NCBI GenBank assembly: GCA_900318765.1
Contig: ONLX01000025.1
Span: 1 to 57,447 of the forward strand
Reading direction: 5' to 3'
Source of the DNA: an uncultured Eubacteriales bacterium
GTDB taxonomy: Bacteria; Bacillota; Clostridia; Christensenellales; CAG-138
DNA: 57,447 bases
Numbering within the stretch: the first letter of the stretch is position 1; each line of letters starts with the position of its first letter. Both the position numbers and the translations under genes were made by a program. Shown here piece after piece: positions 1-57,447 of the stretch. The notes under the pieces are model-generated. The model searched no databases. It was not told where the DNA came from and saw nothing but the letters and a program-made list of their open reading frames with translations.

Positions 1-2
1 GA

Positions 3-36
3 AAAAGCACAGACGATCAAAACCGTCTGTGCTTTT
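3..36. terminator. Intrinsic terminator (hairpin flanked by A/T runs)
   Basis: AAAAGCACAGACG-loop-CGTCTGTGCTTTT inverted repeat downstream of the minus-strand methyltransferase. Confidence 0.75.
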
Positions 37-118
37 AAAAATACCCCTTGACAGAACGTCATTGACCGCGCGGTTTGCGTGATCGGTGCAGTTTTGTTGT
101 GTCAGCCGTTCGAAAGGA

Positions 119-958
119 TCAATCCTCCTTATCAAACTCCATCCGAACAATCTGCATCTTCATAAATCCGTCGCCGAGCTTTGCCAAAAGCCGGAATACC
201 CCCGGCACCGACGGATCCTTTAGATCGTTGTACCCCAGCATATAGCCGCGGCTTGTGATTGCTGCGCCGTTCATCCACGCAAGATCATCAAGCCGATTCA
301 CTGCAAAATAGTCCGAAATGCTTGTAATCCCGGCATCCTTGACCCAGGTTTTCAGCATGATCTTCACCGCGCGTTTGTTCGCTGTGTCAAATACAAGCCG
401 CCCTCCGGGAAAGCGCTTTGCCATCGCAGGGAACAGCTTTTTGAGATCGTCCGTTTTGAAATAATAGAATACACCCGCCGCCATCAGGCAGACGCCGTTT
501 GCCGCATCGATCGTATCCATCCAGGACGGATCATTGAGATCGCAACCGAGATTTCGTACACGCTCGCTTTCGGGCAGCACCTGATTGCGCACCGCGATCA
601 CATCCGGCAAATCGATATTGACGATGCGGCACAGCCCGTTGTCGACATTCTCCGCCGTCTGATCGAGTCCGCAGCCGAGGTTCACAAGCGTCGCGTTCGG
701 ATGATTTTTAAGATAGTCTCTCATCTCGGTCATCAGATCGTTTTCACGCATGGCGACTTCCAACGCGCCGAATTGATACGCCATGCGATTCGCCTGCTTT
801 TCAAGCCCCGAAAAGTCATAGTCGATCCGTTCGATCAGCTCCACCGCCTTATCGTCCCGAAACAGGTTCGGGAAACGCTCCGTGCACATCTTGCGCCCAT
901 ACAGCGGAATCACCAATGTTTCCTGCACCGTGTTGTGCTCGATCCTGATCTTTGTCAC
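119..958 (-). CDS. Class I SAM-dependent methyltransferase (leucine carboxyl methyltransferase/TcmP-like)
   Basis: VQETLVIPLYGR N-terminus and VNLGCGLD SAM motif I; GTG start at 958 overlaps the upstream stop and follows AAGGAGG. Confidence 0.85.
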   Translation of the reverse strand: MTKIRIEHNTVQETLVIPLYGRKMCTERFPNLFRDDKAVELIERIDYDFSGLEKQANRMAYQFGALEVAMRENDLMTEMRDYLKNHPNATLVNLGCGLDQTAENVDNGLCRIVNIDLPDVIAVRNQVLPESERVRNLGCDLNDPSWMDTIDAANGVCLMAAGVFYYFKTDDLKKLFPAMAKRFPGGRLVFDTANKRAVKIMLKTWVKDAGITSISDYFAVNRLDDLAWMNGAAITSRGYMLGYNDLKDPSVPGVFRLLAKLGDGFMKMQIVRMEFDKED

Positions 959-1866
959 GCCATTGCCTCCTTCATCCTCCGTACCATCCAATCCCAGCCA
1001 TCCTTCGCTTCCTTCACGATCGGAAACACCGGATAGCAATGGAACATCCCTTCGCCGACGATCATTTCATACTCGACACCGTACCGCTGCATCGCCGCTT
1101 CGAACGACGGCGCGCAGGCGTAAAGTGTTTCGTCACTTCCGTAGTTGAACGTCACGTAAGGACAGTCGGTAAAATCCCCCTTCTGCAGCCAGATCATGTA
1201 TTCCGGAACGCTGTCGTCGCCGTGCCGCATGATCTCCTCCGCCGTTTTCATATACTGCACGGGAATTGCGACATCCTTCTTGTCGAGCTCCTGCATCCGC
1301 GCCCACTCCTCCTCGGTCGCAACGCACGTTCCGGGAGACAGTGTCATGATATAGTGCGGCATCGGCGCAGGGTGTCCGTCACGGATATACGGCACCATAC
1401 CGAGCGCAAGGTTCCCGCCGGAGAAGGTACCGAGCAAGGAAATATGATCCGCATCATAGTCCTTCAGCATCGCAAGATAGGTCGCGTAAATCATCTCGTA
1501 CGCCTTCGTCAGCGGATAGTCCGTGCAAAGCGGGTAATACGGAATGAGCAGATCGAGCCCCGTCTCCTTTGCAAAGCGCAGCGCTTTCTTGACCGAACCG
1601 GGTCTTGGCGCGGAGATCATTCCCCCGCCGATGATGAAAAGGCATGCCCGATCCGTCTTCTGTTTGTGAATCAGCTTCAGCACGGGACAGCCCTGTATCT
1701 CGATCCGGTCGATCTCGAACGCGTCATCCTTCAACAGCGGAATTCGGTTCTTTGCGTTTTGCTTTCTGCGGTTTTCCAAAAGCTCTTCCGTGCTTTTGGA
1801 AAGCCAACGGTTTTTGATTCCCGCCGCCTGAACAAGCCGCTTCAGTATTTCATATGGAATGGACAT
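955..1866 (-). CDS. Alpha/beta hydrolase fold protein (HSL-like esterase) with a substituted nucleophile motif
   Basis: IIGGG oxyanion-like motif, GTFSGGNLA elbow, GMFHCYP His motif; ATG at 1866 after GGAGG. Confidence 0.8.
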   Translation of the reverse strand: MSIPYEILKRLVQAAGIKNRWLSKSTEELLENRRKQNAKNRIPLLKDDAFEIDRIEIQGCPVLKLIHKQKTDRACLFIIGGGMISAPRPGSVKKALRFAKETGLDLLIPYYPLCTDYPLTKAYEMIYATYLAMLKDYDADHISLLGTFSGGNLALGMVPYIRDGHPAPMPHYIMTLSPGTCVATEEEWARMQELDKKDVAIPVQYMKTAEEIMRHGDDSVPEYMIWLQKGDFTDCPYVTFNYGSDETLYACAPSFEAAMQRYGVEYEMIVGEGMFHCYPVFPIVKEAKDGWDWMVRRMKEAMA

Positions 1867-1953
1867 CGGTCGCCTCCCGTTTGATAAAGGTTTGTTCCTC
1901 CTGGCCACCGCCCTGATCGAAATCGGTTCAATGACCACATCGTCCGAACGGCA

Positions 1954-2005
1954 GTTAGTTAGTATTAACTAACCATATCCTATCATATCTTTTGGAAAAA
2001 GTCCA
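1954..2005 (-). promoter_or_regulatory. Sigma-A promoter (TGGACT-17-TAGGAT, extended -10) with a palindromic operator at about +1
   Basis: -35 at 2000-2005, -10 at 1977-1982; GTTAGTTA-gtat-TAACTAAC perfect 8-bp inverted repeat at 1954-1973. Confidence 0.6.
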
Positions 2006-2073
2006 TAGCACGCCGTTCTTTTTTTCCTGCATAAAACGAAAAAAGTGCGTGAAATGCGCAATAAAGCGTATAG

Positions 2074-2786
2074 ACAAGGGAACGCCTGCAATCCTCCGTC
2101 GGAGAAGCGAGCGCGAAGCCGACCGACGCAGACATAACGAAAGAAGCGACCGCTGTTCCGACGGATACGCCCGTCCCTACGGAAACGCCCGTACCGCTCC
2201 CTCCGGAAGAGGAGGATCGACTGATCCGGGACGCCATGCAGGCAGATGATTTTGCTCAAGGCGACAAGCTTGCTGTGATCACAGCTGTCCCCGACGGATT
2301 TCAGTATTCCTTCCATGGGGCCTGGTTGCCGGACGAGCTGCGCGCCCAAACGCCTGAAGAAATCGGCGCATTCCTCCATTTTTCGTTCTATAAAGGTCAA
2401 GCGGATAGCGTGGAATTGGAAGAGGCGGCGCCTGTTCAGTTGTTCGGACTGTATCTGAGCGCATTGATCGACACCTGGTGTCCTATTGAGGAAGTTGATG
2501 GCAGTACGGTCTCTCCTATTCCAGCACATGGGGAAGTGCCACTGCGGAATACAACGACGTCGGCAAAGTAGCAATACCGTTCGAAACGATTAAGGTCAAG
2601 GTTTTGGAGGCCGCCACCGGCAAGGAGCTCGGTTCGTTCAGCTCCACGGCAAGCGTTCCTTGGTTTATCTCTACGGTGGACGGGAATCCCGTAATCGTCG
2701 ATGTAGAGGTCAGCGAGAATGCACTCTCATACGACATCCAAAATGTCTTCAAAAAGCGAGGCATTCCCTGGGTCTTCGGCGACTGA
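2074..2786 (+). pseudogene. Probable pseudogene of a secreted or surface protein with a Pro/Thr-rich linker
   Basis: Frame is open from 2074 (..ATAVPTDTPVPTETPVP..) with no start or signal peptide; protein-like sequence switches frame near 2497 and continues to TGA 2786; terminator follows. Confidence 0.5.
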
Positions 2787-2796
2787 CCGTAATAGA

Positions 2797-2826
2797 AAAA
2801 AAGACCTCCGGACGGAGGTCTTTTTT
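2797..2826 (+). terminator. Intrinsic terminator
   Basis: AAAAAAGACCTCCG-GA-CGGAGGTCTTTTTT. Confidence 0.8.
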
Positions 2827-3101
2827 CGTGTCATGAAATCCATCTCGCCGTTCCATGTCAATCGTCTCTGCAATAACGTCATCCGGCTGCAGGGCAAATT
2901 GTAAAGTCCCGGACCGACCGCAGAAAATCAACATCGGAATCCTTTTACTTACAGCGCATATCGCCGAGCGTAACATCCTATATGCAGGTACATTGTGTCT
3001 GCTTTTTCATCCGGAAAGATGCTCAAAACAAGCGAAGCGAGCAATAAATCGTGCGGGCATAGAGGCAATTGATCGTAATCGAAAGAAGATTCGTTTTTTG
3101 T

Positions 3102-3130
3102 TTGACGGGGTGCAGTATCTATCGTATAAT
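3102..3130 (+). promoter_or_regulatory. Sigma-A promoter TTGACG-17-TATAAT
   Basis: Near-consensus hexamers with a 17-bp spacer, upstream of GGAGG and ATG 3177. Confidence 0.75.
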
Positions 3131-3176
3131 CAAAGCAGAAGCAACTTCGAAGGATGCACGATCGGGAGGTACAAGC

Positions 3177-3839
3177 ATGAAATACGGAGAGTCGACCTTT
3201 GATATTCTGTATCTGATCTTTGCCGTCACGACAGGGATCGTAATCCTCTGTAAAAGAAAGGACCGCATCGGAGCGCTCATGGGCTCTGCCGTTCTGATTC
3301 TCGGATGCGGAGATGCCTTTCATCTTGTCCCCCGCGTACTCAACTATTTCATAGATGCCGATTTTACGGCATGGCTTGGCATCGGCAAACTGGTAACGTC
3401 CGTTACGATGACCGTTTTCTATCTGCTTTTGTACCGTCTTTGGCTGCGCGTTTACGTCCGGAAGGAAAACAAGTCGCTCAGCAGCATCGTCTATGCGCTT
3501 GTGGCGATCCGTATTCTTCTCTGCCTTTTGCCGCAGAACGGTTGGCTGCAGAACGACAGCTCCGTGCTCTGGGGAACGATTCGCAACATCCCGTTTGTCG
3601 TGCTCGGGATCCTCGTCATCTGTCTCTTCTTCCGCACGAGAAAACAGATTCCTGTGTTCCGTTTCGTCTGGCTGCTGATTACGCTGTCGTTTCTCTTCTA
3701 CATTCCGGTTGCCGTTGCGGCAAGCCTCGTGCCGATGCTCGGTATGCTGATGTTGCCGAAAACCATTTGTTATATGATTCTGATCGCGCTGTTTTGGAAG
3801 TACGCATGCGCGTCAAATACCGAAACCGCTCAAGCATAA
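3177..3839 (+). CDS. Conserved multi-pass membrane protein of unknown function
   Basis: About 7 hydrophobic segments, GDAFHLVPR motif; GGAGG RBS before ATG 3177. Confidence 0.8.
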   Translation: MKYGESTFDILYLIFAVTTGIVILCKRKDRIGALMGSAVLILGCGDAFHLVPRVLNYFIDADFTAWLGIGKLVTSVTMTVFYLLLYRLWLRVYVRKENKSLSSIVYALVAIRILLCLLPQNGWLQNDSSVLWGTIRNIPFVVLGILVICLFFRTRKQIPVFRFVWLLITLSFLFYIPVAVAASLVPMLGMLMLPKTICYMILIALFWKYACASNTETAQA

Positions 3840-3909
3840 AGATAGCACCTGAACAAAAAAGCAACGGACGCGGCTGGTTCCGCGTCCGTTGTTCTCTTTG
3901 ATGCGAGCG

Positions 3910-4386
3910 TTACGATTCGGTCACGATTTTTCCGGTGATCTGTTCCGGCACAAGCGCAAACAGCAGCGTTCTTTTGAGATGCTGCGCAATCTCCTTCTCA
4001 ATATAGGCTTCATCATCGGTAAACTTGTGACTGAGCTTTGTCGCAATATCGATGATCGTCTCCCGGTCCGTTATAAGCTCAATACGGCCGAATACGATCA
4101 CCGAGCGAATACGAAGCGCCCATTCGCCTTCCTCCCGGACACCCCGGTCATACACGCAGAACGACGCCTTATCGCAGCGTCGGATCGCGTCGATCTTATG
4201 GCCGATTTTACCGCTGTGGAAGTACAGCTTGCCGTCCGCTTCGCAATAGTAATGGTTCAGCGGCATTCCGTACGGATACCCATCGTCCCCGAGCACCGAC
4301 AGGACGCCGCGCAGCTCCTGCTGCAAAATCGCAACGCATTCCGCCTCCGGAAGCTGTTGCTTTGTACGCTGCATTGTTCGAAACAT
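3910..4386 (-). CDS. Pyridoxamine 5'-phosphate oxidase family / NimA-like flavin-binding protein
   Basis: MFRxMxRxKQQL start, GVLSV..GYPYGMPL, LYFHS..GHK, SFCV and RSVIVFG motifs. Confidence 0.85.
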   Translation of the reverse strand: MFRTMQRTKQQLPEAECVAILQQELRGVLSVLGDDGYPYGMPLNHYYCEADGKLYFHSGKIGHKIDAIRRCDKASFCVYDRGVREEGEWALRIRSVIVFGRIELITDRETIIDIATKLSHKFTDDEAYIEKEIAQHLKRTLLFALVPEQITGKIVTES

Positions 4387-4419
4387 CCGATCTCCTTCCG
4401 AGCAGGAAAACTGCGTTCC

Positions 4420-4968
4420 CTACTTCCGCTCCTCCCTGTTCTGTGCCTGTAACAGCGCATTGGCCCGTTTCAGAATCGGCAGCTCCCGATTGGCAAGAAG
4501 CCGGCCGAGCGGCGTACACGCCCGAAGCGCATACTCCTTCACTGCGTCCTCATACCCCAGTCGCAGCGTCGATAAATGAAAGCATTCGATTTCATCCTGC
4601 ATCAGATGCGTTTCCCCGAATCGAACCGCTCTGCAGAGAAAATAATGGTTCAGATTGTGGCGATGGATCAAGTTGTAATAATCGCTGACCGTTCCGATCT
4701 TGCAGAGGATCTCCACGCTTGCGCCGAGCTCCTCCCGAAGCTCGCGTCGGATCGCCGTGTGCAAATCCTCCCCCTCTTCTACCCCGCCTCCGGACGTTTC
4801 GATCAAAGTTGCCCTTCCGAACGCGTCGTCGCGTTCCACGCGAACAAAGTAATAGGAGCCTTCCTCGTCCACGACGATCGCGCGCACGATCTGCCGGTCA
4901 TGGTCGATCCCGGTGTCCGGCCATTCCGTATCCTGTAACGCAATCTGCAGTTGTTCCGGTTCGTTCAT
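4420..4968 (-). CDS. NUDIX hydrolase
   Basis: Nudix box GGVEEGEDLHTAIRRELREELG; start 4968 (after GGAG) or 4989. Confidence 0.9.
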   Translation of the reverse strand: MNEPEQLQIALQDTEWPDTGIDHDRQIVRAIVVDEEGSYYFVRVERDDAFGRATLIETSGGGVEEGEDLHTAIRRELREELGASVEILCKIGTVSDYYNLIHRHNLNHYFLCRAVRFGETHLMQDEIECFHLSTLRLGYEDAVKEYALRACTPLGRLLANRELPILKRANALLQAQNREERK

Positions 4969-4975
4969 ATCGCTG

Positions 4976-6613
4976 TTACTCCGCTCCATCCGGCTGTTTT
5001 CCGTTGTATTCCAAACACAGCATGGTCAGATCATCGAACTGTTCCGCGTCCAAAACGAACCCATCCACCGCCGCGCGAACGTTTTTCAGCACCTGCTGCG
5101 GATGCGCTTGCGGCTCCCGGTTCAGCGCTTGCAGCATCCGATCCGTTCCGAACATATTCCCTTCGGCATCGGTCGCCTCCGGAACGCCGTCGGTATACAG
5201 GAACAACCGCGCGCCGGGCTGCAGCGTCAGCTCATATTCGCGATAGCGAACGCCCTCCATTCCGCCGACAACAAATCCATGCCGATCCTTCAGCAGCTCA
5301 TACGCGCCATCCGGCTGTCGGATGACCGGGTATTCATGGCCCGCATTCGCCGCCGTGATCTTTCCGGTAGAAATCTCCAGAATTCCCACCCAGACCGTAA
5401 CGAACATCTGTACCTGATTGCTGTCGCAGATCGCCTCATTCGTCCGATACAGGATTTCTGAAGCGGAGCGCCCGAGCCGGGCGCAGCTTTGCAGAATGAT
5501 TTTGGACGCCATCATGAACAGGGCAGCCGGAACGCCTTTCCCGGAAACATCCGCAATCACGAGGCAGAGATGATCCTCGTCGATCAAAAAATAATCATAG
5601 AAATCCCCGCCGACTTCCTTCGCAGGATCCATCGACGCATAAAGATCAAACTCGTTCCGGTTGGGGAACGGCGGGAATGTATGCGGCAACATGCTTTCCT
5701 GAATCGAGGTCGCAAGCTGCAGCTCCGTACCGATGCGCTCCCGTTCGGCCGTGAGCGTCGTCAGATTCGTCACATAATGCACCATATCCGTTTCCATCTT
5801 ATCGATGGATGCGGCCAGATTGGAGATCTCTTCGATTCTGCTGATCGTTCCGAGCGGTTCTTCTTTGGTGTTCTCCTTTGCAAACCGAGTCGCCTCATCG
5901 GAAACGCGCTTAACAGGCCCTACCACCTGTTTGTTGAGGAACACGGCGATGAATCCTCCCGCCAATGCCGCCATCAGGAATGTGGAGATTGCAATCCGCA
6001 CGAGGAACGGACGCCGCGCGTCGTTGAGTTCCCGCGCGGGCCGCTGGATGCACAGAATGCCGACAACGTAGTCCGTCGAATCCTTTACCGGCACAAGAGT
6101 TGTTACATGCGGATGCTGCCCGTCCGTCGGATACGTGCGATAGATGGTTTCATACGCCGCTTCCTTCCGATAGAGCGCTTCGTATTTTTGCCGGTATTCT
6201 GCATTGGTCGTATCGCGTTGATGCCCGAGTTCCCAAGGCGTATACTCCGTGTTGTCGACCGAATTGTTCACCAAATTGAAAACGGATACGAACCGTCCGT
6301 AATCGCTTGTATCGGGAATAATCACGTAAATCAGCGAAACGTTCATCTTTCCGCAATACACATCGAGGCGTGCTTTGGTTTGCGCATACTCCTCGGCATA
6401 TTCCCCGGAAACATAGGAAGCAAGATGATCCCCATTGACCAGCACCGCCGCGGTTTGCGCCATATGGAAGGTTGAGGTCGAATACTCCTGTTGAAATGCG
6501 TCGGTAAAGCTCATAAGACCGATCGAGCTGACAACCATGCCGAACAGCACAAGCGTAAACGCAATCGCTCCGATGATATTGACCGCCATGCGGTATTGTT
6601 TTTTGGGCAGCAT
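4976..6613 (-). CDS. Membrane PP2C/SpoIIE-family (RsbU-like) Ser phosphatase with sensor and HAMP domains
   Basis: Two TM segments, HAMP-like linker, GGDFYD, IADVSGKGVPAAL, YTDGVPEA and QFDDLT motifs. Confidence 0.92.
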   Translation of the reverse strand: MLPKKQYRMAVNIIGAIAFTLVLFGMVVSSIGLMSFTDAFQQEYSTSTFHMAQTAAVLVNGDHLASYVSGEYAEEYAQTKARLDVYCGKMNVSLIYVIIPDTSDYGRFVSVFNLVNNSVDNTEYTPWELGHQRDTTNAEYRQKYEALYRKEAAYETIYRTYPTDGQHPHVTTLVPVKDSTDYVVGILCIQRPARELNDARRPFLVRIAISTFLMAALAGGFIAVFLNKQVVGPVKRVSDEATRFAKENTKEEPLGTISRIEEISNLAASIDKMETDMVHYVTNLTTLTAERERIGTELQLATSIQESMLPHTFPPFPNRNEFDLYASMDPAKEVGGDFYDYFLIDEDHLCLVIADVSGKGVPAALFMMASKIILQSCARLGRSASEILYRTNEAICDSNQVQMFVTVWVGILEISTGKITAANAGHEYPVIRQPDGAYELLKDRHGFVVGGMEGVRYREYELTLQPGARLFLYTDGVPEATDAEGNMFGTDRMLQALNREPQAHPQQVLKNVRAAVDGFVLDAEQFDDLTMLCLEYNGKQPDGAE

Positions 6614-6720
6614 CCTGATCGTCTCCTTCTTTGGATTCGGTTCCCATCGCCTATCCGTATGTCGGTATCATATCAAAAAACCAATCGGAATTCAACCTGC
6701 TTTCCCGGTTTTCCCCACAA

Positions 6721-6753
6721 AAAAGAACAGGCCGAAACGGATTTGGCCTGTTC
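6721..6753 (-). terminator. Intrinsic terminator after ygeW
   Basis: GAACAGGCC..GGCCTGTTC stem followed by a T-run on the minus strand. Confidence 0.7.
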
Positions 6754-6768
6754 ACAAAGGAATTGCTT

Positions 6769-7992
6769 CTATGCTTCGCCGCCTTCCCAGCGCTTTTGGC
6801 CGCGGGCTTCGAGCTCCAGCAGCGTCTTTTGCGGGTTCTTGACCTTCGCAAGGAAGATCATCGCCGCAATGATGTACGGTTTGAACGACGCCTGTTTATA
6901 CAGCGGATCGCGATACCGATCGAAGACCGACGCGGCAACTTCGCCGGCCTCGCAGGAAACGTCGGTAATATCCGCGGGCAGGCAATGCAGATACAGCGCT
7001 TTGCCGTCCTTGGTGAGCTTCATCATCTCTTCGGTGCATTCCCAGTCCTTGTGTTCGGCGTTCTGGGCAAGCAGTCGTTTCTCCAGCGCGCGAATCCCCT
7101 CCAGGTCTCCGTTGCCGTACAGCTCGGTCCGTTCCTCCATCGCCTGATAGGGCGCCCATGACTTCGGATACACAATGTCCGCGTCCCGGAACGCTTCCTT
7201 CATATCGTGCGTGATCTTGAACGTTGCTCCGCTCTTCCGGCAATTCTCCTCGGCAACCTTCACGACATCGTCCATGATCTCATATCCTTCGGGATACGCC
7301 AGCGTCACATCCATGCCGAACCGTGTAAACAGTCCCGCAACGCCTTGCGGAACGGACAGCGGCTTCCCGTACGACGGGCTGTAGGCCCATGTCATTGCGA
7401 CCTTCTTGCCCTTGAGGTTTCGAATGGCCTCATCCAGGTCCTCGCTCCCGCCGAGCTCGTGAATGCAGTGCAGCATATCCGCCATGCACTGTGTCGGATG
7501 GTCGATATCGCATTGCAGGTTTACAAGCGTCGGCTTCTGTTCGAGGACGCCCGCCTTGTTGCCCTCGGTCACGGCGTTAACGACGTTGTGCATATACGTG
7601 TTGCCCTTGCCGATATACATGTCGTCCCGGATGCCGATGACGTCCGCCATGAACGAAATCATATTGGCCGTTTCACGCACGGTTTCCCCGTGCGCAATCT
7701 GGCTCTTGCCCTCATCCAGGTCCTGTACCTCCAATCCGAGCAGGTTGCACGCCGAAGCAAAGGAAAAGCGCGTCCGCGTCGAATTGTCGCGGAACAGGGA
7801 AATGCCGAGGCCGGAATCAAAGATCTTCGCGGAAATATTGTTCTCCCGCAGATGGCGCAGCGCATCCGCAACCGTGAACACCGCGGCAATCTCATCGTCG
7901 GTCTTCTCCCACGTCAGGAAAAAGTCCCCGTTGTACATCCGGTCGAACTTCAGCGTATCGAGTTTATCGGTAAATTGTTTGACGTTGCTCAT
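6769..7992 (-). CDS. ygeW: Knotted carbamoyltransferase YgeW
   Basis: FRDNSTRTRFSF, HPTQ, WAYSPSYGKPLSVPQG, YPKSWAP and HCLPADI motifs. Confidence 0.93.
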   Translation of the reverse strand: MSNVKQFTDKLDTLKFDRMYNGDFFLTWEKTDDEIAAVFTVADALRHLRENNISAKIFDSGLGISLFRDNSTRTRFSFASACNLLGLEVQDLDEGKSQIAHGETVRETANMISFMADVIGIRDDMYIGKGNTYMHNVVNAVTEGNKAGVLEQKPTLVNLQCDIDHPTQCMADMLHCIHELGGSEDLDEAIRNLKGKKVAMTWAYSPSYGKPLSVPQGVAGLFTRFGMDVTLAYPEGYEIMDDVVKVAEENCRKSGATFKITHDMKEAFRDADIVYPKSWAPYQAMEERTELYGNGDLEGIRALEKRLLAQNAEHKDWECTEEMMKLTKDGKALYLHCLPADITDVSCEAGEVAASVFDRYRDPLYKQASFKPYIIAAMIFLAKVKNPQKTLLELEARGQKRWEGGEA

Positions 7993-8001
7993 GAAACCCC
8001 C

Positions 8002-9378
8002 TCAATCGTTCGCAAATTTGGTGTTCGTTCTGCCCGCGCGGAACTCGGCGGCATCGACGCTCTTGTCCGCTTCAAGATAGAAATGCGGCGTCAGCGCATA
8101 GACTGCGGCGCAGGTGACCAGGTCCTGTTTCCACGTGATCTCATTCGGCGCGTGCGCCTGCGATTCCGCGCCGGGGCCGAAGCCTACGCACGGAATCCCA
8201 TACCGGCCCTGAATCGAAACGCCGTTCGTGGAGAATGTCCATTTATCGATCAACGGACGGTTTCTCAGGTGCATGGCACTCGGCGCGCCGATGCGCTGCT
8301 CTCCGAACAGCGCTTTGTGCGCGTTTGTAATCGCCTGTACGTGCGCAGCGTTCTCCTTGTTGATCCATGTCGGGAAATAGCATTCCGTTTCATACCGGAG
8401 TCCCGTCCATGCCGGCCGATCATACAGATACATCGAAACCTTCACATCGTCGCCGTACTTTTTGCAGGACGGAAGGTTCCGAATCTCCTCAAGGCACGAA
8501 TCCCACGTTTCGCCTGCGGTCATGCGGCGATCGAGTGAAACGGCGCAGGAATCCGCAACCGCGCAGCGCGACGGCGAGGTATAGAAAATCTGCGAGCAGG
8601 TAATCGTGCCTCTTCCGAGGAAGCGCGCATCTTCATAATGCGCTGGATTGTACTTCGGATCGAGCATCTTCACGAGGCCCTTGATCTCCTCGTCGTCGGA
8701 CGCGCCGTTTTCGTTCAGCGCACGCACTTCACGCAGAATATCCGCCATCTTGTAGATCGCATTGTCGCCGCGCTCCGGCGCAGAACCGTGGCACGAAACG
8801 CCGCGCACGTCCACGCGGATCTCCATTCTTCCGCGATGTCCGCGGTAGATGCCGCCGTCGGTCGGCTCGGTCGAAACGACAAACTCCGGTGTAATGCCGT
8901 CCTCCTTGTGGATGTACTGCCAGCAGAGTCCGTCGCAATCCTCCTCCTGCACGGTGGCGGTGACAAGGATCCGATACCCCTCGGGAATCAGATTCAGGTC
9001 CTTCATGATCTTTGCGCCGTAGATCGCGCTGACGACGCCGCCCTCCTGGTCGGAGCCTCCGCGTCCGTAGATAAGCTCGTCGGTCTCATACCCCTCGTAG
9101 GGATTTTGTTCCCAGTTGGCAAGGTTTCCGATGCCGACCGTGTCGATATGCCCGTCAAATGCGATGATCTTTTCTCCGGTTCCCATCCAGCCGAGCGCGT
9201 TGCCCTCCGGATCGATCTCCGCCTTGTCAAAGCCGAGCTTTTCCATCTCTGCGATAGTACGGCGAATGACGCCTTCCTCCTCGCAGCTTTCGCTCGGAAT
9301 GGCGATCAGATCGCGCAGGAACCGGGTCATGTCGGGAAGATATGCGGCTGCAGCCTGTTTGATTGCATGTACATCCAT
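8002..9378 (-). CDS. ygeY: YgeY-family M20 metallohydrolase (selenium/purine metabolism-linked)
   Basis: [44 protein letters not shown] and AHAPNE motifs; adjacent to ygeW. Confidence 0.92.
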
Positions 9379-9406
9379 AGCGTCTTTCCTTTCTGCATCG
9401 AAAAAT

Positions 9407-10045
9407 TTATTGTTCATCCGAAGTTTTGGCGTCAATATAGGAATAGAGCGTGTATTTGCTGATGCCGAAATACTTCGACACCTTATCGCCGCTTCGCGTG
9501 ACCAAGAATGCGCCCGCCTTGTTGAGGAACCGGATCGCGCGGATCTTATCGTCCTTGGTCATCATCGCGACGGGTTTGCCGACCTGCGCCGCCGCCTGCT
9601 CAATCAGATCGTCCAGCAGATCGTTGACCGAAATCGGAATCCGTTCCGGCATTGCGGGCTCGTTCTTGTGGTGCAGAATCGAATCGATTGCGCGCTCCGC
9701 CATCAACAGCTCCGTGATATCGTAATTGATGGAAAGAACGCCTTCGAGCTTCCCGTCCGCATCCCGCAAATACATCGTCGAGGATTTGAGGATTCTGCCG
9801 TCGTGCGTCTTCATCAGGTACCCCGCGCTGTCCTGCAGCTCCTCCGGATGCTCGGTATGCAACGCTTCCAATACGATGCGGCTCGGCCCGTCCCCGACCT
9901 TCCGGTGCGTCACATGCCCGTTCTCGATCACCGCAATTGTGTGATCCATGTCTTCCCCGCTCAGATCGTGAACGACGATCTCGCAGTTGTTCCCGAACTG
10001 CTGTGCGAGTGTGGAAGCGAGCCGTTTGTAGAATTCCAATTGCAT
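9407..10045 (-). CDS. YheO/DauR-like PAS + HTH transcriptional regulator
   Basis: [29 protein letters not shown] and [26 protein letters not shown]. Confidence 0.9.
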
Positions 10046-10080
10046 CTCCGTTCCCCTTTCCCCATACCATTCCTGTTTCT

Positions 10081-10109
10081 ATTATAAGAACTTTTTCCTC
10101 CCGTGGCAA
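10081..10109 (-). promoter_or_regulatory. Sigma-A promoter TTGCCA-17-TATAAT for the YheO-ygeY-ygeW unit
   Basis: Hexamers at 10104-10109 and 10081-10086. Confidence 0.65.
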
Positions 10110-10167
10110 GGGGAAATCCAAAATTATTTTTAGCTTTCGAAAATATTTTTGGATTTTGCGGAAGGGG

Positions 10168-10196
10168 TTGAAAAACCTATCCGATTTGGGTACAAT
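10168..10196 (+). promoter_or_regulatory. Sigma-A promoter TTGAAA-17-TACAAT
   Basis: Upstream of AAAGGAG and ATG 10226. Confidence 0.6.
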
Positions 10197-10225
10197 AGCA
10201 TCGAAAGCATGAAAGGAGAATCATC

Positions 10226-10519
10226 ATGGAAGAAGAACGGGATCTTGTCACCTTTGTGGATGATGAAGGAAACGAGTTTGATTTGGAAGTTATCGACTAT
10301 TTTATGCATAACGACAAGGAATACGGCGTTTTGATTGATCCGGATCTGGAGGACGACGCGGAGTATTTCGAAGTTTGCATTATGGAGATCGTGCAGCACG
10401 AAGAAGAAGACCTTGAGGAGTTCCTCCCGGTTGAGGATGAGGCGCTGCAGGAAGAGCTGCTGAAAATCGCCGAAGAGCGCATGGCCGCTTGGGACGAAGA
10501 AGCGGACGAAGAGGAATAA
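10226..10519 (+). CDS. DUF1292 domain protein (small, acidic)
   Basis: VTFVDDEGNEFDLEVIDYF..KEYGVL pattern; very acidic; strong RBS. Confidence 0.85.
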   Translation: MEEERDLVTFVDDEGNEFDLEVIDYFMHNDKEYGVLIDPDLEDDAEYFEVCIMEIVQHEEEDLEEFLPVEDEALQEELLKIAEERMAAWDEEADEEE

Positions 10520-10533
10520 AATCCAAGCAGAAC

Positions 10534-10570
10534 AAAAAGGCTGTTTCCCAATGTGGGAAACAGCCTTTTT
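10534..10570. terminator. Bidirectional intrinsic terminator
   Basis: AAAAAGGCTGTTTCCCA-ATG-TGGGAAACAGCCTTTTT between convergent genes. Confidence 0.85.
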
Positions 10571-10573
10571 CGG

Positions 10574-12361
10574 TTATTCGGCAAGCTGCTGCGCAAGGCG
10601 CAGCTTTTTGTATGCCCCGTCTTTCGCCATCAGCTCGGCATGCGTTCCGATCTCAAGAATCCGCTCGCCCTCAATCACAGCGATGCGCGAGGCGTTCCGG
10701 ACCGTCGATAGCCGATGCGCGATGATGATCCCGGTGCGCCCCTTGCTCAAAGCATCCAGGCTCGCCTGAATGCGCTGCTCGGTCACGGAATCGAGCGCGC
10801 TCGTTGCCTCATCCAGAATCAGAATCGGCGGATTCTTCAGGAACACACGCGCAATGCTGATGCGCTGCTTCTGCCCGCCCGAGAGCATCACGCCTCGTTC
10901 ACCGATGTAGGTATCGTAGCCGTCCGGCATCTGCATGATTTCCTCATGGATTTCCGCCTTGATCGCCGCCTCCGCGACCTCCTCATCGGTCGCATCCGGT
11001 CTGCCGTAGCGAATGTTCTCGCGCACGGTTCCCGCAAACATGAACACGTCCTGCTGAATGATGCCGATCGCGCGGTGCAGGCTGTCCTGCGTGACGCTGC
11101 GCACGTCGTTCCCGTCCACGCGGATGCTGCCCGCCGTCACGTCATAAAAGCGCGGCAGCAGGTGGCACAGCGTCGTCTTGCCGCCGCCGGAAGGTCCGAC
11201 GAGCGCGAGGCTTTCCCCGGGTTGAATCACCAGATTGATGTCCGAAAGCACTTCGGGGCCGGTGCTGTACCGGAACGAAACATTCTCATACCGAATTTCG
11301 CCGCGCACATTCTCCAATACCTTCGCGTCCGGCGCGTCCTGAATCTCCGGCTCGGTTCGCATGATATCCAGAAATCGTTCAAACCCCGCCGCGCCCTGCG
11401 TATACTGCTCCATGAACATTACGAGTTTCCGAAGCGGTGACAGGAACGCGGAGACGTACAGCGTAAACGTAATCAGGTCAATGTAATCCATCCGTCCGAG
11501 CATGATCAGCAATCCGCCGACGCCGATGACAATCACCTGCAATACGCCCGTCGAGAACTCCATGCCGCTCTGAAACCGGCCCATCGCCTTATAGTATTCC
11601 CGCTTGGCCGTTTTGAAAATGCCGTTTGCCTGATCGAACTTTCTGCCCTCTTCGTCTTCATTCGCAAACGCTTTGGCGGTGCGAACGCCGCTGATTCCGC
11701 TTTCGATTGCCGCATTGATCTCAGCCGTCTTTTTCCGCACCTCAACGGACGCGTTGCGCATGGACTTGCGCTGTGCGATCGTGAACCACATCAGAAGCGG
11801 CAGAATCACCGCAATCACGAGCGCGAGCTCCCATCGGATGAAAAACATCACGCCGAGTGCGCCGATGATCGTGAGACTGCAAATCAGAAGGTTCTCCGGT
11901 CCGTGGTGCGCGAGCTCGGTGATGTCGAACAGATCATTCGTCACGCGCGACATCAGTACGCCGGTGCGATTCTTGTCAAAGAACGAAAAGCTGAGGTTCT
12001 CGATGTGCGTGAACACATCCTTGCGCATATCCGCTTCAACGAGAACGCCCATGCCGTGCCCGACCACGATGATGATATAGTGCAGCACACCCTTCAGAAG
12101 GTACGCCGCGATCAGCGCGCCGATCACGGCAAAGAACGCTCCGAACAGCCGCTCGGGCAGCAAAACCTGCATCGATCGGCGCGAGATAATCGGAAAGATC
12201 AGATCGACGATCGATACCGCCGCTGCGCAAAGCATATCGATGGTGAACGGTTTCCAGTGCGGACGAAAATAGGACAGAAACACCGCAAGCGCATTTTTCG
12301 AAAAATCCTTCGGCTGCTGCGCTTTCGATGCTGCAAAACTACGGCGGTGCAAGCGTTGCAT
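10574..12361 (-). CDS. ABC exporter, fused permease/ATP-binding (Sav1866/MsbA type)
   Basis: 6-TM domain, GPSGGGKT, LSGGQKQR, ILILDEATSALD; start probably 12361. Confidence 0.92.
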   Translation of the reverse strand: MQRLHRRSFAASKAQQPKDFSKNALAVFLSYFRPHWKPFTIDMLCAAAVSIVDLIFPIISRRSMQVLLPERLFGAFFAVIGALIAAYLLKGVLHYIIIVVGHGMGVLVEADMRKDVFTHIENLSFSFFDKNRTGVLMSRVTNDLFDITELAHHGPENLLICSLTIIGALGVMFFIRWELALVIAVILPLLMWFTIAQRKSMRNASVEVRKKTAEINAAIESGISGVRTAKAFANEDEEGRKFDQANGIFKTAKREYYKAMGRFQSGMEFSTGVLQVIVIGVGGLLIMLGRMDYIDLITFTLYVSAFLSPLRKLVMFMEQYTQGAAGFERFLDIMRTEPEIQDAPDAKVLENVRGEIRYENVSFRYSTGPEVLSDINLVIQPGESLALVGPSGGGKTTLCHLLPRFYDVTAGSIRVDGNDVRSVTQDSLHRAIGIIQQDVFMFAGTVRENIRYGRPDATDEEVAEAAIKAEIHEEIMQMPDGYDTYIGERGVMLSGGQKQRISIARVFLKNPPILILDEATSALDSVTEQRIQASLDALSKGRTGIIIAHRLSTVRNASRIAVIEGERILEIGTHAELMAKDGAYKKLRLAQQLAE

Positions 12362-12380
12362 CAAAATTCCCAATAACCTT

Positions 12381-13940
12381 TCAATCAAAATCCGGTTCGA
12401 CCGAGTACGTGTTCTGCGAATGGTCGTAAAGCATCTGTTTGCGGAGCAATTCATATCGGATCGCGTAATTGCTGTCGCCATGTCGTTTCCAGCGCCATTC
12501 GTTCTGGGTCGGATCCTTGGCGGTCGTGTTGATGACGCAGTCCGGTACAATCGACTGCATCACGGCAATCTGATCCTCCGGAATCGGATTGCGTGAGATC
12601 CAGAGCCGCTCCAGTTTGGTCAGGCCGTACAGCGGCGAAAGATCGGTAATCTGATTCATGCAAAGGTTCAGATGCTTCAGCTCGGTACAGGCGGCGAGCG
12701 GGGAAATATCCGCAATCTTCCCGTTGAACAGCTCGCAGTATTCGAGCTTTTTGCAGTTCTCAATGCCCGAAATATCCGTTACCTTCGCGGGCGAAACGAT
12801 GCAGACCTCCAAATTGGGCATGTATGCCACAACATAGGGATGCGTAATGTTGCTGTGCCCGAGATCCATGTACTTCATCTCGTTGCAATAGACGAGCGCC
12901 TTCAAGTCGTCGTCGTTGAGCTTGCGATGCGAAATATAGTTGGAAAAGCGGATCATCAGCGCATCGGTGCGGCAGGAGTACGGTCCGACCTTCACGCGCC
13001 AAACGATCTTCGGCGTCGGAAACTCCTCCCGGAGGGCAGCCATCTGTTCATCCGGGATCTGGCAGTTCTCCATATCGAGCCGCTGCACATTTCTCAGGTA
13101 CGGCAGCAGCGCGCGCAGCTCCTCGATCTGATGGTTCAGAGGCGTATTGTTGAGGTCCACAACCGCATCGGTAAGCGAAAACGTCTTCCGAAACGCCGTA
13201 ACGCGATAGTCAACGCGAAGCGACTCCCGCACAGCCTGCAATATGCCGACGTCTTTCAGCGTCCAATCGGTCGCGCCGTCCTTCGGATTCAGCGAAACGT
13301 CGTTAAGCTCGGGCAGGGCCGCAAGCCCCTCGGCAAGCGCCTCCGCCTGCTCGGGCGGATACGCGGTAAGGTCCAGCTCCGTCGTATCGTTCTGCACGGT
13401 CATCCCGGCAAACGATACCGCGTAATGCAGCTCCCCTTGCGGCATCGCGAGCAGCAACGCCTTTGCATCGGCAGGCGTCATCGGTTCGGTTACGGTCAGC
13501 TCGGTCAGCCTCGGAAGATAGCGCAGAAGGGTCGGATCGGGAACGGAAGCGACCGTCGCCTGCTCGGTATCCGCGGTCAAAAGACTGCCCCCGATTGGCA
13601 CCGTGTAACGAACCTCCACCGTCGGGTGCGCATCGCGATACGCCGCGATCCGCTCAAAGCAGGTGCTGCCCGAAAGATCCAACGTTTCAAGGTTTGGGAA
13701 GGTCTCGATCAGGGCAAAATCCGCCTCGATCGCAACGAGTTGCAGCGATGTCTCTTCGCCGGTATAGGCCCCTCCGTCCAGCAGAATCGGGGTCGGTGCA
13801 GGCGTCGGCGCTTCCGTTGCGGCGGCAAGCGGTTCCTGCTCCGGGCTCTGTAAAGCGGTCCGGCATCCGAACAGCGACGCAGCCGCAAGAATCGCCGCGC
13901 CGATCCACGCGATCCGGATTCCCTTTGCGCCGTTGTTCAT
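12381..13940 (-). CDS. Leucine-rich repeat lipoprotein
   Basis: Signal with lipobox LFGC, ATEAPTPAPTP linker, repeated LxxLxLxxNxIxDLxPL units. Confidence 0.82.
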   Translation of the reverse strand: MNNGAKGIRIAWIGAAILAAASLFGCRTALQSPEQEPLAAATEAPTPAPTPILLDGGAYTGEETSLQLVAIEADFALIETFPNLETLDLSGSTCFERIAAYRDAHPTVEVRYTVPIGGSLLTADTEQATVASVPDPTLLRYLPRLTELTVTEPMTPADAKALLLAMPQGELHYAVSFAGMTVQNDTTELDLTAYPPEQAEALAEGLAALPELNDVSLNPKDGATDWTLKDVGILQAVRESLRVDYRVTAFRKTFSLTDAVVDLNNTPLNHQIEELRALLPYLRNVQRLDMENCQIPDEQMAALREEFPTPKIVWRVKVGPYSCRTDALMIRFSNYISHRKLNDDDLKALVYCNEMKYMDLGHSNITHPYVVAYMPNLEVCIVSPAKVTDISGIENCKKLEYCELFNGKIADISPLAACTELKHLNLCMNQITDLSPLYGLTKLERLWISRNPIPEDQIAVMQSIVPDCVINTTAKDPTQNEWRWKRHGDSNYAIRYELLRKQMLYDHSQNTYSVEPDFD

Positions 13941-14073
13941 GCCCGTTCCCCTCGTTTCGTATGATTGTATAGTATATCACAAAAGAACAACAAAAAGGAA
14001 TCCCCTTTCCGGGAATTCCTCTCGCATTTTTGTAAAAACCGGCGGCAAAGTGTATGTCGTTGCCTTGCTGCGA

Positions 14074-14757
14074 TCAGAGATCCGCGCCGTCAAACGCGCG
14101 AACGGAACGGCGGAACGTCCATTCGCTGCTCGCCGCAAAGATTCCGATGCAAACGACCAGAAAGATTCCCTGCGTCAGCCACTCCTCGACACAGGTGGGG
14201 TAGCGATCCAGATGCGTTTCGATCCAGGAAAAAGCCGGAACGAATTCCTGCGCGGCATTTGCGGCGATCATGACGCCGTCAAATACGATGATCCACGCAA
14301 AGCAGAGCACCGCGGAGATCAGAAAGTTTCTTCCGTTCTTCGTCGGATTCCGATAGAATTTCGGCAGGAACGATGCATTGAACAACGAGAACAGCACGAA
14401 CAGCCCGCCGAGCAGCGAAAGCGTCGCATCGACACCTGCAGGGTTCCCCTCGGGGAACATCGCATGGTTGACGAACATCAGCGGTACGCACAGCACCACG
14501 AGCGCAAGCTGCACGAGAAGCATAAACCACAGCTTTCCGCGCACCGCGTCTTTTTTGGAGACCGGCAGCAGCAGCGTGAACAGCGTATCGTTGTCGGCAA
14601 TCGACTGCGTGAACGAATAGAACAGCCCGTTGCAGATGAAGAAGCCCATGATCGTATAGGGATAGCTCGGGATCAGCAGCATCAGAACAAACAGGAAAAA
14701 GATCAGCACAAGCGGCTGCATGCAGAGCCGAAATTCCTTATAAAGCAGTTTGCTCAT
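14074..14757 (-). CDS. ABC-2 type transporter permease
   Basis: LLYKEFRL start, LLPVSKKDAVRGK motif, about 6 TM segments; overlaps the ATPase gene. Confidence 0.85.
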   Translation of the reverse strand: MSKLLYKEFRLCMQPLVLIFFLFVLMLLIPSYPYTIMGFFICNGLFYSFTQSIADNDTLFTLLLPVSKKDAVRGKLWFMLLVQLALVVLCVPLMFVNHAMFPEGNPAGVDATLSLLGGLFVLFSLFNASFLPKFYRNPTKNGRNFLISAVLCFAWIIVFDGVMIAANAAQEFVPAFSWIETHLDRYPTCVEEWLTQGIFLVVCIGIFAASSEWTFRRSVRAFDGADL

Positions 14758-15601
14758 GTTCCCCCTCCTGTTCCGTATAAATCATGATGGATTCGAGATC
14801 CGCCGGAGCGGTTTTCAATCCCTGCACCCGGTCCCGGTTCTCTGCGCGGATCAATCCCGTAAACCCGAACGCATTCGGCTTATAGCCCACCAGAATAGGC
14901 TTCAACGCGTCGAGCCACTCGCGGTCTCCGGAGACCAGAAGGTAGGCATTCCGGAACGATTCCACATCGCAGGTCGCCAGAATCTTCCCGCCGTGAATGT
15001 ACGTAATATCATCTGCGCACTTTTCGAGATCGGAGATGATATGCGTCGAAAACAGGATGCTGCGCGTCCTGTCCTCGATGACCGTGCGGAACACGTCCAA
15101 TAGGTCATCCCGCGAAACCGGATCCAGGCCGCTCGTCGGTTCATCGAGGATCAACAGCAAAGCGTTGTGCGACAGCTCCAGTGCCAACGCATACTTGACC
15201 TTCATACCGGCGGACAGCTCACTGACCTTTTTGTCCTCCTCCAGGCGGAAGCGCTTCAGATACCCGCGATACGCGTCCTCATCCCAGGAAGGATAGAACC
15301 GCTTCGTCACCTCGGTGATCGTCTTCAGCGTCGATTTTTTGTAGCAATCGAATTCGCCCATGACAAATCCGATCTCGCCCTTGCAAAGCGTCTCGTTCTT
15401 TGTAAAATCGCGACCGTTGATCCAGACCTCGCCCGCATCCTTGTGCACGAGATTCAGCATCGTTTTCATCGTCGTCGATTTGCCTGCGCCGTTTCTGCCG
15501 ATAAACCCCATTATTCTTCCGGGCTCCAGGGAAAACGAAACATGATCCAGCGTGAACCGCTCATAGCGCTTGGTCAGCCCGCGCACCTCCAGCAAACTCA
15601 T
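14738..15601 (-). CDS. ABC transporter ATP-binding protein
   Basis: GRNGAGKST, LSAGMK, LILDEPTSGLD, STH. Confidence 0.92.
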   Translation of the reverse strand: MSLLEVRGLTKRYERFTLDHVSFSLEPGRIMGFIGRNGAGKSTTMKTMLNLVHKDAGEVWINGRDFTKNETLCKGEIGFVMGEFDCYKKSTLKTITEVTKRFYPSWDEDAYRGYLKRFRLEEDKKVSELSAGMKVKYALALELSHNALLLILDEPTSGLDPVSRDDLLDVFRTVIEDRTRSILFSTHIISDLEKCADDITYIHGGKILATCDVESFRNAYLLVSGDREWLDALKPILVGYKPNAFGFTGLIRAENRDRVQGLKTAPADLESIMIYTEQEGEHEQTAL

Positions 15602-15917
15602 AGTTCCTCCATAACGTCGTACAATGATTTCCGGATCCCGCGAATGGAGCCCGGATCGGATGATCGGATGCCCATCGCACCGATGTATCCGATTTTACCA
15701 TGATTATAGGTGTGAACGCAAGTCTTGTCCACCAAAGAAACCGAACATTTTCGATCGTAATTTGTTTCGTTTCGTTGCGCTCTGCCAAAAAACGTCCTCT
15801 GCAAAAAGTCGTATTTTTCTGCATTGCAAAACTTGTCAAACGCGAAAAAACGTGGTAAAATCAATAGGACGAATGCAAATAGCATACGCACGAATGACAT
15901 ACGCAGGAGGAACACCC

Positions 15918-16292
15918 ATGGGCAAATTTGAAGTGAAGCAGGTTAAGTCCGGTTATCAATTCAATCTGAAGGCCGGAAACGGCGAAATCATCGCCGTCAG
16001 CGAAGTTTACACCACCGAATCGGCATGTCTGAACGGCGTGGAGAGCATCCGTAAGAATGCCCCCGAAGCACCGGTTGAGGATCAGACCGTAGAAGGATTC
16101 GAGACGCTCAAGCATCCGAAGTTTGAACTGTACCTCGATAAGGCTGGCGAATATCGGTTCCGTCTCAAGGCAAAGAACGGCGAAATCATTGCCACGGGCG
16201 AGGGCTACAAAGCAAAGGCGGGCTGCCTGAACGGGATTGACAGCATCAAGCGCAACGCGCCGGAATCCCCGGTGGTCAAGGTCGAAGAGTAA
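15918..16292 (+). CDS. yegP: YegP family protein (tandem DUF1508)
   Basis: Two FxLKAxNGEIIA..Y repeats; AGGAGG RBS. Confidence 0.88.
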   Translation: MGKFEVKQVKSGYQFNLKAGNGEIIAVSEVYTTESACLNGVESIRKNAPEAPVEDQTVEGFETLKHPKFELYLDKAGEYRFRLKAKNGEIIATGEGYKAKAGCLNGIDSIKRNAPESPVVKVEE

Positions 16293-16304
16293 GCCAAAAC
16301 GATG

Positions 16305-16340
16305 CGAACCGTCTCCTTTTTGGGAGACGGTTCGTTTTTT
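16305..16340. terminator. Intrinsic terminator
   Basis: CGAACCGTCTCC..GGAGACGGTTCG followed by a T-run. Confidence 0.8.
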
Positions 16341-16344
16341 GTTG

Positions 16345-16581
16345 TCAGTCAAATCTCCGGATCACGCGATAGCCGTCCGTTGTACATTCCGCAACCTGTT
16401 CGGCATCCCGATCCAGAATCGGAAAGCACGGATCATCCGCCGCGTAGCGCACGCACGTTCCGCAGCTGGACGAAAGCGCGCGCGGCACCGGCTGCATCAC
16501 GGCTTCGATGCCGTTTTTCGTCAGCGCGCGATGGGTCAAAAGCGCTGCCGCATGGGTATAGAAGGTCGCAATATAGATCAT
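16345..16581 (-). CDS. DUF3343 protein (putative Se/S carrier)
   Basis: IATFYTHAAAL and PVPRALSSSCG motifs; ATGA overlap with the sirA-like gene. Confidence 0.85.
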   Translation of the reverse strand: MIYIATFYTHAAALLTHRALTKNGIEAVMQPVPRALSSSCGTCVRYAADDPCFPILDRDAEQVAECTTDGYRVIRRFD

Positions 16582-16784
16582 TTCGAAAGCAGAATCCGAT
16601 AATCGCCTTCCGCAGTCTCCTCGGTCTTTACGGCATACCCCTGTGACGACGCAAACCGTTGGATGTTGTAAACCGCCGTCATATGGTCGGCCAGCACTTC
16701 AAGCGTTTTCGGCGCATTCGCCTTCACTTCCCGCTGCACGGCAAGCACCGGCATCGGGCAATTCAATCCGCGTACATCCAGCAT
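16578..16784 (-). CDS. TusA/SirA (YedF-like) sulfur/selenium transferase
   Basis: LDVRGLNCPMPV (CPxP) motif, 68 aa. Confidence 0.88.
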   Translation of the reverse strand: MLDVRGLNCPMPVLAVQREVKANAPKTLEVLADHMTAVYNIQRFASSQGYAVKTEETAEGDYRILLSK

Positions 16785-16785
16785 A

Positions 16786-17868
16786 TCAATTCCTCCTTTT
16801 GGTATTCATCAAAGAGACAACGAGCAGCACCGCAAAGCCCGCAATCAGAACGCCGAGCACCGGACCGCTGCCGATGCCGGTCGCCGAAGACGCCAGTCCG
16901 AAGTTGTGCGAAACCGCAGCGCCCGCCATGAAGCCCAGGACCGTAACCGCGGAATCGCTGTTGCCTTCGCCGGCAAGCACAAGTTGCCGCAGCGGGCATC
17001 CGCCGAGCAGAACGCTGCCCCAACCGACCAGAACCATTCCGAGGAAGTTGAACACGCCGTCCGTATGCGCAACAGGCTGTCCCTCAAAGCCGAATTTGAA
17101 GTTGCCGGTGATCAGGTTTCCGATGAGTACAGCCACAAGAATCGAAACAAAGCCGAGCACGAGATGGAAGTCCTTGAACAGCACAACGTCGCGAATGCCG
17201 CCCGCCATGCAAAGGCGCGAACGCTGGCACAGCGCGCCGACGACGAGCGCGATTCCGAACGCAATCAGCCACGGTGCACGCATGCTGCCGGGGCCGCCGG
17301 TGCTCTTTGCAAACAGATCCGAAACGAGCGAAATCGTGAACAGAATCGCGAGCAGGAACGGGAACACCAGCCCCTCAAGCGTATTCTGCCGGTACGCACG
17401 ATTCAAAGAGAATCCCTTTTTCAGCGGGATAACGCCGATCAGGATACCGACAATGAAGCCCGCCAATCCGATTACAGCGTTCAGATCGCCGCCTCCGATG
17501 CGGATCACCATGCGCAGCGGGCATCCGAGGAAGACCAGTGCGCCGATCATCACGAGCATGCCGAGAATGAAGCGCGTGATCGGTGACGATCCGCCCTGCG
17601 CACGCCATTCGCCGCGCAGCATCGCCATAATCATGGCGCCGAGTACGATACCGACGATCTCCGGACGGAAATACTGAACGACGCCCGCCTGGTGGAACTT
17701 CAGCGCACCCGTAATATCGCGCTCAAAGCATGCAATACAGAAACCCATGTTTTTCGGATTCCCGAGCCAGGAAAGCACCACCGCCGCTGCGCCGATCAGA
17801 AGTCCGGTCACAACGACAAGCCAATTGTCCTTCACAAAGCCCGCAAATCCTCTCTTCGTTTTCTCCAT
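16786..17868 (-). CDS. yedE: YedE-family putative selenium/sulfur compound transporter
   Basis: GNPKNMGFCIACF, two GCPLR motifs, QRSRLCMAGG. Confidence 0.9.
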   Translation of the reverse strand: MEKTKRGFAGFVKDNWLVVVTGLLIGAAAVVLSWLGNPKNMGFCIACFERDITGALKFHQAGVVQYFRPEIVGIVLGAMIMAMLRGEWRAQGGSSPITRFILGMLVMIGALVFLGCPLRMVIRIGGGDLNAVIGLAGFIVGILIGVIPLKKGFSLNRAYRQNTLEGLVFPFLLAILFTISLVSDLFAKSTGGPGSMRAPWLIAFGIALVVGALCQRSRLCMAGGIRDVVLFKDFHLVLGFVSILVAVLIGNLITGNFKFGFEGQPVAHTDGVFNFLGMVLVGWGSVLLGGCPLRQLVLAGEGNSDSAVTVLGFMAGAAVSHNFGLASSATGIGSGPVLGVLIAGFAVLLVVSLMNTKRRN

Positions 17869-17962
17869 TTTTATTCCTCCCTCCCGTTATCCGCTTGCAA
17901 GGATAACGTGATAATGATATAATACCATATAGAAGCGTTATTTGCAAGAGAGGATCACGAAA

Positions 17963-19102
17963 TTGTTCTTACCGGAAATTTACATGGACAATGCCGCAAC
18001 GTCGTTTCCGAAGGCAGACGGGGTTTCCGACGCGGTCAAACAGTATCTGGATACGGTCGGAGTCAATGTGGGCCGCAGCTCTTACGCGCGCTGCACGGAT
18101 GCAGGGATGACCGTGCTGTCCGTGCGCGAGCAGGTTGCCGACACGTTCGGCTGCTCCGATCTGAGGCGCGTCATCTTCACGGGTGGCTGTACCGCTGCGC
18201 TGAACATGGCGATCCAAGGGTATGTGCGGCCCGGCGATTCGGTTCTGATTTCCTCGATGGAACACAATGCGGTTCTCCGCCCGCTCGTAGCGCTGGGCTG
18301 TCGGCTGATCCGCATTCCTTCCGATTCGGACGGCTGTATGCGGCTCGATCGTCTGAATGTCGATTGGCGTGAGCTTCGGCTTTGCGTCTGCACCATGGCG
18401 TCCAATGTTTCGGGGACCCTTCAGGATACGGAAGCGCTCGCCGCGCTTGCCGAAAAACACGGTGTCCCGCTTGTGCTCGACGCGGCGCAGGCGGCAGGTC
18501 ATGTTCCGATCGATCTTAAGCAGCTGCACGCTGCCGCGCTCTGCATTCCCGCCCATAAAGGGCTGCGCGGACCGCAGGGGCTCGGGCTGATGCTGCTCTC
18601 CGAATCGTATGCAGACGCGCTGCAGCCGAGCGTATTCGGCGGAACCGGTTCGCAGTCGCACAGCGATCGGATGCCGCCGTTTCTCCCCGACCGGTTTGAG
18701 CCCGGCACGCTGAACCTCCCCGCAATCTATGGGCTCGGTGCCGCGATGCGTTCCTTCGATCCCGAGCGCGCACGCGTTCATGAGCTTGCCTTGATCCGAA
18801 GGTTCCTTGCGGGGGTGTGCGAGATTCCGAACATTCGTCTGCTCGGGCCGACGGATCCGAAAAAGCGGGTCGGCGTCTTTGCGATCGACTTTCTCACGAT
18901 CGATAACGCGGAAGCTTCCGCGCGGCTCGATGAATCGTTCCATATTCTGACGCGATGCGGGCTGCATTGCGCGCCGGAAGCGCATAAAACGCTCGGATCC
19001 TTTCCGCAGGGCGCCGTTCGATTCAGCTTTTCCCCCGCCACAACGGCGAACGAGATCGATGCCGCGCTCGCCGCGATCAAAGAGATTTCCGCACCGTCTT
19101 AA
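17963..19102 (+). CDS. Cysteine desulfurase / selenocysteine lyase family (class V PLP enzyme)
   Basis: YMDNAATSFPK, MEHNAV, DAAQ, PAHKG (PLP Lys), RCGLHCAP; TTG start 17963 after GAGAGG. Confidence 0.9.
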   Translation: MFLPEIYMDNAATSFPKADGVSDAVKQYLDTVGVNVGRSSYARCTDAGMTVLSVREQVADTFGCSDLRRVIFTGGCTAALNMAIQGYVRPGDSVLISSMEHNAVLRPLVALGCRLIRIPSDSDGCMRLDRLNVDWRELRLCVCTMASNVSGTLQDTEALAALAEKHGVPLVLDAAQAAGHVPIDLKQLHAAALCIPAHKGLRGPQGLGLMLLSESYADALQPSVFGGTGSQSHSDRMPPFLPDRFEPGTLNLPAIYGLGAAMRSFDPERARVHELALIRRFLAGVCEIPNIRLLGPTDPKKRVGVFAIDFLTIDNAEASARLDESFHILTRCGLHCAPEAHKTLGSFPQGAVRFSFSPATTANEIDAALAAIKEISAPS

Positions 19103-19108
19103 TGCAGC

Positions 19109-19140
19109 AAAAAACATCCACCGGCCGGTGGATGTTTTTT
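19109..19140. terminator. Bidirectional terminator (perfect 32-bp palindrome)
   Basis: AAAAAACATCCACCGGCCGGTGGATGTTTTTT between convergent genes. Confidence 0.85.
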
Positions 19141-19146
19141 TGAACA

Positions 19147-20361
19147 TTACTGATGATAGGTTTGCAGAAAATCCGCAAGCTCCGTTGCCGCAAGCTTCAG
19201 ATCCTCAATGCACGGGAGATAGATCAGGCGGAAATGATCCGGCTTCGGCCAGTGAAACCCACCGCCATGCGTAAACAATATCTTCTTTTCCCGCAGAAAG
19301 TCGAGTACGAATTTCTCATCGTCTATGATGTGGAACCGCTCCACATCCAGCTTCGGGAACATATAGAACGCCGCCTTCGGCTTCACCACCGAAACGCCGG
19401 GGATCGCGTTGATCGCGTGATAGATGTACTCGCGCTGATCGTAGACGCGTCCGCCGGGGACGAGCAGCTCTTCCGTAGAATCCAGATGCTCGAGTGCAAC
19501 CGGGATCAGCGACTGCGCAGGCACGTTTGAGCAAAGCCGCATCGACGAAAGCAGATTGATCCCTTCAATATATCCTTTGGCCCGGGACTTATCGCCGCAG
19601 AGCGCCATCCAGCCGCATCGATATCCCGCGATCAGGTGCGATTTGCTGAGCCCGTTCAAGGAAACCGTCATCAGATCCGGCGCGAGCGACGCAAGCGCCG
19701 TATGCTTCCGCCCGTCCATCACAAGGCGATCGTAAATCTCATCGGCAAACAGAATCAGATCGTGTTCGCGCGCAAGCTGAACGATTCCCTTCAGAATCTC
19801 ATCGGGGTAGAGCGCGCCGGTCGGGTTGTTCGGATTGATTACAACGATCGCTTTCGTTTTCGACGTGATCTTCGATGCCATATCCTTCAGGTCCGGGTTC
19901 CATTCGCTCGCCTCATCGCAGAGATAATGCACCGCCGCACCGCCCGCAAGCGTGACGGACGCGGTCCAAAGCGGATAATCCGGCGAAGGCACCAGCACCT
20001 CGTCCCCGTTGTTCAGCAGCGCCTGCATGGAAAGCTGAATCAGCTCCGAAACGCCGTTGCCGGTATAAATATCGTTGATCGTAACGTTCGGAAGCCCCTT
20101 CTTACGGCAATAGCCGAGGATCGCTTCGCGCGCGGCAGGCAGACCTTTCGAATCGGAATACCCCTCCGTATTCGGGAGATTCCGGCTCATGCATTCCAGA
20201 ATCGCGTCGGGCGCGCGGAATCCGAACGGCGCGGGATTGCCGATGTTCAAGCGGACGATCCGCTCCCCCGCTTCCATCATGCGGTTGGCCTCGTCCATCA
20301 CCGGTCCGCGGATATCATAACAAACATGATCCAGTTTCGTGGATTTTTCAAAGGTTTTCAT
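19147..20361 (-). CDS. alaA: PLP-dependent aminotransferase class I/II, AlaA type
   Basis: KSTKLDHVCYDIRGPV, LNIGNPAPFGF, INPNNPTG, DEIYD, NGLSKS. Confidence 0.88.
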   Translation of the reverse strand: MKTFEKSTKLDHVCYDIRGPVMDEANRMMEAGERIVRLNIGNPAPFGFRAPDAILECMSRNLPNTEGYSDSKGLPAAREAILGYCRKKGLPNVTINDIYTGNGVSELIQLSMQALLNNGDEVLVPSPDYPLWTASVTLAGGAAVHYLCDEASEWNPDLKDMASKITSKTKAIVVINPNNPTGALYPDEILKGIVQLAREHDLILFADEIYDRLVMDGRKHTALASLAPDLMTVSLNGLSKSHLIAGYRCGWMALCGDKSRAKGYIEGINLLSSMRLCSNVPAQSLIPVALEHLDSTEELLVPGGRVYDQREYIYHAINAIPGVSVVKPKAAFYMFPKLDVERFHIIDDEKFVLDFLREKKILFTHGGGFHWPKPDHFRLIYLPCIEDLKLAATELADFLQTYHQ

Positions 20362-20424
20362 GTGTTTCTCTCCGTCTCAAAATTAAACTATATAGTATGC
20401 TTCTTTTCAAGGTTTGTCAAGTCC

Positions 20425-21291
20425 TTACCGAAGCGGCAGGTATTCGATGAACTTGCGCACCGCCGCCGAGACATCCTTGCGGCTGCGCAGCGTCAGTCCG
20501 ATGCGCCGCGTTGCGGGAACGTCCAGCTCGCGTACTGCAATCCGGTACGGTGCACGCCGCAAGATCAACTCCGGGACGATGCTGATTCCGAGCCCCGCTT
20601 CCACCATCGACATGACCGCGTAATCATCCCACGTTGTAAAATGGACGTTCGGCTTCAATCCGTTTCGCTCAAAGATTTCGGACACCTCCGCCTTTGCCCC
20701 CTTCTCAAGCAGCATGAACGGTTCCTCGCAGAGCGATGCGAGCGGAACACGCTCGTACGCCGTCAGCGGATGGTGTTCCGGCAAGATTGCCACCAGTCGA
20801 TCCTGCTCGAGATAGATCTCCTCCAAATCCGGCAGCGTCGGCAGCCGATTGAACCCGCAGTCCACTGCGCCCGACTGCACCCATGCCTCGATCTCCGTAT
20901 AATCGCCGAGCAAAATCTCATACCCGATGTTCGGATAATCCTTCTGAAACTCCCGGATGATGTTTGGCAGCCAATACGTCGCCGCGCTCGAAAACGTCCC
21001 GATTCGGATCAGCCCCGATTGCAGACCGTTCAATGCATCCACCTCCATCCGCAGCTTCTCCGCATCCTCCAGAAGCCGCTTCACCCGAGGCATCAGCACC
21101 GTTCCGTCCGACGTTAACCGCACGCCGCTCTTGCTGCGTTCCAAAAGGCTCAGTTTCCATTCCGACTCCAGATCGGAAATCATCCGGCTGATGCCGGACT
21201 GTGTATAATTCATCCGTTCCGCCGCTTTGGTCAGACTTCCACACTCCGCCGCCGTCCAAAATGCCCGGTATTTCTGCATGCCCGTATCCAT
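20425..21291 (-). CDS. LysR-family transcriptional regulator
   Basis: GSLTKAAERMNYTQSGISRMI HTH, LLERSKSGVRLT; divergent from putP. Confidence 0.92.
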   Translation of the reverse strand: MDTGMQKYRAFWTAAECGSLTKAAERMNYTQSGISRMISDLESEWKLSLLERSKSGVRLTSDGTVLMPRVKRLLEDAEKLRMEVDALNGLQSGLIRIGTFSSAATYWLPNIIREFQKDYPNIGYEILLGDYTEIEAWVQSGAVDCGFNRLPTLPDLEEIYLEQDRLVAILPEHHPLTAYERVPLASLCEEPFMLLEKGAKAEVSEIFERNGLKPNVHFTTWDDYAVMSMVEAGLGISIVPELILRRAPYRIAVRELDVPATRRIGLTLRSRKDVSAAVRKFIEYLPLR

Positions 21292-21412
21292 TCTCGTTTC
21301 CTCATCGATTCCGTTTTTTCATGGATATTATGCGATTTCTTCGCTTTTCTCATGGATAAACCTATGATACGATATTTTCCAATCCATTGCAAGCAAAATT
21401 TGGAGGAATGAC

Positions 21413-22858
21413 ATGGAACTGATCGTATTTATTCTGTATCTGGTGTTTATGATCGGCATCGGCGTCTACTTCTTCCTGCGCACCAAGAACGGTGGAGAAA
21501 AGATGTATTTTCTCGGCGGGCGGAAGATGGGCCCCTGGGTGACGGCGTTGTCCGCCGGCGCTTCGGATATGAGTGCATGGGTGCTGATGGGTCTGCCGAC
21601 GGCTGTGTTCTCGCTCGGGCTCGGGCAGATCTGGATTCCGATCGGTCTGCTGCTCGGCTATAGCCTGAGTTGGCTGCTTGAAGCGCCGCGGCTGCGGAAA
21701 TTCAGCCTTGCAGCCAACGACTCGATCACGATCCCGCAATACCTCACGAACCGTTTCCTGTCCAAATCGAAATCTCTGCAGGTAATCTGCGCCGCCGTCT
21801 TTCTCTTTGCCTACACGATCTATGCCGCCTCCTCCATCAAGGCGTGCGGCACACTGTTCCATACGGTGATCGGGATCGACGCCAACACGGCCATGTACCT
21901 TGCCGCGGCAATCATCGTCGCCTACACGTTCTTCGGCGGCTTCTCCGCGGTTTGTTGGACGGACTTCTTCCAGGGGCTTCTGATGCTCGGCGCGCTGCTG
22001 CTTGCCCCGATCTTCGCGCTCGGCGCGTTGAACCTGACCGAAAGCGCCTCTGCGATTCCCGCCGACTTTTTTAACCCGTTTTCGGATTGGAAGAGCATCG
22101 TTTCGGGGCTCGGCTGGGGGCTCGGCTATTTCGGAATGCCGCACATCATTGTCCGGTTTCTGTCGCTGCGTTCACAGAAGGAGATGAAAAAATCCGCATT
22201 CATCGGTATCGGTTGGACGCTTTTGATTCTCGGCTTCGCGACGGCGGTCGGCGTGGTCGGCCGCATGATGTTCGGCGCATCGGATGCGATTGCAGAGAAT
22301 TCGACGGTTTTCATCCAGATGGTTCGGCAGCTGTTCCCTGCGATTCTCTCGGGCATTCTGCTGTCGGCAGTGCTTGCCGCTTCGATGAGCACGGCAGACA
22401 GTCAATTGCTCTCGGCGGCCTCGGCGTTGGCGAGCGACGTGTATCAACCGATCCTGCGGAAGCATCGCGCAAGCGATCGGGAGATGCAGTGGGTCGGTCG
22501 GCTCGTCGTGCTTGCAATTGCCATTGCCGCGCTCTCTTTGGCGGCTTTTCCCGGCTCCGGCTCGATTATGAGTCTCGTTGAGAACGCATGGGGCATCTTC
22601 GGTGCCGCGTTCGGTCCCGCAATCCTGCTGAGCCTCTTCTGGAAACGGTTCACGTTCTCCGGCGCGATCGCGGGGATTGTGACCGGCGCAGCGGTCGATC
22701 TTCTGTGGCTGCTGTTCTGCTCCGGCACCGGGATTTACGAAATTATCCCCGGGTTCTTAGCCGGCACAATTGCGGCGGTGCTGGTCACGCTGCTTTCCAA
22801 AAAGCCTTCCGAAGAGATCGAAGCGCTGTTCGATCGCGCCGTTGCCTACGAGGATTAA
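21413..22858 (+). CDS. putP: Sodium/proline symporter (SSS family)
   Basis: YFLGGR, ALSAGASDMSAWVLMGLP, WTDFFQG, LGYFGMPH, AASMSTADSQLL. Confidence 0.88.
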   Translation: MELIVFILYLVFMIGIGVYFFLRTKNGGEKMYFLGGRKMGPWVTALSAGASDMSAWVLMGLPTAVFSLGLGQIWIPIGLLLGYSLSWLLEAPRLRKFSLAANDSITIPQYLTNRFLSKSKSLQVICAAVFLFAYTIYAASSIKACGTLFHTVIGIDANTAMYLAAAIIVAYTFFGGFSAVCWTDFFQGLLMLGALLLAPIFALGALNLTESASAIPADFFNPFSDWKSIVSGLGWGLGYFGMPHIIVRFLSLRSQKEMKKSAFIGIGWTLLILGFATAVGVVGRMMFGASDAIAENSTVFIQMVRQLFPAILSGILLSAVLAASMSTADSQLLSAASALASDVYQPILRKHRASDREMQWVGRLVVLAIAIAALSLAAFPGSGSIMSLVENAWGIFGAAFGPAILLSLFWKRFTFSGAIAGIVTGAAVDLLWLLFCSGTGIYEIIPGFLAGTIAAVLVTLLSKKPSEEIEALFDRAVAYED

Positions 22859-22871
22859 TCCAAAAAATATT

Positions 22872-22907
22872 TGCTCGCCCGATGAATCATCGGGCGAGCA
22901 TTCTTTT
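22872..22907. terminator. Terminator between putP and resC
   Basis: TGCTCGCCCGATGA-A-TCATCGGGCGAGCA stem. Confidence 0.8.
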
Positions 22908-22920
22908 GCCGAAAACCGAA

Positions 22921-23736
22921 TTATTTGTAGCTGTGTACGCCGGGCAAAAACGTGTTGACGCCGATATACGTGAAAATCACGCAGACGAATCCGACGATCG
23001 CGAAGATCGCCGCGGTCTTGCCGCGCCAGCCTCTGCGAATCCTCAGGTGCAGGTAGATCGCGTAGATGATCCACGTAACCAGTGACCAGGTCTCCTTCGG
23101 ATCCCATGACCAGTAGCTTCCCCACGCGCGCTCCGCCCAGATCGCGCCGGTGATGATCGTGAACGTCAGAAACAGCAAACCGAGGGCAACGCTGCGGTAG
23201 CTGATCAGATCAAGCTTTTCGCGGTTCGGAATGTGCTGATCGAAAAAGCTCCCTTCCTTCGCCCGATCGCGCAGCAAAAAGAGAATCGACAGAACGAACG
23301 AAACGCCGAACGCGCCGTACGCAATGATGGCGGTTGAAACGTGGAACCCGAGCCAGTTGCTTTGGAGCGCGGGCATCAGTTCATGCACATCCTTCGACTG
23401 CATCGCCGCATACCCGATCACGAGGAACGTTACCGGCGCGGCAAACGCGCCGAGCACCGGGAACCGGAAGCGCAAAATGAAGATCAGGCTGACCAGGCAC
23501 AGTCCCCACGCAAATGCCGTCGCGAACTCATACTGATTGGTGAGCGGCAGTCGCCCCGCGCCGATTCCGCGGCAGATCAGCGCTGCGGTATGCAGCACCA
23601 GTCCCGCAATCTGCAGTCCGATCGCGATCTTGCTGAGCAAATCTTTTTTGATTGCAAGATACGTAAAGTACAGAATCATCGCCGCAAAGTACAGCAGCAT
23701 GACGATCGTAAACAGCGTATTTTCCACCTGAAGCAT
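22921..23736 (-). CDS. resC: Cytochrome c biogenesis system II haem lyase subunit ResC (CcsA/CcsB nomenclature varies)
   Basis: WWD motif WAERAWGSYWSWDPKET; LQSNWLGFH, YLH and C-terminal GVHSY His ligands. Confidence 0.93.
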   Translation of the reverse strand: MLQVENTLFTIVMLLYFAAMILYFTYLAIKKDLLSKIAIGLQIAGLVLHTAALICRGIGAGRLPLTNQYEFATAFAWGLCLVSLIFILRFRFPVLGAFAAPVTFLVIGYAAMQSKDVHELMPALQSNWLGFHVSTAIIAYGAFGVSFVLSILFLLRDRAKEGSFFDQHIPNREKLDLISYRSVALGLLFLTFTIITGAIWAERAWGSYWSWDPKETWSLVTWIIYAIYLHLRIRRGWRGKTAAIFAIVGFVCVIFTYIGVNTFLPGVHSYK

Positions 23737-23742
23737 CGTTTT

Positions 23743-25041
23743 TTACTCCTTTTCGTTCTTGGAAGCCGCTTGCAAAAATGTTTCCCGATACAGCGTCCCG
23801 CGCTTGCGGCAATGGTCATGCACCGTCCATGTTCCGTCGTCCGCCTGCTCCGCCCATACGGCCTGTGGGAACAGGTAAAACGCCAGCAGCAGACCGAGCA
23901 TCGTCACGATTCCTCCGACAAATGCCAGCCACGTAAACGAGTCGCGCTTGATCTGAATCAGCGTATAGTTCTGCGGCGCAGAGAACGTCACCGTATAATC
24001 GTCGATCGTGAGCTTCTCCCCCGCCATCAGCACGTTCATGCCGATCATCTCCCCTCGGTAGTATACCGAATACAGATAGGCGGGATTCTTCAGACTGCTT
24101 GACAGCGTCTTCGGGCCCTCACCGGGAACCAACGCATAGTCCGGATAGAACGCATTGAAGAAGACGACCAGTTCCGGCAAATCCCTGACCGTGAGATATT
24201 CCCCGGCGCAAAGGATTTCGCTCTGTAAGGGCTGTTCCGCTTTCCAAACATCCACCTGTGCGGCCCATCCCGTGGCGTTCTGATAGAACGTCATGCCAAG
24301 CAGCCTGCCCGGATGGTTGACCGAAATCGTCGCGCTCTGTTGATCCGGCACGCTTGTACTGCCCTGCGGCATGCGAAACACCGTGATGTCCGCCGTGTAC
24401 TGCTCTACGGTTTCGTCCTCGCGAAGGGCAACTCGAAAATCGTCAATGCGCAGCGTCAGCCCCGTATCGGCAATCGGTTTCTCCTGGCCCGGCACGCCGT
24501 AGACCGTAAACTCCTTCTTGGTCATTTGCCCGAGCCCGAAGCCGAGAATCAGCAGCAGAATGCCGAGATGGCACACCCACGCGCCCCAAAGCCCGGCCCG
24601 ATTCTTTGCGGAAAACAGAATCGTTTTCCCGTTTGCCTCCACACGCTTCGGCTTCGGCATCCTAAGCCTATGAAAAACGCCTTCCGGGTCGGAAATCCCG
24701 GACGCCGACGCATCCGGTTCCGTTCCGAGATACGATGCCGCGTCATTTGCCGCCTTTGTCCGGCGGATCAAGGAGCCGAGCCGCAGTACGTTGCAAAGCA
24801 GCAGGTTTGCGCACAAAAAAGCGGTAATTGCGATAAACCACCAACTGTGAAACGCGTCGTCCAGGTGCAGCGCAACGATCCATGCGGCCGCCGTCTCGGA
24901 ATACGTTGCGGCATACCATTCATACGTCTGCCCCTGTGTAACAAAGCTGCCCACCGCGCACGCGACGACCAGCAATCCCAGCAGAAGGATCGCAAACGTC
25001 ATCGAAGACAGAAACTTCCAAATTTTCTTTACGACTTCCAT
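23743..25041 (-). CDS. resB: Cytochrome c biogenesis system II protein ResB (Ccs1)
   Basis: FLSSMTFAILLL, FHSWWF, CHLGILLLILG (TM His), ISVNHP..FYQ, C-terminal TM. Confidence 0.88.
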   Translation of the reverse strand: MEVVKKIWKFLSSMTFAILLLGLLVVACAVGSFVTQGQTYEWYAATYSETAAAWIVALHLDDAFHSWWFIAITAFLCANLLLCNVLRLGSLIRRTKAANDAASYLGTEPDASASGISDPEGVFHRLRMPKPKRVEANGKTILFSAKNRAGLWGAWVCHLGILLLILGFGLGQMTKKEFTVYGVPGQEKPIADTGLTLRIDDFRVALREDETVEQYTADITVFRMPQGSTSVPDQQSATISVNHPGRLLGMTFYQNATGWAAQVDVWKAEQPLQSEILCAGEYLTVRDLPELVVFFNAFYPDYALVPGEGPKTLSSSLKNPAYLYSVYYRGEMIGMNVLMAGEKLTIDDYTVTFSAPQNYTLIQIKRDSFTWLAFVGGIVTMLGLLLAFYLFPQAVWAEQADDGTWTVHDHCRKRGTLYRETFLQAASKNEKE

Positions 25042-25100
25042 ATTCCAAAAAAGAGCGGCGGAAATCCATCCATCAGATCCCCGCCGCTGTTCATACGAGT

Positions 25101-26408
25101 TTACTTTCCGAGCAGTTCCATCCCCTCGGCAATCTTCGCGTCGGATGTGTCCAAACAATAGAATGCAAGTTCGGAATTGTGCGCGCCCTCGGCATTCTCC
25201 ACGTAACAGAAGTCAAAGTACCACTGTGCTTCCCGATAGAGTTTCCGAACCGCGTCGAGTTCTTCTTCGCTCATCGTTCCGGCCGCAACCGTATCCGCAA
25301 GCGCGTCGTTGAATGCCGCAAGCCGGTTGCCGACCTCCGTCTCCCGTTCCGTAACTCTGCTCTGGAGCCGCGTCACCATGTTGACCATATCGGTATCGCC
25401 GTGGCATTCGGCACAGGTGCTGAGCAGCGTCTTGTTTTCGAGCGGACTGACGATATAGTGGCTGTGATAGATCGTTCCGTCCTCCGCCTGCTCAATCGGC
25501 ATATGGCAATCGGCACAGTTCAACAGGTTCGCATGCGGCCCTGCAAGATACGTCTCGAGTTCGGGATGCTGTGCCTTCAGAAGCTTTGCGCCCGTACTCT
25601 CCTGCACCCAATCATAGAAGCCGACGGATCCATCCGGAAGCACCATCGTATCGTAATACGCCAAAATCGTGTCCGGCGACATCGACGCAACATCGTGATA
25701 CGGCATCATCGTTTCCTTATCGGTCGGCGTGAAGTAATACTCGATGTGGCATTGCCCGCAGGACAGCGTGGCGGGATCGATCGAACTTGTTGCATCCTGA
25801 AGTGCCTTCGTCACGTAGGAGTGCGTGATCGTGATCTGCCCTTTGTTGCCCGCGTCGTTTCCGTGGCAGGTATAGCAGCTGATCGCCTCCTCCATATTCG
25901 CCATTACCTCATCGAATGACATCGTATATACGCCGATGCCCTGGTCGTTGACAAGCTTGGTGAAGTTTGGCGTCTTGCAGGTCAAGCAGTTTGCGTTCGC
26001 ATGCGGGCGCAGCGTCTGATCCACGTCCAAAAGCGTATACGCATGCCCGCGCGCGCTGCCGTAATCCTTCGCAAATCCATACCCCTCATAGATATTCACG
26101 AGGTACGGATCCTGTTCGAGATAGTCGATCACATAGGTGTTTTTCGCGTTGTCGCCCATCGTAGCCACAATGTACGGATACGCCTTTGCCCAGTCCCCGG
26201 CGTTGATCGTTCCGTCCTTGCTCGTTGCTGCAGGAGCCTCGACCGTTTGATACGAAATATCCGAACGGGTCAGCGGACCGAGGCTGTCGCGGTTTTCCAG
26301 ATGATACAGAATCTCTTTTCCGCCGATCACGCCGCAAAGGAACAGCACCGCGATCGCAACGACGATCCCTGCGATGATCAGTTTTGCCGCCTGATTTCGT
26401 TTCTCCAT
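25101..26408 (-). CDS. nrfA: Ammonia-forming pentahaem cytochrome c nitrite reductase NrfA (c552)
   Basis: CLTCK plus CYTCH, CGQCH, CADCH, CAECH; GYGFAKDY..RGH, HIEYYF, KAQHPE, ENAEGAHN; N-terminal hydrophobic helix. Confidence 0.93.
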   Translation of the reverse strand: MEKRNQAAKLIIAGIVVAIAVLFLCGVIGGKEILYHLENRDSLGPLTRSDISYQTVEAPAATSKDGTINAGDWAKAYPYIVATMGDNAKNTYVIDYLEQDPYLVNIYEGYGFAKDYGSARGHAYTLLDVDQTLRPHANANCLTCKTPNFTKLVNDQGIGVYTMSFDEVMANMEEAISCYTCHGNDAGNKGQITITHSYVTKALQDATSSIDPATLSCGQCHIEYYFTPTDKETMMPYHDVASMSPDTILAYYDTMVLPDGSVGFYDWVQESTGAKLLKAQHPELETYLAGPHANLLNCADCHMPIEQAEDGTIYHSHYIVSPLENKTLLSTCAECHGDTDMVNMVTRLQSRVTERETEVGNRLAAFNDALADTVAAGTMSEEELDAVRKLYREAQWYFDFCYVENAEGAHNSELAFYCLDTSDAKIAEGMELLGK

Positions 26409-26423
26409 CGAATCCCCCTCCCG

Positions 26424-27242
26424 TTATGCCGGAATCTCTTCAGCCTTCTCCGCCTTCGGCGGGAGAATGACCTGGACCGGGCACTTTTGGACGCACTTGC
26501 CGCATTGCGTGCAGTTCTCATAGCGAACGTGCGCAAGGTTGTTCTCCACCGTGATCGCTTCAAACGCGCATTGCTTCACGCAAAGGCTGCAGCCGATGCA
26601 TCCCGCCGAGCATACCTTCTTGACCAGCGGTCCCTTCTCCTTGTTCGAGCACTGCACGCGAACGCGCTTGCTCACAGGCACCAGCTCGATCAGCCCTTTC
26701 GGGCAGGCTTTGACGCAGAGTCCGCACTCGACGCAAAGCGCGTCGTTGACGACCGCAACGCCGTCCACAATCGAAATCGCGTTCTGCGGGCAGACCTGCA
26801 CGCACGAGCCGAGTCCGATGCAGCCGTAATCGCATTCGGCCAGGTTCATTCCGGACAGCACCGCCGCGCGGCAATCCGGAATTCCGACGTACTGTCCTTG
26901 ATTTTTCGTAACTTCACAGGTGCCTTTGCAGCGGACAAACGCCGCCCTGCGCTCGGGCATCTCCGCATTTTCGCCCATGATGCCGCCGATCCGCTCCGCA
27001 ACCGGAGCGCCTCCGACCGGGCAGACGTTTGAAGGCGCATCCCCTGCGACGATCGCCGCAGCCGCCGCGTCGCAGCCCGCGAATCCGCAGGCGCCGCAGT
27101 TATTGCCGGGCAGGCATTCGCGCACGGCCGCCTCGCGCTCATCGACCTCGACATGGAATTTCTTGCCGGTAATGACCAGTCCGACACCGACGACGATGCC
27201 AATCACCGTAATGACGGCGGTGGTAATCAGAATAATCTCCAT
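26424..27242 (-). CDS. rnfB: Rnf complex subunit B (polyferredoxin)
   Basis: N-terminal TM, CLPGNNCGACGFAGC, four further CxxCxxCxxxC-type motifs. Confidence 0.93.
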   Translation of the reverse strand: MEIILITTAVITVIGIVVGVGLVITGKKFHVEVDEREAAVRECLPGNNCGACGFAGCDAAAAAIVAGDAPSNVCPVGGAPVAERIGGIMGENAEMPERRAAFVRCKGTCEVTKNQGQYVGIPDCRAAVLSGMNLAECDYGCIGLGSCVQVCPQNAISIVDGVAVVNDALCVECGLCVKACPKGLIELVPVSKRVRVQCSNKEKGPLVKKVCSAGCIGCSLCVKQCAFEAITVENNLAHVRYENCTQCGKCVQKCPVQVILPPKAEKAEEIPA

Positions 27243-27254
27243 CGCACACCTCCG

Positions 27255-27833
27255 TCAGAACGAAAGACCCGAAAAGCCCATGAACGCAATCGACATCAAC
27301 GCCGCCGAGATGAGAACGATCGGCGCTCCGCGCAGCGGCGCGGGCAGATCCTCCTCACGGATCCGGGTACGGATACTGGCCAGAAGCACGATTGCCAGCG
27401 TGTAGCCGACCGCGGTTCCGAATCCCGCCAAAACGCTCTCGAGGAAATTGTACTCGTTCTGCACGTTCGTCAGCGCAACGCCGAGCACAGCGCAGTTCGT
27501 CGTAATTAGCGGAAGATAGATGCCGAGCGATTTATACAAGGCGGGCGACGTCTTTTTGAGAAACATTTCAACGATCTGAACGAGCGCGGCAATGACCAGA
27601 ATGAAAACGATCGTCTTCATAAAGTCGAGACCGAGCGGTTTCAGAACGAAATCATAGAGCAGGCTCGCCACGGCGGACGCGATCGTCATAACAAAGATGA
27701 CCGCCATACCGAGGCTTGCCGAAGCCTTCATCTGCTTCGAAACGCCGAGGAAGGAGCAGATGCCGAGGAACTGGTTCAATACCACATTGTTGATCAGCGC
27801 GCCGCCGATCATAATCAGAATCAGCTCTTTCAT
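27255..27833 (-). CDS. rnfA: Rnf complex subunit A
   Basis: NNVVLNQFLGIC, GIYLPLITTNCAVLG. Confidence 0.93.
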   Translation of the reverse strand: MKELILIMIGGALINNVVLNQFLGICSFLGVSKQMKASASLGMAVIFVMTIASAVASLLYDFVLKPLGLDFMKTIVFILVIAALVQIVEMFLKKTSPALYKSLGIYLPLITTNCAVLGVALTNVQNEYNFLESVLAGFGTAVGYTLAIVLLASIRTRIREEDLPAPLRGAPIVLISAALMSIAFMGFSGLSF

Positions 27834-28519
27834 TTGGCATCCTCCTCCGCATCCTCACAGCGCTGTGCGCAGGTTGCGCAGCACCCGTCACATGTGGTGT
27901 TCTCGACGAGCTTGCGCTGCCGGGTCTTGATGCCGATGGCGTTCATGATCGCGATGAACAGCGCAAGCACGAAGAACGCTCCCGGAGGTTGTACGAAGAT
28001 TCCGATCGGTTCCACGCCGGGCAGATATTGAATGAAGTTGAATCCGAACGCCGAGCCGCTTCCGAGCACCTCACGGACGAGTCCCGCCGCCGTCAGCGCG
28101 ATCGTAAAGCCGAGGCCCATTCCGATTCCGTCCATCACGGCGAGCCCGGGCGTATGCTTGTTTGCGTACGCTTCCGCACGGCCGAGGATGATGCAATTTA
28201 CGACGATCAGCGGAATATAGATGCCGAGCGCGCTGTACAGCGCAGGTAAGTAGGCTTCGATCAGCAGTTCCGTCACCGTAACAAGCGATGCCACGATTAC
28301 GATGTAGGCCGGAAGGCGCACCTCATCCGGAATCACCTTCCGGAGCAGCGAAATCACAAAGTTCGAAAGGATCAGAACCGCCGTGGTCGAGATGCCCATG
28401 CCGACGCCGTTCATTGCGGTGGTCGAAACCGCGAGCGTCGGGCACATGCCGAGCATCAGCACCAGGGTCGGATTCTCTTTGATCAGGCCGTTATACAGCC
28501 GTTCCACATAACGGTTCAT
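27830..28519 (-). CDS. rnfE: Rnf complex subunit E
   Basis: ENPTLVLMLGMCPTLAV, IPLIVVNCIILGRAEA, PPGAF; Cys-rich tail. Confidence 0.93.
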   Translation of the reverse strand: MNRYVERLYNGLIKENPTLVLMLGMCPTLAVSTTAMNGVGMGISTTAVLILSNFVISLLRKVIPDEVRLPAYIVIVASLVTVTELLIEAYLPALYSALGIYIPLIVVNCIILGRAEAYANKHTPGLAVMDGIGMGLGFTIALTAAGLVREVLGSGSAFGFNFIQYLPGVEPIGIFVQPPGAFFVLALFIAIMNAIGIKTRQRKLVENTTCDGCCATCAQRCEDAEEDAK

Positions 28520-28520
28520 A

Positions 28521-30086
28521 TCAATTCCCTCCGTGCATGACGTTATGGAAGAAGTCCAGCGCCGCATTGACCGCATTCACGACGGCGGAGGATGTAACCG
28601 TTGCGCCGGAGATGGCGTCGATGCCGTTTTCTCCCTCGCCGAGCACCAATTTTGTCACCACGCGGTCATTGAACTGATTGAGGAACTCCGGCTCCGCCGC
28701 TTTCGATCCCTTGCCCGGCGTTTCGTTGAGCTCGGTAAACGAGATGCAGTTCAGCGTCCCATCCGGCTTGAGGCCGACCGAAAGCTTGATGTCGCCCTCA
28801 TAGCCGTTGCCGTTCGTCACGCTCAGGACGTATCCTGCTACGTCGCCGTTGCCGTCGACGCCAATCAATGCTTCATTGATGTATGACCGTCCGAAGCTCG
28901 TTCCGTACACGCCGCCGTTCAGCTCGGCAAGCGCCTGATTCGCTTCCTCGCTTTCCACGAACATCTTCGCGTCGGGACAGACGACCTGGTAAGACGCGCG
29001 CTTGGCCTCCAGTTTCTTCTGCTCGATCGCCGGCTCGGTCATCGTGAACACGCCGGACAGCGCAACGCCCGCAAGCAGTGTGATCACCGTCAGCGCAATG
29101 ACAGGCTTCGGAATCCGCTGCCAGAGCGGAACCCGCTTCTCCCCGTTGGCCTTCTTGATCGCCGCCCTGCGATACGCATACGGCTTTTGAATGATATACA
29201 TATCGATCAACGGCGTAAACAGGTTGGCGATGATAACCGAGTAACTGAACGAGTCGGCATTTTTGCCGAAAATCCGAAACAGTGCGCCGAGTACGCCAAT
29301 CAGGCACCCGTAAACGAGCTGCCCGAGCCGGCTGACCGGAGACGTCGTATAATCGGTTGCCATAAAGAATGCGCCCATGACGACACCGCCGCCGCAAAGA
29401 TGCGCCAGCAGGAATTTCGGATCAAAGCCCTGTCCGCCCAGCAGCGCCATCATCAGCGTGAATCCGCCGAGCACGGAGAAGCAGATTTCCCCGTGAATGA
29501 TATCCAGTCCCCAAAGCACCAATCCGCCGACGAGCATCGCCAGCACCGAGCTGCCGATAACGCCGTTCGTCGTGCCGAGGAACATCTGCGTGATATTGAC
29601 CGTTTTGCCCGCCGTCAGAATCGCGACCGGCGTCGCCGAAGTCACGCCGTCCGCCGCAAGCGGGAACTGCGTCATGGCATTGCCGAAGGAGATCATCAAA
29701 AAGCATCGTGCGGCCAATGCAGGGTTCACAAAGTTCTTGCCGAGACCGCCGAAGCAGCATTTTACGACGAGAATCGCAAACGCCGAACCGATGATCGGGA
29801 TATACAGCGGAACGATCGGCGACAGCGACAGCGCGAGCATCATGCCCGTAACCGCCGCAGAGCCGTCAAAAATGCTGAGCTTGCGCCGCGTGATCGCGCA
29901 GAACAGCCACTCGGACCCGACCGCAGATACGATCGACGCGAGAATGACAAACAACGCGTGCCAACCGTTTACGATGACGCCGACGATCGCCGTCGGCAGC
30001 AGTGCGATCAGCACCGTATGCATGATGAACGACGTCGTCCAGCGATCGCGAATGTGCGGCCCGTGAGAAAGATGCAATGTGTTCAT
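28521..30086 (-). CDS. rnfDG: Fused RnfD-RnfG subunit
   Basis: N-terminal RnfD (PHIR, FGGLGKNFVNPA, DGVTSATP, FMATDYTTSP) in one ORF with RnfG (TM, GYEGDI, ETPG, DAISGATVTS). Confidence 0.92.
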   Translation of the reverse strand: MNTLHLSHGPHIRDRWTTSFIMHTVLIALLPTAIVGVIVNGWHALFVILASIVSAVGSEWLFCAITRRKLSIFDGSAAVTGMMLALSLSPIVPLYIPIIGSAFAILVVKCCFGGLGKNFVNPALAARCFLMISFGNAMTQFPLAADGVTSATPVAILTAGKTVNITQMFLGTTNGVIGSSVLAMLVGGLVLWGLDIIHGEICFSVLGGFTLMMALLGGQGFDPKFLLAHLCGGGVVMGAFFMATDYTTSPVSRLGQLVYGCLIGVLGALFRIFGKNADSFSYSVIIANLFTPLIDMYIIQKPYAYRRAAIKKANGEKRVPLWQRIPKPVIALTVITLLAGVALSGVFTMTEPAIEQKKLEAKRASYQVVCPDAKMFVESEEANQALAELNGGVYGTSFGRSYINEALIGVDGNGDVAGYVLSVTNGNGYEGDIKLSVGLKPDGTLNCISFTELNETPGKGSKAAEPEFLNQFNDRVVTKLVLGEGENGIDAISGATVTSSAVVNAVNAALDFFHNVMHGGN

Positions 30087-31438
30087 TGTTTGCCTCCTGC
30101 CGCAGCCGCTGCGCGCTTCTTCGCCATCAATTCCGCTTTTGTCTGCTTAAACGCCTGTGTGAGCGGGCGTTTTGCCGGGCAGATGTAAGTGCAGGAGCCG
30201 CAAGCCACGCAATCCAGTCCATGCAGCTTGTTTTCATACCGCTCCATGTCCCCTGCCGTAATCGCGTCCGCCATCATCTGCGGCATCAGACCGCTCGGGC
30301 AAACCGTCGTGCAGCGTCCGCAATGCAGGCACGCGGTCATCTGTTTTTCGGCCAGCTCCACCGCGTCCTCGGCCAGCACCGTGATCGCATTCGTCGTTTT
30401 GGTCACGGGAACGTCCGTCGTCCCGACCGCAATGCCCATCATCGGTCCGCCCGAAAGCACCTTCACAGCTTCCTTGCCCTCGCGGATGCCTCCGCATGCT
30501 TCGATCAGTTCCGCAAAGCTCGTGCCGTCCCGCACGATGAAATTGCGCGGCACAGCAATCGCCTCGCCGGTCACGGTCAGCACATGGCGGAACAGCGGTT
30601 CCCGGTAGTGCACCGCCCGTCCGATCGCATAGAGCGTTCCGACGTTGCTGACAATGCAGCCGACATCCGCCGGCAGCTTGTTGATCGGATAATCGATTCC
30701 CGCAATCGCCTTGATGAGGCTGCGCTCGCCGCCCTGCGGGTACTTGGTTCGCATTTTCAGAACGCGGATGCGCGGATGCCCGTTCACGGCCTTTTGCATC
30801 GCGGCAATCGCTTCGGGCTTGTTCGATTCAATCGCAACGATCCCCTCGGCATTCGGAAACAGCTTCAGAACGACTTCCATGCCCTCCAGAATGCCCTTGG
30901 CGCTCGACCGCATCAGCTGATCGTTGCAGGTCAGGTACGGTTCGCACTCGGCACCGTTCGCAATGACGAACCGAATGCCGAGCGGCACTTTGGGCATGAG
31001 CTTCACGTGCGTCGGGAACCCGGCGCCGCCGAGGCCGATAATGCCGGCGTTCTTCACGCGCGCAATGATCTCCTCGTTCGATAAGGAGGAAAGCTCTTCG
31101 CGCTCGGTATACGCTTCGACCGCGGTAAACTGCCCGTCGTTTTCCACAACGATGCACTCCTGCATCGTGCCGGCGATCGTGCGCCGTTTCTCGATTGCTT
31201 TCACCTTCCCGGAGCAGGAACAGATGATGTTTGCGGAAACGAATCCATCCGCCTCGGCAATGCACTGCCCCGCAAGCACCGGATCGCCCTTTATGACGAT
31301 GGGTTTTGCGGGTTTTCCGATGTGCTGCGCGAGCGGAAAGACCAGGTCGCCGACCGGATTGTATGCACGCAGCGGCATTTCCCGACTGAGCTCCTTATGC
31401 CCTCTCGGATGAACGCCGCCGCGGAATGTGTCCTTCAC
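30083..31438 (-). CDS. rnfC: Rnf complex subunit C
   Basis: FRGGVHP, QHIG, GLGGAGFPTHVK, NGAECEPYLT, GGPMMG, two 4Fe-4S motifs; GTG start. Confidence 0.94.
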   Translation of the reverse strand: MKDTFRGGVHPRGHKELSREMPLRAYNPVGDLVFPLAQHIGKPAKPIVIKGDPVLAGQCIAEADGFVSANIICSCSGKVKAIEKRRTIAGTMQECIVVENDGQFTAVEAYTEREELSSLSNEEIIARVKNAGIIGLGGAGFPTHVKLMPKVPLGIRFVIANGAECEPYLTCNDQLMRSSAKGILEGMEVVLKLFPNAEGIVAIESNKPEAIAAMQKAVNGHPRIRVLKMRTKYPQGGERSLIKAIAGIDYPINKLPADVGCIVSNVGTLYAIGRAVHYREPLFRHVLTVTGEAIAVPRNFIVRDGTSFAELIEACGGIREGKEAVKVLSGGPMMGIAVGTTDVPVTKTTNAITVLAEDAVELAEKQMTACLHCGRCTTVCPSGLMPQMMADAITAGDMERYENKLHGLDCVACGSCTYICPAKRPLTQAFKQTKAELMAKKRAAAAAGGKQ

Positions 31439-31521
31439 CGTTTCATTCCCCCTTTTTCCGAATTTTCCCGTAATTCGTTCGTTTTCGGCGCAAAAACGTG
31501 CGCCGAATACACTCCAGGTTC

Positions 31522-31550
31522 AGTTTAACAGATTCTATTGGGTTTGTAAA
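31522..31550 (-). promoter_or_regulatory. Putative rnf-nrf promoter TTTACA-17-TAAACT (extended -10 TG)
   Basis: Hexamers at 31545-31550 and 31522-31527; 9-bp leader hairpin at 31484-31507. Confidence 0.55.
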
Positions 31551-31600
31551 TATGAAAACGATGTAAATTCCTCTTTTTCAGTTGTCGGTTCAGGTGGTTC

Positions 31601-33799
31601 TCACGCGCTTGGCGCAGGGCGATCGATCCGCTGCCGTTCGACCAGTTCGGCAAACGCTCCGTTTTGGGCAATCAGTTTCTCGTATGTCCCGTCCTCCAGG
31701 ATCGTTCCGCCGTCCAGCAGCAGAATCCGATCGCAGTTGCGGATCGTGCTGAGTCGGTGCGCGATCACGATGCGCGTGCATTTGAGCCGATCGAGCGCTT
31801 CACTGACCTGCTTCTGCGTCTTGTTGTCGAGTGCGGACGTCGCCTCGTCAAGCACCAGAATCTTTGGGCTCGACGCAACCGCGCGCGCGATCATCAATCG
31901 CTGCTTCTGCCCGCCGGAGATTCCGCCCTGCCCTTCCGAGATCAACGTCTGCATGCCCATCGGCATCTCCCGGATATCCTCGGCGATCCCCGCAATTTCG
32001 GCTGCCTTCCATGCATCGTCCAACGTCGCATACGGCGCGGAGATCGTAATGTTCGAGAAGATGTCCCCTTGGAACAACTGTCCGTTCTGCGTGACCACGC
32101 CCATAAATTTGCGTACAGACCGCGGATCGAGGCTGTTCAGATCCTTCCCGTCAAAATAGACCGCGCCGCGCTGGGGTTTCTCGAATCCGAGCAGCAGCCG
32201 CAGCAGCGTGGATTTCCCGCATCCCGTTCTGCCGACGAGGGCAACGTATTCCCCGGGACGGATTTTCAGCGAAAGATCCTTCAGCACATCCGGGGTGTTT
32301 TCATCGTACCGGAAAAAGACGTGGTTCAGCTCAATCCCGCCGGAGAGCTTCGTCAGAACCTCTTTGCTCCCGGTCACCTCCGGTTCGGTGTTCAGAATGG
32401 GCTCGGCCATCTCAAGCACCGGCTTCATCTGCGCAAACGCCGTCGCAAGCGACGCAAGCGCGGTAAACGCGCCCATCAGATGACCGTATGACGCCGTAAA
32501 CGCGTTGTAATCTGCTACACTCACATTGGATTGCACCGCGATCAGATACAATGCAATGTTTCCGATCAGCCCGATTGCCGTGAGAAGAACGCCGTCCAGT
32601 TTCAAGAACAGCGGCGGATTGTACTCGAGCTTCGACGCTTCGGAAAAAACGCCTGCCCAGCGGGCGAACGCGCGCTTCTCAGCGCCGGCCAGCTTGATCT
32701 TCTGAATGCCGGAGACCATTGCGTAGCTCAGCCCCCGTTCCTTCGCCAAAAGCTCCATCCGCTTCCGGGAAATGCGAATCCTCGCAAACATCGCAATCGT
32801 GCTGAGCAGCACCGTCGCCAAAATGATGATCAACGAAGGAGCAACGAGCGCGGGCGCGAACCGCGAAATCTGCACCACATACAGCAGCGACAGAATGGAA
32901 GACAGCCCGACCGAAAGGACGTTGCCGATCATCATCTGGCAGAGCGCGCTGACCGACCCGGCGCGGCTTGCCAGTTCGCCGGAGGAGAACCCCCGAAAGA
33001 AGCTCACCGGAAGCGACAGAATCCGCATCATCACGGCCGATTCAACCGCCATCGACGTTTTCGTATGGATCCGTCCCATCAGAAGGGTTCGGACAACGCC
33101 GATGAGCTGGGACGAGAACGCCGCGCACAGCAGAAAGATCGCCGTACCGATCAGTATCGAATAGGATCGGTTGCTCAGCACAGGCCCCATCAAAATGCGA
33201 TACGCCCGCGGCTCGATCATTCCGACGAGCGTGACCGCCAGCGTCGCAATGAGAATCAGCACAAAATCGCTGACGGAAATGCTGTCCTTCATATACAGCA
33301 AAAGATCGGGAATTCCGAGCTTCTTCATCGGCATCGGACGATAGAAGCACACGGCTTCCTCGCAAAAATCCGACGCCGTTTTTTTCGTAATCCGAACGGT
33401 TTCTCCCGTTTTCGGATCGCGATAATGATACCCATGCAGCAGGTTGGGCAGCAGCGCGACCGGATCGTTTCCATCCTTCAAAAACCCGATCATCGGCCCG
33501 AATGCGTCCTTTTGCCAACCAGGCTCCAGCCGAATCGCGCGCGTCATGATGCCGAGAGGACGCAGCACGTAATCCATCTGCTCCTCGGCCGTCTGGATCG
33601 AATCCGGGACCTTCACCGGGGCGCAGCGATAATACTTCAAAATATCGTCGAGCGCTTCCCGCGCAATCGTCATTCGATCCCGCATCAGGTCCGCCACCCT
33701 GCCCCCGAGCACGGATGCAGCGACGCGCACAAACGAATCGTCAAACAGATTCCGATCGCTCTCCATCCGCTGCCGGATCTGTTCGTCAAACCATCCCAT
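31601..33799 (-). CDS. NHLP-type bacteriocin export ABC transporter, permease/ATPase (no peptidase Cys motif seen)
   Basis: MGWFDEQIRQR start typical of this family; GRTGCGKST, ISGGQKQR, DEATSALD. Confidence 0.85.
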   Translation of the reverse strand: MGWFDEQIRQRMESDRNLFDDSFVRVAASVLGGRVADLMRDRMTIAREALDDILKYYRCAPVKVPDSIQTAEEQMDYVLRPLGIMTRAIRLEPGWQKDAFGPMIGFLKDGNDPVALLPNLLHGYHYRDPKTGETVRITKKTASDFCEEAVCFYRPMPMKKLGIPDLLLYMKDSISVSDFVLILIATLAVTLVGMIEPRAYRILMGPVLSNRSYSILIGTAIFLLCAAFSSQLIGVVRTLLMGRIHTKTSMAVESAVMMRILSLPVSFFRGFSSGELASRAGSVSALCQMMIGNVLSVGLSSILSLLYVVQISRFAPALVAPSLIIILATVLLSTIAMFARIRISRKRMELLAKERGLSYAMVSGIQKIKLAGAEKRAFARWAGVFSEASKLEYNPPLFLKLDGVLLTAIGLIGNIALYLIAVQSNVSVADYNAFTASYGHLMGAFTALASLATAFAQMKPVLEMAEPILNTEPEVTGSKEVLTKLSGGIELNHVFFRYDENTPDVLKDLSLKIRPGEYVALVGRTGCGKSTLLRLLLGFEKPQRGAVYFDGKDLNSLDPRSVRKFMGVVTQNGQLFQGDIFSNITISAPYATLDDAWKAAEIAGIAEDIREMPMGMQTLISEGQGGISGGQKQRLMIARAVASSPKILVLDEATSALDNKTQKQVSEALDRLKCTRIVIAHRLSTIRNCDRILLLDGGTILEDGTYEKLIAQNGAFAELVERQRIDRPAPSA

Positions 33800-33819
33800 A
33801 CGAATCCGCCTCCTTTCCG

Positions 33820-36018
33820 CTACTCACTGAGCACGAGGTCGGCATACGCGCCGCCCTTTGCGTACAGTTCTTCATGCGTGCCGCGCTCGACGACGCGCCC
33901 CTTTTCGAGCACGATAATCTCATCGCAGTCGCGAATTGTGCTGAGGCGATGCGCAATCACGATGCAGGTGATCCCGCGATCGCGGATCGCGTTGACAACA
34001 TCATATTCCGTTTTGGCGTCGAGCGCGCTCGTCGCCTCATCGAGAAGAATCACCGAGGGATCCTGCGCAAGCACACGCGCAATCTCGAGCCGCTGTCGCT
34101 GTCCGCCGGAGAGATCCTTGCCGTTTTCGGTGAGTTTGCCGTCGTATCCGCCCGGGCGCAGCATGATATCATCATGAATCTGCGCATCCCGCGCGGCCAG
34201 AATCACCTCAAAGTCCGCAATCGAGCGGTCCCACATCCGGATGTTTTCGGCAATCGTATCCTCAAACAGAATGATATCCTGGTCCACCACCGCAAGCGAA
34301 CCGGTAAACACGCTGCGCGGAATCTCTTCGATCGGCTTCCCGTCGAACAGAATTTCGCCGCTCCACGGCCGGTAAAGTCCGGAAATCAGCTTGCTGATCG
34401 TCGATTTTCCGCAGCCGCTCGCGCCGACGATCGCCACTCGGCTGCCCGGTTTCAGATGCATGGAAAAATCGCGCACAACCGGCTCCCCGAACTTTGAATA
34501 GCCGAATGTCACGTTCTTCAGCTCCACCTCGCCGCGCAGCTTCGAATAGTCCTCCGATTCCGAAAGCGGCTCCTCCCGAACGAACGGATCGTTCGGATAC
34601 TCCATCACGTCCTCGATGCGCTCCATCTGCGTCCGCGTCTCCAGAATCGTCTGCCCCGCGTCGATCAGCGTCATGGCGGGGTTCATAAACTGTGCCAGGT
34701 AGCTCTGGAATGTCGCAATCATACCGACGGTGAAGTTGCCGTCCATCGCAAGACGAACGCCGAAGAACAGCACCAGATAGTTGGCCGCCGTTCCGATAAA
34801 CGCTGGAATCTGTCCGAGCGAAGCGTTCAGCCGCGCGTACCGGACCGCCTGCGTATTCACGGACGCCTGATAGCCCGCCCACTTCGAGAAGAATCCGTTT
34901 TCCGCTCCGGCGGCCTTGATCGTCTCGGTCATGCCGATTCCGGCATAGGTCGCAGCGGACAGCTTCGCCGCATCCCGCATCTGCACGCGCGTGATGTTGA
35001 CGCGTTTTTCCGAAATGTAATTGGCTAAGAACGCATTGCAAAAGACGCTCAACAGGCCGATCAACGTCAAAAGAAGGCTGTATCGGATCATGATGACGAG
35101 GTAAAACACCATCATCAATAGGTTCAGCAAAAACGGAGCGACGGTTTGCACCAATGCGCTCGCAATCGACGCGTTGGACTGTTCGCGCTCCAGAATATCC
35201 CCCGCCATGCGCTGAGAAAAGAATTCCATCGGAAGCCGCAGCACCTTCCAGATGTAACTTGTGCTGCCGATGACGGACAGCTTCCCGTCGATCCGCAGCG
35301 AATAGATCGCCTGAATCATCTCCACGGCAAGCTGCAGAACGCACAGCAGCCCCATGATCGCGATGAACGGGACCAGCCACTCCGGGTTGAGCCCGGTCAG
35401 AAGCCGATCGTAAAACACCTGCGTCATCACCGGGTTTATCACGCCGAACAGGTAGGAGATTGCCGTCGTCAGCATCATAAAGAGGATCGCTGCGCCGGCG
35501 CCGACCAATCTTTTTTTCGCAAACGCAATCGCGCTCTTTGGCTTTCCGCCCGGAACGAATTGCTCCCCGGGCGTCATGCGAAGCACAATCCCGGTAAATG
35601 CACGGTCGAACTCCTCCATCGAGAGCAGTACCGTTCCGCGCGCGGGGTCGTTGATGCTCGCTTTTCCGTTCCGAAAGCCGTTCAGCACAACAAAATGATT
35701 GAAATTCCAATGGATGATGCAGGGAAATTCCGCCTGCTGTTTCAGCATTTGCGGCTCCATGCGATAGCCGTTCGCAGTAAACCCGTAATTGCGGGCGGCG
35801 AGCAGCATGTTTTTGGCGTTCGACCCATCCCGCGAAACGCCGCAGTCAAGCCGTACCTGTTCCAACGGAACCCATTTTTGATAGTATGCCATGACCATGG
35901 CAAGGCACGCCGCGCCGCATTCCAGATCCTCCATCTGCATCACGACCGGCACCTTCGCCGCCCCTTTGCGAACCGGACGCCTGATCCGGTTCCGTTTGAT
36001 CGAAGCTTGCTGTTCCAT
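33820..36018 (-). CDS. NHLP-type bacteriocin export ABC transporter with C39 peptidase domain
   Basis: QMEDLECGAACL (Cys), HWNFNHFVV (His), INDP (Asp), TMD and NBD. Confidence 0.9.
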   Translation of the reverse strand: MEQQASIKRNRIRRPVRKGAAKVPVVMQMEDLECGAACLAMVMAYYQKWVPLEQVRLDCGVSRDGSNAKNMLLAARNYGFTANGYRMEPQMLKQQAEFPCIIHWNFNHFVVLNGFRNGKASINDPARGTVLLSMEEFDRAFTGIVLRMTPGEQFVPGGKPKSAIAFAKKRLVGAGAAILFMMLTTAISYLFGVINPVMTQVFYDRLLTGLNPEWLVPFIAIMGLLCVLQLAVEMIQAIYSLRIDGKLSVIGSTSYIWKVLRLPMEFFSQRMAGDILEREQSNASIASALVQTVAPFLLNLLMMVFYLVIMIRYSLLLTLIGLLSVFCNAFLANYISEKRVNITRVQMRDAAKLSAATYAGIGMTETIKAAGAENGFFSKWAGYQASVNTQAVRYARLNASLGQIPAFIGTAANYLVLFFGVRLAMDGNFTVGMIATFQSYLAQFMNPAMTLIDAGQTILETRTQMERIEDVMEYPNDPFVREEPLSESEDYSKLRGEVELKNVTFGYSKFGEPVVRDFSMHLKPGSRVAIVGASGCGKSTISKLISGLYRPWSGEILFDGKPIEEIPRSVFTGSLAVVDQDIILFEDTIAENIRMWDRSIADFEVILAARDAQIHDDIMLRPGGYDGKLTENGKDLSGGQRQRLEIARVLAQDPSVILLDEATSALDAKTEYDVVNAIRDRGITCIVIAHRLSTIRDCDEIIVLEKGRVVERGTHEELYAKGGAYADLVLSE

Positions 36019-36024
36019 GCGCCG

Positions 36025-36441
36025 TTATTCCTTCCAAAGGAATCGGATCGGCGAGATCGTTTCCAGAACAACCGTTCCGGAATACGTTCCGTCCGGCAGC
36101 GAAATCTGCGCCGAAAGCGCGGCGGTTTGATCGGCATTCCAAAGCACGGAATCGATCGTTGTTTCCGTCCCGCCGAGGCGCAGCGTCATGCCCTCGGAAA
36201 CCTCTGGCTCGCGGTCGGATCGGACCGTGGCCACGGCAATCCCGTTCCGAACGGTGAACTCCGCAGGAACCGTCGTCTCAATCCGTCCTACGATCGCAAA
36301 CACGATCAGTCCCGCCAACAGAACGATCACCGCAATCAACACCATCCAAACGCTCGGATTGGTGACGCGCATATAATCCTGCAGCTGTTCCAGGGACTGA
36401 ATCCGATCCAGATTTTTTTGCCGAAAAAGTTTGTTTTCCAT
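36025..36441 (-). CDS. Short NHLP-system secretion accessory protein (truncated HlyD-like)
   Basis: LFRQKNLDRIQSLEQLQDYMRVTNP plus TM, C-terminal ISPIRFL; 138 aa. Confidence 0.78.
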   Translation of the reverse strand: MENKLFRQKNLDRIQSLEQLQDYMRVTNPSVWMVLIAVIVLLAGLIVFAIVGRIETTVPAEFTVRNGIAVATVRSDREPEVSEGMTLRLGGTETTIDSVLWNADQTAALSAQISLPDGTYSGTVVLETISPIRFLWKE

Positions 36442-36482
36442 GCTATGCTCCTTTGAACGATCCCGCATAAGGCAGATAGTTG

Positions 36483-36511
36483 ATTATACCATATTCCTTC
36501 CCGATTCTCAA
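36483..36511 (-). promoter_or_regulatory. Sigma-A promoter TTGAGA-17-TATAAT (TG extension) for the NHLP export operon
   Basis: Hexamers at 36506-36511 and 36483-36488. Confidence 0.65.
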
Positions 36512-36541
36512 TGCCGCCGCGGAAATTGTCGGATGGATTCG

Positions 36542-36579
36542 AAAAAAACCTGCAAAGAATCGCGTTCTTTGCAGGTTTT
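36542..36579 (-). terminator. Terminator ending the NRPS-ABC operon
   Basis: AAAACCTGCAAAGAA..TTCTTTGCAGGTTTT with a T-run on the minus strand. Confidence 0.75.
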
Positions 36580-36590
36580 CCCGAAAAGTG

Positions 36591-37532
36591 TTATCGTTTG
36601 TCCCGATCGATGAACTCGAGCACCGCGATCGATACGATGGCAGCGACCGCCGTCAGCAGCAGCAGCGCGCCCCAGGTCGTAAGGACATTGTTGATCGTGC
36701 TGGCGTATGCGGCTTTCTGGTTGATCGAGCCGGACCACTGCAAAATCTCATCCATCTTGCCCTGTTGTTCGATGCTTTGAATCAAGGCAAGCACCGGCTT
36801 TCCTTCGGCAAACTCCACATCCTTCAGCCGGAACATCGTATTCCAGAGCGTGACCATCGGAAGCTCATTGAACCGGCCGATCGCGCAGATGCTCTCAATG
36901 CCCCATTTCGAAACGGTCAGCTTCGTGAGCTGCTCGGCAAAGCCCGTCATCTGGAAAAACGTCCCCGAGAAGATGAGCTGAAAGATCAGCAAAAACGGCA
37001 TCACGGTCATCGCGGTCGTCGTCGTCCGGACGATCGAGGAGATCATCAGCGCAAGCATATCCGCCGCGAACGTGATCAGCAGGATCGTGATGCCGAGATC
37101 GACGATGCCCCACGGCGTTACAACGCCCTGCACGGGGAAGGATACGCCTGCGATTCTGCAGATCAGAAGCGTCACGATCGTCTGCACGAGGCAGAGGATC
37201 AGCTGATAGATCATATGCGCCGCAATGTACGAAGAGATATGCAGCCCCGCGCGATGCTCATGCTTGATCGTTTTCCGCTCGCGGCAAACGACCTGAATCG
37301 AGTTGAAGAACCCGTTCCAGATGCAGGCGCACGCGAGCGCGAACGCGCCGTTCGTCGTCCCCTCCTGCGTTCTGAACAGATTTCCGCCGACAACGAACGT
37401 CACAACGGCGGCGATCACCGCGCCGAGCGGGATAACCTTCCAGTCGCTCTGATAAACGAACATGCGCAGCAGCTTGCAAAGATAGATCCGTGTCTGCGCG
37501 AGCCTTCCGTTCCGTTTCAGTTCCGTATTCAT
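36591..37532 (-). CDS. ABC-2/ABCG-type transporter permease
   Basis: WNGFFNSIQVVCRER, PFLLIFQLIFSG, multiple TM segments; ATGA overlap. Confidence 0.85.
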   Translation of the reverse strand: MNTELKRNGRLAQTRIYLCKLLRMFVYQSDWKVIPLGAVIAAVVTFVVGGNLFRTQEGTTNGAFALACACIWNGFFNSIQVVCRERKTIKHEHRAGLHISSYIAAHMIYQLILCLVQTIVTLLICRIAGVSFPVQGVVTPWGIVDLGITILLITFAADMLALMISSIVRTTTTAMTVMPFLLIFQLIFSGTFFQMTGFAEQLTKLTVSKWGIESICAIGRFNELPMVTLWNTMFRLKDVEFAEGKPVLALIQSIEQQGKMDEILQWSGSINQKAAYASTINNVLTTWGALLLLTAVAAIVSIAVLEFIDRDKR

Positions 37533-38914
37533 TCCGCAGCGCCCCCTTTCCGCGTTGCGGCAAACAGCTCCGCGTAGTGCTCCGCAAGGCCTTCGCCGCC
37601 CTCCTCCTTCTGATTGATCGACATGAGGATTCCCTCCATCGTGTCCTTATGGAAAAACGCTTTCGCTTCGTCCGGCGTTCCGTAGAACGTCAGGCGGCCG
37701 GTTCTTTGCGAATCCTTGCCGAGAATGATAACGCGGTCAAACAGATCGATCACGCGATCCGGCGTATGCGTAATGACGATGACGATCTTTCCGTCGTCCG
37801 CAATCGTGCGCAGTTTTTGGAAAATCTCCCGCGCAATAATGCCGTCCAATCCGGAATCCGGCTCGTCCAGAACGAACAGTTCCGGATCCGAAACGAGCTC
37901 CATCGCAATCGCGATCCGGCGAAGCTGACCGCCCGACTTTTTGGAGACGAGCCCCTCGCTTCCGGACGAAAGTCCCAAAAGCGCCAGAACTTCGTTGACC
38001 CGCTCGATCCGATCCTTTGTTTTTACCGATTTGGGAAGCCGCATCTCGGCCGCGTCGTCCACCGTGTACAGCACGGTATCGTTGCCCCGCATCAGGTTTT
38101 GCTGCGGAACAAATCCGATCCGATACTTCATATCCGCACCGTCGTGATACACATCCCTTCCGTTCAGAACGATCTTCGCATCGGCTTTTTCGTAGCCGAT
38201 GACCGCATTCACAAACGTCGTCTTACCGGCGCCGGATCCGCCGAGCAGCAGCACCATCGAACCGTTCGGCACGGTCATCGCGATATCGCGAAGCAGATGA
38301 TGTGTTTTCCCGAATTCCCGCACCTTGCGTTCCCGGATGTTCACATAAAGACCCGTCTTCGGAATCGTATCCGTTGTCTCCGAATCGGGCACGATCGCCT
38401 TGGACTCCGCTTCCGCCCGTTCCTCTGCCGCCTGTTCCGCTTCGGCCTTTTGCAAGAACTCCGCCTTGGGCTGATATTTTTTCCCGAATCCCAGGATCAG
38501 TATGGTGAGCGATTCAAGCAGGAGGAAGAACACAATCCAGTAATTCTTCCGTTCAAAGACCCGCAGAATCCGCATGAACAAACGAATGCGGAACACAAAG
38601 AGCGCGATATACACGACAAAGTGCAGCAGCATAATCGCAACGGACCAGCCTTGCGACGTCGCATCTACGTTGATCAACGAAATTGCCAGATTCAGCACGT
38701 CGAGCACGCCGCACAGGATGCCGTCAATCGTGTGCTCCAGGGCATTTCCGAGCGCAAAAAAGCGCGCTCCCGGGATCCAGGCCATCCACACGTTCTTCCA
38801 ATGCAGCTTCTTCAGGATTTTCCTTAGGCCAAGCGAAAACAGAAACCATGTGAAAAGAACCTGTGCAGCAGACAGCAGAATGCCGACCCATATCACGGTG
38901 TTTTGCGTATCCAT
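37529..38914 (-). CDS. ABC ATP-binding protein with an N-terminal membrane domain
   Basis: N-terminal TMs with WMAWIP; GGSGAGKT, KSGGQ, FVLDEPDSGLD, ITH. Confidence 0.85.
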   Translation of the reverse strand: MDTQNTVIWVGILLSAAQVLFTWFLFSLGLRKILKKLHWKNVWMAWIPGARFFALGNALEHTIDGILCGVLDVLNLAISLINVDATSQGWSVAIMLLHFVVYIALFVFRIRLFMRILRVFERKNYWIVFFLLLESLTILILGFGKKYQPKAEFLQKAEAEQAAEERAEAESKAIVPDSETTDTIPKTGLYVNIRERKVREFGKTHHLLRDIAMTVPNGSMVLLLGGSGAGKTTFVNAVIGYEKADAKIVLNGRDVYHDGADMKYRIGFVPQQNLMRGNDTVLYTVDDAAEMRLPKSVKTKDRIERVNEVLALLGLSSGSEGLVSKKSGGQLRRIAIAMELVSDPELFVLDEPDSGLDGIIAREIFQKLRTIADDGKIVIVITHTPDRVIDLFDRVIILGKDSQRTGRLTFYGTPDEAKAFFHKDTMEGILMSINQKEEGGEGLAEHYAELFAATRKGGAAE

Positions 38915-38954
38915 CAAGTAACCTCCTAACCTCCTTGCCGGAATCCGTCCGGCT

Positions 38955-40622
38955 TTAAAACAAACTGTGTATGCCCCAGATCATCAGCCCGACCGTGAGC
39001 GCAAGGATCAACAGCACCTTTCCGATCGATCGGTACACAAACGGTACGCGATAATCCATCGTCGCATAAGACGGATTGATCCGGTATCGCAACAGCGGAG
39101 CAAGCAGCTTTCGCTGTTCTCCCCTCAGGTCCCGTTCCGTCCGCGGCTTCCTGCAAAGCACCATCGTCTCCCGCGTGGTTCCGTCGTACGGCGGCCACAA
39201 AAGCTCCGGCGTTCCGGGATCCCCGTCTGTTGCAAACTTCGCCCAAATCTGCATCACCCGCTTCGCAAGCTCGCGGTTGGCCGGTTCCCCCGTATAGACC
39301 GTATCCTCCGTGTTGCCGAACACGTACGCAAGCTCCGCCGCGTGACAGGCGCCGTATTGCCATAGCTTGCTCGGCTGCATCCAGTAGTACAGGAAGACCT
39401 TCCCGCCATGCGCGGCATGCTGCTCGGCCTGCTCGATCGCAGGGAGCCGGAACATCATCTCGGTATAAAACGCGCTGAGCTTCCAGATCCAATGCCCCGC
39501 TTCGCTCCGCAAAAACCGCCTCGCGCGTGCCCGATCCTCCTTCGGAAGCTTTTTGAGATCGTTCTCAAACTTGATCGGAATCCCAAACCCAAACGGAATG
39601 ATTCCGCCGATCTCGCCGATCCAGTAATTCATCTCGTCTGCGTTCGTTCCGATCATCATGTCCACATCCGCCGTCACGCCGTTCCGATACGGTTCGTATG
39701 CGTCCTCCGGGATCAGCTTGCCGTCGCGCTGCGGAAAGTTGTTGTACGGATTCAGCGGCTCATTGATTCGCATCAGCTCCGCTTCCGAAAGCGCGCATAG
39801 ATCGTCCATCGTTTTGGCTCCGCTCGTTTTCAAAAGCCGTCTTGTGAACTCCCGGCACTCCTCCTTCGAAAACGTCAGCGCAACCGAACCGCTTTCGGCA
39901 ATCACCCGTCGGAACAGCCCCTTCGCCTCGGGAATGCACGGCAGCAGCGAAACGCTCCCGCCGCCCGCCGATTCCCCGAAGATCGTGATGTTCTCCGGAT
40001 CGCCTCCGAACGCCGCCGCATTCCGTTTCACCCAGCGCAGCGCCTCGATCTGATCGTACAGGCCGAGGTTCGGCGCGTCCGAATAGGCTTCTCCGCCCGG
40101 GACTTCGGAAAAATCGACAAATCCCATCAGCCCGACGCGATAGCCGACCGTGATCAAAACGATCCCCGGCTGTTCGGTCACGAAGTTCGTTCCGTCGTAC
40201 ATCGGATCCGCCGTTCCGCCCCATCCGTAGGCCCCGCCGTGGAAGAACACCATCACGGGCTTGTGCGCATCGAGGCAGGTACGATTTTTCCATACGTTCA
40301 GGTACAGGCAATCCTCCCCCTGAGGATAAAAGGAAGCTCGCTCGGTCGGCCATTCGCTCTGAATCGGCGATCGCCCGTTGTAGTACGCTTCCGAAACGGC
40401 ATCCGATTCCGGAACAGGCTCCGGCTTTTTCCACCGCAGCGCGCCGACCGGCGGTACGGCAAACGGGATGCCATAAAACACATCGATCGTTCCGTTCGTT
40501 TTGCCCACGAACGTTCCGTTGTGGCACCGCGCAGCAAGTGCGGGATCATATTCTCCCGAGATCGCCCTGTTGACGCCGAACGTCTTTCGGATGCGTTCCC
40601 GTTCCGTTTGCTTTCTGTTCAT
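38955..40622 (-). CDS. Type-B carboxylesterase with a C-terminal hydrophobic anchor
   Basis: GIPFA, EDCLYLNVW, HGGAY, FGESAGG (Ser), GTNADE (Glu), ACHAAEL (His). Confidence 0.92.
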   Translation of the reverse strand: MNRKQTERERIRKTFGVNRAISGEYDPALAARCHNGTFVGKTNGTIDVFYGIPFAVPPVGALRWKKPEPVPESDAVSEAYYNGRSPIQSEWPTERASFYPQGEDCLYLNVWKNRTCLDAHKPVMVFFHGGAYGWGGTADPMYDGTNFVTEQPGIVLITVGYRVGLMGFVDFSEVPGGEAYSDAPNLGLYDQIEALRWVKRNAAAFGGDPENITIFGESAGGGSVSLLPCIPEAKGLFRRVIAESGSVALTFSKEECREFTRRLLKTSGAKTMDDLCALSEAELMRINEPLNPYNNFPQRDGKLIPEDAYEPYRNGVTADVDMMIGTNADEMNYWIGEIGGIIPFGFGIPIKFENDLKKLPKEDRARARRFLRSEAGHWIWKLSAFYTEMMFRLPAIEQAEQHAAHGGKVFLYYWMQPSKLWQYGACHAAELAYVFGNTEDTVYTGEPANRELAKRVMQIWAKFATDGDPGTPELLWPPYDGTTRETMVLCRKPRTERDLRGEQRKLLAPLLRYRINPSYATMDYRVPFVYRSIGKVLLILALTVGLMIWGIHSLF

Positions 40623-40630
40623 CGACTTCC

Positions 40631-43621
40631 TTATTTCTTTCTGCGGAACATGCCCACAATTTTCGCGAAGAAATTCTGTTTGTCCTCAATCTTGCGCCGC
40701 AGTTCTCCGACCGTCAGATCCGTTTGAGACGTGTTCGTAGCGATCGCCTGCGCAACGTGCACAAAGATGTCCTTGAATCGTTCGATGCTCGCATCCTCAT
40801 AGCGGCTCGCCGCGTAATCGATCATCAGGATGAGCCCTTCCGCGCCGTCCAAGATTTCCATATCCAGAATCGTCTGCGACGCGGCCTGGTTCTGCCGGAT
40901 CTCGACGGTCTCAACGTTCATGCCCTCCAGACCGCCCATATCGCGGATATCCTGCTGATACAGCAGGTACGCGGATTCGCCGTTTGCAACCTGGTTGTTG
41001 AGATCCACAAACGGATAGCAGCTGTGCTCAATGCCCTTCTGCACCTGTTCGTGCACGTCGCCGAACAGATCGCGCACGGTGCGGTTGTCGTTCAGCCGAA
41101 CGCCGATCGGCAGATCGCGGAACAATAGACCGACGCTGGACATCATCTGCATATCCTCCCGTCCGTTGTAAATCCACGAGAGCTTGATGTCGTTTTTCCG
41201 ATTGTAATACGAGATCGCAAGCGCGGCCACCGAGATAAAGAACTCGTTCCGGCTGATGCGGTACCGCTTTTCGATCGCGTTCATCTGCCCCTGTTCGAGC
41301 CCGAGCTCGGCAAACAGCTCGCCCATCTCATTCTCGCGCGATTGATGATCGATCTTCGGATGGCTCGACCATTCGACGCCGTTGAACAGCGTTTCAAAGT
41401 AGCGTTTGCTCTCCTCGTAGAACGGCGTATGCACCGCCTCTTCCCGTTGCTGCAGCATCAGGTAATAGAAATCGGGATCCGGCTGCATGCCCATATAGAG
41501 TTTTCCGACGTTGCCCATGAACACCTTCAGCGACGTTCCGTCGAACAGCGTATGATGCACGTCGAAGAACACATACCCGTTCTTCTCCGTTTCGAAGACC
41601 CGGCAGCGATAGAGCCGCCCGCCGATGATCTTGAACGGCTGTACGAGCGTATCCTTGATGCTCTCAAACTCGAATTCGCTGATCTTCTCAACCCGGATTT
41701 CCTCCAAGTTCTCCGGTGTGTACCGCTGCACGATCTCGCCGTCGTCATTGAAGCGGAACGTCGTCAAAATTGCCGGATGATTCCGGATCGCCGTCTGCAG
41801 CGCGTTCGCCAGCTTCTTTAAATCGAACAGCTCTTTATCGATCTTGAGCATCGAGAACAGGTTGTACATCGTGGATTTCGGCGTGTAGAGCTGATAGTCC
41901 ACCATATAGAGCTGCTCCGTCGTCAACGGATGCTCGGTTTTCAAGGCGCTTGCGTTCTTGCTCTCGGGCGATTCGCCGTCGTAGTTCGCGCGTGACGCTT
42001 CATACAGCTTGGCAATCTTTTCGGGCGTGCGACCGCGGAAGATCTCGCTCGCGTTGAGACCGGGCAGCTCGCTCTCCACGATGACCTGGATCGATCCGAG
42101 TGAATCGCCGCCCATCTCGTAAAAGTCGTCGTGAATGCCGACCTGCTCGAGCCGGAGCACCGTCTCCATCGCATGACAGAGCTTTTGTTCGGTCTCGTTC
42201 GTCGGCGCGACATAATCGGTCTTGAAATCCTTCGTGTCGGGCTTCGGGAGCGCCTTCCGGTCGAGCTTGCCGTTTGCCTTCAAAGGCACCTGATCGATAT
42301 GGATATAGTAGGCCGGAATCATGTAGTACGGCAGTCGCTTCATCAGCTCCCGGCGCATCGCCTCCGGGTCCACCGGAACATCGGCCGTGTAGTACGCGCA
42401 AAGATAGCTCTTGCCGTTCTCCTCAAAGCCGCGCGCCGCCGCCCAGTCGATCCCAAGCGTTTGCTTCACGGCCGCCTCAATCTCCGCAGGCTCGATCCGA
42501 TTCCCGTTGATCTTGATCATATCGCCGCTGCGGCCGAGCAAAACGAAGTTTCCGTTCTCATCGCGCCGCGCAAGGTCGCCCGTGTGATAGACGCCGTTCA
42601 CGAATGCCTTCTTTGTCTCCTCGGGCAGATGGATATAGCCGCGCACATAGGGATTCTCAAAGCAGAGCTCGCCCATCTCGCCGTCGGCCACCTCGTTTCC
42701 GTCCTCGCCGATCAACCAGATCTTTGTTTCAACCTCCGGCTTGCCGATCGGGCAGGTTTCATAGGCCCGGTCGATCGGGAATACGCCGACCGCGAACCCG
42801 CTCTCCGAAGCCGCATAGATGTTGATCAGCTCAAGATTCTTGTTGTACAGGTTGTTGGCCGGTTCACTGCCGACGAACAGCATCCGCAGGAACGGTCCGG
42901 TCTGGTTGCCGAGCATCCGGACGTAAGACGGCGTCAAAAACGTGATGGTGATGCGCTTTTCGATAAAGAACATCTTGAGCGCCATCGGGTTCTTGATCGT
43001 TGCGTAGCTGACGATATACATGCGCCCGCCGCAGATGCTGAGCGTTTTGAGCACGACGATGACCGACGCGACAAAGTTCATCGGCGCAAGCAGCGCGAGC
43101 CGGTCCGACCCGTCAAACGGGGTCACGCCGTTTACGCGAATGGAATCGATCGCGCGGGAAAGGTTGCCGTATTCGTGCAGCACGCCCTTGGGGTTCCCGG
43201 TCGTTCCGGAGGTATAGATCGCATACGCAGCGTCATGCGGATCCGCCTGCTCGTACCCCGCAAGTGGAGTGCTGTTCATCACTTCGTCCCAGTTGGCCGC
43301 AGAAAGCTCCAGTTTGCACCCGCAGTCGGAACGAATATACGCAATCCGCTCCGGGGCGTACGTATCCTCCACGAGCGCCCATGCCGCGCCGGCTTTCCAT
43401 ACGCCAATCATCGCGACGACCGGCAGAACGCCGCGCGGCAGATTGATCAGAACAAAATCCTCCCTGCCGACGCCATGCGCTTTCAGATACGCGTACACGC
43501 GCCCGGTCATTTCATCGAGCTGCGCGTACGAAATGCCTTTGGAATGCGCTTCGTCGAACAAAATCGGCATTGCGGCATGCTCCGCCGTATACCGCTCCAG
43601 CAAAGAAAGAATGGTTTCCAT
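40631..43621 (-). CDS. Stand-alone NRPS module A-T-C
   Basis: A: YTSGTTGNPKG, YHTGDL, IKINGNRIE, NGKLDR; T: DFYEMGGDSL; C: HHTLFDG; no TE or reductase domain. Confidence 0.92.
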   Translation of the reverse strand: METILSLLERYTAEHAAMPILFDEAHSKGISYAQLDEMTGRVYAYLKAHGVGREDFVLINLPRGVLPVVAMIGVWKAGAAWALVEDTYAPERIAYIRSDCGCKLELSAANWDEVMNSTPLAGYEQADPHDAAYAIYTSGTTGNPKGVLHEYGNLSRAIDSIRVNGVTPFDGSDRLALLAPMNFVASVIVVLKTLSICGGRMYIVSYATIKNPMALKMFFIEKRITITFLTPSYVRMLGNQTGPFLRMLFVGSEPANNLYNKNLELINIYAASESGFAVGVFPIDRAYETCPIGKPEVETKIWLIGEDGNEVADGEMGELCFENPYVRGYIHLPEETKKAFVNGVYHTGDLARRDENGNFVLLGRSGDMIKINGNRIEPAEIEAAVKQTLGIDWAAARGFEENGKSYLCAYYTADVPVDPEAMRRELMKRLPYYMIPAYYIHIDQVPLKANGKLDRKALPKPDTKDFKTDYVAPTNETEQKLCHAMETVLRLEQVGIHDDFYEMGGDSLGSIQVIVESELPGLNASEIFRGRTPEKIAKLYEASRANYDGESPESKNASALKTEHPLTTEQLYMVDYQLYTPKSTMYNLFSMLKIDKELFDLKKLANALQTAIRNHPAILTTFRFNDDGEIVQRYTPENLEEIRVEKISEFEFESIKDTLVQPFKIIGGRLYRCRVFETEKNGYVFFDVHHTLFDGTSLKVFMGNVGKLYMGMQPDPDFYYLMLQQREEAVHTPFYEESKRYFETLFNGVEWSSHPKIDHQSRENEMGELFAELGLEQGQMNAIEKRYRISRNEFFISVAALAISYYNRKNDIKLSWIYNGREDMQMMSSVGLLFRDLPIGVRLNDNRTVRDLFGDVHEQVQKGIEHSCYPFVDLNNQVANGESAYLLYQQDIRDMGGLEGMNVETVEIRQNQAASQTILDMEILDGAEGLILMIDYAASRYEDASIERFKDIFVHVAQAIATNTSQTDLTVGELRRKIEDKQNFFAKIVGMFRRKK

Positions 43622-43633
43622 GGTGCCTCCCCG

Positions 43634-43930
43634 TTACTCGATCGTCAAAAAATCTGTAAACCCGGTAACCTCGAATATATCCATAATCGTCTCGTTCACG
43701 TGCAGAAGTTTCATGCCGCCCCGCTGCTGCATCACTTTTTTTGCAACAAGCAGCACGCGAAGCCCTGCGGATGAGATGTATTCGAGTTTTTCAAAGTCAA
43801 GCACAAGCGTTTCCACGCCGCTTAGCGCGTCCTTCAGCTCCGCTTCAAGCACCGGTGCGCTGATTGTATCCAGTCTGCCTTTGAGGGCAAGCACCCGTTC
43901 GGTTCCGTTCTTCGTGGATTGGATGTTCAT
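43634..43930 (-). CDS. STAS domain protein (anti-sigma factor antagonist type)
   Basis: GRLDT, LDFEKLEYISSAGLRVL, IFEVTGF. Confidence 0.92.
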   Translation of the reverse strand: MNIQSTKNGTERVLALKGRLDTISAPVLEAELKDALSGVETLVLDFEKLEYISSAGLRVLLVAKKVMQQRGGMKLLHVNETIMDIFEVTGFTDFLTIE

Positions 43931-43963
43931 GCGTTGGTCTCCTTATGAATAATTAATCAATTT

Positions 43964-43993
43964 ATTATACCATCGTGATTCCCCCGAATGCAA
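43964..43993 (-). promoter_or_regulatory. Promoter TTGCAT-18-TATAAT (TG extension) for the STAS-NRPS operon
   Basis: Hexamers at 43988-43993 and 43964-43969. Confidence 0.6.
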
Positions 43994-44029
43994 TATCCCG
44001 TCCTTTTTTTTCGATCGCAGTTTTTTTTC

Positions 44030-44057
44030 TTGACATCTTTTTCAAATATGATAGTAT
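44030..44057 (+). promoter_or_regulatory. Promoter TTGACA-16-TAGTAT (TG extension)
   Basis: Upstream of AAAGGA and ATG 44088. Confidence 0.55.
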
Positions 44058-44087
44058 TTAGGAAGAAAAACAGAAAGGACCAGAATC

Positions 44088-44894
44088 ATGGAAAATTTTG
44101 CGAGCATTCTCTCGGAACTGTTCGACGGCGCGCCGATCGGGCTTGTCGTTGCATACATCATCGTCAGCATCCTCGTCGTCGTTATGGCGATCGTTGCGCT
44201 GGTCATGAAGATCTTAATCGCGGTTCGCTATTGGAAAGCGAACAAGATGCCGATTTCCACCGGTATGACCGGTGCGGACGCGGCGCGCTATGTGCTCGAT
44301 AAGGACGGGCTCACGCACATCAAAGTCAAAAAAGCCGGCTTTATCCGCGGCGCGCTTTTCGGCAACTACTACAACATCTTTACGAAGACGATCTACCTTC
44401 GCAGCATCCTGTTCAAGATCGACGATAAGAAATCCGTCACCGCAACCGCGCTTGCCGTTCAGAAGGCCGGCCTTGCCAAGCTTTGTGAGGAAGGCGATCC
44501 CGCAACCGTAACGCGCAACCGCCTGTCGGTCATCGGCGTCTTCGGCCCGCTGCTCTTCATCCCGGTTCTTTTGATCGGCGTTATCATCGATTTTGTCGTG
44601 CTGCAGGGCAGCATGGTCTTCTCCTCGATCGCTCTGGTACTCAGCGGCTTGCTGCTCGTTGCGGGCTTTATCGTCACGCTTCTGAACATTCCGGTCGAAA
44701 AGAAAGCCAACGATCGCGCGTTGGAGATGATCGAGAAGTACGGCCTCGCCACCGGCGATGAGCTGAAGGGGATGAAGAAGGTCTTCGATACCTACATCAT
44801 CTCGTACGTTTGCGACTTCATCCTCGAAGTGCTCCGTGTCATCCAGTGGATCCTGGAGATTCTCATCAAAGTCTTCGGCAAGCACAGCAACTGA
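44088..44894 (+). CDS. YugP-like membrane zinc metallopeptidase homologue lacking HExxH
   Basis: GMTGADAARYVL, NYYN..KTIYL, IPVE..A..RAL, YI..Y pattern; expected HExGH reads QKAGL. Confidence 0.72.
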   Translation: MENFASILSELFDGAPIGLVVAYIIVSILVVVMAIVALVMKILIAVRYWKANKMPISTGMTGADAARYVLDKDGLTHIKVKKAGFIRGALFGNYYNIFTKTIYLRSILFKIDDKKSVTATALAVQKAGLAKLCEEGDPATVTRNRLSVIGVFGPLLFIPVLLIGVIIDFVVLQGSMVFSSIALVLSGLLLVAGFIVTLLNIPVEKKANDRALEMIEKYGLATGDELKGMKKVFDTYIISYVCDFILEVLRVIQWILEILIKVFGKHSN

Positions 44895-44907
44895 TTCGTT
44901 TGGACAC

Positions 44908-44943
44908 AAACAGCCCGATCCGTTCGGATCGGGCTGTTTTTTT
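44908..44943. terminator. Bidirectional terminator
   Basis: AAACAGCCCGATCCG-TT-CGGATCGGGCTGTTT. Confidence 0.85.
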
Positions 44944-44946
44944 CGT

Positions 44947-46236
44947 TCAATTTTGCGGCAGCGACGCTTCAATCGTCAGCGATGCCCCGTCCTCAGAGAA
45001 CGCATGAATCTTCCCTTTGTGCGCTTCCACGACCGCCTTTGCCACCGAAAGCCCAAGCCCGAATCCACCCGCCGCGGAATTGCGCGACGCGTCAGCGCGG
45101 TAGAATCGGTCAAACAGCCGATCCGCATTGCCCTTTTGGACCTGTTCCGCCGTGTTGTAAACGGACAGCCGTATCTGCTTGCCTTCCTTTTGGAGTCTCA
45201 GGCGGATCACGCCTCCCTCCGGCGAATATTTCAGCGCGTTATCGAGCAGCACCGAAACGCATTTGCGGATGGCCTTCTCGTCGCCGGAAAGCGTCAGCAT
45301 CGGCTGCAGGGATACGTCAAACGTTTTGTTCTGCGATTTTGCGACGGCAAAAAACGATTGCGCCATCTCGGAAACGACGTCGGTCAGCGGGAATTCGATC
45401 ATCTGAACCGGAACGTCCTCCTCCATGCGGGACAGGTAGATCAGGTCGTTCGTCAATACCGTCAGCCGCTGCGTCTGCGTACGAATATCGTCGAGCCATT
45501 CGCTCGGCTGCTCCAGATCCATCTCCAGAACGTCCGCATCGGCATTGATGATCGTGAGCGGCGTCTTGAGCTCATGCCCGGCGTCCGTGATGAATCGCTT
45601 CTGCTTTTCATAGCTCTCGGCGATCGGACGGACAATCCGACGCGAGAACAACACGATCAGCAGAAAGACCGCCGTAAGTCCGGCTGCGGAGATGATGCCG
45701 CTGACGAGCAGGAACGTCTGCACCGTCGCAAGCTCGCGGTGACAGCTCAAAAAGATCAGCATCGTTCCGCCGTCCATTTCGGTTCGACGGTATCGATACC
45801 CGTCCGCAAAGCCTCGCCCCCGGCCCTTGGCGAAAACGGACAGCGCAAGCGCGCTCGCTTCCGATTCATCCAGTGCCGCAATGTTTTCGACGTTCAGCGA
45901 TCCGACCGTCCCGTCTTCGTCGATGATCGCCGTAAAGTAGCGCGACTGGAACGGCAGTTCCGCCGAGAGCTCTCGCCGATCCCGGTTTCCGTACAATCGC
46001 CGGCTGGAATCGTCGGAGGAATTGCGCGCGTCGCCCTCCCGCGGCGGCGTGAAGTTCTTGCCCGAAAAGCCCGGAAACCGCCCGCCGTTTTCCGCCAGCA
46101 TGGTCAGCGTGCCGTCCGCATCCGTAACGACGCTGCTGTAATTGAGAACGTTGATCGCGCCGATCAGTATGACGAGCACGAGGAAAACCGACAGGATCGC
46201 GATGCCGATAAACCGCCATTGCAGTTTGCGAATCAT
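44947..46236 (-). CDS. Sensor histidine kinase
   Basis: Two TMs, H-box AGHELKTPL, DNALKY, FDRFYR, GFGLGL. Confidence 0.93.
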   Translation of the reverse strand: MIRKLQWRFIGIAILSVFLVLVILIGAINVLNYSSVVTDADGTLTMLAENGGRFPGFSGKNFTPPREGDARNSSDDSSRRLYGNRDRRELSAELPFQSRYFTAIIDEDGTVGSLNVENIAALDESEASALALSVFAKGRGRGFADGYRYRRTEMDGGTMLIFLSCHRELATVQTFLLVSGIISAAGLTAVFLLIVLFSRRIVRPIAESYEKQKRFITDAGHELKTPLTIINADADVLEMDLEQPSEWLDDIRTQTQRLTVLTNDLIYLSRMEEDVPVQMIEFPLTDVVSEMAQSFFAVAKSQNKTFDVSLQPMLTLSGDEKAIRKCVSVLLDNALKYSPEGGVIRLRLQKEGKQIRLSVYNTAEQVQKGNADRLFDRFYRADASRNSAAGGFGLGLSVAKAVVEAHKGKIHAFSEDGASLTIEASLPQN

Positions 46237-46907
46237 CCCTGCACCTCCAGAAAGTATCCGACGCCGCGCTGCGCCTTGATCTGGACATTCGCGCCGATCG
46301 CCGAAAGCTTCTTTCTTAAATACGAGATATACACCCAGACGACGTTCAGTTCCGCCTCGCTGTCATATCCCCAGATGCGGTCCATGAAGCTCTCCGCCGA
46401 GATCAGTTTTTTCGGGTTGCGCATCAGCATTTCGAGCATCTGGTATTCCTTGTTGGCAAGCTTATAGCTCCCTCCCGGCGCGCTGAGCTCATAGGTCGCC
46501 GCATCGAGCGTAACGTTCCCGACCATGAGCCGCGTATCCGGCTGCACACCCGGGGTACGCGTCATCGCGCGGATCCGCGCCAACAGCTCCTGCATTGCGA
46601 ACGGCTTTGTCAGATAGTCGTTTGCGCCGCTGTCGAGCCCGAGCACGCGGTCCTCGATCTGCGAACGGGCCGTCAGCATCAGCACCGGCGTGCGGTTCCC
46701 CGCCGCTCGCATCCGTTTCAGCACCGTGAACCCGTCCGCTTTGGGCATCATCACGTCGAGAATCACGCCGTCGTAATTACCGGTTTCCAGATAGTCGAGC
46801 GCTTCCTCGCCGTCGTAAACCGCATCGACCGAATAATGATTCTTAACAAGGATCGCCGTAACCGCTTTCGAAAGCGAACGCTCATCCTCTGCAAACAGCA
46901 AGCGCAT
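46233..46907 (-). CDS. OmpR-family response regulator
   Basis: AEDE, ILDVMMP, LTA, DYLTKPF, winged helix VYISYLRKK..RGVGY. Confidence 0.94.
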   Translation of the reverse strand: MRLLFAEDERSLSKAVTAILVKNHYSVDAVYDGEEALDYLETGNYDGVILDVMMPKADGFTVLKRMRAAGNRTPVLMLTARSQIEDRVLGLDSGANDYLTKPFAMQELLARIRAMTRTPGVQPDTRLMVGNVTLDAATYELSAPGGSYKLANKEYQMLEMLMRNPKKLISAESFMDRIWGYDSEAELNVVWVYISYLRKKLSAIGANVQIKAQRGVGYFLEVQG

Positions 46908-46983
46908 GGAGTTTCTCCTCCCTGATCGGATTCTTACCGATACTATACCATACCTATCCCAAGATTGCAAAAAAACTTTTGGC

Positions 46984-47017
46984 TTTTAAGGTAGTTTTAG
47001 GGTTCGCTGCGTAAACT
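46984..47017 (+). promoter_or_regulatory. Tandem 11-bp direct repeat (OmpR-type site) with a -10 element
   Basis: TTTTAAGGTAG TTTTAGGGTTC then TAAACT at 47012-47017; divergent from the regulator. Confidence 0.5.
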
Positions 47018-47052
47018 GTACTCAACAAAACAAAAGAAGTGAGGTGAGCCTT

Positions 47053-48048
47053 ATGCATTTGAAAAAGTACCTAGGGGGCTTCCTGTTCGGCGGTCTGCTG
47101 TTTGCCTTTACCTCCTATCTGCTGCTCGATACGTTCGTCATCGTCCGCCGATATGAAACCGTAGAGACCGCTGCGCAGCCCGTCATTACCGTCGTCTCCG
47201 AAGCTATGGCGCAGTCTGAAACGGTCGAGGTCGAGCCGACCTCAGCCGCCACCGCTATCCCCACCGCCGCTCCGACGGCGGAGGCAGTCACCGTATCCAC
47301 CAGCGCGGCGCACGTCGTCTCCACCGATACGACCTATCGCGATGAGAACATCTCCGTGCAGCTGACCGAGTACCGCATCAGCGATACAACCGTCTATGTA
47401 GCCGATGTGCAGGTGTCCTCGCCCGAGTACCTCAAAACCGCGTTCGCCCAAGGCACGTATGGGCGCAATGTCACCGCAAAGGTCTCGGAAACCGCCGATG
47501 CGGTCAATGCCGTTCTGGCGATCAACGGGGACTATTACGGCGCGCGGCAATCCGGCTATGTGATCCGTGAGGGCGTGCTCTACCGTGACAAGGCGGTCAA
47601 GAACGCGGTCGACCTCGTCATCTACGGCGACGGCAGCTTCGGCATCATCCGGGAATCCGAGATCACGGCAGAGGCTCTGCTCGAAAGCGGCGCATGGAAC
47701 GTTCTGAACTTCGGTCCGGCGCTGATCGAGGACGGGGAGATCTCCGTTTCGGTCAACGATGAGGTCGGCAGAGCCATGGCGAGCAACCCGCGCACCGCCA
47801 TTGCGGTGGTCGACGATCTGCATTACCTGTTCGTCGTTTCGGACGGGCGGACGTCGCAGAGCGAAGGCCTGACGCTCTATGAGCTTGCGACCTTTTTGAA
47901 AACGCTCGGCGCAAAAACGGCATACAATCTCGACGGCGGCGGTTCCTCGACGATGGTGTTCAACGGAACGATCGTCAATGTTCCGACGTCGAGCGGAAAA
48001 TCCACGAAGGAAAGGAGCGTGAGCGACATTGTTTACATCGGATACTAA
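47053..48048 (+). CDS. Phosphodiester glycosidase (NAGPA/DUF2233, EpsL-like) family protein
   Basis: N-terminal TM, AINGDYY, NPRTAI, VSDGR, YNLDGGGSS. Confidence 0.88.
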   Translation: MHLKKYLGGFLFGGLLFAFTSYLLLDTFVIVRRYETVETAAQPVITVVSEAMAQSETVEVEPTSAATAIPTAAPTAEAVTVSTSAAHVVSTDTTYRDENISVQLTEYRISDTTVYVADVQVSSPEYLKTAFAQGTYGRNVTAKVSETADAVNAVLAINGDYYGARQSGYVIREGVLYRDKAVKNAVDLVIYGDGSFGIIRESEITAEALLESGAWNVLNFGPALIEDGEISVSVNDEVGRAMASNPRTAIAVVDDLHYLFVVSDGRTSQSEGLTLYELATFLKTLGAKTAYNLDGGGSSTMVFNGTIVNVPTSSGKSTKERSVSDIVYIGY

Positions 48049-48454
48049 GAAAAACCGACAGCGGTACGAAAAAACCCTCCTGATCTACCTGATCGTTACC
48101 CTGTTTACCGCATTGTTCGGCGCCGTCTATGAGGTCTTCGGCCGAGGCGTCTACAGTTTCTATATGCTCGAAGCGTTCGCGTTTCCGCTGGCGGGCGGTG
48201 TGCTTCCGTTCTTCCTCCTCATGAAGTACAAACGCCCGTACCCCTCCGGGATTTCCGCCGGCTGTACCCACGCCGGGATTGCGACGCTCACCGTCGGCAG
48301 TCTGGTCACCGGCGCACTTGAAATCTACGGAACGACCAATCCCCTGACGAACGTGTACTGGATCCTCGGCGGAGTTTTGCTCGCCGTCGGACTGCTTTCG
48401 TACCTGCTGCTCGGCAACCTGCTCGGCGCGGTCAAAGAGAAGCAGGCCATGTAA
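48029..48454 (+). CDS. Hypothetical 4-TM membrane protein
   Basis: Hydrophobic ORF overlapping the upstream stop; FGAVYE and GALEIYGT motifs. Confidence 0.7.
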   Translation: MFTSDTKKNRQRYEKTLLIYLIVTLFTALFGAVYEVFGRGVYSFYMLEAFAFPLAGGVLPFFLLMKYKRPYPSGISAGCTHAGIATLTVGSLVTGALEIYGTTNPLTNVYWILGGVLLAVGLLSYLLLGNLLGAVKEKQAM

Positions 48455-48469
48455 TCTCCCCAAAACGAA

Positions 48470-48532
48470 AAAAAGAAGCCTCAGAATAAGGCTTCTTTTT
48501 GGTTCTTTTTCTTCTCCGCGGAAGAAAAAGAA
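48470..48532. terminator. Two adjacent hairpins between convergent genes
   Basis: AAAAAGAAGCCT..AGGCTTCTTTTT and GTTCTTTTTCTTC..GAAGAAAAAGAAC. Confidence 0.7.
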
Positions 48533-49828
48533 CTATTTGCCGACGCAGAAATTCTCAAAGATCCGGTCAAGCAGCTTTTCATCCACATCGGTGCCGGTGA
48601 TGGTGCCGAGATGGTGCGACGCTTCCCTCAGATCGGTAGCGATACAGTCCGGCTCGGTTTGCGAAGAGGCGTGCATCAGCGCCTGTCGGGCGGCCTCGAG
48701 CGCGCGGATATGCCGCAGATTCGTAATGCACGTCGTGTCAAGTTCTCCGGTTCCCGCAACCGAGGTGATGCGTGTTTTCAGCGTCTCAAGCCCCTCCCCC
48801 GTTTTGCAGCTGACCGCAAGATCGGCTGCGACGGTCCCGAGATCCGACTTGTTCGAGATGACGATGCGCCGGAACGCGCGTGTCTCTTCGAGGAGCGCGT
48901 CATCCTCGGGCGTGAGCGGAACGGACCCATCGAGCACGATGAGCAGCAGATCCGCATAGTGCAGCGCGCGGCGGGCGCGGTCAATTCCGATGCTTTCCGC
49001 TTCATCGGAGGCTTCCCTTAAGCCTGCCGTGTCCATGAGCCGCACGGAAACGCCGTTCCATGCCGTGCGTTCATCGAGGACATCGCGCGTGGTTCCGGCG
49101 ACGGAGGTCACGATCGCGCGGTCCTCGCCGAGAAGCGCATTGAACAGTGAACTTTTGCCGACGTTCGGCCGGCCGAGAATGACCGTCCGTACCCCTTCCC
49201 GCAGAAACCGCCCCTGCTGTGAGTGGGAAAGCAGACCGTCGATCTCGCGGATCGCGTCCTCGATCTGCTGCGGGAGCGCGGCATACACGTCCTCCTCGGT
49301 TTCGTCCGGATAATCGATTGCGGCTTCCACAGCGGAACGCGCATCGAGAATCGTTTCTTCGGTGGCGCGGAGCATCCGTCCGATGCTGCCACCGAGCTGA
49401 TGCAGCGCTGCGCGCAGCGACGAATCCGCCTGCGCGTTGATCAGATCCATGACCGCCTCTGCCTGGGTCAGATCCATTTTTCCGTTCAAAAAAGCGCGTT
49501 TTGTAAACTCCCCGCCCTCCGCAGGGCGTGCCCCAAGGTCTAAGAGCGCTTCGGAGACACGGCGCACCGTCCCGATCCCGCCATGACAATGCAGCTCAAG
49601 CATATCCTCCCCCGAATAGCTGTTCGGCGCGGGAAACCAGACCGCCATACTGTCGTCCAGATGCTCCCCCGAATAGCGCAGCGGCGCATAGGTCAGCATC
49701 CGCGGCGTCAGCGCTTTGCCTGTGAGCGCATGCATCACGCCGCACGCCCCGGGTCCGGAGACGCGCAATACCGCAATCGCCCCGCCGACAGCGGTGGACG
49801 GCGCAAAGATTGTATCGTTGTGTTCCAT
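48533..49828 (-). CDS. mnmE: tRNA modification GTPase MnmE
   Basis: GEFTKRAFLNGK, GRPNVGKS, GTTRD, DTAG, NKSD, C-terminal FCVGK. Confidence 0.96.
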   Translation of the reverse strand: MEHNDTIFAPSTAVGGAIAVLRVSGPGACGVMHALTGKALTPRMLTYAPLRYSGEHLDDSMAVWFPAPNSYSGEDMLELHCHGGIGTVRRVSEALLDLGARPAEGGEFTKRAFLNGKMDLTQAEAVMDLINAQADSSLRAALHQLGGSIGRMLRATEETILDARSAVEAAIDYPDETEEDVYAALPQQIEDAIREIDGLLSHSQQGRFLREGVRTVILGRPNVGKSSLFNALLGEDRAIVTSVAGTTRDVLDERTAWNGVSVRLMDTAGLREASDEAESIGIDRARRALHYADLLLIVLDGSVPLTPEDDALLEETRAFRRIVISNKSDLGTVAADLAVSCKTGEGLETLKTRITSVAGTGELDTTCITNLRHIRALEAARQALMHASSQTEPDCIATDLREASHHLGTITGTDVDEKLLDRIFENFCVGK

Positions 49829-49871
49829 ATTCTGTCCCTATGAAAAAAGGCCGCGGAAGCGGCCCGAATGC

Positions 49872-50651
49872 TTATTTCTCCGGCGCAATGACGACGGCGC
49901 GGTTCGGCTCTTCGCCCTCGCTGTACGTCGTCACCCCGCGGAACGATTGCAGCGCGGAATGCAGGATGCGGCGCTCATACGGATTCATCGGCTCCATCGT
50001 AACGGCGCGACCGGTCTTGGCAACACGAACGGCGGTGCGGCGGGCGAGCTTCCGGAGCGTTTCCTCGCGGCGTGCGCGATAGCCTTCCGTGTCGACCGTG
50101 ACTCTGCGGTAGGCATTGTCCTTGCGGTCCTTGTTCCAGTACAGCGAAACGAGATACTGAATCGCATCGAGCGTTTCCCCGCGACGGCCGATCAGCAATC
50201 CATCCGTATCGGAGACGATGTTGAGCCGCAGCCCGTCATCGGTCTCGGCGGCCTGCACGGTCGCATTGATCTTCATTGCCTGCATCAGATCCGCAAGGAA
50301 CAGCGCGGCATCGTTCGTAGCGGCGAGATCCTCGTCATACGCGAAAGCGGGCGTCTCGTCCTTTTTGCGCGGCTCCTGCTTCTTCGAACCGCCCTTGCGC
50401 TCCTGCGAGCGGGGACGATCGTTCTTTTTCGGGCGCGGCTCGGCTTTGGGAACCGTCTCAAACACCGGCATCACGGGAACTTCCCGTTCGGTCAGGCGAA
50501 CGATCGCGTTCTTTGCGCCGATGCCGAAAATGCCCTTGCTCTCCTTCTGCACGGTTTCAATCACGACCTGATCGATCGTGAGTTGCATTTCTTCCAGCCC
50601 ATGGAAAATCGCTTCATCGACGTTCCGGCCGGTAAACTCCATACTTCTCAT
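49872..50651 (-). CDS. jag: Jag/EloR (KhpB) RNA-binding protein
   Basis: Jag_N GIFGIG, KH LIGRRGETL, R3H PMNPYERRILH. Confidence 0.93.
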   Translation of the reverse strand: MRSMEFTGRNVDEAIFHGLEEMQLTIDQVVIETVQKESKGIFGIGAKNAIVRLTEREVPVMPVFETVPKAEPRPKKNDRPRSQERKGGSKKQEPRKKDETPAFAYDEDLAATNDAALFLADLMQAMKINATVQAAETDDGLRLNIVSDTDGLLIGRRGETLDAIQYLVSLYWNKDRKDNAYRRVTVDTEGYRARREETLRKLARRTAVRVAKTGRAVTMEPMNPYERRILHSALQSFRGVTTYSEGEEPNRAVVIAPEK

Positions 50652-51712
50652 GCCTTTGCTTTTGCCTCCACTTGCTCGGTCTTCGGTTTTTTGAACATGG
50701 TGAAATTGAGAATCACGTTGACGAGCAGCGCGAAGATGTTCGAGAACGTCCAATAGAACGCGAACGTTGCGTCATATTGGTAGCAGAAGAACACCGAGAT
50801 GAGCGGCATCAGGTACATCATCACCTTCATCGAGGAATTCGCCTGTTGGTTGTTCTGCGCGGTCTGCGGCTGCATCTTCTGCTGCAGGAACGACTGCAAG
50901 AATCCCGTAGCGCCCGCGAGCAGCGGCAGCACCGCATAGCCGTTCGTCATCGAATAGAACTTCGGCATCGAATCGGTAATCGGCCGCACGAACGCCTCGT
51001 ACGCAACCTTGAAGGCCGCGCCGTTGTCCGCCGCGTAGACGTACTCCATCGCGCCGGTCTCATTGAACTGCACGGTAAAGAAATGCAGCTTGTAGAGAAT
51101 CTCGTTCAGCGTCTCGCTGTTGTTGTTGTAGAAAATGAAATTCTTGATCTGGTTCGTGGTCGAGAAATTCGTCCAGAACTCCTGTGCGCTCATCAGCGCG
51201 CCGCCGGGACTCAGATTGTCCGGCCGCCAGATGTTGGTGATCCAAAGGAACCGGAATCCCTGAAACATCTCAAGGCCCTGTCCGTTCTCGAGCGCGATGA
51301 CCAAGGAGAGCATCTGCTCGTTTGCCCAGGCGCGGAACGCGTTGAAGAACATGATCAGAAGCGGGAACATCAGAAGCATCGGCAAGCAGCCGCCGAAGGT
51401 GCTGACGCCGTGCTCCTTCATGATCTTGCGCTGCTCGATGTTGAGCTTCTGGGGATCGTCCTTATACTTTTTCTGCAGGCGATTGAGCTCCGGCTGAATC
51501 TCCTGCATCTTCATCGAGGATTTGCGCGACGAAATATCCCCCACCGAAGTCGCGGCGCGGATCGCAAGCGTGAAAATGAAGATCGTCAGAACGACGACCA
51601 CACCGCCGTGTCCCATGGAGGCGGCGGAAGACCCGAACAGACGGGAAATCTGCTCGTAGACCCACGACATGGCAAGATACAGCCAACGGGTCAAAAAGAA
51701 GGATGTTGTCAT
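50648..51712 (-). CDS. yidC: Membrane protein insertase YidC
   Basis: FTLAIR, IQPELNRLQKKYK, GGCLP, FLWI, FYWTFSN. Confidence 0.9.
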   Translation of the reverse strand: MTTSFFLTRWLYLAMSWVYEQISRLFGSSAASMGHGGVVVVLTIFIFTLAIRAATSVGDISSRKSSMKMQEIQPELNRLQKKYKDDPQKLNIEQRKIMKEHGVSTFGGCLPMLLMFPLLIMFFNAFRAWANEQMLSLVIALENGQGLEMFQGFRFLWITNIWRPDNLSPGGALMSAQEFWTNFSTTNQIKNFIFYNNNSETLNEILYKLHFFTVQFNETGAMEYVYAADNGAAFKVAYEAFVRPITDSMPKFYSMTNGYAVLPLLAGATGFLQSFLQQKMQPQTAQNNQQANSSMKVMMYLMPLISVFFCYQYDATFAFYWTFSNIFALLVNVILNFTMFKKPKTEQVEAKAKA

Positions 51713-51724
51713 AACGGTGACTCC

Positions 51725-51949
51725 TTACTTATGATGCGGCTTTGGAACGGGATCATACCCGCCACGGGAAAACGGATTGCATCGAAGCACGCGCCAGATG
51801 GCAAGAAGCGTTCCCTTGAAGGCGCCGTGTACCTCGATCGCCTCCATCGCATACTCCGAACAGGTCGGCGTATACTTGCAGGCAGGCGGCAAAAGGGGCG
51901 AGATCGAACGCTTATAAAAGCGAAGCATTGCGAGAAGAACACGTTTCAT
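51725..51949 (-). CDS. yidD: Membrane protein insertion efficiency factor YidD
   Basis: [25 protein letters not shown]. Confidence 0.95.
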
Positions 51950-52290
51950 TCCCGCTTCTCCCACAGCCCCGCGCGGGAAATCACGTCATGCATCTGACGC
52001 TGCATTTCCGCAAACGGAACGTCCAACACTTCTTTCCGCGCGATGAAAATCAGGTTCGTTCCCTTTCTCAGCGAATCGAGCATCGGCGTAATGCAGGCGC
52101 GAAGCCGCCTTTTGGCGCGGTTCCGCTTGACGCTGTTGCCGACTTTTTTGGAAACCGAAAACCCGACCTTGACGGAATCGGACCGGCTTTTTGCCCAGAT
52201 CAGGGAGAACAGATGCGAGCCGACCGATCGACCGACACGGTAGGTGTAGCGGAATTCTTTATGCCGTTTCAACGAATAGGAACGATTCAC
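51946..52290 (-). CDS. rnpA: Ribonuclease P protein component
   Basis: [22 protein letters not shown]; GTG start. Confidence 0.94.
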
Positions 52291-52378
52291 AGATACTTTC
52301 CGTATATACAGCAACTACGGCAAGCGAAAACTTGCCGCATGCGCTTCCATTTTGTTCCTTATCTGTCACAAAAGACCT

Positions 52379-52513
52379 TTATGCGCTCAGTTTCTTGCGA
52401 CCCTTTGCACGTCTGCGCTTCAGAACGTTGCGGCCGTTGGCGGTTGCCATACGCTTGCGGAAACCGTGAACCTTGCTGCGCTGTCTTTTCTTGGGTTGAT
52501 AAGTCCGTACCAT
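52379..52513 (-). CDS. rpmH: 50S ribosomal protein L34
   Basis: [22 protein letters not shown]; 44 aa. Confidence 0.97.
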
Positions 52514-52572
52514 ATCCGAACACTCTCCTTCATGTAAACTAATTGCCGCAGTGCGACACAATAACATTTCAT

Positions 52573-52602
52573 ATTATAGTGACACCTGCGACAGTTTGTC
52601 AA
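52573..52602 (-). promoter_or_regulatory. rpmH promoter TTGACA-18-TATAAT
   Basis: Consensus hexamers at 52597-52602 and 52573-52578. Confidence 0.75.
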
Positions 52603-52628
52603 GAAAAATTTTCGGAAACAGCGGATGC

Positions 52629-53102
52629 TTATGCGCCGCCCACCAAAGGCAGCAGCTCCTCCTCGGTTCGCCCGGTCGCGGCGGCCAGTTCCCCGATCAG
52701 CACCTGCCGCGCCGTCAGATACATTTTGCGCTCTCCGGCCGAAAGCCCTTTCTCCCGATCACGTCGAACCAGGCACTTGACAACCTCGGCCACGTCGCCC
52801 ACCTTTCCGATGCGCAGCTTATCCAGATTGTCCCGATAGCGCTGATTCCAGTTGTCGCTTTCCTGAACGCTCGGCTCCTCAGCCAGCGAACGGATGACGG
52901 TTTCGCACACGTCCGGCTCGGCAAGCCGACGCAGCCCCACGCGCTCCACCGTGGCCACCGGAACCATCGCCGTCATACGACCGGTGAAGAAGCGCAGCCG
53001 GTAATACTGCGACGTTTCGCCCAGAACGGTTTGCTCTTCGATCGCTTCCACGCTCCCGACGCCATGCATCGGATAGCAGACAAGTTCCCCGATTGCGAAC
53101 AT
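52629..53102 (-). CDS. carD: CarD-family transcriptional regulator
   Basis: FAIGELVCYPMHGVG, NWNQRYR, LSAGERKM. Confidence 0.92.
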   Translation of the reverse strand: MFAIGELVCYPMHGVGSVEAIEEQTVLGETSQYYRLRFFTGRMTAMVPVATVERVGLRRLAEPDVCETVIRSLAEEPSVQESDNWNQRYRDNLDKLRIGKVGDVAEVVKCLVRRDREKGLSAGERKMYLTARQVLIGELAAATGRTEEELLPLVGGA

Positions 53103-53130
53103 CTTTCCGTCCTCCTGTTCTGATATTGAT

Positions 53131-53160
53131 ATTATAACGGAAAAACGTTCGTTTTGTCAA
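53131..53160 (-). promoter_or_regulatory. carD promoter TTGACA-18-TATAAT
   Basis: Consensus hexamers at 53155-53160 and 53131-53136. Confidence 0.75.
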
Positions 53161-53255
53161 ACAAAAATTTATAAATATATCACAGGCTTTTACCTTTGTC
53201 AAGCGATATTTTTACAAAAAAAGCTCCCCGAAACGGGGAGCAAAGTCATGCACCA

Positions 53256-54269
53256 TTACAGGTTTTTCGGCTGCTCGTCGAAATGAATGTCCTGAATCAG
53301 TGTGGAAGCGGTGGTCTCGAGCATGTTGCCCATCGACGTACGGTCATGGATCGTCTTGACCGCCATCGCAAACAACGGCGCGGCAGAGATGATGCGGATC
53401 TTCTTGTAGTTCGCGGCTTCGGGGCATTCGACGGTATCGGTCGTCACCACCCATTCATAGGGGCTCTCCTCGATCCGTTTCAGTGCTTTCTCGTTCATCG
53501 CGTTGTGTGAAAGCGCGCCGAAGATGCGTCTTGCGCCGTTCGCCTGCAGTGCTTTTGCGATATCCACCATCGTACCGCCGGAGATCGAGAAGTCATCCAC
53601 CACGAGACAGTCCTTGTCTTTGACGTCGCCGATGATGTTCAGAATCTTGGCGTTTTCGCTGTGGTCCACGCGGGTCTTGTCCCCAATCGCGACATCGGCA
53701 TTCAGTTCCTTGGCAAACGAATGCGCGCGCTTTGCGCTGCCCGCATCCGGACCCACGACAACCAGGTTTTCGGTTGCAAGTCCCTGCCGGCGCACATATT
53801 CGGTCAGCAGCGGCATTGCGTACAGGTGATCGACCGGCTTCTTGAAAAAGCCCTGAATCTGCGCCGCATGCAGGTCCATAAACAGCACGCGGTCCACGCC
53901 GGCCGTTTCGATACAATCGGCACACACGCGGGCGCGGATGGAAACGCGCGGCTCGTCCTTCTTATCGCCCTTGGCATAGGAGAAGTACGGAATGATGGCG
54001 GTTACGGAGTTGGCGCTGGAACGCTTGAACGCGTCGATCCAAAATAGCAGCTCGGTAAATTCCGCATTGGGGTCACGCGCAATCGGCTGAACGAGATACA
54101 CATCGTTCTCCCGGATGCACTCATTGATTCGAACGAAAATATTGCCTTCGGAGAACATGATCGTTTCCGAATCGCCCAATTCCGTTCCCAAAAAGTCACA
54201 CATACGTTTTGCAAAGGGACGCCCCGTCCTGCCGGCAAAAATCTTGATTCTACCCGAACCCTCGTACAT
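53256..54269 (-). CDS. prs: Ribose-phosphate pyrophosphokinase (divergent)
   Basis: FSEGN, IIPYFSYA, MDLHAAQIQGFF, GPDAG, VVDD. Confidence 0.88.
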   Translation of the reverse strand: MYEGSGRIKIFAGRTGRPFAKRMCDFLGTELGDSETIMFSEGNIFVRINECIRENDVYLVQPIARDPNAEFTELLFWIDAFKRSSANSVTAIIPYFSYAKGDKKDEPRVSIRARVCADCIETAGVDRVLFMDLHAAQIQGFFKKPVDHLYAMPLLTEYVRRQGLATENLVVVGPDAGSAKRAHSFAKELNADVAIGDKTRVDHSENAKILNIIGDVKDKDCLVVDDFSISGGTMVDIAKALQANGARRIFGALSHNAMNEKALKRIEESPYEWVVTTDTVECPEAANYKKIRIISAAPLFAMAVKTIHDRTSMGNMLETTASTLIQDIHFDEQPKNL

Positions 54270-54365
54270 AACAACCTCACATATGCAATTTTTCGGCTCT
54301 CGCCTTACACCGTGAGTATAGCACAGCCGTACGGAAAGTACAACCGTTTGAAAGAAAAGATTTTG

Positions 54366-55010
54366 TCAATCCGGGATCAGATCGAGCATATCCTCCTGCG
54401 TGACGTCGGTATACGTCGACGGAACGCTTCCGACCAAAATGCTCTCCGAAATCGGCGCCTGCGTTTCGATCGAAACGATGTACGCGTCGCCCGGCAAAAT
54501 GATCCGCACGGTCGCCTTCAGCGTCAGCGTAATGCGATGCAGTGTCTGGTTGATCCCGGCGCTTGTAAACTTGCTTGAGAACGTCGATTGAACCGCTCCG
54601 GCAGGCGTGAATTTCATCACCAGGTTCGGCCCCATCCCCGTGAACAGCGGGATCCCCGAAACCGTTCCGATCGGGATCGAAACGCCCTGCTCGCCGAGTG
54701 AAGCAATCTTCTCCTGCGCGCAGATCGCGCAGTCCGCCGCAAGCGTGTTCAGCTTGCTGCTGTCGGCCTCCAGATAGTACACGGCGCCGTTGGCTTCATG
54801 GATTGTGATCAGATTGCCCGTGTTGTCCTCGCGGCTGAGAATCTGAAGCACCGCATCGTTCATCGCCGCAGCGGCGACCGATTCGACGCGTGCCTTTGAA
54901 AGCCCTTCGAGCACCGGACGCAGCGATCGATTGACATAGATGAACGCTCCGGTAAACAGCACAAGCAGCAGGAGCATCGAAGCAATCAGTTTCTTTCGGA
55001 TTCGTTTCAT
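54366..55010 (-). CDS. yunB: Sporulation protein YunB
   Basis: N-terminal TM, SIPIG..GMGP, FTSAGINQTLHRI, ILVGSVP. Confidence 0.85.
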   Translation of the reverse strand: MKRIRKKLIASMLLLLVLFTGAFIYVNRSLRPVLEGLSKARVESVAAAAMNDAVLQILSREDNTGNLITIHEANGAVYYLEADSSKLNTLAADCAICAQEKIASLGEQGVSIPIGTVSGIPLFTGMGPNLVMKFTPAGAVQSTFSSKFTSAGINQTLHRITLTLKATVRIILPGDAYIVSIETQAPISESILVGSVPSTYTDVTQEDMLDLIPD

Positions 55011-55102
55011 ACGCCATTGTATGAGAAAAAACGTCAAATCATGTCAAAATCGATTGCATTTCGGTCGAAAAAACGGTATACTGTTCTCCGTTGAGGTGCG
55101 GC

Positions 55103-56122
55103 ATGTCGAAAAAATCCCGCAAAAGAAAAAAGCGAATCCGTAAGATTCTGATCGGCGCCTGCGGCGTTCTGCTGCTTGCGCTGCTTGTGTTGCTTACGGT
55201 GCTGTTGATTCGTCTGTTCTCCTGCGGCGCAAAGGAGGCAAGCGTTGACCTCTCCGCCGCTTCCGCCGTGCCGACCGCGGCTGCCACGCTGCTTCCGACC
55301 GATCCCCCCGCCGCTACGCCGACGCCGTATGTTACACCGGTCCCCAAAATTACCGATGCGTGGTACGCGGAGCGCAATGAGGCGCTGACGCAGCATGTTC
55401 GGGCTTTCAGCGGGTTAACCGATGAGGAAGCGATTCAAAAGCGCGTCGAGGGGATGGCGATCGATCCGGATCAGAAGATGGTGGCGTTCACGTTTGACGA
55501 CGGCCCGCGGGACGAATTGACCGACGGCGTGCTCGACGTCTGTGAGCAGTACAACGTCCGCGTGACGTTCTTCATTAAGGGCGCGTACATCGCGGGGCAT
55601 GAGCCGCAGCTCAAGCGCATGCTCGCGCTCGGCTGCGAGATCGGCAATCACACCTGGGATCACCTGGACATCGAAAAACTGACGACCGAGGAGATGCGCT
55701 ATCAGATCGAACAGGTGGACGATACGCTGTACAACGTGCTCGGCGTTCGAACGAAGCTGTTCCGCCCGCCGTACATCAGCTACGGTCAAAAGGGGTCGGA
55801 CACGCGCAACGCGTTGATCGAACTGATGCAAAAGCACGGTATGGCCGTCATCAACCATACGCGCAGCACGCATGATACCTATGACAACTACACCGAAGAC
55901 ATGATCTATGAGCGCATGATCGCCGAAAAGGACGAATCCGGCTACGGTCTGCACAAATCGATCGTCCTGTGCCACGATAAAACGCAAAAGACGATCGGTG
56001 CGTTCCGCCGCGCCGTGCCGGTTCTGCTGGAGCAGGGCTATCAGCTCGTGACCGTCTCCGAATTGTTGAACTGTTCCGACGAGGGATTCCGCGTCGGCGC
56101 AATCTACAAAAAAGCCGATTGA
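55103..56122 (+). CDS. Membrane-anchored polysaccharide deacetylase (NodB/CE4)
   Basis: TFDDGP, GNHTWDH, FRPPY, VLCHD; N-terminal TM and P/T linker. Confidence 0.9.
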   Translation: MSKKSRKRKKRIRKILIGACGVLLLALLVLLTVLLIRLFSCGAKEASVDLSAASAVPTAAATLLPTDPPAATPTPYVTPVPKITDAWYAERNEALTQHVRAFSGLTDEEAIQKRVEGMAIDPDQKMVAFTFDDGPRDELTDGVLDVCEQYNVRVTFFIKGAYIAGHEPQLKRMLALGCEIGNHTWDHLDIEKLTTEEMRYQIEQVDDTLYNVLGVRTKLFRPPYISYGQKGSDTRNALIELMQKHGMAVINHTRSTHDTYDNYTEDMIYERMIAEKDESGYGLHKSIVLCHDKTQKTIGAFRRAVPVLLEQGYQLVTVSELLNCSDEGFRVGAIYKKAD

Positions 56123-56123
56123 C

Positions 56124-56154
56124 AAAAAACCGTCCTTGCGGACGGTTTTCTTTT
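56124..56154. terminator. Bidirectional terminator
   Basis: AAAACCGTCC-TTGC-GGACGGTTTT. Confidence 0.75.
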
Positions 56155-56156
56155 CT

Positions 56157-57179
56157 TCATTCTTCCTGCAGTTTTTGGATCGCGCGGTCTACGGCGTCGC
56201 GCTCCTCACCGCTGACGATGCCCCAATCCTCGCGCAGCAGCCGCAGCTGCTCACGGTAGGCAGCGATCGCGCCCGCCTTGTCGCCCCGGATCTCGCAGAT
56301 ATGCGCAATGCTCATTGCGCTGTCGGTGAACTTGGGCGAAGGCTGCATTTCCTGCCCCTTGCGGTACCATTCGATGGCCTTGTCGTATTCCTGACGCTGC
56401 GTATAGAAATCGCCGAGCATGGTCGCCCAGCACCATTCCTGATCCTGCATCTGCTCCAATTCGGCAAGGATCGCATCGGCTTCGTCGGGCTTGCCGGCCG
56501 CAGCCGCGATCAGGAAGCGATACATCGGAACGCGGAACGTATGGTCGATCCCTTCAAGTCTTTGCAGCCATTCCCGTGCCTCGGTAAGCCGGCGATCGTC
56601 AATCAGATTATCGATCAGCCACATCAAAGCTGCCCGGTTATTCGGATTGCGGCGGCAGTACGCTTCGAACCATTCGATCAGTGCATGATGGTTGCGGATA
56701 TTCCAATCGGGGATGTAGCTGCCCCACGCGTTGGCAAGCTCGCTGATCGCGTCGTGGTCCCCTTCCATCCGTTCCACGGCCATCTTTCCATGCTCCGTCG
56801 CGAGCAGCCGAAACTGCTCAGCCTGATTGTTGTAGAGCTTTGTAAGCAGCAGCTCCGTTTTTCCGATATACTTCGGCTGCTCCGCAATCGTCTTTAGCTG
56901 CTGTTCGATCTGTCGCTGTTCCGCTTCGGGAAACAGTCCGCGGTCATAGATCCGGTTTTCGATGCGTTCAAGCTCCTGATCCGGCGTCATGGCGAAGAGC
57001 TGATCGATCGTCACTCCGAAATACACGGCGATCTCCGGAAGCAGCTGAACATCCGGCACGCTCGTTCCGCACTCCCATTTGCTGACAGTCTGCGCGCTCA
57101 CGTTCAGCGCATCCGCCAGTGCCTCCTGCGTCAGTCCGCGGTTGTTCCTCAGCCTGCGGATTTCCTTTCCCATTTCCAT
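56157..57179 (-). CDS. XRE-family HTH regulator with C-terminal TPR repeats
   Basis: GLTQEALADALNVSAQTVSKWE HTH; TPR-like LGDFYTQRQEYDKAIEWYRK. Confidence 0.88.
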   Translation of the reverse strand: MEMGKEIRRLRNNRGLTQEALADALNVSAQTVSKWECGTSVPDVQLLPEIAVYFGVTIDQLFAMTPDQELERIENRIYDRGLFPEAEQRQIEQQLKTIAEQPKYIGKTELLLTKLYNNQAEQFRLLATEHGKMAVERMEGDHDAISELANAWGSYIPDWNIRNHHALIEWFEAYCRRNPNNRAALMWLIDNLIDDRRLTEAREWLQRLEGIDHTFRVPMYRFLIAAAAGKPDEADAILAELEQMQDQEWCWATMLGDFYTQRQEYDKAIEWYRKGQEMQPSPKFTDSAMSIAHICEIRGDKAGAIAAYREQLRLLREDWGIVSGEERDAVDRAIQKLQEE

Positions 57180-57328
57180 TACGGTGTCCTCCTTGCTTTT
57201 GTGGCTTTATCATATCAGAATTGCGAATAGAAATCCAGCGCCTCTTACGGGAGGCAACTCGCGCAGCAGTTGAATTTCCCCGCAGGACGCTTTTGCTTTC
57301 GCTCAGTCGAGTCCCTCGTTTTCCATGC

Positions 57329-57361
57329 AAAAAAACAGCACCCTTTTTGGGTGCTGTTTTT
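57329..57361 (-). terminator. Terminator after the tRNA
   Basis: AAAAACAGCACCC..GGGTGCTGTTTTT. Confidence 0.8.
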
Positions 57362-57435
57362 TGGAGCAGGTAACGGGACTCGAACCCGTGACCTCAGCTT
57401 GGAAGGCTAATGTGTTACCACTACACTATACCTGC
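57362..57435 (-). tRNA. tRNA-Gly (anticodon TCC)
   Basis: Reverse complement GCAGGTATAGTGTAGTGGTAACACATTAGCCTTCCAAGCTGAGGTCACGGGTTCGAGTCCCGTTACCTGCTCCA: cloverleaf, TTCGA T-loop, encoded CCA. Confidence 0.96.
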
Positions 57436-57447
57436 CCGTGGTGCGGA

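What the first reader, a model, noticed from the sequence alone, without database searches (positions are those of the whole stretch)
22921..31550. Rnf complex wired to a pentahaem nitrite reductase: rnfC-DG-E-A-B-nrfA-resB-resC with no NrfH/NrfBCD
Seen: eight co-oriented genes behind one putative promoter. rnfB and nrfA are only 15 bp apart and most other junctions overlap or are under 15 bp. NrfA has a CXXCK active-site haem, four CXXCH motifs, the catalytic Arg/Tyr/His motifs (RGH, EYYF, KAQH) and an N-terminal hydrophobic anchor. No tetrahaem NrfH, NrfBCD or other quinol dehydrogenase gene is in the window. Established: NrfA normally gets electrons from menaquinol via NrfH or NrfBCD; Rnf is a ferredoxin:NAD+ ion pump whose FMN-carrying RnfG faces outside; the Methanosarcina acetivorans rnf operon carries a multihaem cytochrome (MmcA). 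Inference: this Rnf diverts electrons (ferredoxin via B-A/E-G, or NADH via C-D-G) to outward-facing NrfA, giving possibly quinone-independent nitrite ammonification or detoxification in a fermenter. I recall second rnf clusters being reported in rumen butyrivibrios, so check the literature before claiming the gene arrangement itself is new.
Basis: partly seen in the sequence, partly recalled or inferred. Interest (0 to 1): 0.92.

Follow-up and report, generated by a model that had tools for sequence, protein, structure and literature searches.

The report
Rnf complex joined to nitrite reductase
A rumen bacterium's only Rnf ion pump is encoded in one conserved eight-gene unit with a membrane-anchored nitrite reductase and its haem-attachment genes, which suggests nitrite is reduced to ammonium with ferredoxin or NADH electrons and without quinones.

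Summary
On the minus strand lie rnfC, a fused rnfDG, rnfE, rnfA, rnfB, a pentahaem nrfA, then resB and ccsA (22921-31438). A conserved promoter-like site precedes them.

- **Conservation:** among the best 80 of 143 NrfA relatives, 78 had upstream flank and 77 of these have rnfB upstream. By record label they are 68 Bacillota, 11 Spirochaetota and one unlabelled.
- **A distinct Rnf lineage:** in the window's own family, 14 of 151 genomes carry this fused-RnfDG type. All 14 have NrfA a few kb away and no second RnfD. The rest have an unfused Rnf only 37-45% identical.
- **No usual donor:** no NrfH/NapC family and no UbiA/MenA prenyltransferase was found in the window's genome or in five 95-98% complete relatives. 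NrfA is the genome's only multihaem ORF.
- **Docking model:** a complex model puts NrfA's N-terminal helix and linker on RnfD's outer loop beside its covalent FMN (score 0.65, best control 0.00).

Best reading (about 0.6): Rnf's outward flavins feed NrfA. This is a new variant of Rnf-cytochrome coupling, known from Methanosarcina MmcA. Nine paper searches found no description. All evidence is computational, from uncultured genomes.

The parts
31522..31550 (-). promoter-like site, TTTACA, 17 nt spacer, TG-extended TAAACT, upstream of rnfC
   Evidence: Consensus scan. The TTTACA hexamer is invariant and the TG..TA element recurs in 10 of 10 aligned upstream regions (window plus 9 relatives). No conserved operator was seen.
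30083..31438 (-). rnfC, the NADH/FMN-binding and 2x[4Fe-4S] subunit
   Evidence: TIGR01945 484.8 bits (cut-off 245.95); Pfam RnfC_N, Complex1_51K, SLBB and Fer4. It is the only rnfC above cut-off in the genome.
28521..30086 (-). rnfDG, one ORF that fuses the RnfD membrane subunit (residues 1 to about 305) to RnfG (TM helix at about 326-350, FMN-binding domain to 521)
   Evidence: Pfam PF03116 5.7e-92 (6-303) and PF04205 6.2e-18 (428-511); TIGR01946 225.8 bits over cut-off. It matches 7zc6_D/9eri_D and 9eri_G/7zc6_G. Thr152 in the DGVTSATP motif is invariant in 56 sequences, and the SGAT motif is at about 492-496. The fusion is kept in all 55 relatives aligned.
27830..28519 (-). rnfE, with an extra Cys-rich C-terminal tail
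   Evidence: TIGR01948 246.3 bits over cut-off. 7zc6_E matches at 7.4e-71 but ends before the tail. The tail has 4 or more Cys in 57 of 60 relatives read.
27255..27833 (-). rnfA
   Evidence: TIGR01943 267.5 bits (cut-off 229.3).
26424..27242 (-). rnfB, the polyferredoxin input subunit with an N-terminal TM helix
   Evidence: TIGR01944 105.5 bits (cut-off 68.7); Pfam FeS plus several Fer4 domains.
25101..26408 (-). nrfA, a pentahaem cytochrome c nitrite reductase with an N-terminal membrane helix (about 8-30) and a conserved juxtamembrane segment (about 33-51)
   Evidence: PF02335 256.5 bits. CXXCK plus 4 CXXCH, and the catalytic R120/H122, Y224 and H281 are invariant in 56 sequences. It aligns to solved NrfA 3ubr_A at 3.1e-45 over residues 85-429. 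It is the only ORF in the genome with 2 or more CXXCH.
25054..25088 (-). terminator-like hairpin with a T-run between nrfA and resB
   Evidence: 15-pair stem followed by CTTTTTTGG. By a crude test it is not conserved as a hairpin plus T-run in relatives (2 of 55), so its role is open.
23743..25041 (-). resB (ccsB/ccs1-type), system II cytochrome c biogenesis
   Evidence: Pfam ResB 4.7e-50. It lies downstream of nrfA in 77 of the 79 related loci that have any downstream flank.
22921..23736 (-). ccsA/resC (NCBIfam name CcsB), the haem-handling subunit of system II
   Evidence: TIGR03144 272.3 bits (cut-off 187.6); PF01578 8.6e-59.
22872..22900 (.). two-way terminator-like hairpin shared with the convergent symporter gene
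   Evidence: 13-pair stem with T-runs on both strands. The convergent gene at 21413-22858 is a sodium:solute symporter.

Best explanation
The region is one mobile eight-gene module. It holds a complete Rnf complex (RnfC, fused RnfDG, RnfE, RnfA, RnfB), the pentahaem nitrite reductase NrfA, and the ResB/CcsA machinery that attaches NrfA's haems outside the cell.

**Shown**
- The genes, their cofactor motifs and their order.
- The order is kept as a unit in many rumen Bacillota and some Spirochaetota.
- This Rnf is a lineage of its own and is the only Rnf in the genomes checked.
- The usual NrfA donor (NrfH) and the MenA-type step of quinone synthesis were not found in the six genomes searched for them.

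**Inferred**
- NrfA sits on the outer face of the membrane, held by its N-terminal helix.
- The helix and the conserved segment after it dock on RnfD's extracellular 'five-helix linker'. That loop covers RnfD's covalent FMN, and RnfG's FMN domain also touches it.
- Electrons come from reduced ferredoxin (RnfB, then the RnfA/E centre, then RnfG-FMN, then RnfD-FMN) or from NADH (RnfC, then riboflavin, then RnfD-FMN). They leave the normal loop at the outer flavins and enter NrfA's haems.
- NrfA then reduces nitrite to ammonium outside the cell, without quinones.
- Because it is the sole Rnf, the complex most likely still works as ferredoxin:NAD+ oxidoreductase, with NrfA as a branch.

**Likely role**
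The likely use is as an electron sink and nitrite detoxifier for a fermenter. The organism has no nitrate reductase family gene, so the nitrite would be made by other rumen microbes. Whether the branch conserves energy is open. By simple charge counting (my inference), each electron sent outward cancels about one pumped cation.
For: **Identity of the parts**
- All Rnf subunits pass or match NCBIfam/Pfam models.
- The flavin-attachment Thr152 of RnfD is invariant and the SGAT motif of RnfG is present.
- The ApbE flavin transferase is present elsewhere in the genome.
- NrfA's CXXCK, four CXXCH and catalytic residues are invariant across 56 sequences and align to solved NrfA.

**Linkage across relatives**
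- Of the best 80 of 143 NrfA relatives in one-genome-per-species contigs, 78 have upstream flank.
- 77 of these 78 have rnfB upstream on the same strand, and 70 of them have a gap of 199 nt or less.
- 56 loci hold complete rnfC, rnfDG, rnfA, rnfB and nrfA.

**A distinct, sole Rnf**
- In 151 genomes of the window's family, 134 have RnfD.
- Exactly 14 of them have the fused type at 63-100% identity. The same 14 have this NrfA 3-4 kb away on the same contig and no second RnfD hit.
- The other 120 have an unfused RnfD of 37-45% identity.
- The same holds in a Spirochaete family: 5 of 101 have the fused type, each as its only hit.
- rnfC is single in 5 of 5 relatives.
- A genus-mate without NrfA has an ordinary unfused rnfCDGEAB at another locus.

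**No other donor**
- PF03264 (NrfH/NapC) and PF01040 (UbiA/MenA) give 0 hits in the window's genome.
- Both give 0 of 5 hits in relatives that are 95-98% complete.
- NrfA is the only multihaem ORF in the genome.

**Complex model of RnfDG and NrfA**
- Scores 0.65, 0.64 and 0.65; best of 3 controls 0.00. That mark was reached by 58 of 80 solved complexes and 2 of 110 mismatched pairs.
- The runs share at least 82% of their contacts, and the partner's pLDDT is at least 86.
- The counts hold only roughly, because my own alignments were used.
- Contacts: NrfA 5-26, 32-43 and 307-311 with RnfD 157-170, 182-195 and 218-231.
- By alignment to 7zc6_D and passages of Vitt et al. 2022 (PMC9588780), these RnfD parts are the five-helix linker over FMN-RnfD, helix VI, and the helix VII-VIII linker.
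- No PDB entry holds both an Rnf and an NrfA chain, so the pass is not memory of a solved complex.

**Sequence signs that fit a docking surface**
- The cassette's RnfD has its own conserved motif in the contact region. A resident RnfD and two fused RnfDGs from genomes without NrfA read differently there.
- The NrfA segment LGPLTRxD is 70-90% conserved.
- Two relatives whose nrfA is not next to rnf lack all or part of the N-terminal segment.

**Other support**
- In 3 loci a secreted FMN_bind plus FAD_binding_2 reductase also sits between rnfB and nrfA. This fits Rnf acting as a hub for outside reductases.
- Fragments of rnfC, rnfDG, rnfE, rnfB and nrfA occur without mismatch in three RNA libraries. 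One contig (26392-26786) runs from rnfB 32 nt past its stop.
Against: - There is no biochemical or genetic evidence. All 80 related loci are metagenome-assembled genomes.
- The complex model left out RnfA, RnfE, RnfB and RnfC and all cofactors. The modelled site could therefore be occupied in the full complex, and I could not measure a flavin-haem distance. The score is the model's own confidence.
- The wider NrfA clade can live apart from rnf. G089 has nrfA-resB-ccsA (56% identity) with only a resident-type RnfD found among the 9 of 22 first-look candidates that were scored. L067 has dnaX upstream of nrfA. Some other donor must therefore be possible.
- The RnfDG fusion is not tied to NrfA: 0 of 5 other fused genomes have NrfA.
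- No nitrite- or NO-responsive operator was seen, and the promoter looks constitutive.
- The RNA evidence is weak. It consists of contigs only, DNA carry-over is not excluded, and only 17 nt of the bridging contig lie inside nrfA.
- Tree agreement between NrfA and Rnf (Mantel r 0.59; 24 of 54 splits shared) is also what plain vertical descent would give.
- Charge counting suggests little or no net ion-motive gain, so 'respiration' may be the wrong word.
- The window's genome is 79% complete.
Confidence: 0.6

Rival explanations
1. Neighbours but not partners. On this reading nrfA-resB-ccsA is a nitrite-detoxifying add-on that landed behind a strong, always-on rnf promoter and travels with it. 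NrfA gets its electrons from something else, such as an unrecognised membrane redox protein or reduced small molecules in rumen fluid. Rnf works only as ferredoxin:NAD+ oxidoreductase.
For: - The promoter is conserved but no nitrite-linked operator was seen.
- A terminator-like hairpin follows nrfA.
- NrfA relatives with resB-ccsA exist away from rnf (G089 and L067).
- The rnfB-nrfA junction tolerates unrelated inserts: a ParE toxin-antitoxin gene in L061, a similar reading frame seen in L056 but not scanned, and a peptidase-like gene in L045.
- Natranaerofaba also has an anchored NrfA without NrfH or quinones, in a nap locus, with an unknown donor (PMC8359318, passages read).
Against: - A passenger would not be expected to stay glued to one Rnf lineage in 77 of 78 loci across two phyla.
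- It would also not be expected to co-occur 14 of 14 with that lineage while 120 family members with the resident Rnf lack it.
- No candidate alternative donor exists. There is no other multihaem ORF in the window's genome, and no NrfH and no MenA-type prenyltransferase in the six genomes searched.
- The complex model passes its controls at a functionally meaningful site.
- The contact regions carry cassette-specific motifs.
Confidence: 0.2
2. Rnf does feed the cytochrome, but nitrite ammonification is not the main job. The enzyme would chiefly remove other oxidants that NrfA-type enzymes can reduce (nitric oxide, hydroxylamine, sulfite, peroxide), or act as a general outward electron outlet as MmcA does in Methanosarcina.
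For: - NrfA scores below the NCBIfam equivalog cut-offs (214.2 against 595; 180.2 against 692.5), so it is a divergent branch.
- The genome has no molybdopterin oxidoreductase family hit, hence no nitrate reductase of its own.
- MmcA, a multihaem cytochrome of a related family, is a promiscuous electron conduit in the rnf operon (bioRxiv 10.1101/2023.04.20.537704, passages read).
- That NrfA enzymes reduce these other substrates is recalled knowledge, not from a call.
Against: - The full nitrite-reductase active site is invariant in 56 sequences and aligns with solved nitrite reductases: lysine-ligated haem, Arg, Tyr, His and the EYYF and KAQH calcium-site motifs.
- Nitrite builds up in the rumen depending on the nitrate content of feed, and rumen nrfA is well expressed (PMC6776011, passages read).
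Confidence: 0.12
3. Assembly or binning artefact: the adjacency is a chimeric join in a metagenome-assembled genome.
For: The window comes from a 137-contig genome that is 79% complete.
Against: - The same order recurs in 77 of 78 evaluable loci, whose record titles carry many different naming schemes.
- It also recurs in 13 other genomes of the family sample.
- A DNA-type run gives contigs without mismatch across rnfB-nrfA-resB-ccsA (record 2, 23089-27112).
Confidence: 0.01

Closest known systems
NrfHA and NrfABCD nitrite ammonification (Wolinella, Desulfovibrio, E. coli, Shewanella)
   Same: The catalytic subunit is the same: pentahaem NrfA with a lysine-ligated active-site haem, the catalytic Arg/Tyr/His, and an outward-facing location. 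It aligns to solved NrfA 3ubr, 1gu6, 2j7a and 1fs7 at E 1e-35 to 3e-45.
   Different: No NrfH/NapC-family quinol dehydrogenase and no MenA-type prenyltransferase were found. NrfA carries its own N-terminal membrane helix plus a conserved linker, which the solved chains do not cover. It is encoded in the rnf operon and scores below the NCBIfam equivalog cut-offs.
Methanosarcina acetivorans Rnf with the heptahaem cytochrome MmcA
   Same: A multihaem c-type cytochrome gene always lies in the rnf operon, and the protein takes electrons from Rnf on the outer face. [quoted passage not shown]
   Different: MmcA is the first gene of its operon, has a cleaved signal peptide and no membrane helix, and hands electrons to methanophenazine or metals. 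Here the cytochrome is itself a terminal reductase, is last of the rnf genes, is helix-anchored, is bacterial, and brings its own system II maturation genes. RnfC here keeps the NADH-binding domain.
Rnf variants with multi-flavinylated or multihaem RnfG proposed to feed outside acceptors (Meheust et al. 2021, eLife, PMC8238504)
   Same: The idea is the same: a second exit from Rnf's outer flavins to extracytosolic acceptors. That paper notes RnfG-cytochrome fusions in Christensenellales (passages read).
   Different: There the extra redox centres are fused into RnfG and no terminal enzyme is named. 'NrfA' has 0 occurrences in its main text, and 'nitrite' has 2 that I did not read. Here RnfG has a single FMN domain, and a separate terminal reductase is modelled to dock on RnfD. 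Its supplementary cluster tables could hold such loci, but I could not see them.
Canonical Rnf of Clostridium tetanomorphum (7ZC6) and Acetobacterium woodii (9ERI)
   Same: All six subunit families and cofactor motifs are present. RnfD matches 7zc6_D at 1.6e-65 and RnfE matches 7zc6_E at 7.4e-71.
   Different: RnfD and RnfG are one polypeptide. RnfE has a Cys-rich C-terminal tail absent from both solved RnfE chains. RnfD has its own motif in helix VI and a linker shorter by 5 residues. An nrfA-resB-ccsA tail follows rnfB.
Natranaerofaba carboxydovora NrfA (nap-nrfA locus, no NrfH, no quinones)
   Same: It is a Gram-positive, helix-anchored NrfA without NrfH in an organism said to lack respiratory quinones. 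The authors leave the donor unknown (PMC8359318, passages read).
   Different: That nrfA lies with napAGHDF and not with rnf, and its Rnf is encoded elsewhere with Mnh genes.

Membership tests
Rnf complex (RnfABCDGE ferredoxin:NAD+ oxidoreductase) | All six subunit families are encoded together | tested here: met
   rnfC, rnfD, rnfE, rnfA and rnfB pass the TIGR subfamily cut-offs. The rnfG part scores 101.6 bits against a cut-off of 102 within the fusion, and Pfam FMN_bind matches at 6.2e-18.
Rnf complex (RnfABCDGE ferredoxin:NAD+ oxidoreductase) | Covalent-FMN attachment sites in RnfD (Thr in the S/T-A-T-P motif) and RnfG (SGAT) | tested here: met
   Thr152/Pro153 are invariant in 56 sequences and align to DGVTTATP of 7zc6_D. 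SGAT lies at about 492-496. ApbE is present in the genome. Vitt et al. give Thr153 as the site in C. tetanomorphum.
Rnf complex (RnfABCDGE ferredoxin:NAD+ oxidoreductase) | RnfC has NADH/FMN-binding and 2x[4Fe-4S] domains; RnfB has a polyferredoxin | tested here: met
   Complex1_51K 1.5e-48, SLBB and Fer4 families in RnfC. FeS plus several Fer4 families in RnfB.
Rnf complex (RnfABCDGE ferredoxin:NAD+ oxidoreductase) | Ferredoxin:NAD+ oxidoreductase activity coupled to Na+/H+ transport | not testable with these tools
   This needs membranes or purified enzyme.
NrfA (ammonia-forming pentahaem cytochrome c nitrite reductase) | One CXXCK and four CXXCH haem motifs | tested here: met
   C141-K145, C178-H182, C217-H221, C298-H302 and C332-H336. 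All are invariant in 56 sequences except C217, which is 90% or more conserved.
NrfA (ammonia-forming pentahaem cytochrome c nitrite reductase) | Catalytic Arg, Tyr and His and the calcium-site motifs (RGH, EYYF, KAQH) | tested here: met
   R120, G121, H122, E223, Y224, K278, Q280 and H281 are invariant. They align residue for residue with 3ubr_A. Which residue does what is recalled knowledge.
NrfA (ammonia-forming pentahaem cytochrome c nitrite reductase) | Score over the curated family cut-off | tested here: inconclusive
   Pfam PF02335 scores 256.5 bits, over its 24.1 cut-off. The NCBIfam equivalogs are not reached: NF008339 214.2 against 595, and TIGR03152 180.2 against 692.5. It is a divergent branch of the family.
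NrfA (ammonia-forming pentahaem cytochrome c nitrite reductase) | A dedicated quinol-oxidising partner (NrfH or NrfBCD) | tested here: not met
   PF03264 gives 0 hits in the window's genome and 0 of 5 in near-complete relatives. No second multihaem ORF exists. NrfC/NrfD families were not searched by name.
NrfA (ammonia-forming pentahaem cytochrome c nitrite reductase) | Nitrite to ammonium activity | not testable with these tools
   This needs an enzyme assay.
System II cytochrome c biogenesis (ResB/CcsB with ResC/CcsA) | Both membrane subunits are present next to the client cytochrome | tested here: met
   Pfam ResB 4.7e-50; TIGR03144 272.3 bits (cut-off 187.6). resB follows nrfA in 77 of the 79 loci that have any downstream flank. 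Thiol-reducing helpers (CcdA/ResA) were not searched.
Rnf with an operon-encoded multihaem cytochrome partner (MmcA type) | A c-type multihaem cytochrome gene is universally kept in the rnf operon | tested here: met
   77 of 78 evaluable loci. 14 of 14 in the family sample.
Rnf with an operon-encoded multihaem cytochrome partner (MmcA type) | The cytochrome is an MmcA homologue that passes electrons to a membrane carrier | not tested
   No MmcA sequence was compared here. By Pfam and the PDB search the protein is an NrfA, which is a terminal enzyme and not a shuttle.

The most novel reading that the evidence does not exclude
Rnf and NrfA form a stable supercomplex in which NrfA is in effect a seventh subunit, docked by its N-terminal helix on RnfD beside the outer flavins. 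Together they make a self-contained respiratory chain, a ferredoxin (and NADH):nitrite oxidoreductase with no quinone and no cytochrome b or NrfH. This chain still passes the ion-pumping step of Rnf, moves between phyla as one cassette and displaces the resident Rnf. In the rumen it would be a large, so far unassigned sink for nitrite and for reducing power that would otherwise leave as hydrogen and methane.
Probability: 0.3. Interest if true: 0.9.

Novelty: new variant of a known kind. Interest (0 to 1): 0.8.

Why it matters
**Electron supply to NrfA.** NrfA is taught as a quinol-fed enzyme. How helix-anchored NrfA works in quinone-free Gram-positive anaerobes has been left open, for example in the Natranaerofaba paper. 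This cassette gives a concrete and testable answer: Rnf's outward-facing flavins.

**Scope of Rnf.** If true, the Rnf-to-cytochrome link extends from one archaeal case (MmcA) to bacteria and to a terminal reductase. It would add a new minimal electron-transport chain.

**Rumen ecology.** Rumen studies assign nrfA mostly to Selenomonas, Wolinella and Bacteroidetes, and report higher nrfA expression in low-methane sheep (PMC6776011, passages). The carriers found here are uncultured Clostridia-type and Sphaerochaeta-type organisms. At least 64 of the 80 records are named as ruminant-derived. They could therefore matter for nitrite poisoning and for nitrate feeding as a methane-lowering measure.

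**Evolution.** The pattern of one Rnf lineage replacing another, together with its acceptor, is a clear case of a bioenergetic module moving as a unit.

Tried and rejected
Rejected for these genomes. Only one rnfC or RnfD of any type was found in the window's genome, in 5 of 5 relatives, in 13 other family genomes and in 5 Spirochaete genomes. I did not search the literature on butyrivibrios.
- **RnfDG fusion as a marker of NrfA coupling.** Rejected. Six other genomes of a 399-genome class sample have full-length fused forms at 42-45% identity. 0 of the 5 I tested have NrfA. Two of their operons, read in full, end with ordinary genes after rnfB.
- **The nrfA-resB hairpin as a conserved attenuator.** Not supported. 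Only 2 of 55 intergenic regions of 25-400 nt passed a crude test (fold of -12 kcal/mol or lower, plus 5 or more U in the tail). The test folds the whole spacer and may miss real terminators.
- **A nitrite, NO or Rex-type operator upstream of rnfC.** None was conserved in 10 aligned upstream regions. Only the promoter hexamers and the ribosome-binding site are kept.
- **An 'empty site' in a genus-mate.** G035's best match to the flanking symporter is only 42% identical and G073 has none. G035's own rnf locus shares no flanking ORF of 150 aa or more with the window. So I showed neither insertion nor in-place replacement, only that the two Rnf types lie in different contexts.
- **RNA libraries.** Little or no contig cover over resB and ccsA in runs X5, X7 and X8. 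A part without cover is not evidence, so I draw nothing from it. X1 is probably DNA despite its label.
- **Tree agreement of NrfA and Rnf**. It does not separate joint transfer from vertical descent. The case for transfer rests on the patchy distribution. The trees include the decayed L080 as a long branch. They were 'quick' LG+G4 trees, not the careful method.
- **G109.** It carries a different, canonical-scoring NrfA (605.9 bits to Pfam, 29% identical to the window's) on a short contig, with no NrfH-like ORF of 110 aa or more beside it. I did not follow this up.
- **Supplementary files** of papers were not opened. Supplementary file 1 of PMC8238504 lists annotated RNF gene clusters and might already contain rnf-nrfA loci.
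- **Not done:** a metagenome-contig scan, a homologous-protein search, a monomer fold, and searches for haem synthesis, CcdA/ResA or NrfC/NrfD.

Full report
**What is there.** The ORF list, family scans and the sequence itself confirm eight co-oriented genes on the minus strand. They are rnfC (30083-31438), a single 521-aa ORF fusing RnfD to RnfG (28521-30086), rnfE (27830-28519), rnfA (27255-27833), rnfB (26424-27242), nrfA (25101-26408), resB (23743-25041) and ccsA (22921-23736). The junctions are an ATGA overlap, 1 nt, an ATGA overlap, 12 nt, 15 nt, 59 nt and 6 nt.

A promoter-like site (TTTACA, 17 nt spacer, TG-extended -10) lies at 31522-31550. A terminator-like hairpin follows nrfA (25054-25088), and a two-way one follows ccsA (22872-22900).

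NrfA has CLTCK plus four CXXCH and the RGH, EYYF and KAQH motifs. These are invariant in 56 aligned sequences and align with solved nitrite reductases (3ubr_A, E 3.1e-45). Its first 84 residues hold a basic N-terminus, a hydrophobic stretch of about 22 residues and a linker. They have no counterpart in the solved chains.

The Rnf parts pass or match their family models. The RnfD flavin-attachment threonine is invariant and the RnfG site is present. ApbE is encoded elsewhere in the genome.

**The genome around it.** The window is contig 45 of a 1.76-Mb, 137-contig genome that is 79% complete. That genome holds the following.
- One NrfA.
- One rnfC above cut-off.
- No NapC/NirT/NrfH family.
- No UbiA/MenA-type prenyltransferase.
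- No molybdopterin oxidoreductase, hence no Nar or Nap of its own.
- No other ORF of 80 aa or more with two or more CXXCH.

Because the genome is incomplete, I repeated the two key searches in five cassette-bearing relatives of 95-98% completeness. NrfH/NapC gave 0 of 5 and UbiA/MenA gave 0 of 5. The controls rang in 2 and in 14 of 14 reference genomes respectively. The ResB/CcsA pair therefore seems to exist for NrfA alone, and the usual quinol route to NrfA is not available.

**Conservation.** A scan of one genome per species (185,579 species) found 143 NrfA relatives, and the best 80 were kept. By record label they are 68 Bacillota, 11 Spirochaetota and 1 unlabelled. At least 64 titles name ruminant sources, and all are metagenome-assembled. 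tblastn with the window's eight proteins gave these counts.
- Two loci begin inside nrfA.
- Of the other 78, 77 have rnfB upstream on the same strand, 70 of them within 199 nt.
- 65 loci show rnfC; the other 15 have under 6 kb of upstream flank.
- 77 of the 79 loci with any downstream flank have resB after nrfA.
- 56 loci hold complete rnfC, rnfDG, rnfA, rnfB and nrfA.

The seven loci with 642-3502 nt between rnfB and nrfA hold inserts of two kinds. Some are unrelated small genes: a ParE toxin-antitoxin gene in L061 and a peptidase-like gene in L045. L056 shows a similar reading frame that I did not scan, and L032's insert was not scanned either. In three loci (L029, L062, L065) the insert is a secreted or anchored FMN_bind plus FAD_binding_2 reductase, a second outside-facing terminal enzyme.

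The one locus without rnfB (L067) has dnaX upstream. Its genome has a more distant fused rnf cluster on another contig and also an unfused one.

**A separate Rnf lineage that is the only Rnf.** In 151 sampled genomes of the window's own family, 16 have NrfA and 134 have RnfD.
- Exactly 14 have a full-length fused RnfDG at 63-100% identity. These are the same 14 that have the roughly 255-bit NrfA, always on the same contig 3-4 kb away.
- None of the 14 has a second RnfD. Two have an extra lone FMN-binding domain.
- The other 120 have an unfused RnfD of only 37-45% identity.
- Genus-mates without NrfA (G035, G096) have that resident type.

G035's operon is an ordinary rnfC-D-G-E-A-B at 40-53% identity in a different neighbourhood.

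The two remaining NrfA genomes differ. G109 has a canonical-scoring NrfA that is 29% identical. G089 has nrfA-resB-ccsA at 56% identity, away from rnf, and its NrfA starts with a short signal-like N-terminus in place of the helix and linker.

In a Spirochaete family reached through locus L041, 5 of 101 genomes have the fused type (60-64% identity), each as its only RnfD-like hit. rnfC is single in 5 of 5 relatives. NrfA and concatenated Rnf trees (57 rows) both put the six Spirochaete rows on one branch, and they agree moderately (Mantel r 0.59, 0 of 999 permutations as high; 24 of 54 splits shared).

The patchy spread within families and across two phyla, with a lineage-specific Rnf, fits best with the eight genes moving as one unit and standing in for the resident Rnf. 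The fusion itself is not the mark of NrfA coupling. Other fused RnfDGs (42-45% identity) occur in genomes without NrfA.

**Does NrfA touch Rnf?** I spent the one complex job on the fused RnfDG (alignment A2) with NrfA (A3).
- Scores were 0.65, 0.64 and 0.65, and the best of three controls was 0.00.
- The mark was reached by 58 of 80 solved complexes and 2 of 110 mismatched pairs in the tool's calibration.
- The runs share at least 82% of their contacts, and the partner's pLDDT is at least 86.
- The counts hold only roughly, because my own alignments were used.

The confident contacts are NrfA 5-26 (the helix), 32-43 (the linker) and 307-311, with RnfD 157-170, 182-195 and 218-231, and not with the RnfG domain. 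I mapped these by the alignment to 7zc6_D and by passages of Vitt et al. 2022 (PMC9588780). The RnfD segments are:
- the extracellular 'five-helix linker', which covers the covalent FMN on Thr153 and on which RnfG's FMN domain rests;
- helix VI;
- the helix VII-VIII linker.

No PDB entry contains both an Rnf and an NrfA chain, so the pass is not recall of a solved complex.

Two sequence observations fit a docking surface.
- The cassette's RnfD has its own conserved motif in helix VI and a shorter linker, where one resident RnfD and two fused RnfDGs from genomes without NrfA read differently.
- NrfA's juxtamembrane LGPLTRxD is 70-90% conserved, while the helix itself is about 54%.

The model lacks RnfA, RnfE, RnfB, RnfC and all cofactors. 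I cannot say the site is free in the full complex, and I cannot give a flavin-haem distance.

**Expression.** Four runs were laid on the operon. Three are on record as RNA. They give mismatch-free contigs on rnfC, rnfDG, rnfE, rnfB and nrfA. One 395-nt contig of run X5 covers 26392-26786, from inside rnfB across its stop and the 15-nt spacer into the first 17 nt of nrfA. This shows the sequences are present in RNA libraries and hints at read-through. It does not prove a single transcript, and DNA carry-over is not excluded.

**How it most likely works.** In canonical Rnf, electrons enter from ferredoxin at RnfB and cross through the RnfA/E centre to RnfG-FMN on the outside. They pass to RnfD-FMN and return through riboflavin and RnfC to NAD+ (Vitt et al. 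passages; Meheust et al. passages).

I infer that NrfA, anchored next to the two outer flavins, offers a second exit. Ferredoxin, and in reverse NADH, can then reduce nitrite outside the cell. The span is large: Rnf works at about -500 to -300 mV, and the nitrite/ammonium couple is strongly positive (recalled). Since it is the sole Rnf and RnfC keeps its NADH domain, the normal ferredoxin:NAD+ function probably persists.

An electron that leaves outward carries a charge that offsets about one pumped cation, and nitrite reduction consumes protons outside. This is my own accounting from recalled stoichiometry. I therefore expect the main gain to be redox balance and nitrite removal rather than a large ion-motive yield. 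This point is open.

**Against what is known.** Nine full-text searches found no paper that describes an rnf-nrfA operon or Rnf-fed NrfA. The terms covered rnf/nrfA/rumen, Rnf complex/nitrite reductase/NrfA, rnfB/nrfA, flavinylation/Rnf/extracytosolic, nrfA/Christensenellales, NrfA/NrfH/Rnf/ferredoxin, Rnf/NrfA/quinone-independent, rumen nrfA genomes, and Rnf/pentaheme/nitrite. The nearest ideas are these.
- Meheust et al. 2021 propose that multi-flavin or multihaem RnfG variants give Rnf a second, outward path. 'NrfA' has 0 occurrences in the main text (passages read).
- Huang et al. 2024 has 0 occurrences of NrfA or nitrite.
- The MmcA work shows a multihaem cytochrome always encoded in the Methanosarcina rnf operon and acting as Rnf's outlet (passages).
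- The Natranaerofaba paper notes an anchored NrfA without NrfH or quinones and leaves the donor unknown (passages).
- Rumen surveys assign nrfA mainly to Selenomonas, Wolinella and Bacteroidetes (passages).

I read only passages of these papers. Supplements were closed, and the cluster tables of Meheust et al. may list such loci.

I rate it a new variant of a known kind, an Rnf with an operon-encoded multihaem partner. I put confidence at about 0.6 that Rnf is NrfA's electron donor, and interest at 0.8. No bench evidence exists yet.

Noticed in passing
window 27830-27925 (minus), the C-terminus of RnfE: The cassette's RnfE ends in an extra tail of about 30 residues with a cysteine cluster (C-D-G-C-C-x2-C-x3-C). 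57 of 60 relatives read have 4 or more Cys in the last 40 residues. The solved RnfE chains 7zc6_E and 9eri_E stop before it. It may be an extra metal or Fe-S site, but its side of the membrane and its role are unknown.
   Followed up: partly
L029:7086-9979, L062:3245-5812, L065:7125-9859: In three relatives a secreted or anchored FMN_bind plus FAD_binding_2 flavoprotein reductase lies between rnfB and nrfA. L029 also has TatC there, and L062 and L065 have a NusG_II-domain protein. The rnf operon thus carries two outward-facing terminal reductases.
   Followed up: partly
L087 (G089:C10) 5964-9311; L067:2525-3853: These are two NrfA relatives not next to rnf. G089's NrfA (56% identity, with resB-ccsA) has a short signal-like N-terminus in place of the helix and linker. 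L067's NrfA keeps the helix and GPLTR but lacks the YHLxNR part, and dnaX lies upstream. L067's genome has a second, more distant fused rnf cluster cut off by a contig end, and also an unfused one.
   Followed up: partly
L080:6287-8588: One relative's cassette looks decayed. It has an in-frame stop in rnfDG and a split rnfE, and it forms a long branch in the Rnf tree.
   Followed up: no
window 28521-30086, RnfD residues about 189-203: The cassette's RnfD has its own conserved helix-VI motif (LWxxDIIHGEICF). One resident RnfD and two fused RnfDGs from genomes without NrfA read quite differently there. The motif overlaps the modelled NrfA contact at 182-195.
   Followed up: partly
window 31601-36018 (minus): Directly upstream lie two 732-aa ABC exporters. 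One has an N-terminal C39 peptidase domain, which marks a bacteriocin or peptide export pair.
   Followed up: no
window 19147-22858: Downstream are a convergent sodium:solute symporter (21413-22858, plus strand), a LysR-type regulator (20425-21291, minus) and a class I/II aminotransferase (19147-20361, minus). The symporter stays next to the cassette in the closest genus-mate G126, but G035's best match is only 42% identical and G073 has none.
   Followed up: partly
L088 (G109:C81) 1283-2935: A family member carries a different, canonical-scoring NrfA (605.9 bits to Pfam, 29% identical to the window's) on a short contig, with no NrfH-like ORF of 110 aa or more beside it. It may be contamination or a second NrfA type in the family.
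   Followed up: no

Follow-up and report, generated by a model that had tools for sequence, protein, structure and literature searches.

A conserved A-T-C synthetase cassette that appears joined to a resident STAS gene and ABC-2 exporter in an uncultured clostridial genome

The stretch of DNA analyzed here (the window, 57,447 nucleotides from an uncultured Eubacteriales bacterium) carries an operon of five co-oriented minus-strand genes, which encode, in order, a STAS protein, an A-T-C synthetase, a type-B carboxylesterase, an ABC ATPase and an ABC-2 permease. Sequence comparisons identify the conserved unit as the synthetase followed by a tail-anchored esterase or a MATE pump and usually accompanied by an adjacent STAS gene, and the window operon looks like a synthetase-esterase cassette that has been joined to a resident, switch-linked exporter. 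The fuller proposal is that the cassette, lying between a host-type STAS and a host-type ABC-2 exporter, makes and exports an acylated small molecule under the control of a phospho-switch. This proposal is tentative, and as a whole we place it slightly short of an even chance.

Organization of the operon

The genes are separated by gaps of 12, 8 and 37 nt, in that order, and then by a 4-nt overlap (Table 1). An AAGGAG sequence lies ahead of the STAS ATG. The TTGCAT-18-TGgTATAAT site of the operon is absent from the listing of a consensus promoter scan, and consensus scanning also missed the hairpin-U7 terminator at 36585-36538; the next operon has its own predicted promoter in that scan (TTGAGA-17-TATAAT, 36511-36483). 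From the spacing, the promoter and the terminator, the five genes are predicted to form one transcription unit. A sequence-only reading of the window had already described five packed, co-oriented genes with their own promoter and terminator, and the ORF coordinates, the promoter-like site and the terminator fold confirm that description. Contigs from an RNA-Seq library, a type of library that can contain DNA, cover parts of all five genes. The same reading recognized no characterized cluster with this layout; likewise, our searches turned up no characterized cluster with these five genes in this arrangement.

Table 1. Positions of the operon genes and associated features in the window
Feature	Position	Strand	Basis and remarks
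STAS, anti-sigma-antagonist type, 98 aa	43634..43930	-	Pfam STAS 7.5e-14; YISSAGLRVLL serine motif
One-module NRPS-like synthetase, A-T-C, 996 aa	40631..43621	-	Pfam; basic-hydrophobic C-terminal tail
Type-B carboxylesterase, 555 aa	38955..40622	-	COesterase 2.4e-91; Ser-Glu-His triad; C-terminal hydrophobic anchor, no signal peptide
ABC ATPase, 462 aa from TTG	37529..38917	-	ABC_tran 1.3e-20 at residues 209-354; N-terminal membrane extension
ABC-2 permease, 313 aa	36591..37532	-	ABC2_membrane 1e-18; start overlaps ATPase stop by 4 nt
Membrane sensor PP2C phosphatase (SpoIIE family), 545 aa	4976..6613	-	SpoIIE 4.5e-50 at residues 345-536
Promoter-like site (predicted)	43964..43993	-	TTGCAT (43993-43988), 18 nt, extended -10 TGgTATAAT (43972-43964); direct sequence reading
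Intrinsic terminator, long hairpin + U7	36538..36585	-	-25 kcal/mol, z -5.7, 0/200 shuffles as good

The synthetase module

Pfam assigns to the synthetase an AMP-binding domain (9.6e-50, residues 13-327), a PP-binding domain (4.1e-05, residues 479-537; 24.2 bits against a cut-off of 20.8) and a Condensation domain (1.1e-44, residues 562-968), and lists no thioesterase or reductase family for this protein. The motifs GGDSLG and HHTLFDG lie at residues 504-509 and 689-695. Among 74 orthologues from several families, which are 69-78% identical to the window protein, GGDSL, HHxxxDG and the A10 lysine are each kept in every sequence and the A3 motif YTSGTTGNPKG in 72; the YGPTE position of the window A domain reads YAASE. 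The modeled C domain (pLDDT 80.5) resembles the condensation domains of LgrA and TycC in Foldseek comparisons (TM 0.70-0.77), and a C-terminal tail of the form NFFxxIxGIFRRKK is present in 53 of 53 sequences. As judged from this conservation, the A-T-C module is intact and under selection, and the Pfam domains and motif positions agree with the earlier description of a single A-T-C module with an intact HHxxxDG and no release domain.

Neither a second module nor a free carrier protein was found alongside the synthetase in the window. Its own genome, which is 79% complete, holds three other matches to the synthetase, all of them weak and confined to adenylation-domain residues (the strongest, in a frame of 534 aa, shares 33% identity across residues 1-458), and the 242 flank ORF representatives from 33 related loci include no further NRPS or PKS except one A-T didomain. 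Because no release domain, second module or free carrier was found with the synthetase, release by transfer onto a free nucleophile, as the sequence-only reading had suggested, is the economical reading; the terminal C domain, being intact and lacking any carrier-bound partner, probably uses a free alcohol or amine as its acceptor. That reading was also correct that the window contains no PPTase gene. A candidate transferase of Sfp size, a 217-aa frame with an ACPS domain at residues 118-191, lies on another contig of the genome (C47), and the position of this domain in the C-terminal half is the layout of Sfp-type enzymes.

The loading pocket

In A domains that load amino acids, Asp235 holds the alpha-amino group of the substrate. 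In an alignment with LgrA the window synthetase reads FVAS opposite FDGS, which puts a valine at the Asp235 position, and valine is found there in 72 of the 74 orthologues, the remaining two being gapped. The pocket code V-A-I-S-L-V-I-F-A-K, derived by hand from motif positions and one LgrA alignment rather than by a predictor, has nine positions that are kept in 71-74 of the 74 orthologues and one, position 322, that is Ile in 62 and Val in 11. Replacement of Asp235 by an aliphatic or hydrophobic residue has been described for keto-acid A domains (PMC10949194, PMC13643306). Because valine replaces Asp235 and the ten-residue code is near-invariant, the enzyme probably takes a hydrophobic acid that lacks an amino group, and the absence of Asp235 makes this an NRPS-like enzyme that probably loads no amino acid. 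The lack of Asp235 had gone unnoticed in the sequence-only reading.

The pocket would also accommodate a different activity, in which a hydroxy acid is loaded and the C domain transfers it onto free monomer or oligomer, giving short chains joined by ester bonds for the esterase to trim or recycle. Poly-lysine synthetase provides a parallel, in that it uses free lysine as acceptor, and such an activity would fit a module that stands alone without a partner, a pocket that lacks Asp235, and an esterase as the commonest neighbor. The idea is inferential throughout, however, and the poly-lysine enzyme has membrane-embedded tandem C-like domains, unlike the window synthetase, whose single soluble C domain models as a canonical C fold. 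We consider the formation of such oligo-esters extremely improbable.

The esterase and exporter genes

The esterase matches the COesterase profile (PF00135) with 307.7 bits against a cut-off of 27 and carries the triad motifs GESAGG, the Glu of GTNADE and the His of CHAAE. All 50 esterase orthologues keep the triad positions, 46 of them have a C-terminal hydrophobic 19-mer, and none has an N-terminal hydrophobic stretch as strong as this tail. Profile, triad motifs and 19-mer thus agree on what had been proposed, namely a type-B carboxylesterase with a full triad and a C-terminal membrane anchor. The esterase's 120 best longer relatives included no synthetase-esterase fusion.

The ABC ATPase has an alternative ATG one codon in, 7 nt after AGGAGG. 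Its N-terminal extension of about 190-200 residues shows visible hydrophobic stretches and corresponds to no known family, and a protein atlas search with residues 1-195 gave no usable match. Full-length relatives of the ATPase, 49-60% identical, are present in five other genomes of the genus, and the permease is 62-67% identical to the gene adjoining the ATPase homologue in three same-genus genomes. An ABC_tran ATPase and an ABC2_membrane permease do, then, make up the expected two-gene exporter after the esterase, and the adjacency of these genes suggests that the pair may export the product.

Distribution and assembly of the operon

The sequence-only reading had called the cluster an orphan, a description that must be rejected: 419 relatives were confirmed among species-representative genomes, and 1810 protein clusters scored E <= 0.001. 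Among the NRPS-like genes encountered here in ruminant-gut Clostridia, that of the synthetase ranks with the most conserved and widespread. Gene neighborhoods were compared at 80 related loci, the 80 best genomic relatives of the synthetase (69-79% identical), 33 of which are well flanked; their labels include Ruminococcus, Lachnospiraceae, Oscillospiraceae, Eubacterium and Christensenellales. The gene directly downstream of the synthetase is an esterase in 50 of 69 testable loci and a MATE pump in 14 of 73, and one or the other lies within 6 kb in 31 of the 33 well-flanked loci. A STAS gene is directly upstream in 32 of 72 loci, and any of STAS, kinase or PP2C occurs within 6 kb in 24 of the 33. 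Exporters are swapped, with MATE at some loci and ABC-2 in the window and at one other locus (L076).

Co-conservation of the five-gene unit, by contrast with its separate parts, failed when checked, in that the ABC pair is near the synthetase in 1 of the 33 well-flanked loci and occurs without a synthetase elsewhere in the genus. In one same-genus genome (G041), the same ABC pair is accompanied by a PP2C-kinase fusion, two STAS genes and a membrane protein, and no synthetase was found near it in the 19 kb read. On the synthetase tree, the window protein falls in a clade made up entirely of esterase-type rows (25 rows, support 99), its three same-genus relatives, which are of MATE type, lie apart from it, and the downstream gene has changed at least 9 times. 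The window STAS falls among STAS genes of its own genus at weak support (83 and 89), and the synthetase family is patchy in the genus (4 of 25 genomes sampled). The location of the same-genus ABC pair behind STAS genes and a phosphatase-kinase fusion, without a synthetase, together with the tree positions of the synthetase and STAS, gives the window operon its appearance of a cassette added to a resident exporter. Because the esterase can be replaced, with MATE directly downstream in 14 loci and at least 9 changes on the tree, it is, on this comparative evidence, dispensable for synthesis, and an esterase next door is no proof that the product is an ester.

Among the 80 records, 28 titles name a ruminant or the word "ruminal", and most others are RUG-series MAGs; two come from cultured carriers, Ruminococcus sp. 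JE7B6 and Lachnospiraceae bacterium AC2029. At least 85% of the 7.4-kb stretch is held by 17 gut, bovine-gut or sheep-gut metagenome runs and 1 unlabeled run, from 10 studies. With a synthetase family almost confined to ruminant-gut records, detoxification comes into consideration: a harmful hydrophobic acid of the rumen, such as a plant phenolic or unsaturated fatty acid, would be conjugated to an abundant metabolite and pumped out, with an outside-facing PP2C sensor switching the system on. The hydrophobic pocket without an amino-group anchor, the lack of further biosynthetic genes in the cassette and the interchangeable pumps would suit this role. A pocket that is near-invariant across families, however, suits one defined substrate better than a range of toxins, an esterase that undoes the conjugate inside the cell fits poorly, and the family is patchy in the genus, so that detoxification seems very unlikely.

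The neighborhoods also bear on an acylation of the envelope that would work like the D-alanylation (Dlt) system, in which the synthetase, working at the inner face of the membrane, would acylate one of its lipids or a wall precursor, the anchored esterase-fold protein would pass on or edit the acyl group, and the ABC-2 exporter would flip the carrier. ABC-2 permeases commonly transport glycolipids and wall polymers. The esterase anchor (46 of 50 orthologues), the conserved hydrophobic-basic tail of the synthetase, which could lie on the membrane, and the membrane-sensor character of the PP2C accord with such a role, as do the recurrent membrane-protein neighbors, namely BaxI_1 (5 of 33 loci) and a 321-aa multi-pass protein that adjoins the synthetase in two genomes of the genus and the ABC pair in another. 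Yet no MBOAT, glycosyltransferase or lipid-carrier gene recurs beside the synthetase, the commonest pump is MATE, usually a small-solute mover, and only 1 of 33 loci has the ABC-2 pair next to the synthetase. A Dlt system has DltB (MBOAT) and DltD partners; no MBOAT family was found among the window ORFs or the flank representatives, and DltA models score far below their cut-offs. We judge envelope acylation quite unlikely.

A partner-switch set without a nearby sigma factor

The operon STAS scores 71.4 bits against TIGR00377 (cut-off 53.45), and all of the 41 sequences compared keep its S53 and S54. A second STAS of the genome, 79% identical to it, adjoins an RsbW-like HATPase_c_2 kinase on contig C15, and this pair is followed by two ABC exporters, not a sigma factor. 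The window PP2C, 35 kb from the synthetase, clusters with 16 phosphatases of related loci (cluster c4) and is 59% identical to the PP2C-kinase fusion beside the STAS and ABC pair in G041; as read from the sequence, two hydrophobic segments bracket about 170 of its residues. Within 6 kb of the synthetase, a kinase is found in 10 and a PP2C in 11 of 33 loci. By these relationships the STAS belongs to a switch made up of STAS, RsbW-like kinase and sensor PP2C, and the notion that it is a biosynthetic part of the operon is not borne out.

A sigma factor lies within 6 kb at only 1 of the 33 well-flanked loci, as judged by Pfam searches of 242 of the 248 flank representatives (E <= 1e-10 and 1e-8). 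At this locus (L066), a group-3-type sigma factor follows the genes for STAS, synthetase, esterase, kinase and PP2C. No other copy was found by tblastn with this sigma factor in the 80 loci, and no sigma factor was found among the 45 window ORFs scanned.

The STAS could nonetheless be an ordinary anti-sigma antagonist, with its sigma factor encoded elsewhere and the synthetase operon as a regulon member or simple neighbor, free of protein-level control of enzyme or pump. Its serine motif is standard and its closest paralogue adjoins an RsbW-like kinase; L066, where a sigma factor gene directly follows those for kinase and PP2C, leaves room for ordinary transcriptional control, and because the genome is 79% complete, the cognate sigma factor may be unassembled. 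Against this stand the near absence of sigma factors from the loci and from the window, the two ABC exporters that follow the second STAS-kinase pair, and the G041 array, which likewise ends in an ABC pair. We regard the ordinary role as doubtful rather than implausible.

A switch set with almost no sigma factor nearby suggests protein-level control of the synthetase or pump as a testable case. In its specific form, the membrane PP2C would read an outside signal and dephosphorylate the STAS, which would bind the synthetase or pump directly, without a sigma factor, and so switch on or off the production or export of an acyl ester or amide specific to the rumen; this we think unlikely. In a bolder form, synthetase and esterase may act as a writer-eraser pair that acylates and deacylates the same STAS serine that is targeted by the kinase and phosphatase.

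A proposed pathway

Of the earlier interpretation, the complete module, the free-nucleophile release and the exporter survive, and the orphan status, the five-gene co-conservation and the biosynthetic STAS do not. The pathway that we propose would begin with adenylation of a hydrophobic carboxylic acid without an alpha-amino group, as the pocket suggests. The acid would be loaded onto Ser507 of the T domain, the motifs for which are present, after priming by an Sfp-type transferase encoded elsewhere, and a free alcohol or amine would then receive the acyl group from the C domain. An ester is somewhat likelier than an amide, because the esterase is the commonest partner. The product would exit via the neighboring pump, and the esterase, at the cytoplasmic membrane face, would hydrolyze product kept inside (for dosage or self-protection) or clear misloaded carrier. 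The sensor PP2C and RsbW-like kinase would set the phosphorylation of the STAS and thereby gate production or export.

The non-amino-acid pocket, the free-nucleophile C domain, the lack of other biosynthetic genes and the swappable pumps point to one small acylated molecule, made from primary metabolites. Such a molecule might serve as a signal or an inhibitor, or be a detoxified acid, in an ecosystem of importance to agriculture, and the question is open to bench work because two cultured carriers are among the records.

Comparison with known systems

The closest solved relatives of the esterase are the bacterial carboxylesterases 8wdm (6.1e-71), PnbA (1qe3, 2.3e-68) and Est50 (2ogt), which match nearly the whole catalytic domain (E 6e-71 to 2e-68) and have the same Ser-Glu-His triad motifs. 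These enzymes, presumably soluble, are 489-527 residues long and so have no room for the extra C-terminal tail; the membrane anchor and the fixed place behind an NRPS-like gene set the window esterase apart from them.

The switch set resembles RsbV/RsbW/RsbU and SpoIIAA/AB/E in its single-domain STAS with a phospho-serine motif, HATPase_c_2 kinase and PP2C phosphatase, and differs from these partner-switching modules in that the genes beside it are synthetase, pumps and hydrolases, with a sigma factor nearby in 1 of 33 loci. A STAS protein with a non-sigma partner is described in MlaB, which binds the ABC ATPase MlaF (PMC7367683); like MlaB, the window STAS family adjoins ABC transporter genes, which would be candidate partners.

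In Methanobrevibacter ruminantium M1, also a rumen organism, mru0066-mru0071 include an NRPS flanked by an anti-sigma-factor antagonist, serine phosphatases and a MatE pump, and the authors read the flanking genes as serving sensing, regulation and export (PMC2812497). As that paper describes it, that NRPS consists of two C-A-T modules with a release domain at its end, and no esterase is part of the description, unlike the window operon.

OaaA, OaaACP and OaaC of Coprococcus eutactus are free-standing proteins that join fatty acids to free amines (PMC13310621). Like that pathway on the published account, the window system belongs to gut Clostridia and combines adenylation, carrier and C domain functions, with a probable non-amino-acid substrate, a free small-molecule amine as a possible acceptor and no thioesterase. 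The three proteins there correspond to one fused 996-aa A-T-C protein here, and the esterase and STAS of the window operon have no counterpart in the pathway as described (PMC13310621). No chain named OaaC is among the 24 solved-sequence matches (E <= 0.01) or the Foldseek matches shown, from structure copies that may predate the OaaC entry.

The domain order is shared with TybD of the Lactobacillus iners tyrocitabine cluster, described as a stand-alone A-PCP-C enzyme that acylates free hydroxyls (PMC13235161). By the review description, to which the comparison is confined, TybD too builds no peptide, and an acylating role for the window enzyme would parallel it. The tyb tRNA-synthetase-like enzyme, PRPP-dependent glycosylation and reductase functions, as given in that description, are found neither beside the window synthetase (45 ORFs) nor recurrently in related loci; one tRNA-synt_1b gene occurs in the flanks, at locus L029 only. 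The acylated form of tyrocitabine is exported, and esterases are thought to remove its acyl groups (PMC13235161). In contrast to the tyrocitabine system as described there, the window esterase is encoded in the operon and anchored inside the producer, and the STAS switch travels with the enzyme.

Organization of the operon and its surroundings

The operon consists of five tightly packed, co-oriented genes with intergenic gaps of 12, 8 and 37 nt and a 4-nt overlap between the ATPase and permease genes. Direct reading 5' of the STAS gene finds a promoter-like site (TTGCAT, 18 nt, TGgTATAAT) followed by a ribosome-binding site, and folding of the sequence 3' of the permease gene gives a hairpin with a U7 run (-25 kcal/mol, z -5.7). 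The next operon starts from its own promoter-like site, located by a consensus scan for promoters and terminators. That scan detected neither the promoter nor the terminator of the five-gene operon, and its totals were no better than those of shuffled sequences. The sequence-only reading had described a compact five-gene operon with its own promoter and terminator, and this is borne out by the ORFs, Pfam, direct reading and folding. Pfam also agrees with its domain calls for all five proteins, including a synthetase made of a single A-T-C module that ends in a condensation (C) domain.

Of 30 bins across 35900-44300, RNA-Seq run X19 has contigs of at least 95% identity in 22, with the reservation that RNA libraries can hold DNA. 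One 432-nt contig of this run spans the ATPase-permease junction; the contigs give no transcript ends. The same reservation applies to run X20, guessed to be RNA, in which a 169-nt contig spans the synthetase-esterase junction. The stretches of the operon that such contigs leave uncovered are uninformative.

Genes of the NHLP bacteriocin exporter type lie directly downstream, in what appears to be an export set for an NHLP bacteriocin in which the HlyD-like gene is short or truncated. A link between these genes and the operon was considered and dropped, because a terminator and a new promoter intervene and because just 1 of the 80 loci has such genes next to its synthetase. Elsewhere in the window, a cytochrome c552-type (NrfA-like) gene and cytochrome c assembly genes adjoin an Rnf complex operon. 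The window also carries MnmE, Jag and YidC genes in a row; this group is usually near the replication origin, and the locus may therefore be origin-proximal.

Features of the window, with the evidence for each
Feature	Position	Strand	Evidence
STAS protein, 98 aa	43634-43930	-	Pfam STAS
Synthetase, 996 aa	40631-43621	-	Pfam AMP-binding, PP-binding, Condensation, in order
Synthetase tail, C-terminal 26 residues	40631-40710	-	Alignment of orthologues
Esterase, 555 aa	38955-40622	-	Pfam COesterase, 2.4e-91
ABC ATPase, 462 aa	37529-38917	-	Pfam ABC_tran
ABC-2 permease, 313 aa	36591-37532	-	Pfam ABC2_membrane
Promoter-like site of next operon	36511-36483		Consensus scan
HlyD-like ORF, 147 aa	36025-36468	-	Match limited to positions 1-64 of the 421 in the NHLP-system HlyD model
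NHLM ABC1	33820-36018	-	916 bits, over cut-off
NHLM ABC2	31601-33799	-	709.3 bits (cut-off 709.4)
NrfA-like cytochrome, ResB and CcsA-type genes	22921-31438	-	
MnmE, Jag and YidC genes	48533-51712	-	
PP2C phosphatase	4976-6613		

A conserved family of A-T-C synthetases

The synthetase belongs to a real, intact and strongly conserved rumen family that is uncharacterised. A protein search scored 7998 candidates, among which 1810 clusters reached E <= 0.001; the 120 matches listed are 994-1001 residues long, and all except the window's own record are 76-80% identical to the synthetase. In species-representative genomes, relatives were confirmed at 419 out of 456 candidate stretches, so that the label "orphan" does not hold for the synthetase. 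The best 80 of these 419 loci are 69-79% identical to it. A ruminant host or the word "ruminal" appears in 28 of the 80 record titles, the remainder being mostly RUG-series MAGs, and two records, Ruminococcus sp. JE7B6 and Lachnospiraceae bacterium AC2029, are cultured strains. Seventeen runs, spread over ten studies and either unlabelled or labelled as gut, bovine-gut or sheep-gut metagenome, each contain at least 85% of the sampled words of the exact 7.4-kb stretch; one of these runs may be the source. Within the genus the distribution is patchy, with full-length orthologues (72-74% identical) in 3 of 24 other genomes drawn, a draw that left out G041-G043. Given this rumen setting we also considered a system that detoxifies rumen acids, and regard that role as quite unlikely.

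The possibility that the protein is a decayed or inactive NRPS remnant was dropped, because the catalytic motifs are all kept across an alignment of 74 orthologues. HHTLFDG and GGDSLG are both present, and Pfam finds nothing after the C domain. In the A domain, FVAS of the query aligns to the FDGS motif of LgrA, and Val therefore takes the place of Asp235. The ten-residue pocket code, placed by the motif positions of GrsA, is V-A-I-S-L-V-I-F-A-K. Nine of its residues are conserved in 71-74 of the 74 orthologues, and at position 322 there is Ile in 62 of them and Val in 11. In A domains that activate keto acids, Asp235 is replaced by an aliphatic or hydrophobic residue, according to the accessible sections of two papers (PMC10949194, PMC13643306). 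Since the module is without a ketoreductase, we claim no more than that the substrate is probably a hydrophobic acid without an alpha-amino group.

The last 26 residues form a tail of the type NFFxxIxGIFRRKK, found in 53 of 53 aligned orthologues with a net charge of +2 to +6. Its helical hydrophobic moment lies only at the 81st percentile among the protein's own 18-mers, and we would guess that it may be a membrane-binding or docking helix. A candidate for priming the carrier domain is encoded on contig C47 of the same genome, in a 217-aa frame with an ACPS domain in its C-terminal half.

Neighbors of the synthetase in related loci

Neighbors were counted by tblastn on the best 80 loci, because greedy ORF picking sometimes took antisense frames, such as 36480-37577 (+) over the permease gene; each denominator counts the loci with enough flank. 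An esterase gene starts within 200 nt downstream of the synthetase in 50 of 69 loci and a MATE pump gene in 14 of 73, and in 32 of 72 the end of a STAS gene lies no more than 100 nt upstream.

Genes within 6 kb of the synthetase, counted in the loci that have flanks of 6 kb or more on each side (33 loci)
Gene	Loci
STAS	23/33
Esterase	25/33
MATE	11/33
RsbW-like kinase (HATPase_c_2)	10/33
SpoIIE-type PP2C	11/33
Any of STAS, kinase, PP2C	24/33
Esterase or MATE	31/33
The window's ABC pair	1/33 (L076, opposite strand)

Co-conservation of the five genes, as the sequence-only reading would have it, thus holds in part: STAS, synthetase and esterase travel together, but the exporter pair does not travel with the synthetase, and a five-gene biosynthetic unit is not borne out. 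The remaining flank ORFs were reduced to 248 representatives, of which 242 were run through Pfam, the six excluded being antisense to known genes; they proved to be varied housekeeping genes. The only other NRPS or PKS gene among these 242 was an A-T didomain accompanied by PlsC-type acyltransferases, in locus L059 (15962-18609, about 3 kb downstream of the synthetase-esterase genes); the pair is also present in L061.

The closest solved relatives of the esterase are broad bacterial carboxylesterases (8wdm, PnbA and Est50). Each of 50 esterase orthologues has the triad columns conserved, and 46 of them keep a C-terminal hydrophobic tail, with basic residues on both sides of the tail in many; an N-terminal hydrophobic stretch of comparable strength occurs in none of the 50. 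Because the C-terminal tail is kept and such an N-terminal stretch is absent, the catalytic domain should stay cytoplasmic, at the membrane. The esterase is often exchanged for a MATE pump, which argues that it is accessory rather than the release step. The 120 best longer relatives of the esterase include no synthetase-esterase fusion, a blank that carries little weight.

One MATE-type locus of the same genus (L011, 8509-18347, in genome G007) encodes a 321-aa membrane protein, synthetase, MatE, STAS, a 222-aa protein, a DUF3089+DUF218 protein and a GAF-ABC ATPase, and the metagenomic protein P0181 fuses COesterase with Lipase_3 and DUF3089. This layout and this fusion hint that DUF3089 may stand in for the esterase.

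The partner-switch set

The STAS protein scores above the NCBIfam cut-off as an anti-sigma-factor antagonist, and the Y-x-S-S-x-G-L-R motif is kept in 41 of 41 aligned STAS sequences. The window's own genome (79% complete) has three STAS genes, on contig C14, in the window and on contig C15. The C14 gene and its adjoining kinase are taken to be the sporulation pair. The C15 STAS is 79% identical to the window copy and is followed by a HATPase_c_2 kinase, with a median of 51% identity to the kinases flanking the synthetase in other genomes, and by two ABC exporter genes. The window's PP2C phosphatase, 35 kb from the operon, shares a cluster with the phosphatases that are linked to the synthetase. 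Ahead of its phosphatase domain it has two hydrophobic segments enclosing about 170 residues, and it may be read as a membrane sensor.

A complex prediction with alignments, pairing STAS with the A core (1-362) and T-C (462-975) and leaving out the A sub-domain (363-461) and the tail, scored 0.03, the mark being 0.32, which speaks neither for nor against a complex. Ordinary control through a sigma factor is rather unlikely in our view. The flank representatives include a single sigma factor, whose gene immediately follows those for the kinase and PP2C in L066, and tblastn found no further copies of it in the 80 loci. The L066 array (8211-16400, one strand, tightly packed) runs STAS, synthetase, esterase, kinase, PP2C, a 145-aa ORF and a sigma-70-family gene with regions 2, 3 and 4.

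A possible composite origin of the operon

In a tree of 74 synthetases the window's protein falls in a 25-row clade (support 99) with labels from several families, and every row with a readable downstream gene is esterase-type. The three same-genus synthetases are distant from it, in a MATE-type clade, and the gene downstream of the synthetase changed at least nine times on the tree. The window's STAS shows another pattern: in a weakly supported tree of 98 columns it groups with same-genus STAS (supports 83 and 89). Its end branch in that tree is 0.27, versus 0.019 for the kinase-adjacent C15 paralogue (L107, 5000-5296), and the synthetase-adjacent copy could have changed faster after duplication.

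Of 28 genomes searched in the genus, 5 others encode full-length relatives of the ABC ATPase (49-60% identical). The roughly 190 hydrophobic N-terminal residues of the window's ATPase have no Pfam match, and a protein atlas gave no usable match to the first 195. In same-genus genome G041 (L118, 8556-15840), one strand encodes a PP2C-kinase fusion, a 204-aa protein, STAS, a 172-aa protein, STAS, a multi-pass 322-aa membrane protein, an ABC ATPase and an ABC-2 permease (58% and 67% identical to the window's), followed by a D-Ala-D-Ala dipeptidase (M15). The 19 kb read around this array contains neither synthetase nor esterase. The 322-aa protein is 65.5% identical to the gene directly upstream of the synthetase in the same-genus genome G018, which is in turn 96% identical to its G007 counterpart. 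We infer that a synthetase-esterase cassette with a separate history may have come to lie between a STAS gene and a switch-linked exporter that were both already resident.

Homologues of the two small G041 proteins also precede the C15 STAS. In that locus (L107, 3841-9631) they are paralogous proteins of about 200 and 172 aa without a Pfam family, and the two exporters are of the ABC_membrane type; in G041 one such protein stands before each STAS gene.

A proposed function and its relation to known systems

The simplest scheme is one in which the synthetase would load a hydrophobic non-amino acid, its terminal C domain would pass the carrier-bound acid on to a free alcohol or amine, and whichever pump adjoins would export the product. 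The esterase would hydrolyse retained product or mis-loaded carrier, and an external cue, acting through the partner-switch set, would gate the system. Every step beyond the domain calls is one that we infer, and we hold the whole scheme (load, transfer, export, esterase hydrolysis) tentatively, at a little short of even confidence. Its rivals differ in the acceptor or in the mode of STAS action. The C domain alone matches solved C domains weakly in sequence (best 9.8e-14), and its model has the canonical C fold (pLDDT 80.5, TM 0.70-0.77 to LgrA and TycC). A fold search with this domain returned generic NRPS C domains only, and these give no clue to the kind of acceptor. A lipid or wall acceptor, in a Dlt-like reaction, is unlikely in our judgement, and an enzyme that makes oligo-esters is very improbable.

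For transfer to a free alcohol or amine there are two near cases by function, judged from descriptions. TybD is a stand-alone A-PCP-C protein that, in the accessible text, esterifies free hydroxyls to yield an exported, esterase-reversible prodrug (PMC13235161). OaaA, OaaACP and OaaC of gut Clostridia are described, in the part of the source available, as a free-standing pathway that joins fatty acids to amines (PMC13310621). The window's operon is of neither type, because the tyb partner genes are absent and because the Oaa proteins are free-standing, whereas the window's A-T-C is fused. STAS, serine phosphatases and MatE around an NRPS were remarked in 2010 in the rumen methanogen M. ruminantium, in the available portion of the report (PMC2812497), but that NRPS is a different enzyme with two modules, and the window's synthetase has one. 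A survey of rumen gene clusters counts NRPS clusters, and the words "condensation", "esterase" and "anti-sigma" are absent from its accessible text (PMC8241843). Literature searches on rumen NRPS, STAS with NRPS, and tyrocitabine yielded no characterised member of the family, in keeping with the sequence-only reading, which recognised no characterised cluster with this layout. The family would form a variant among the known stand-alone A-T-C acylating enzymes, and its recurrent association with a partner-switch set and with exchangeable pumps is unusual.
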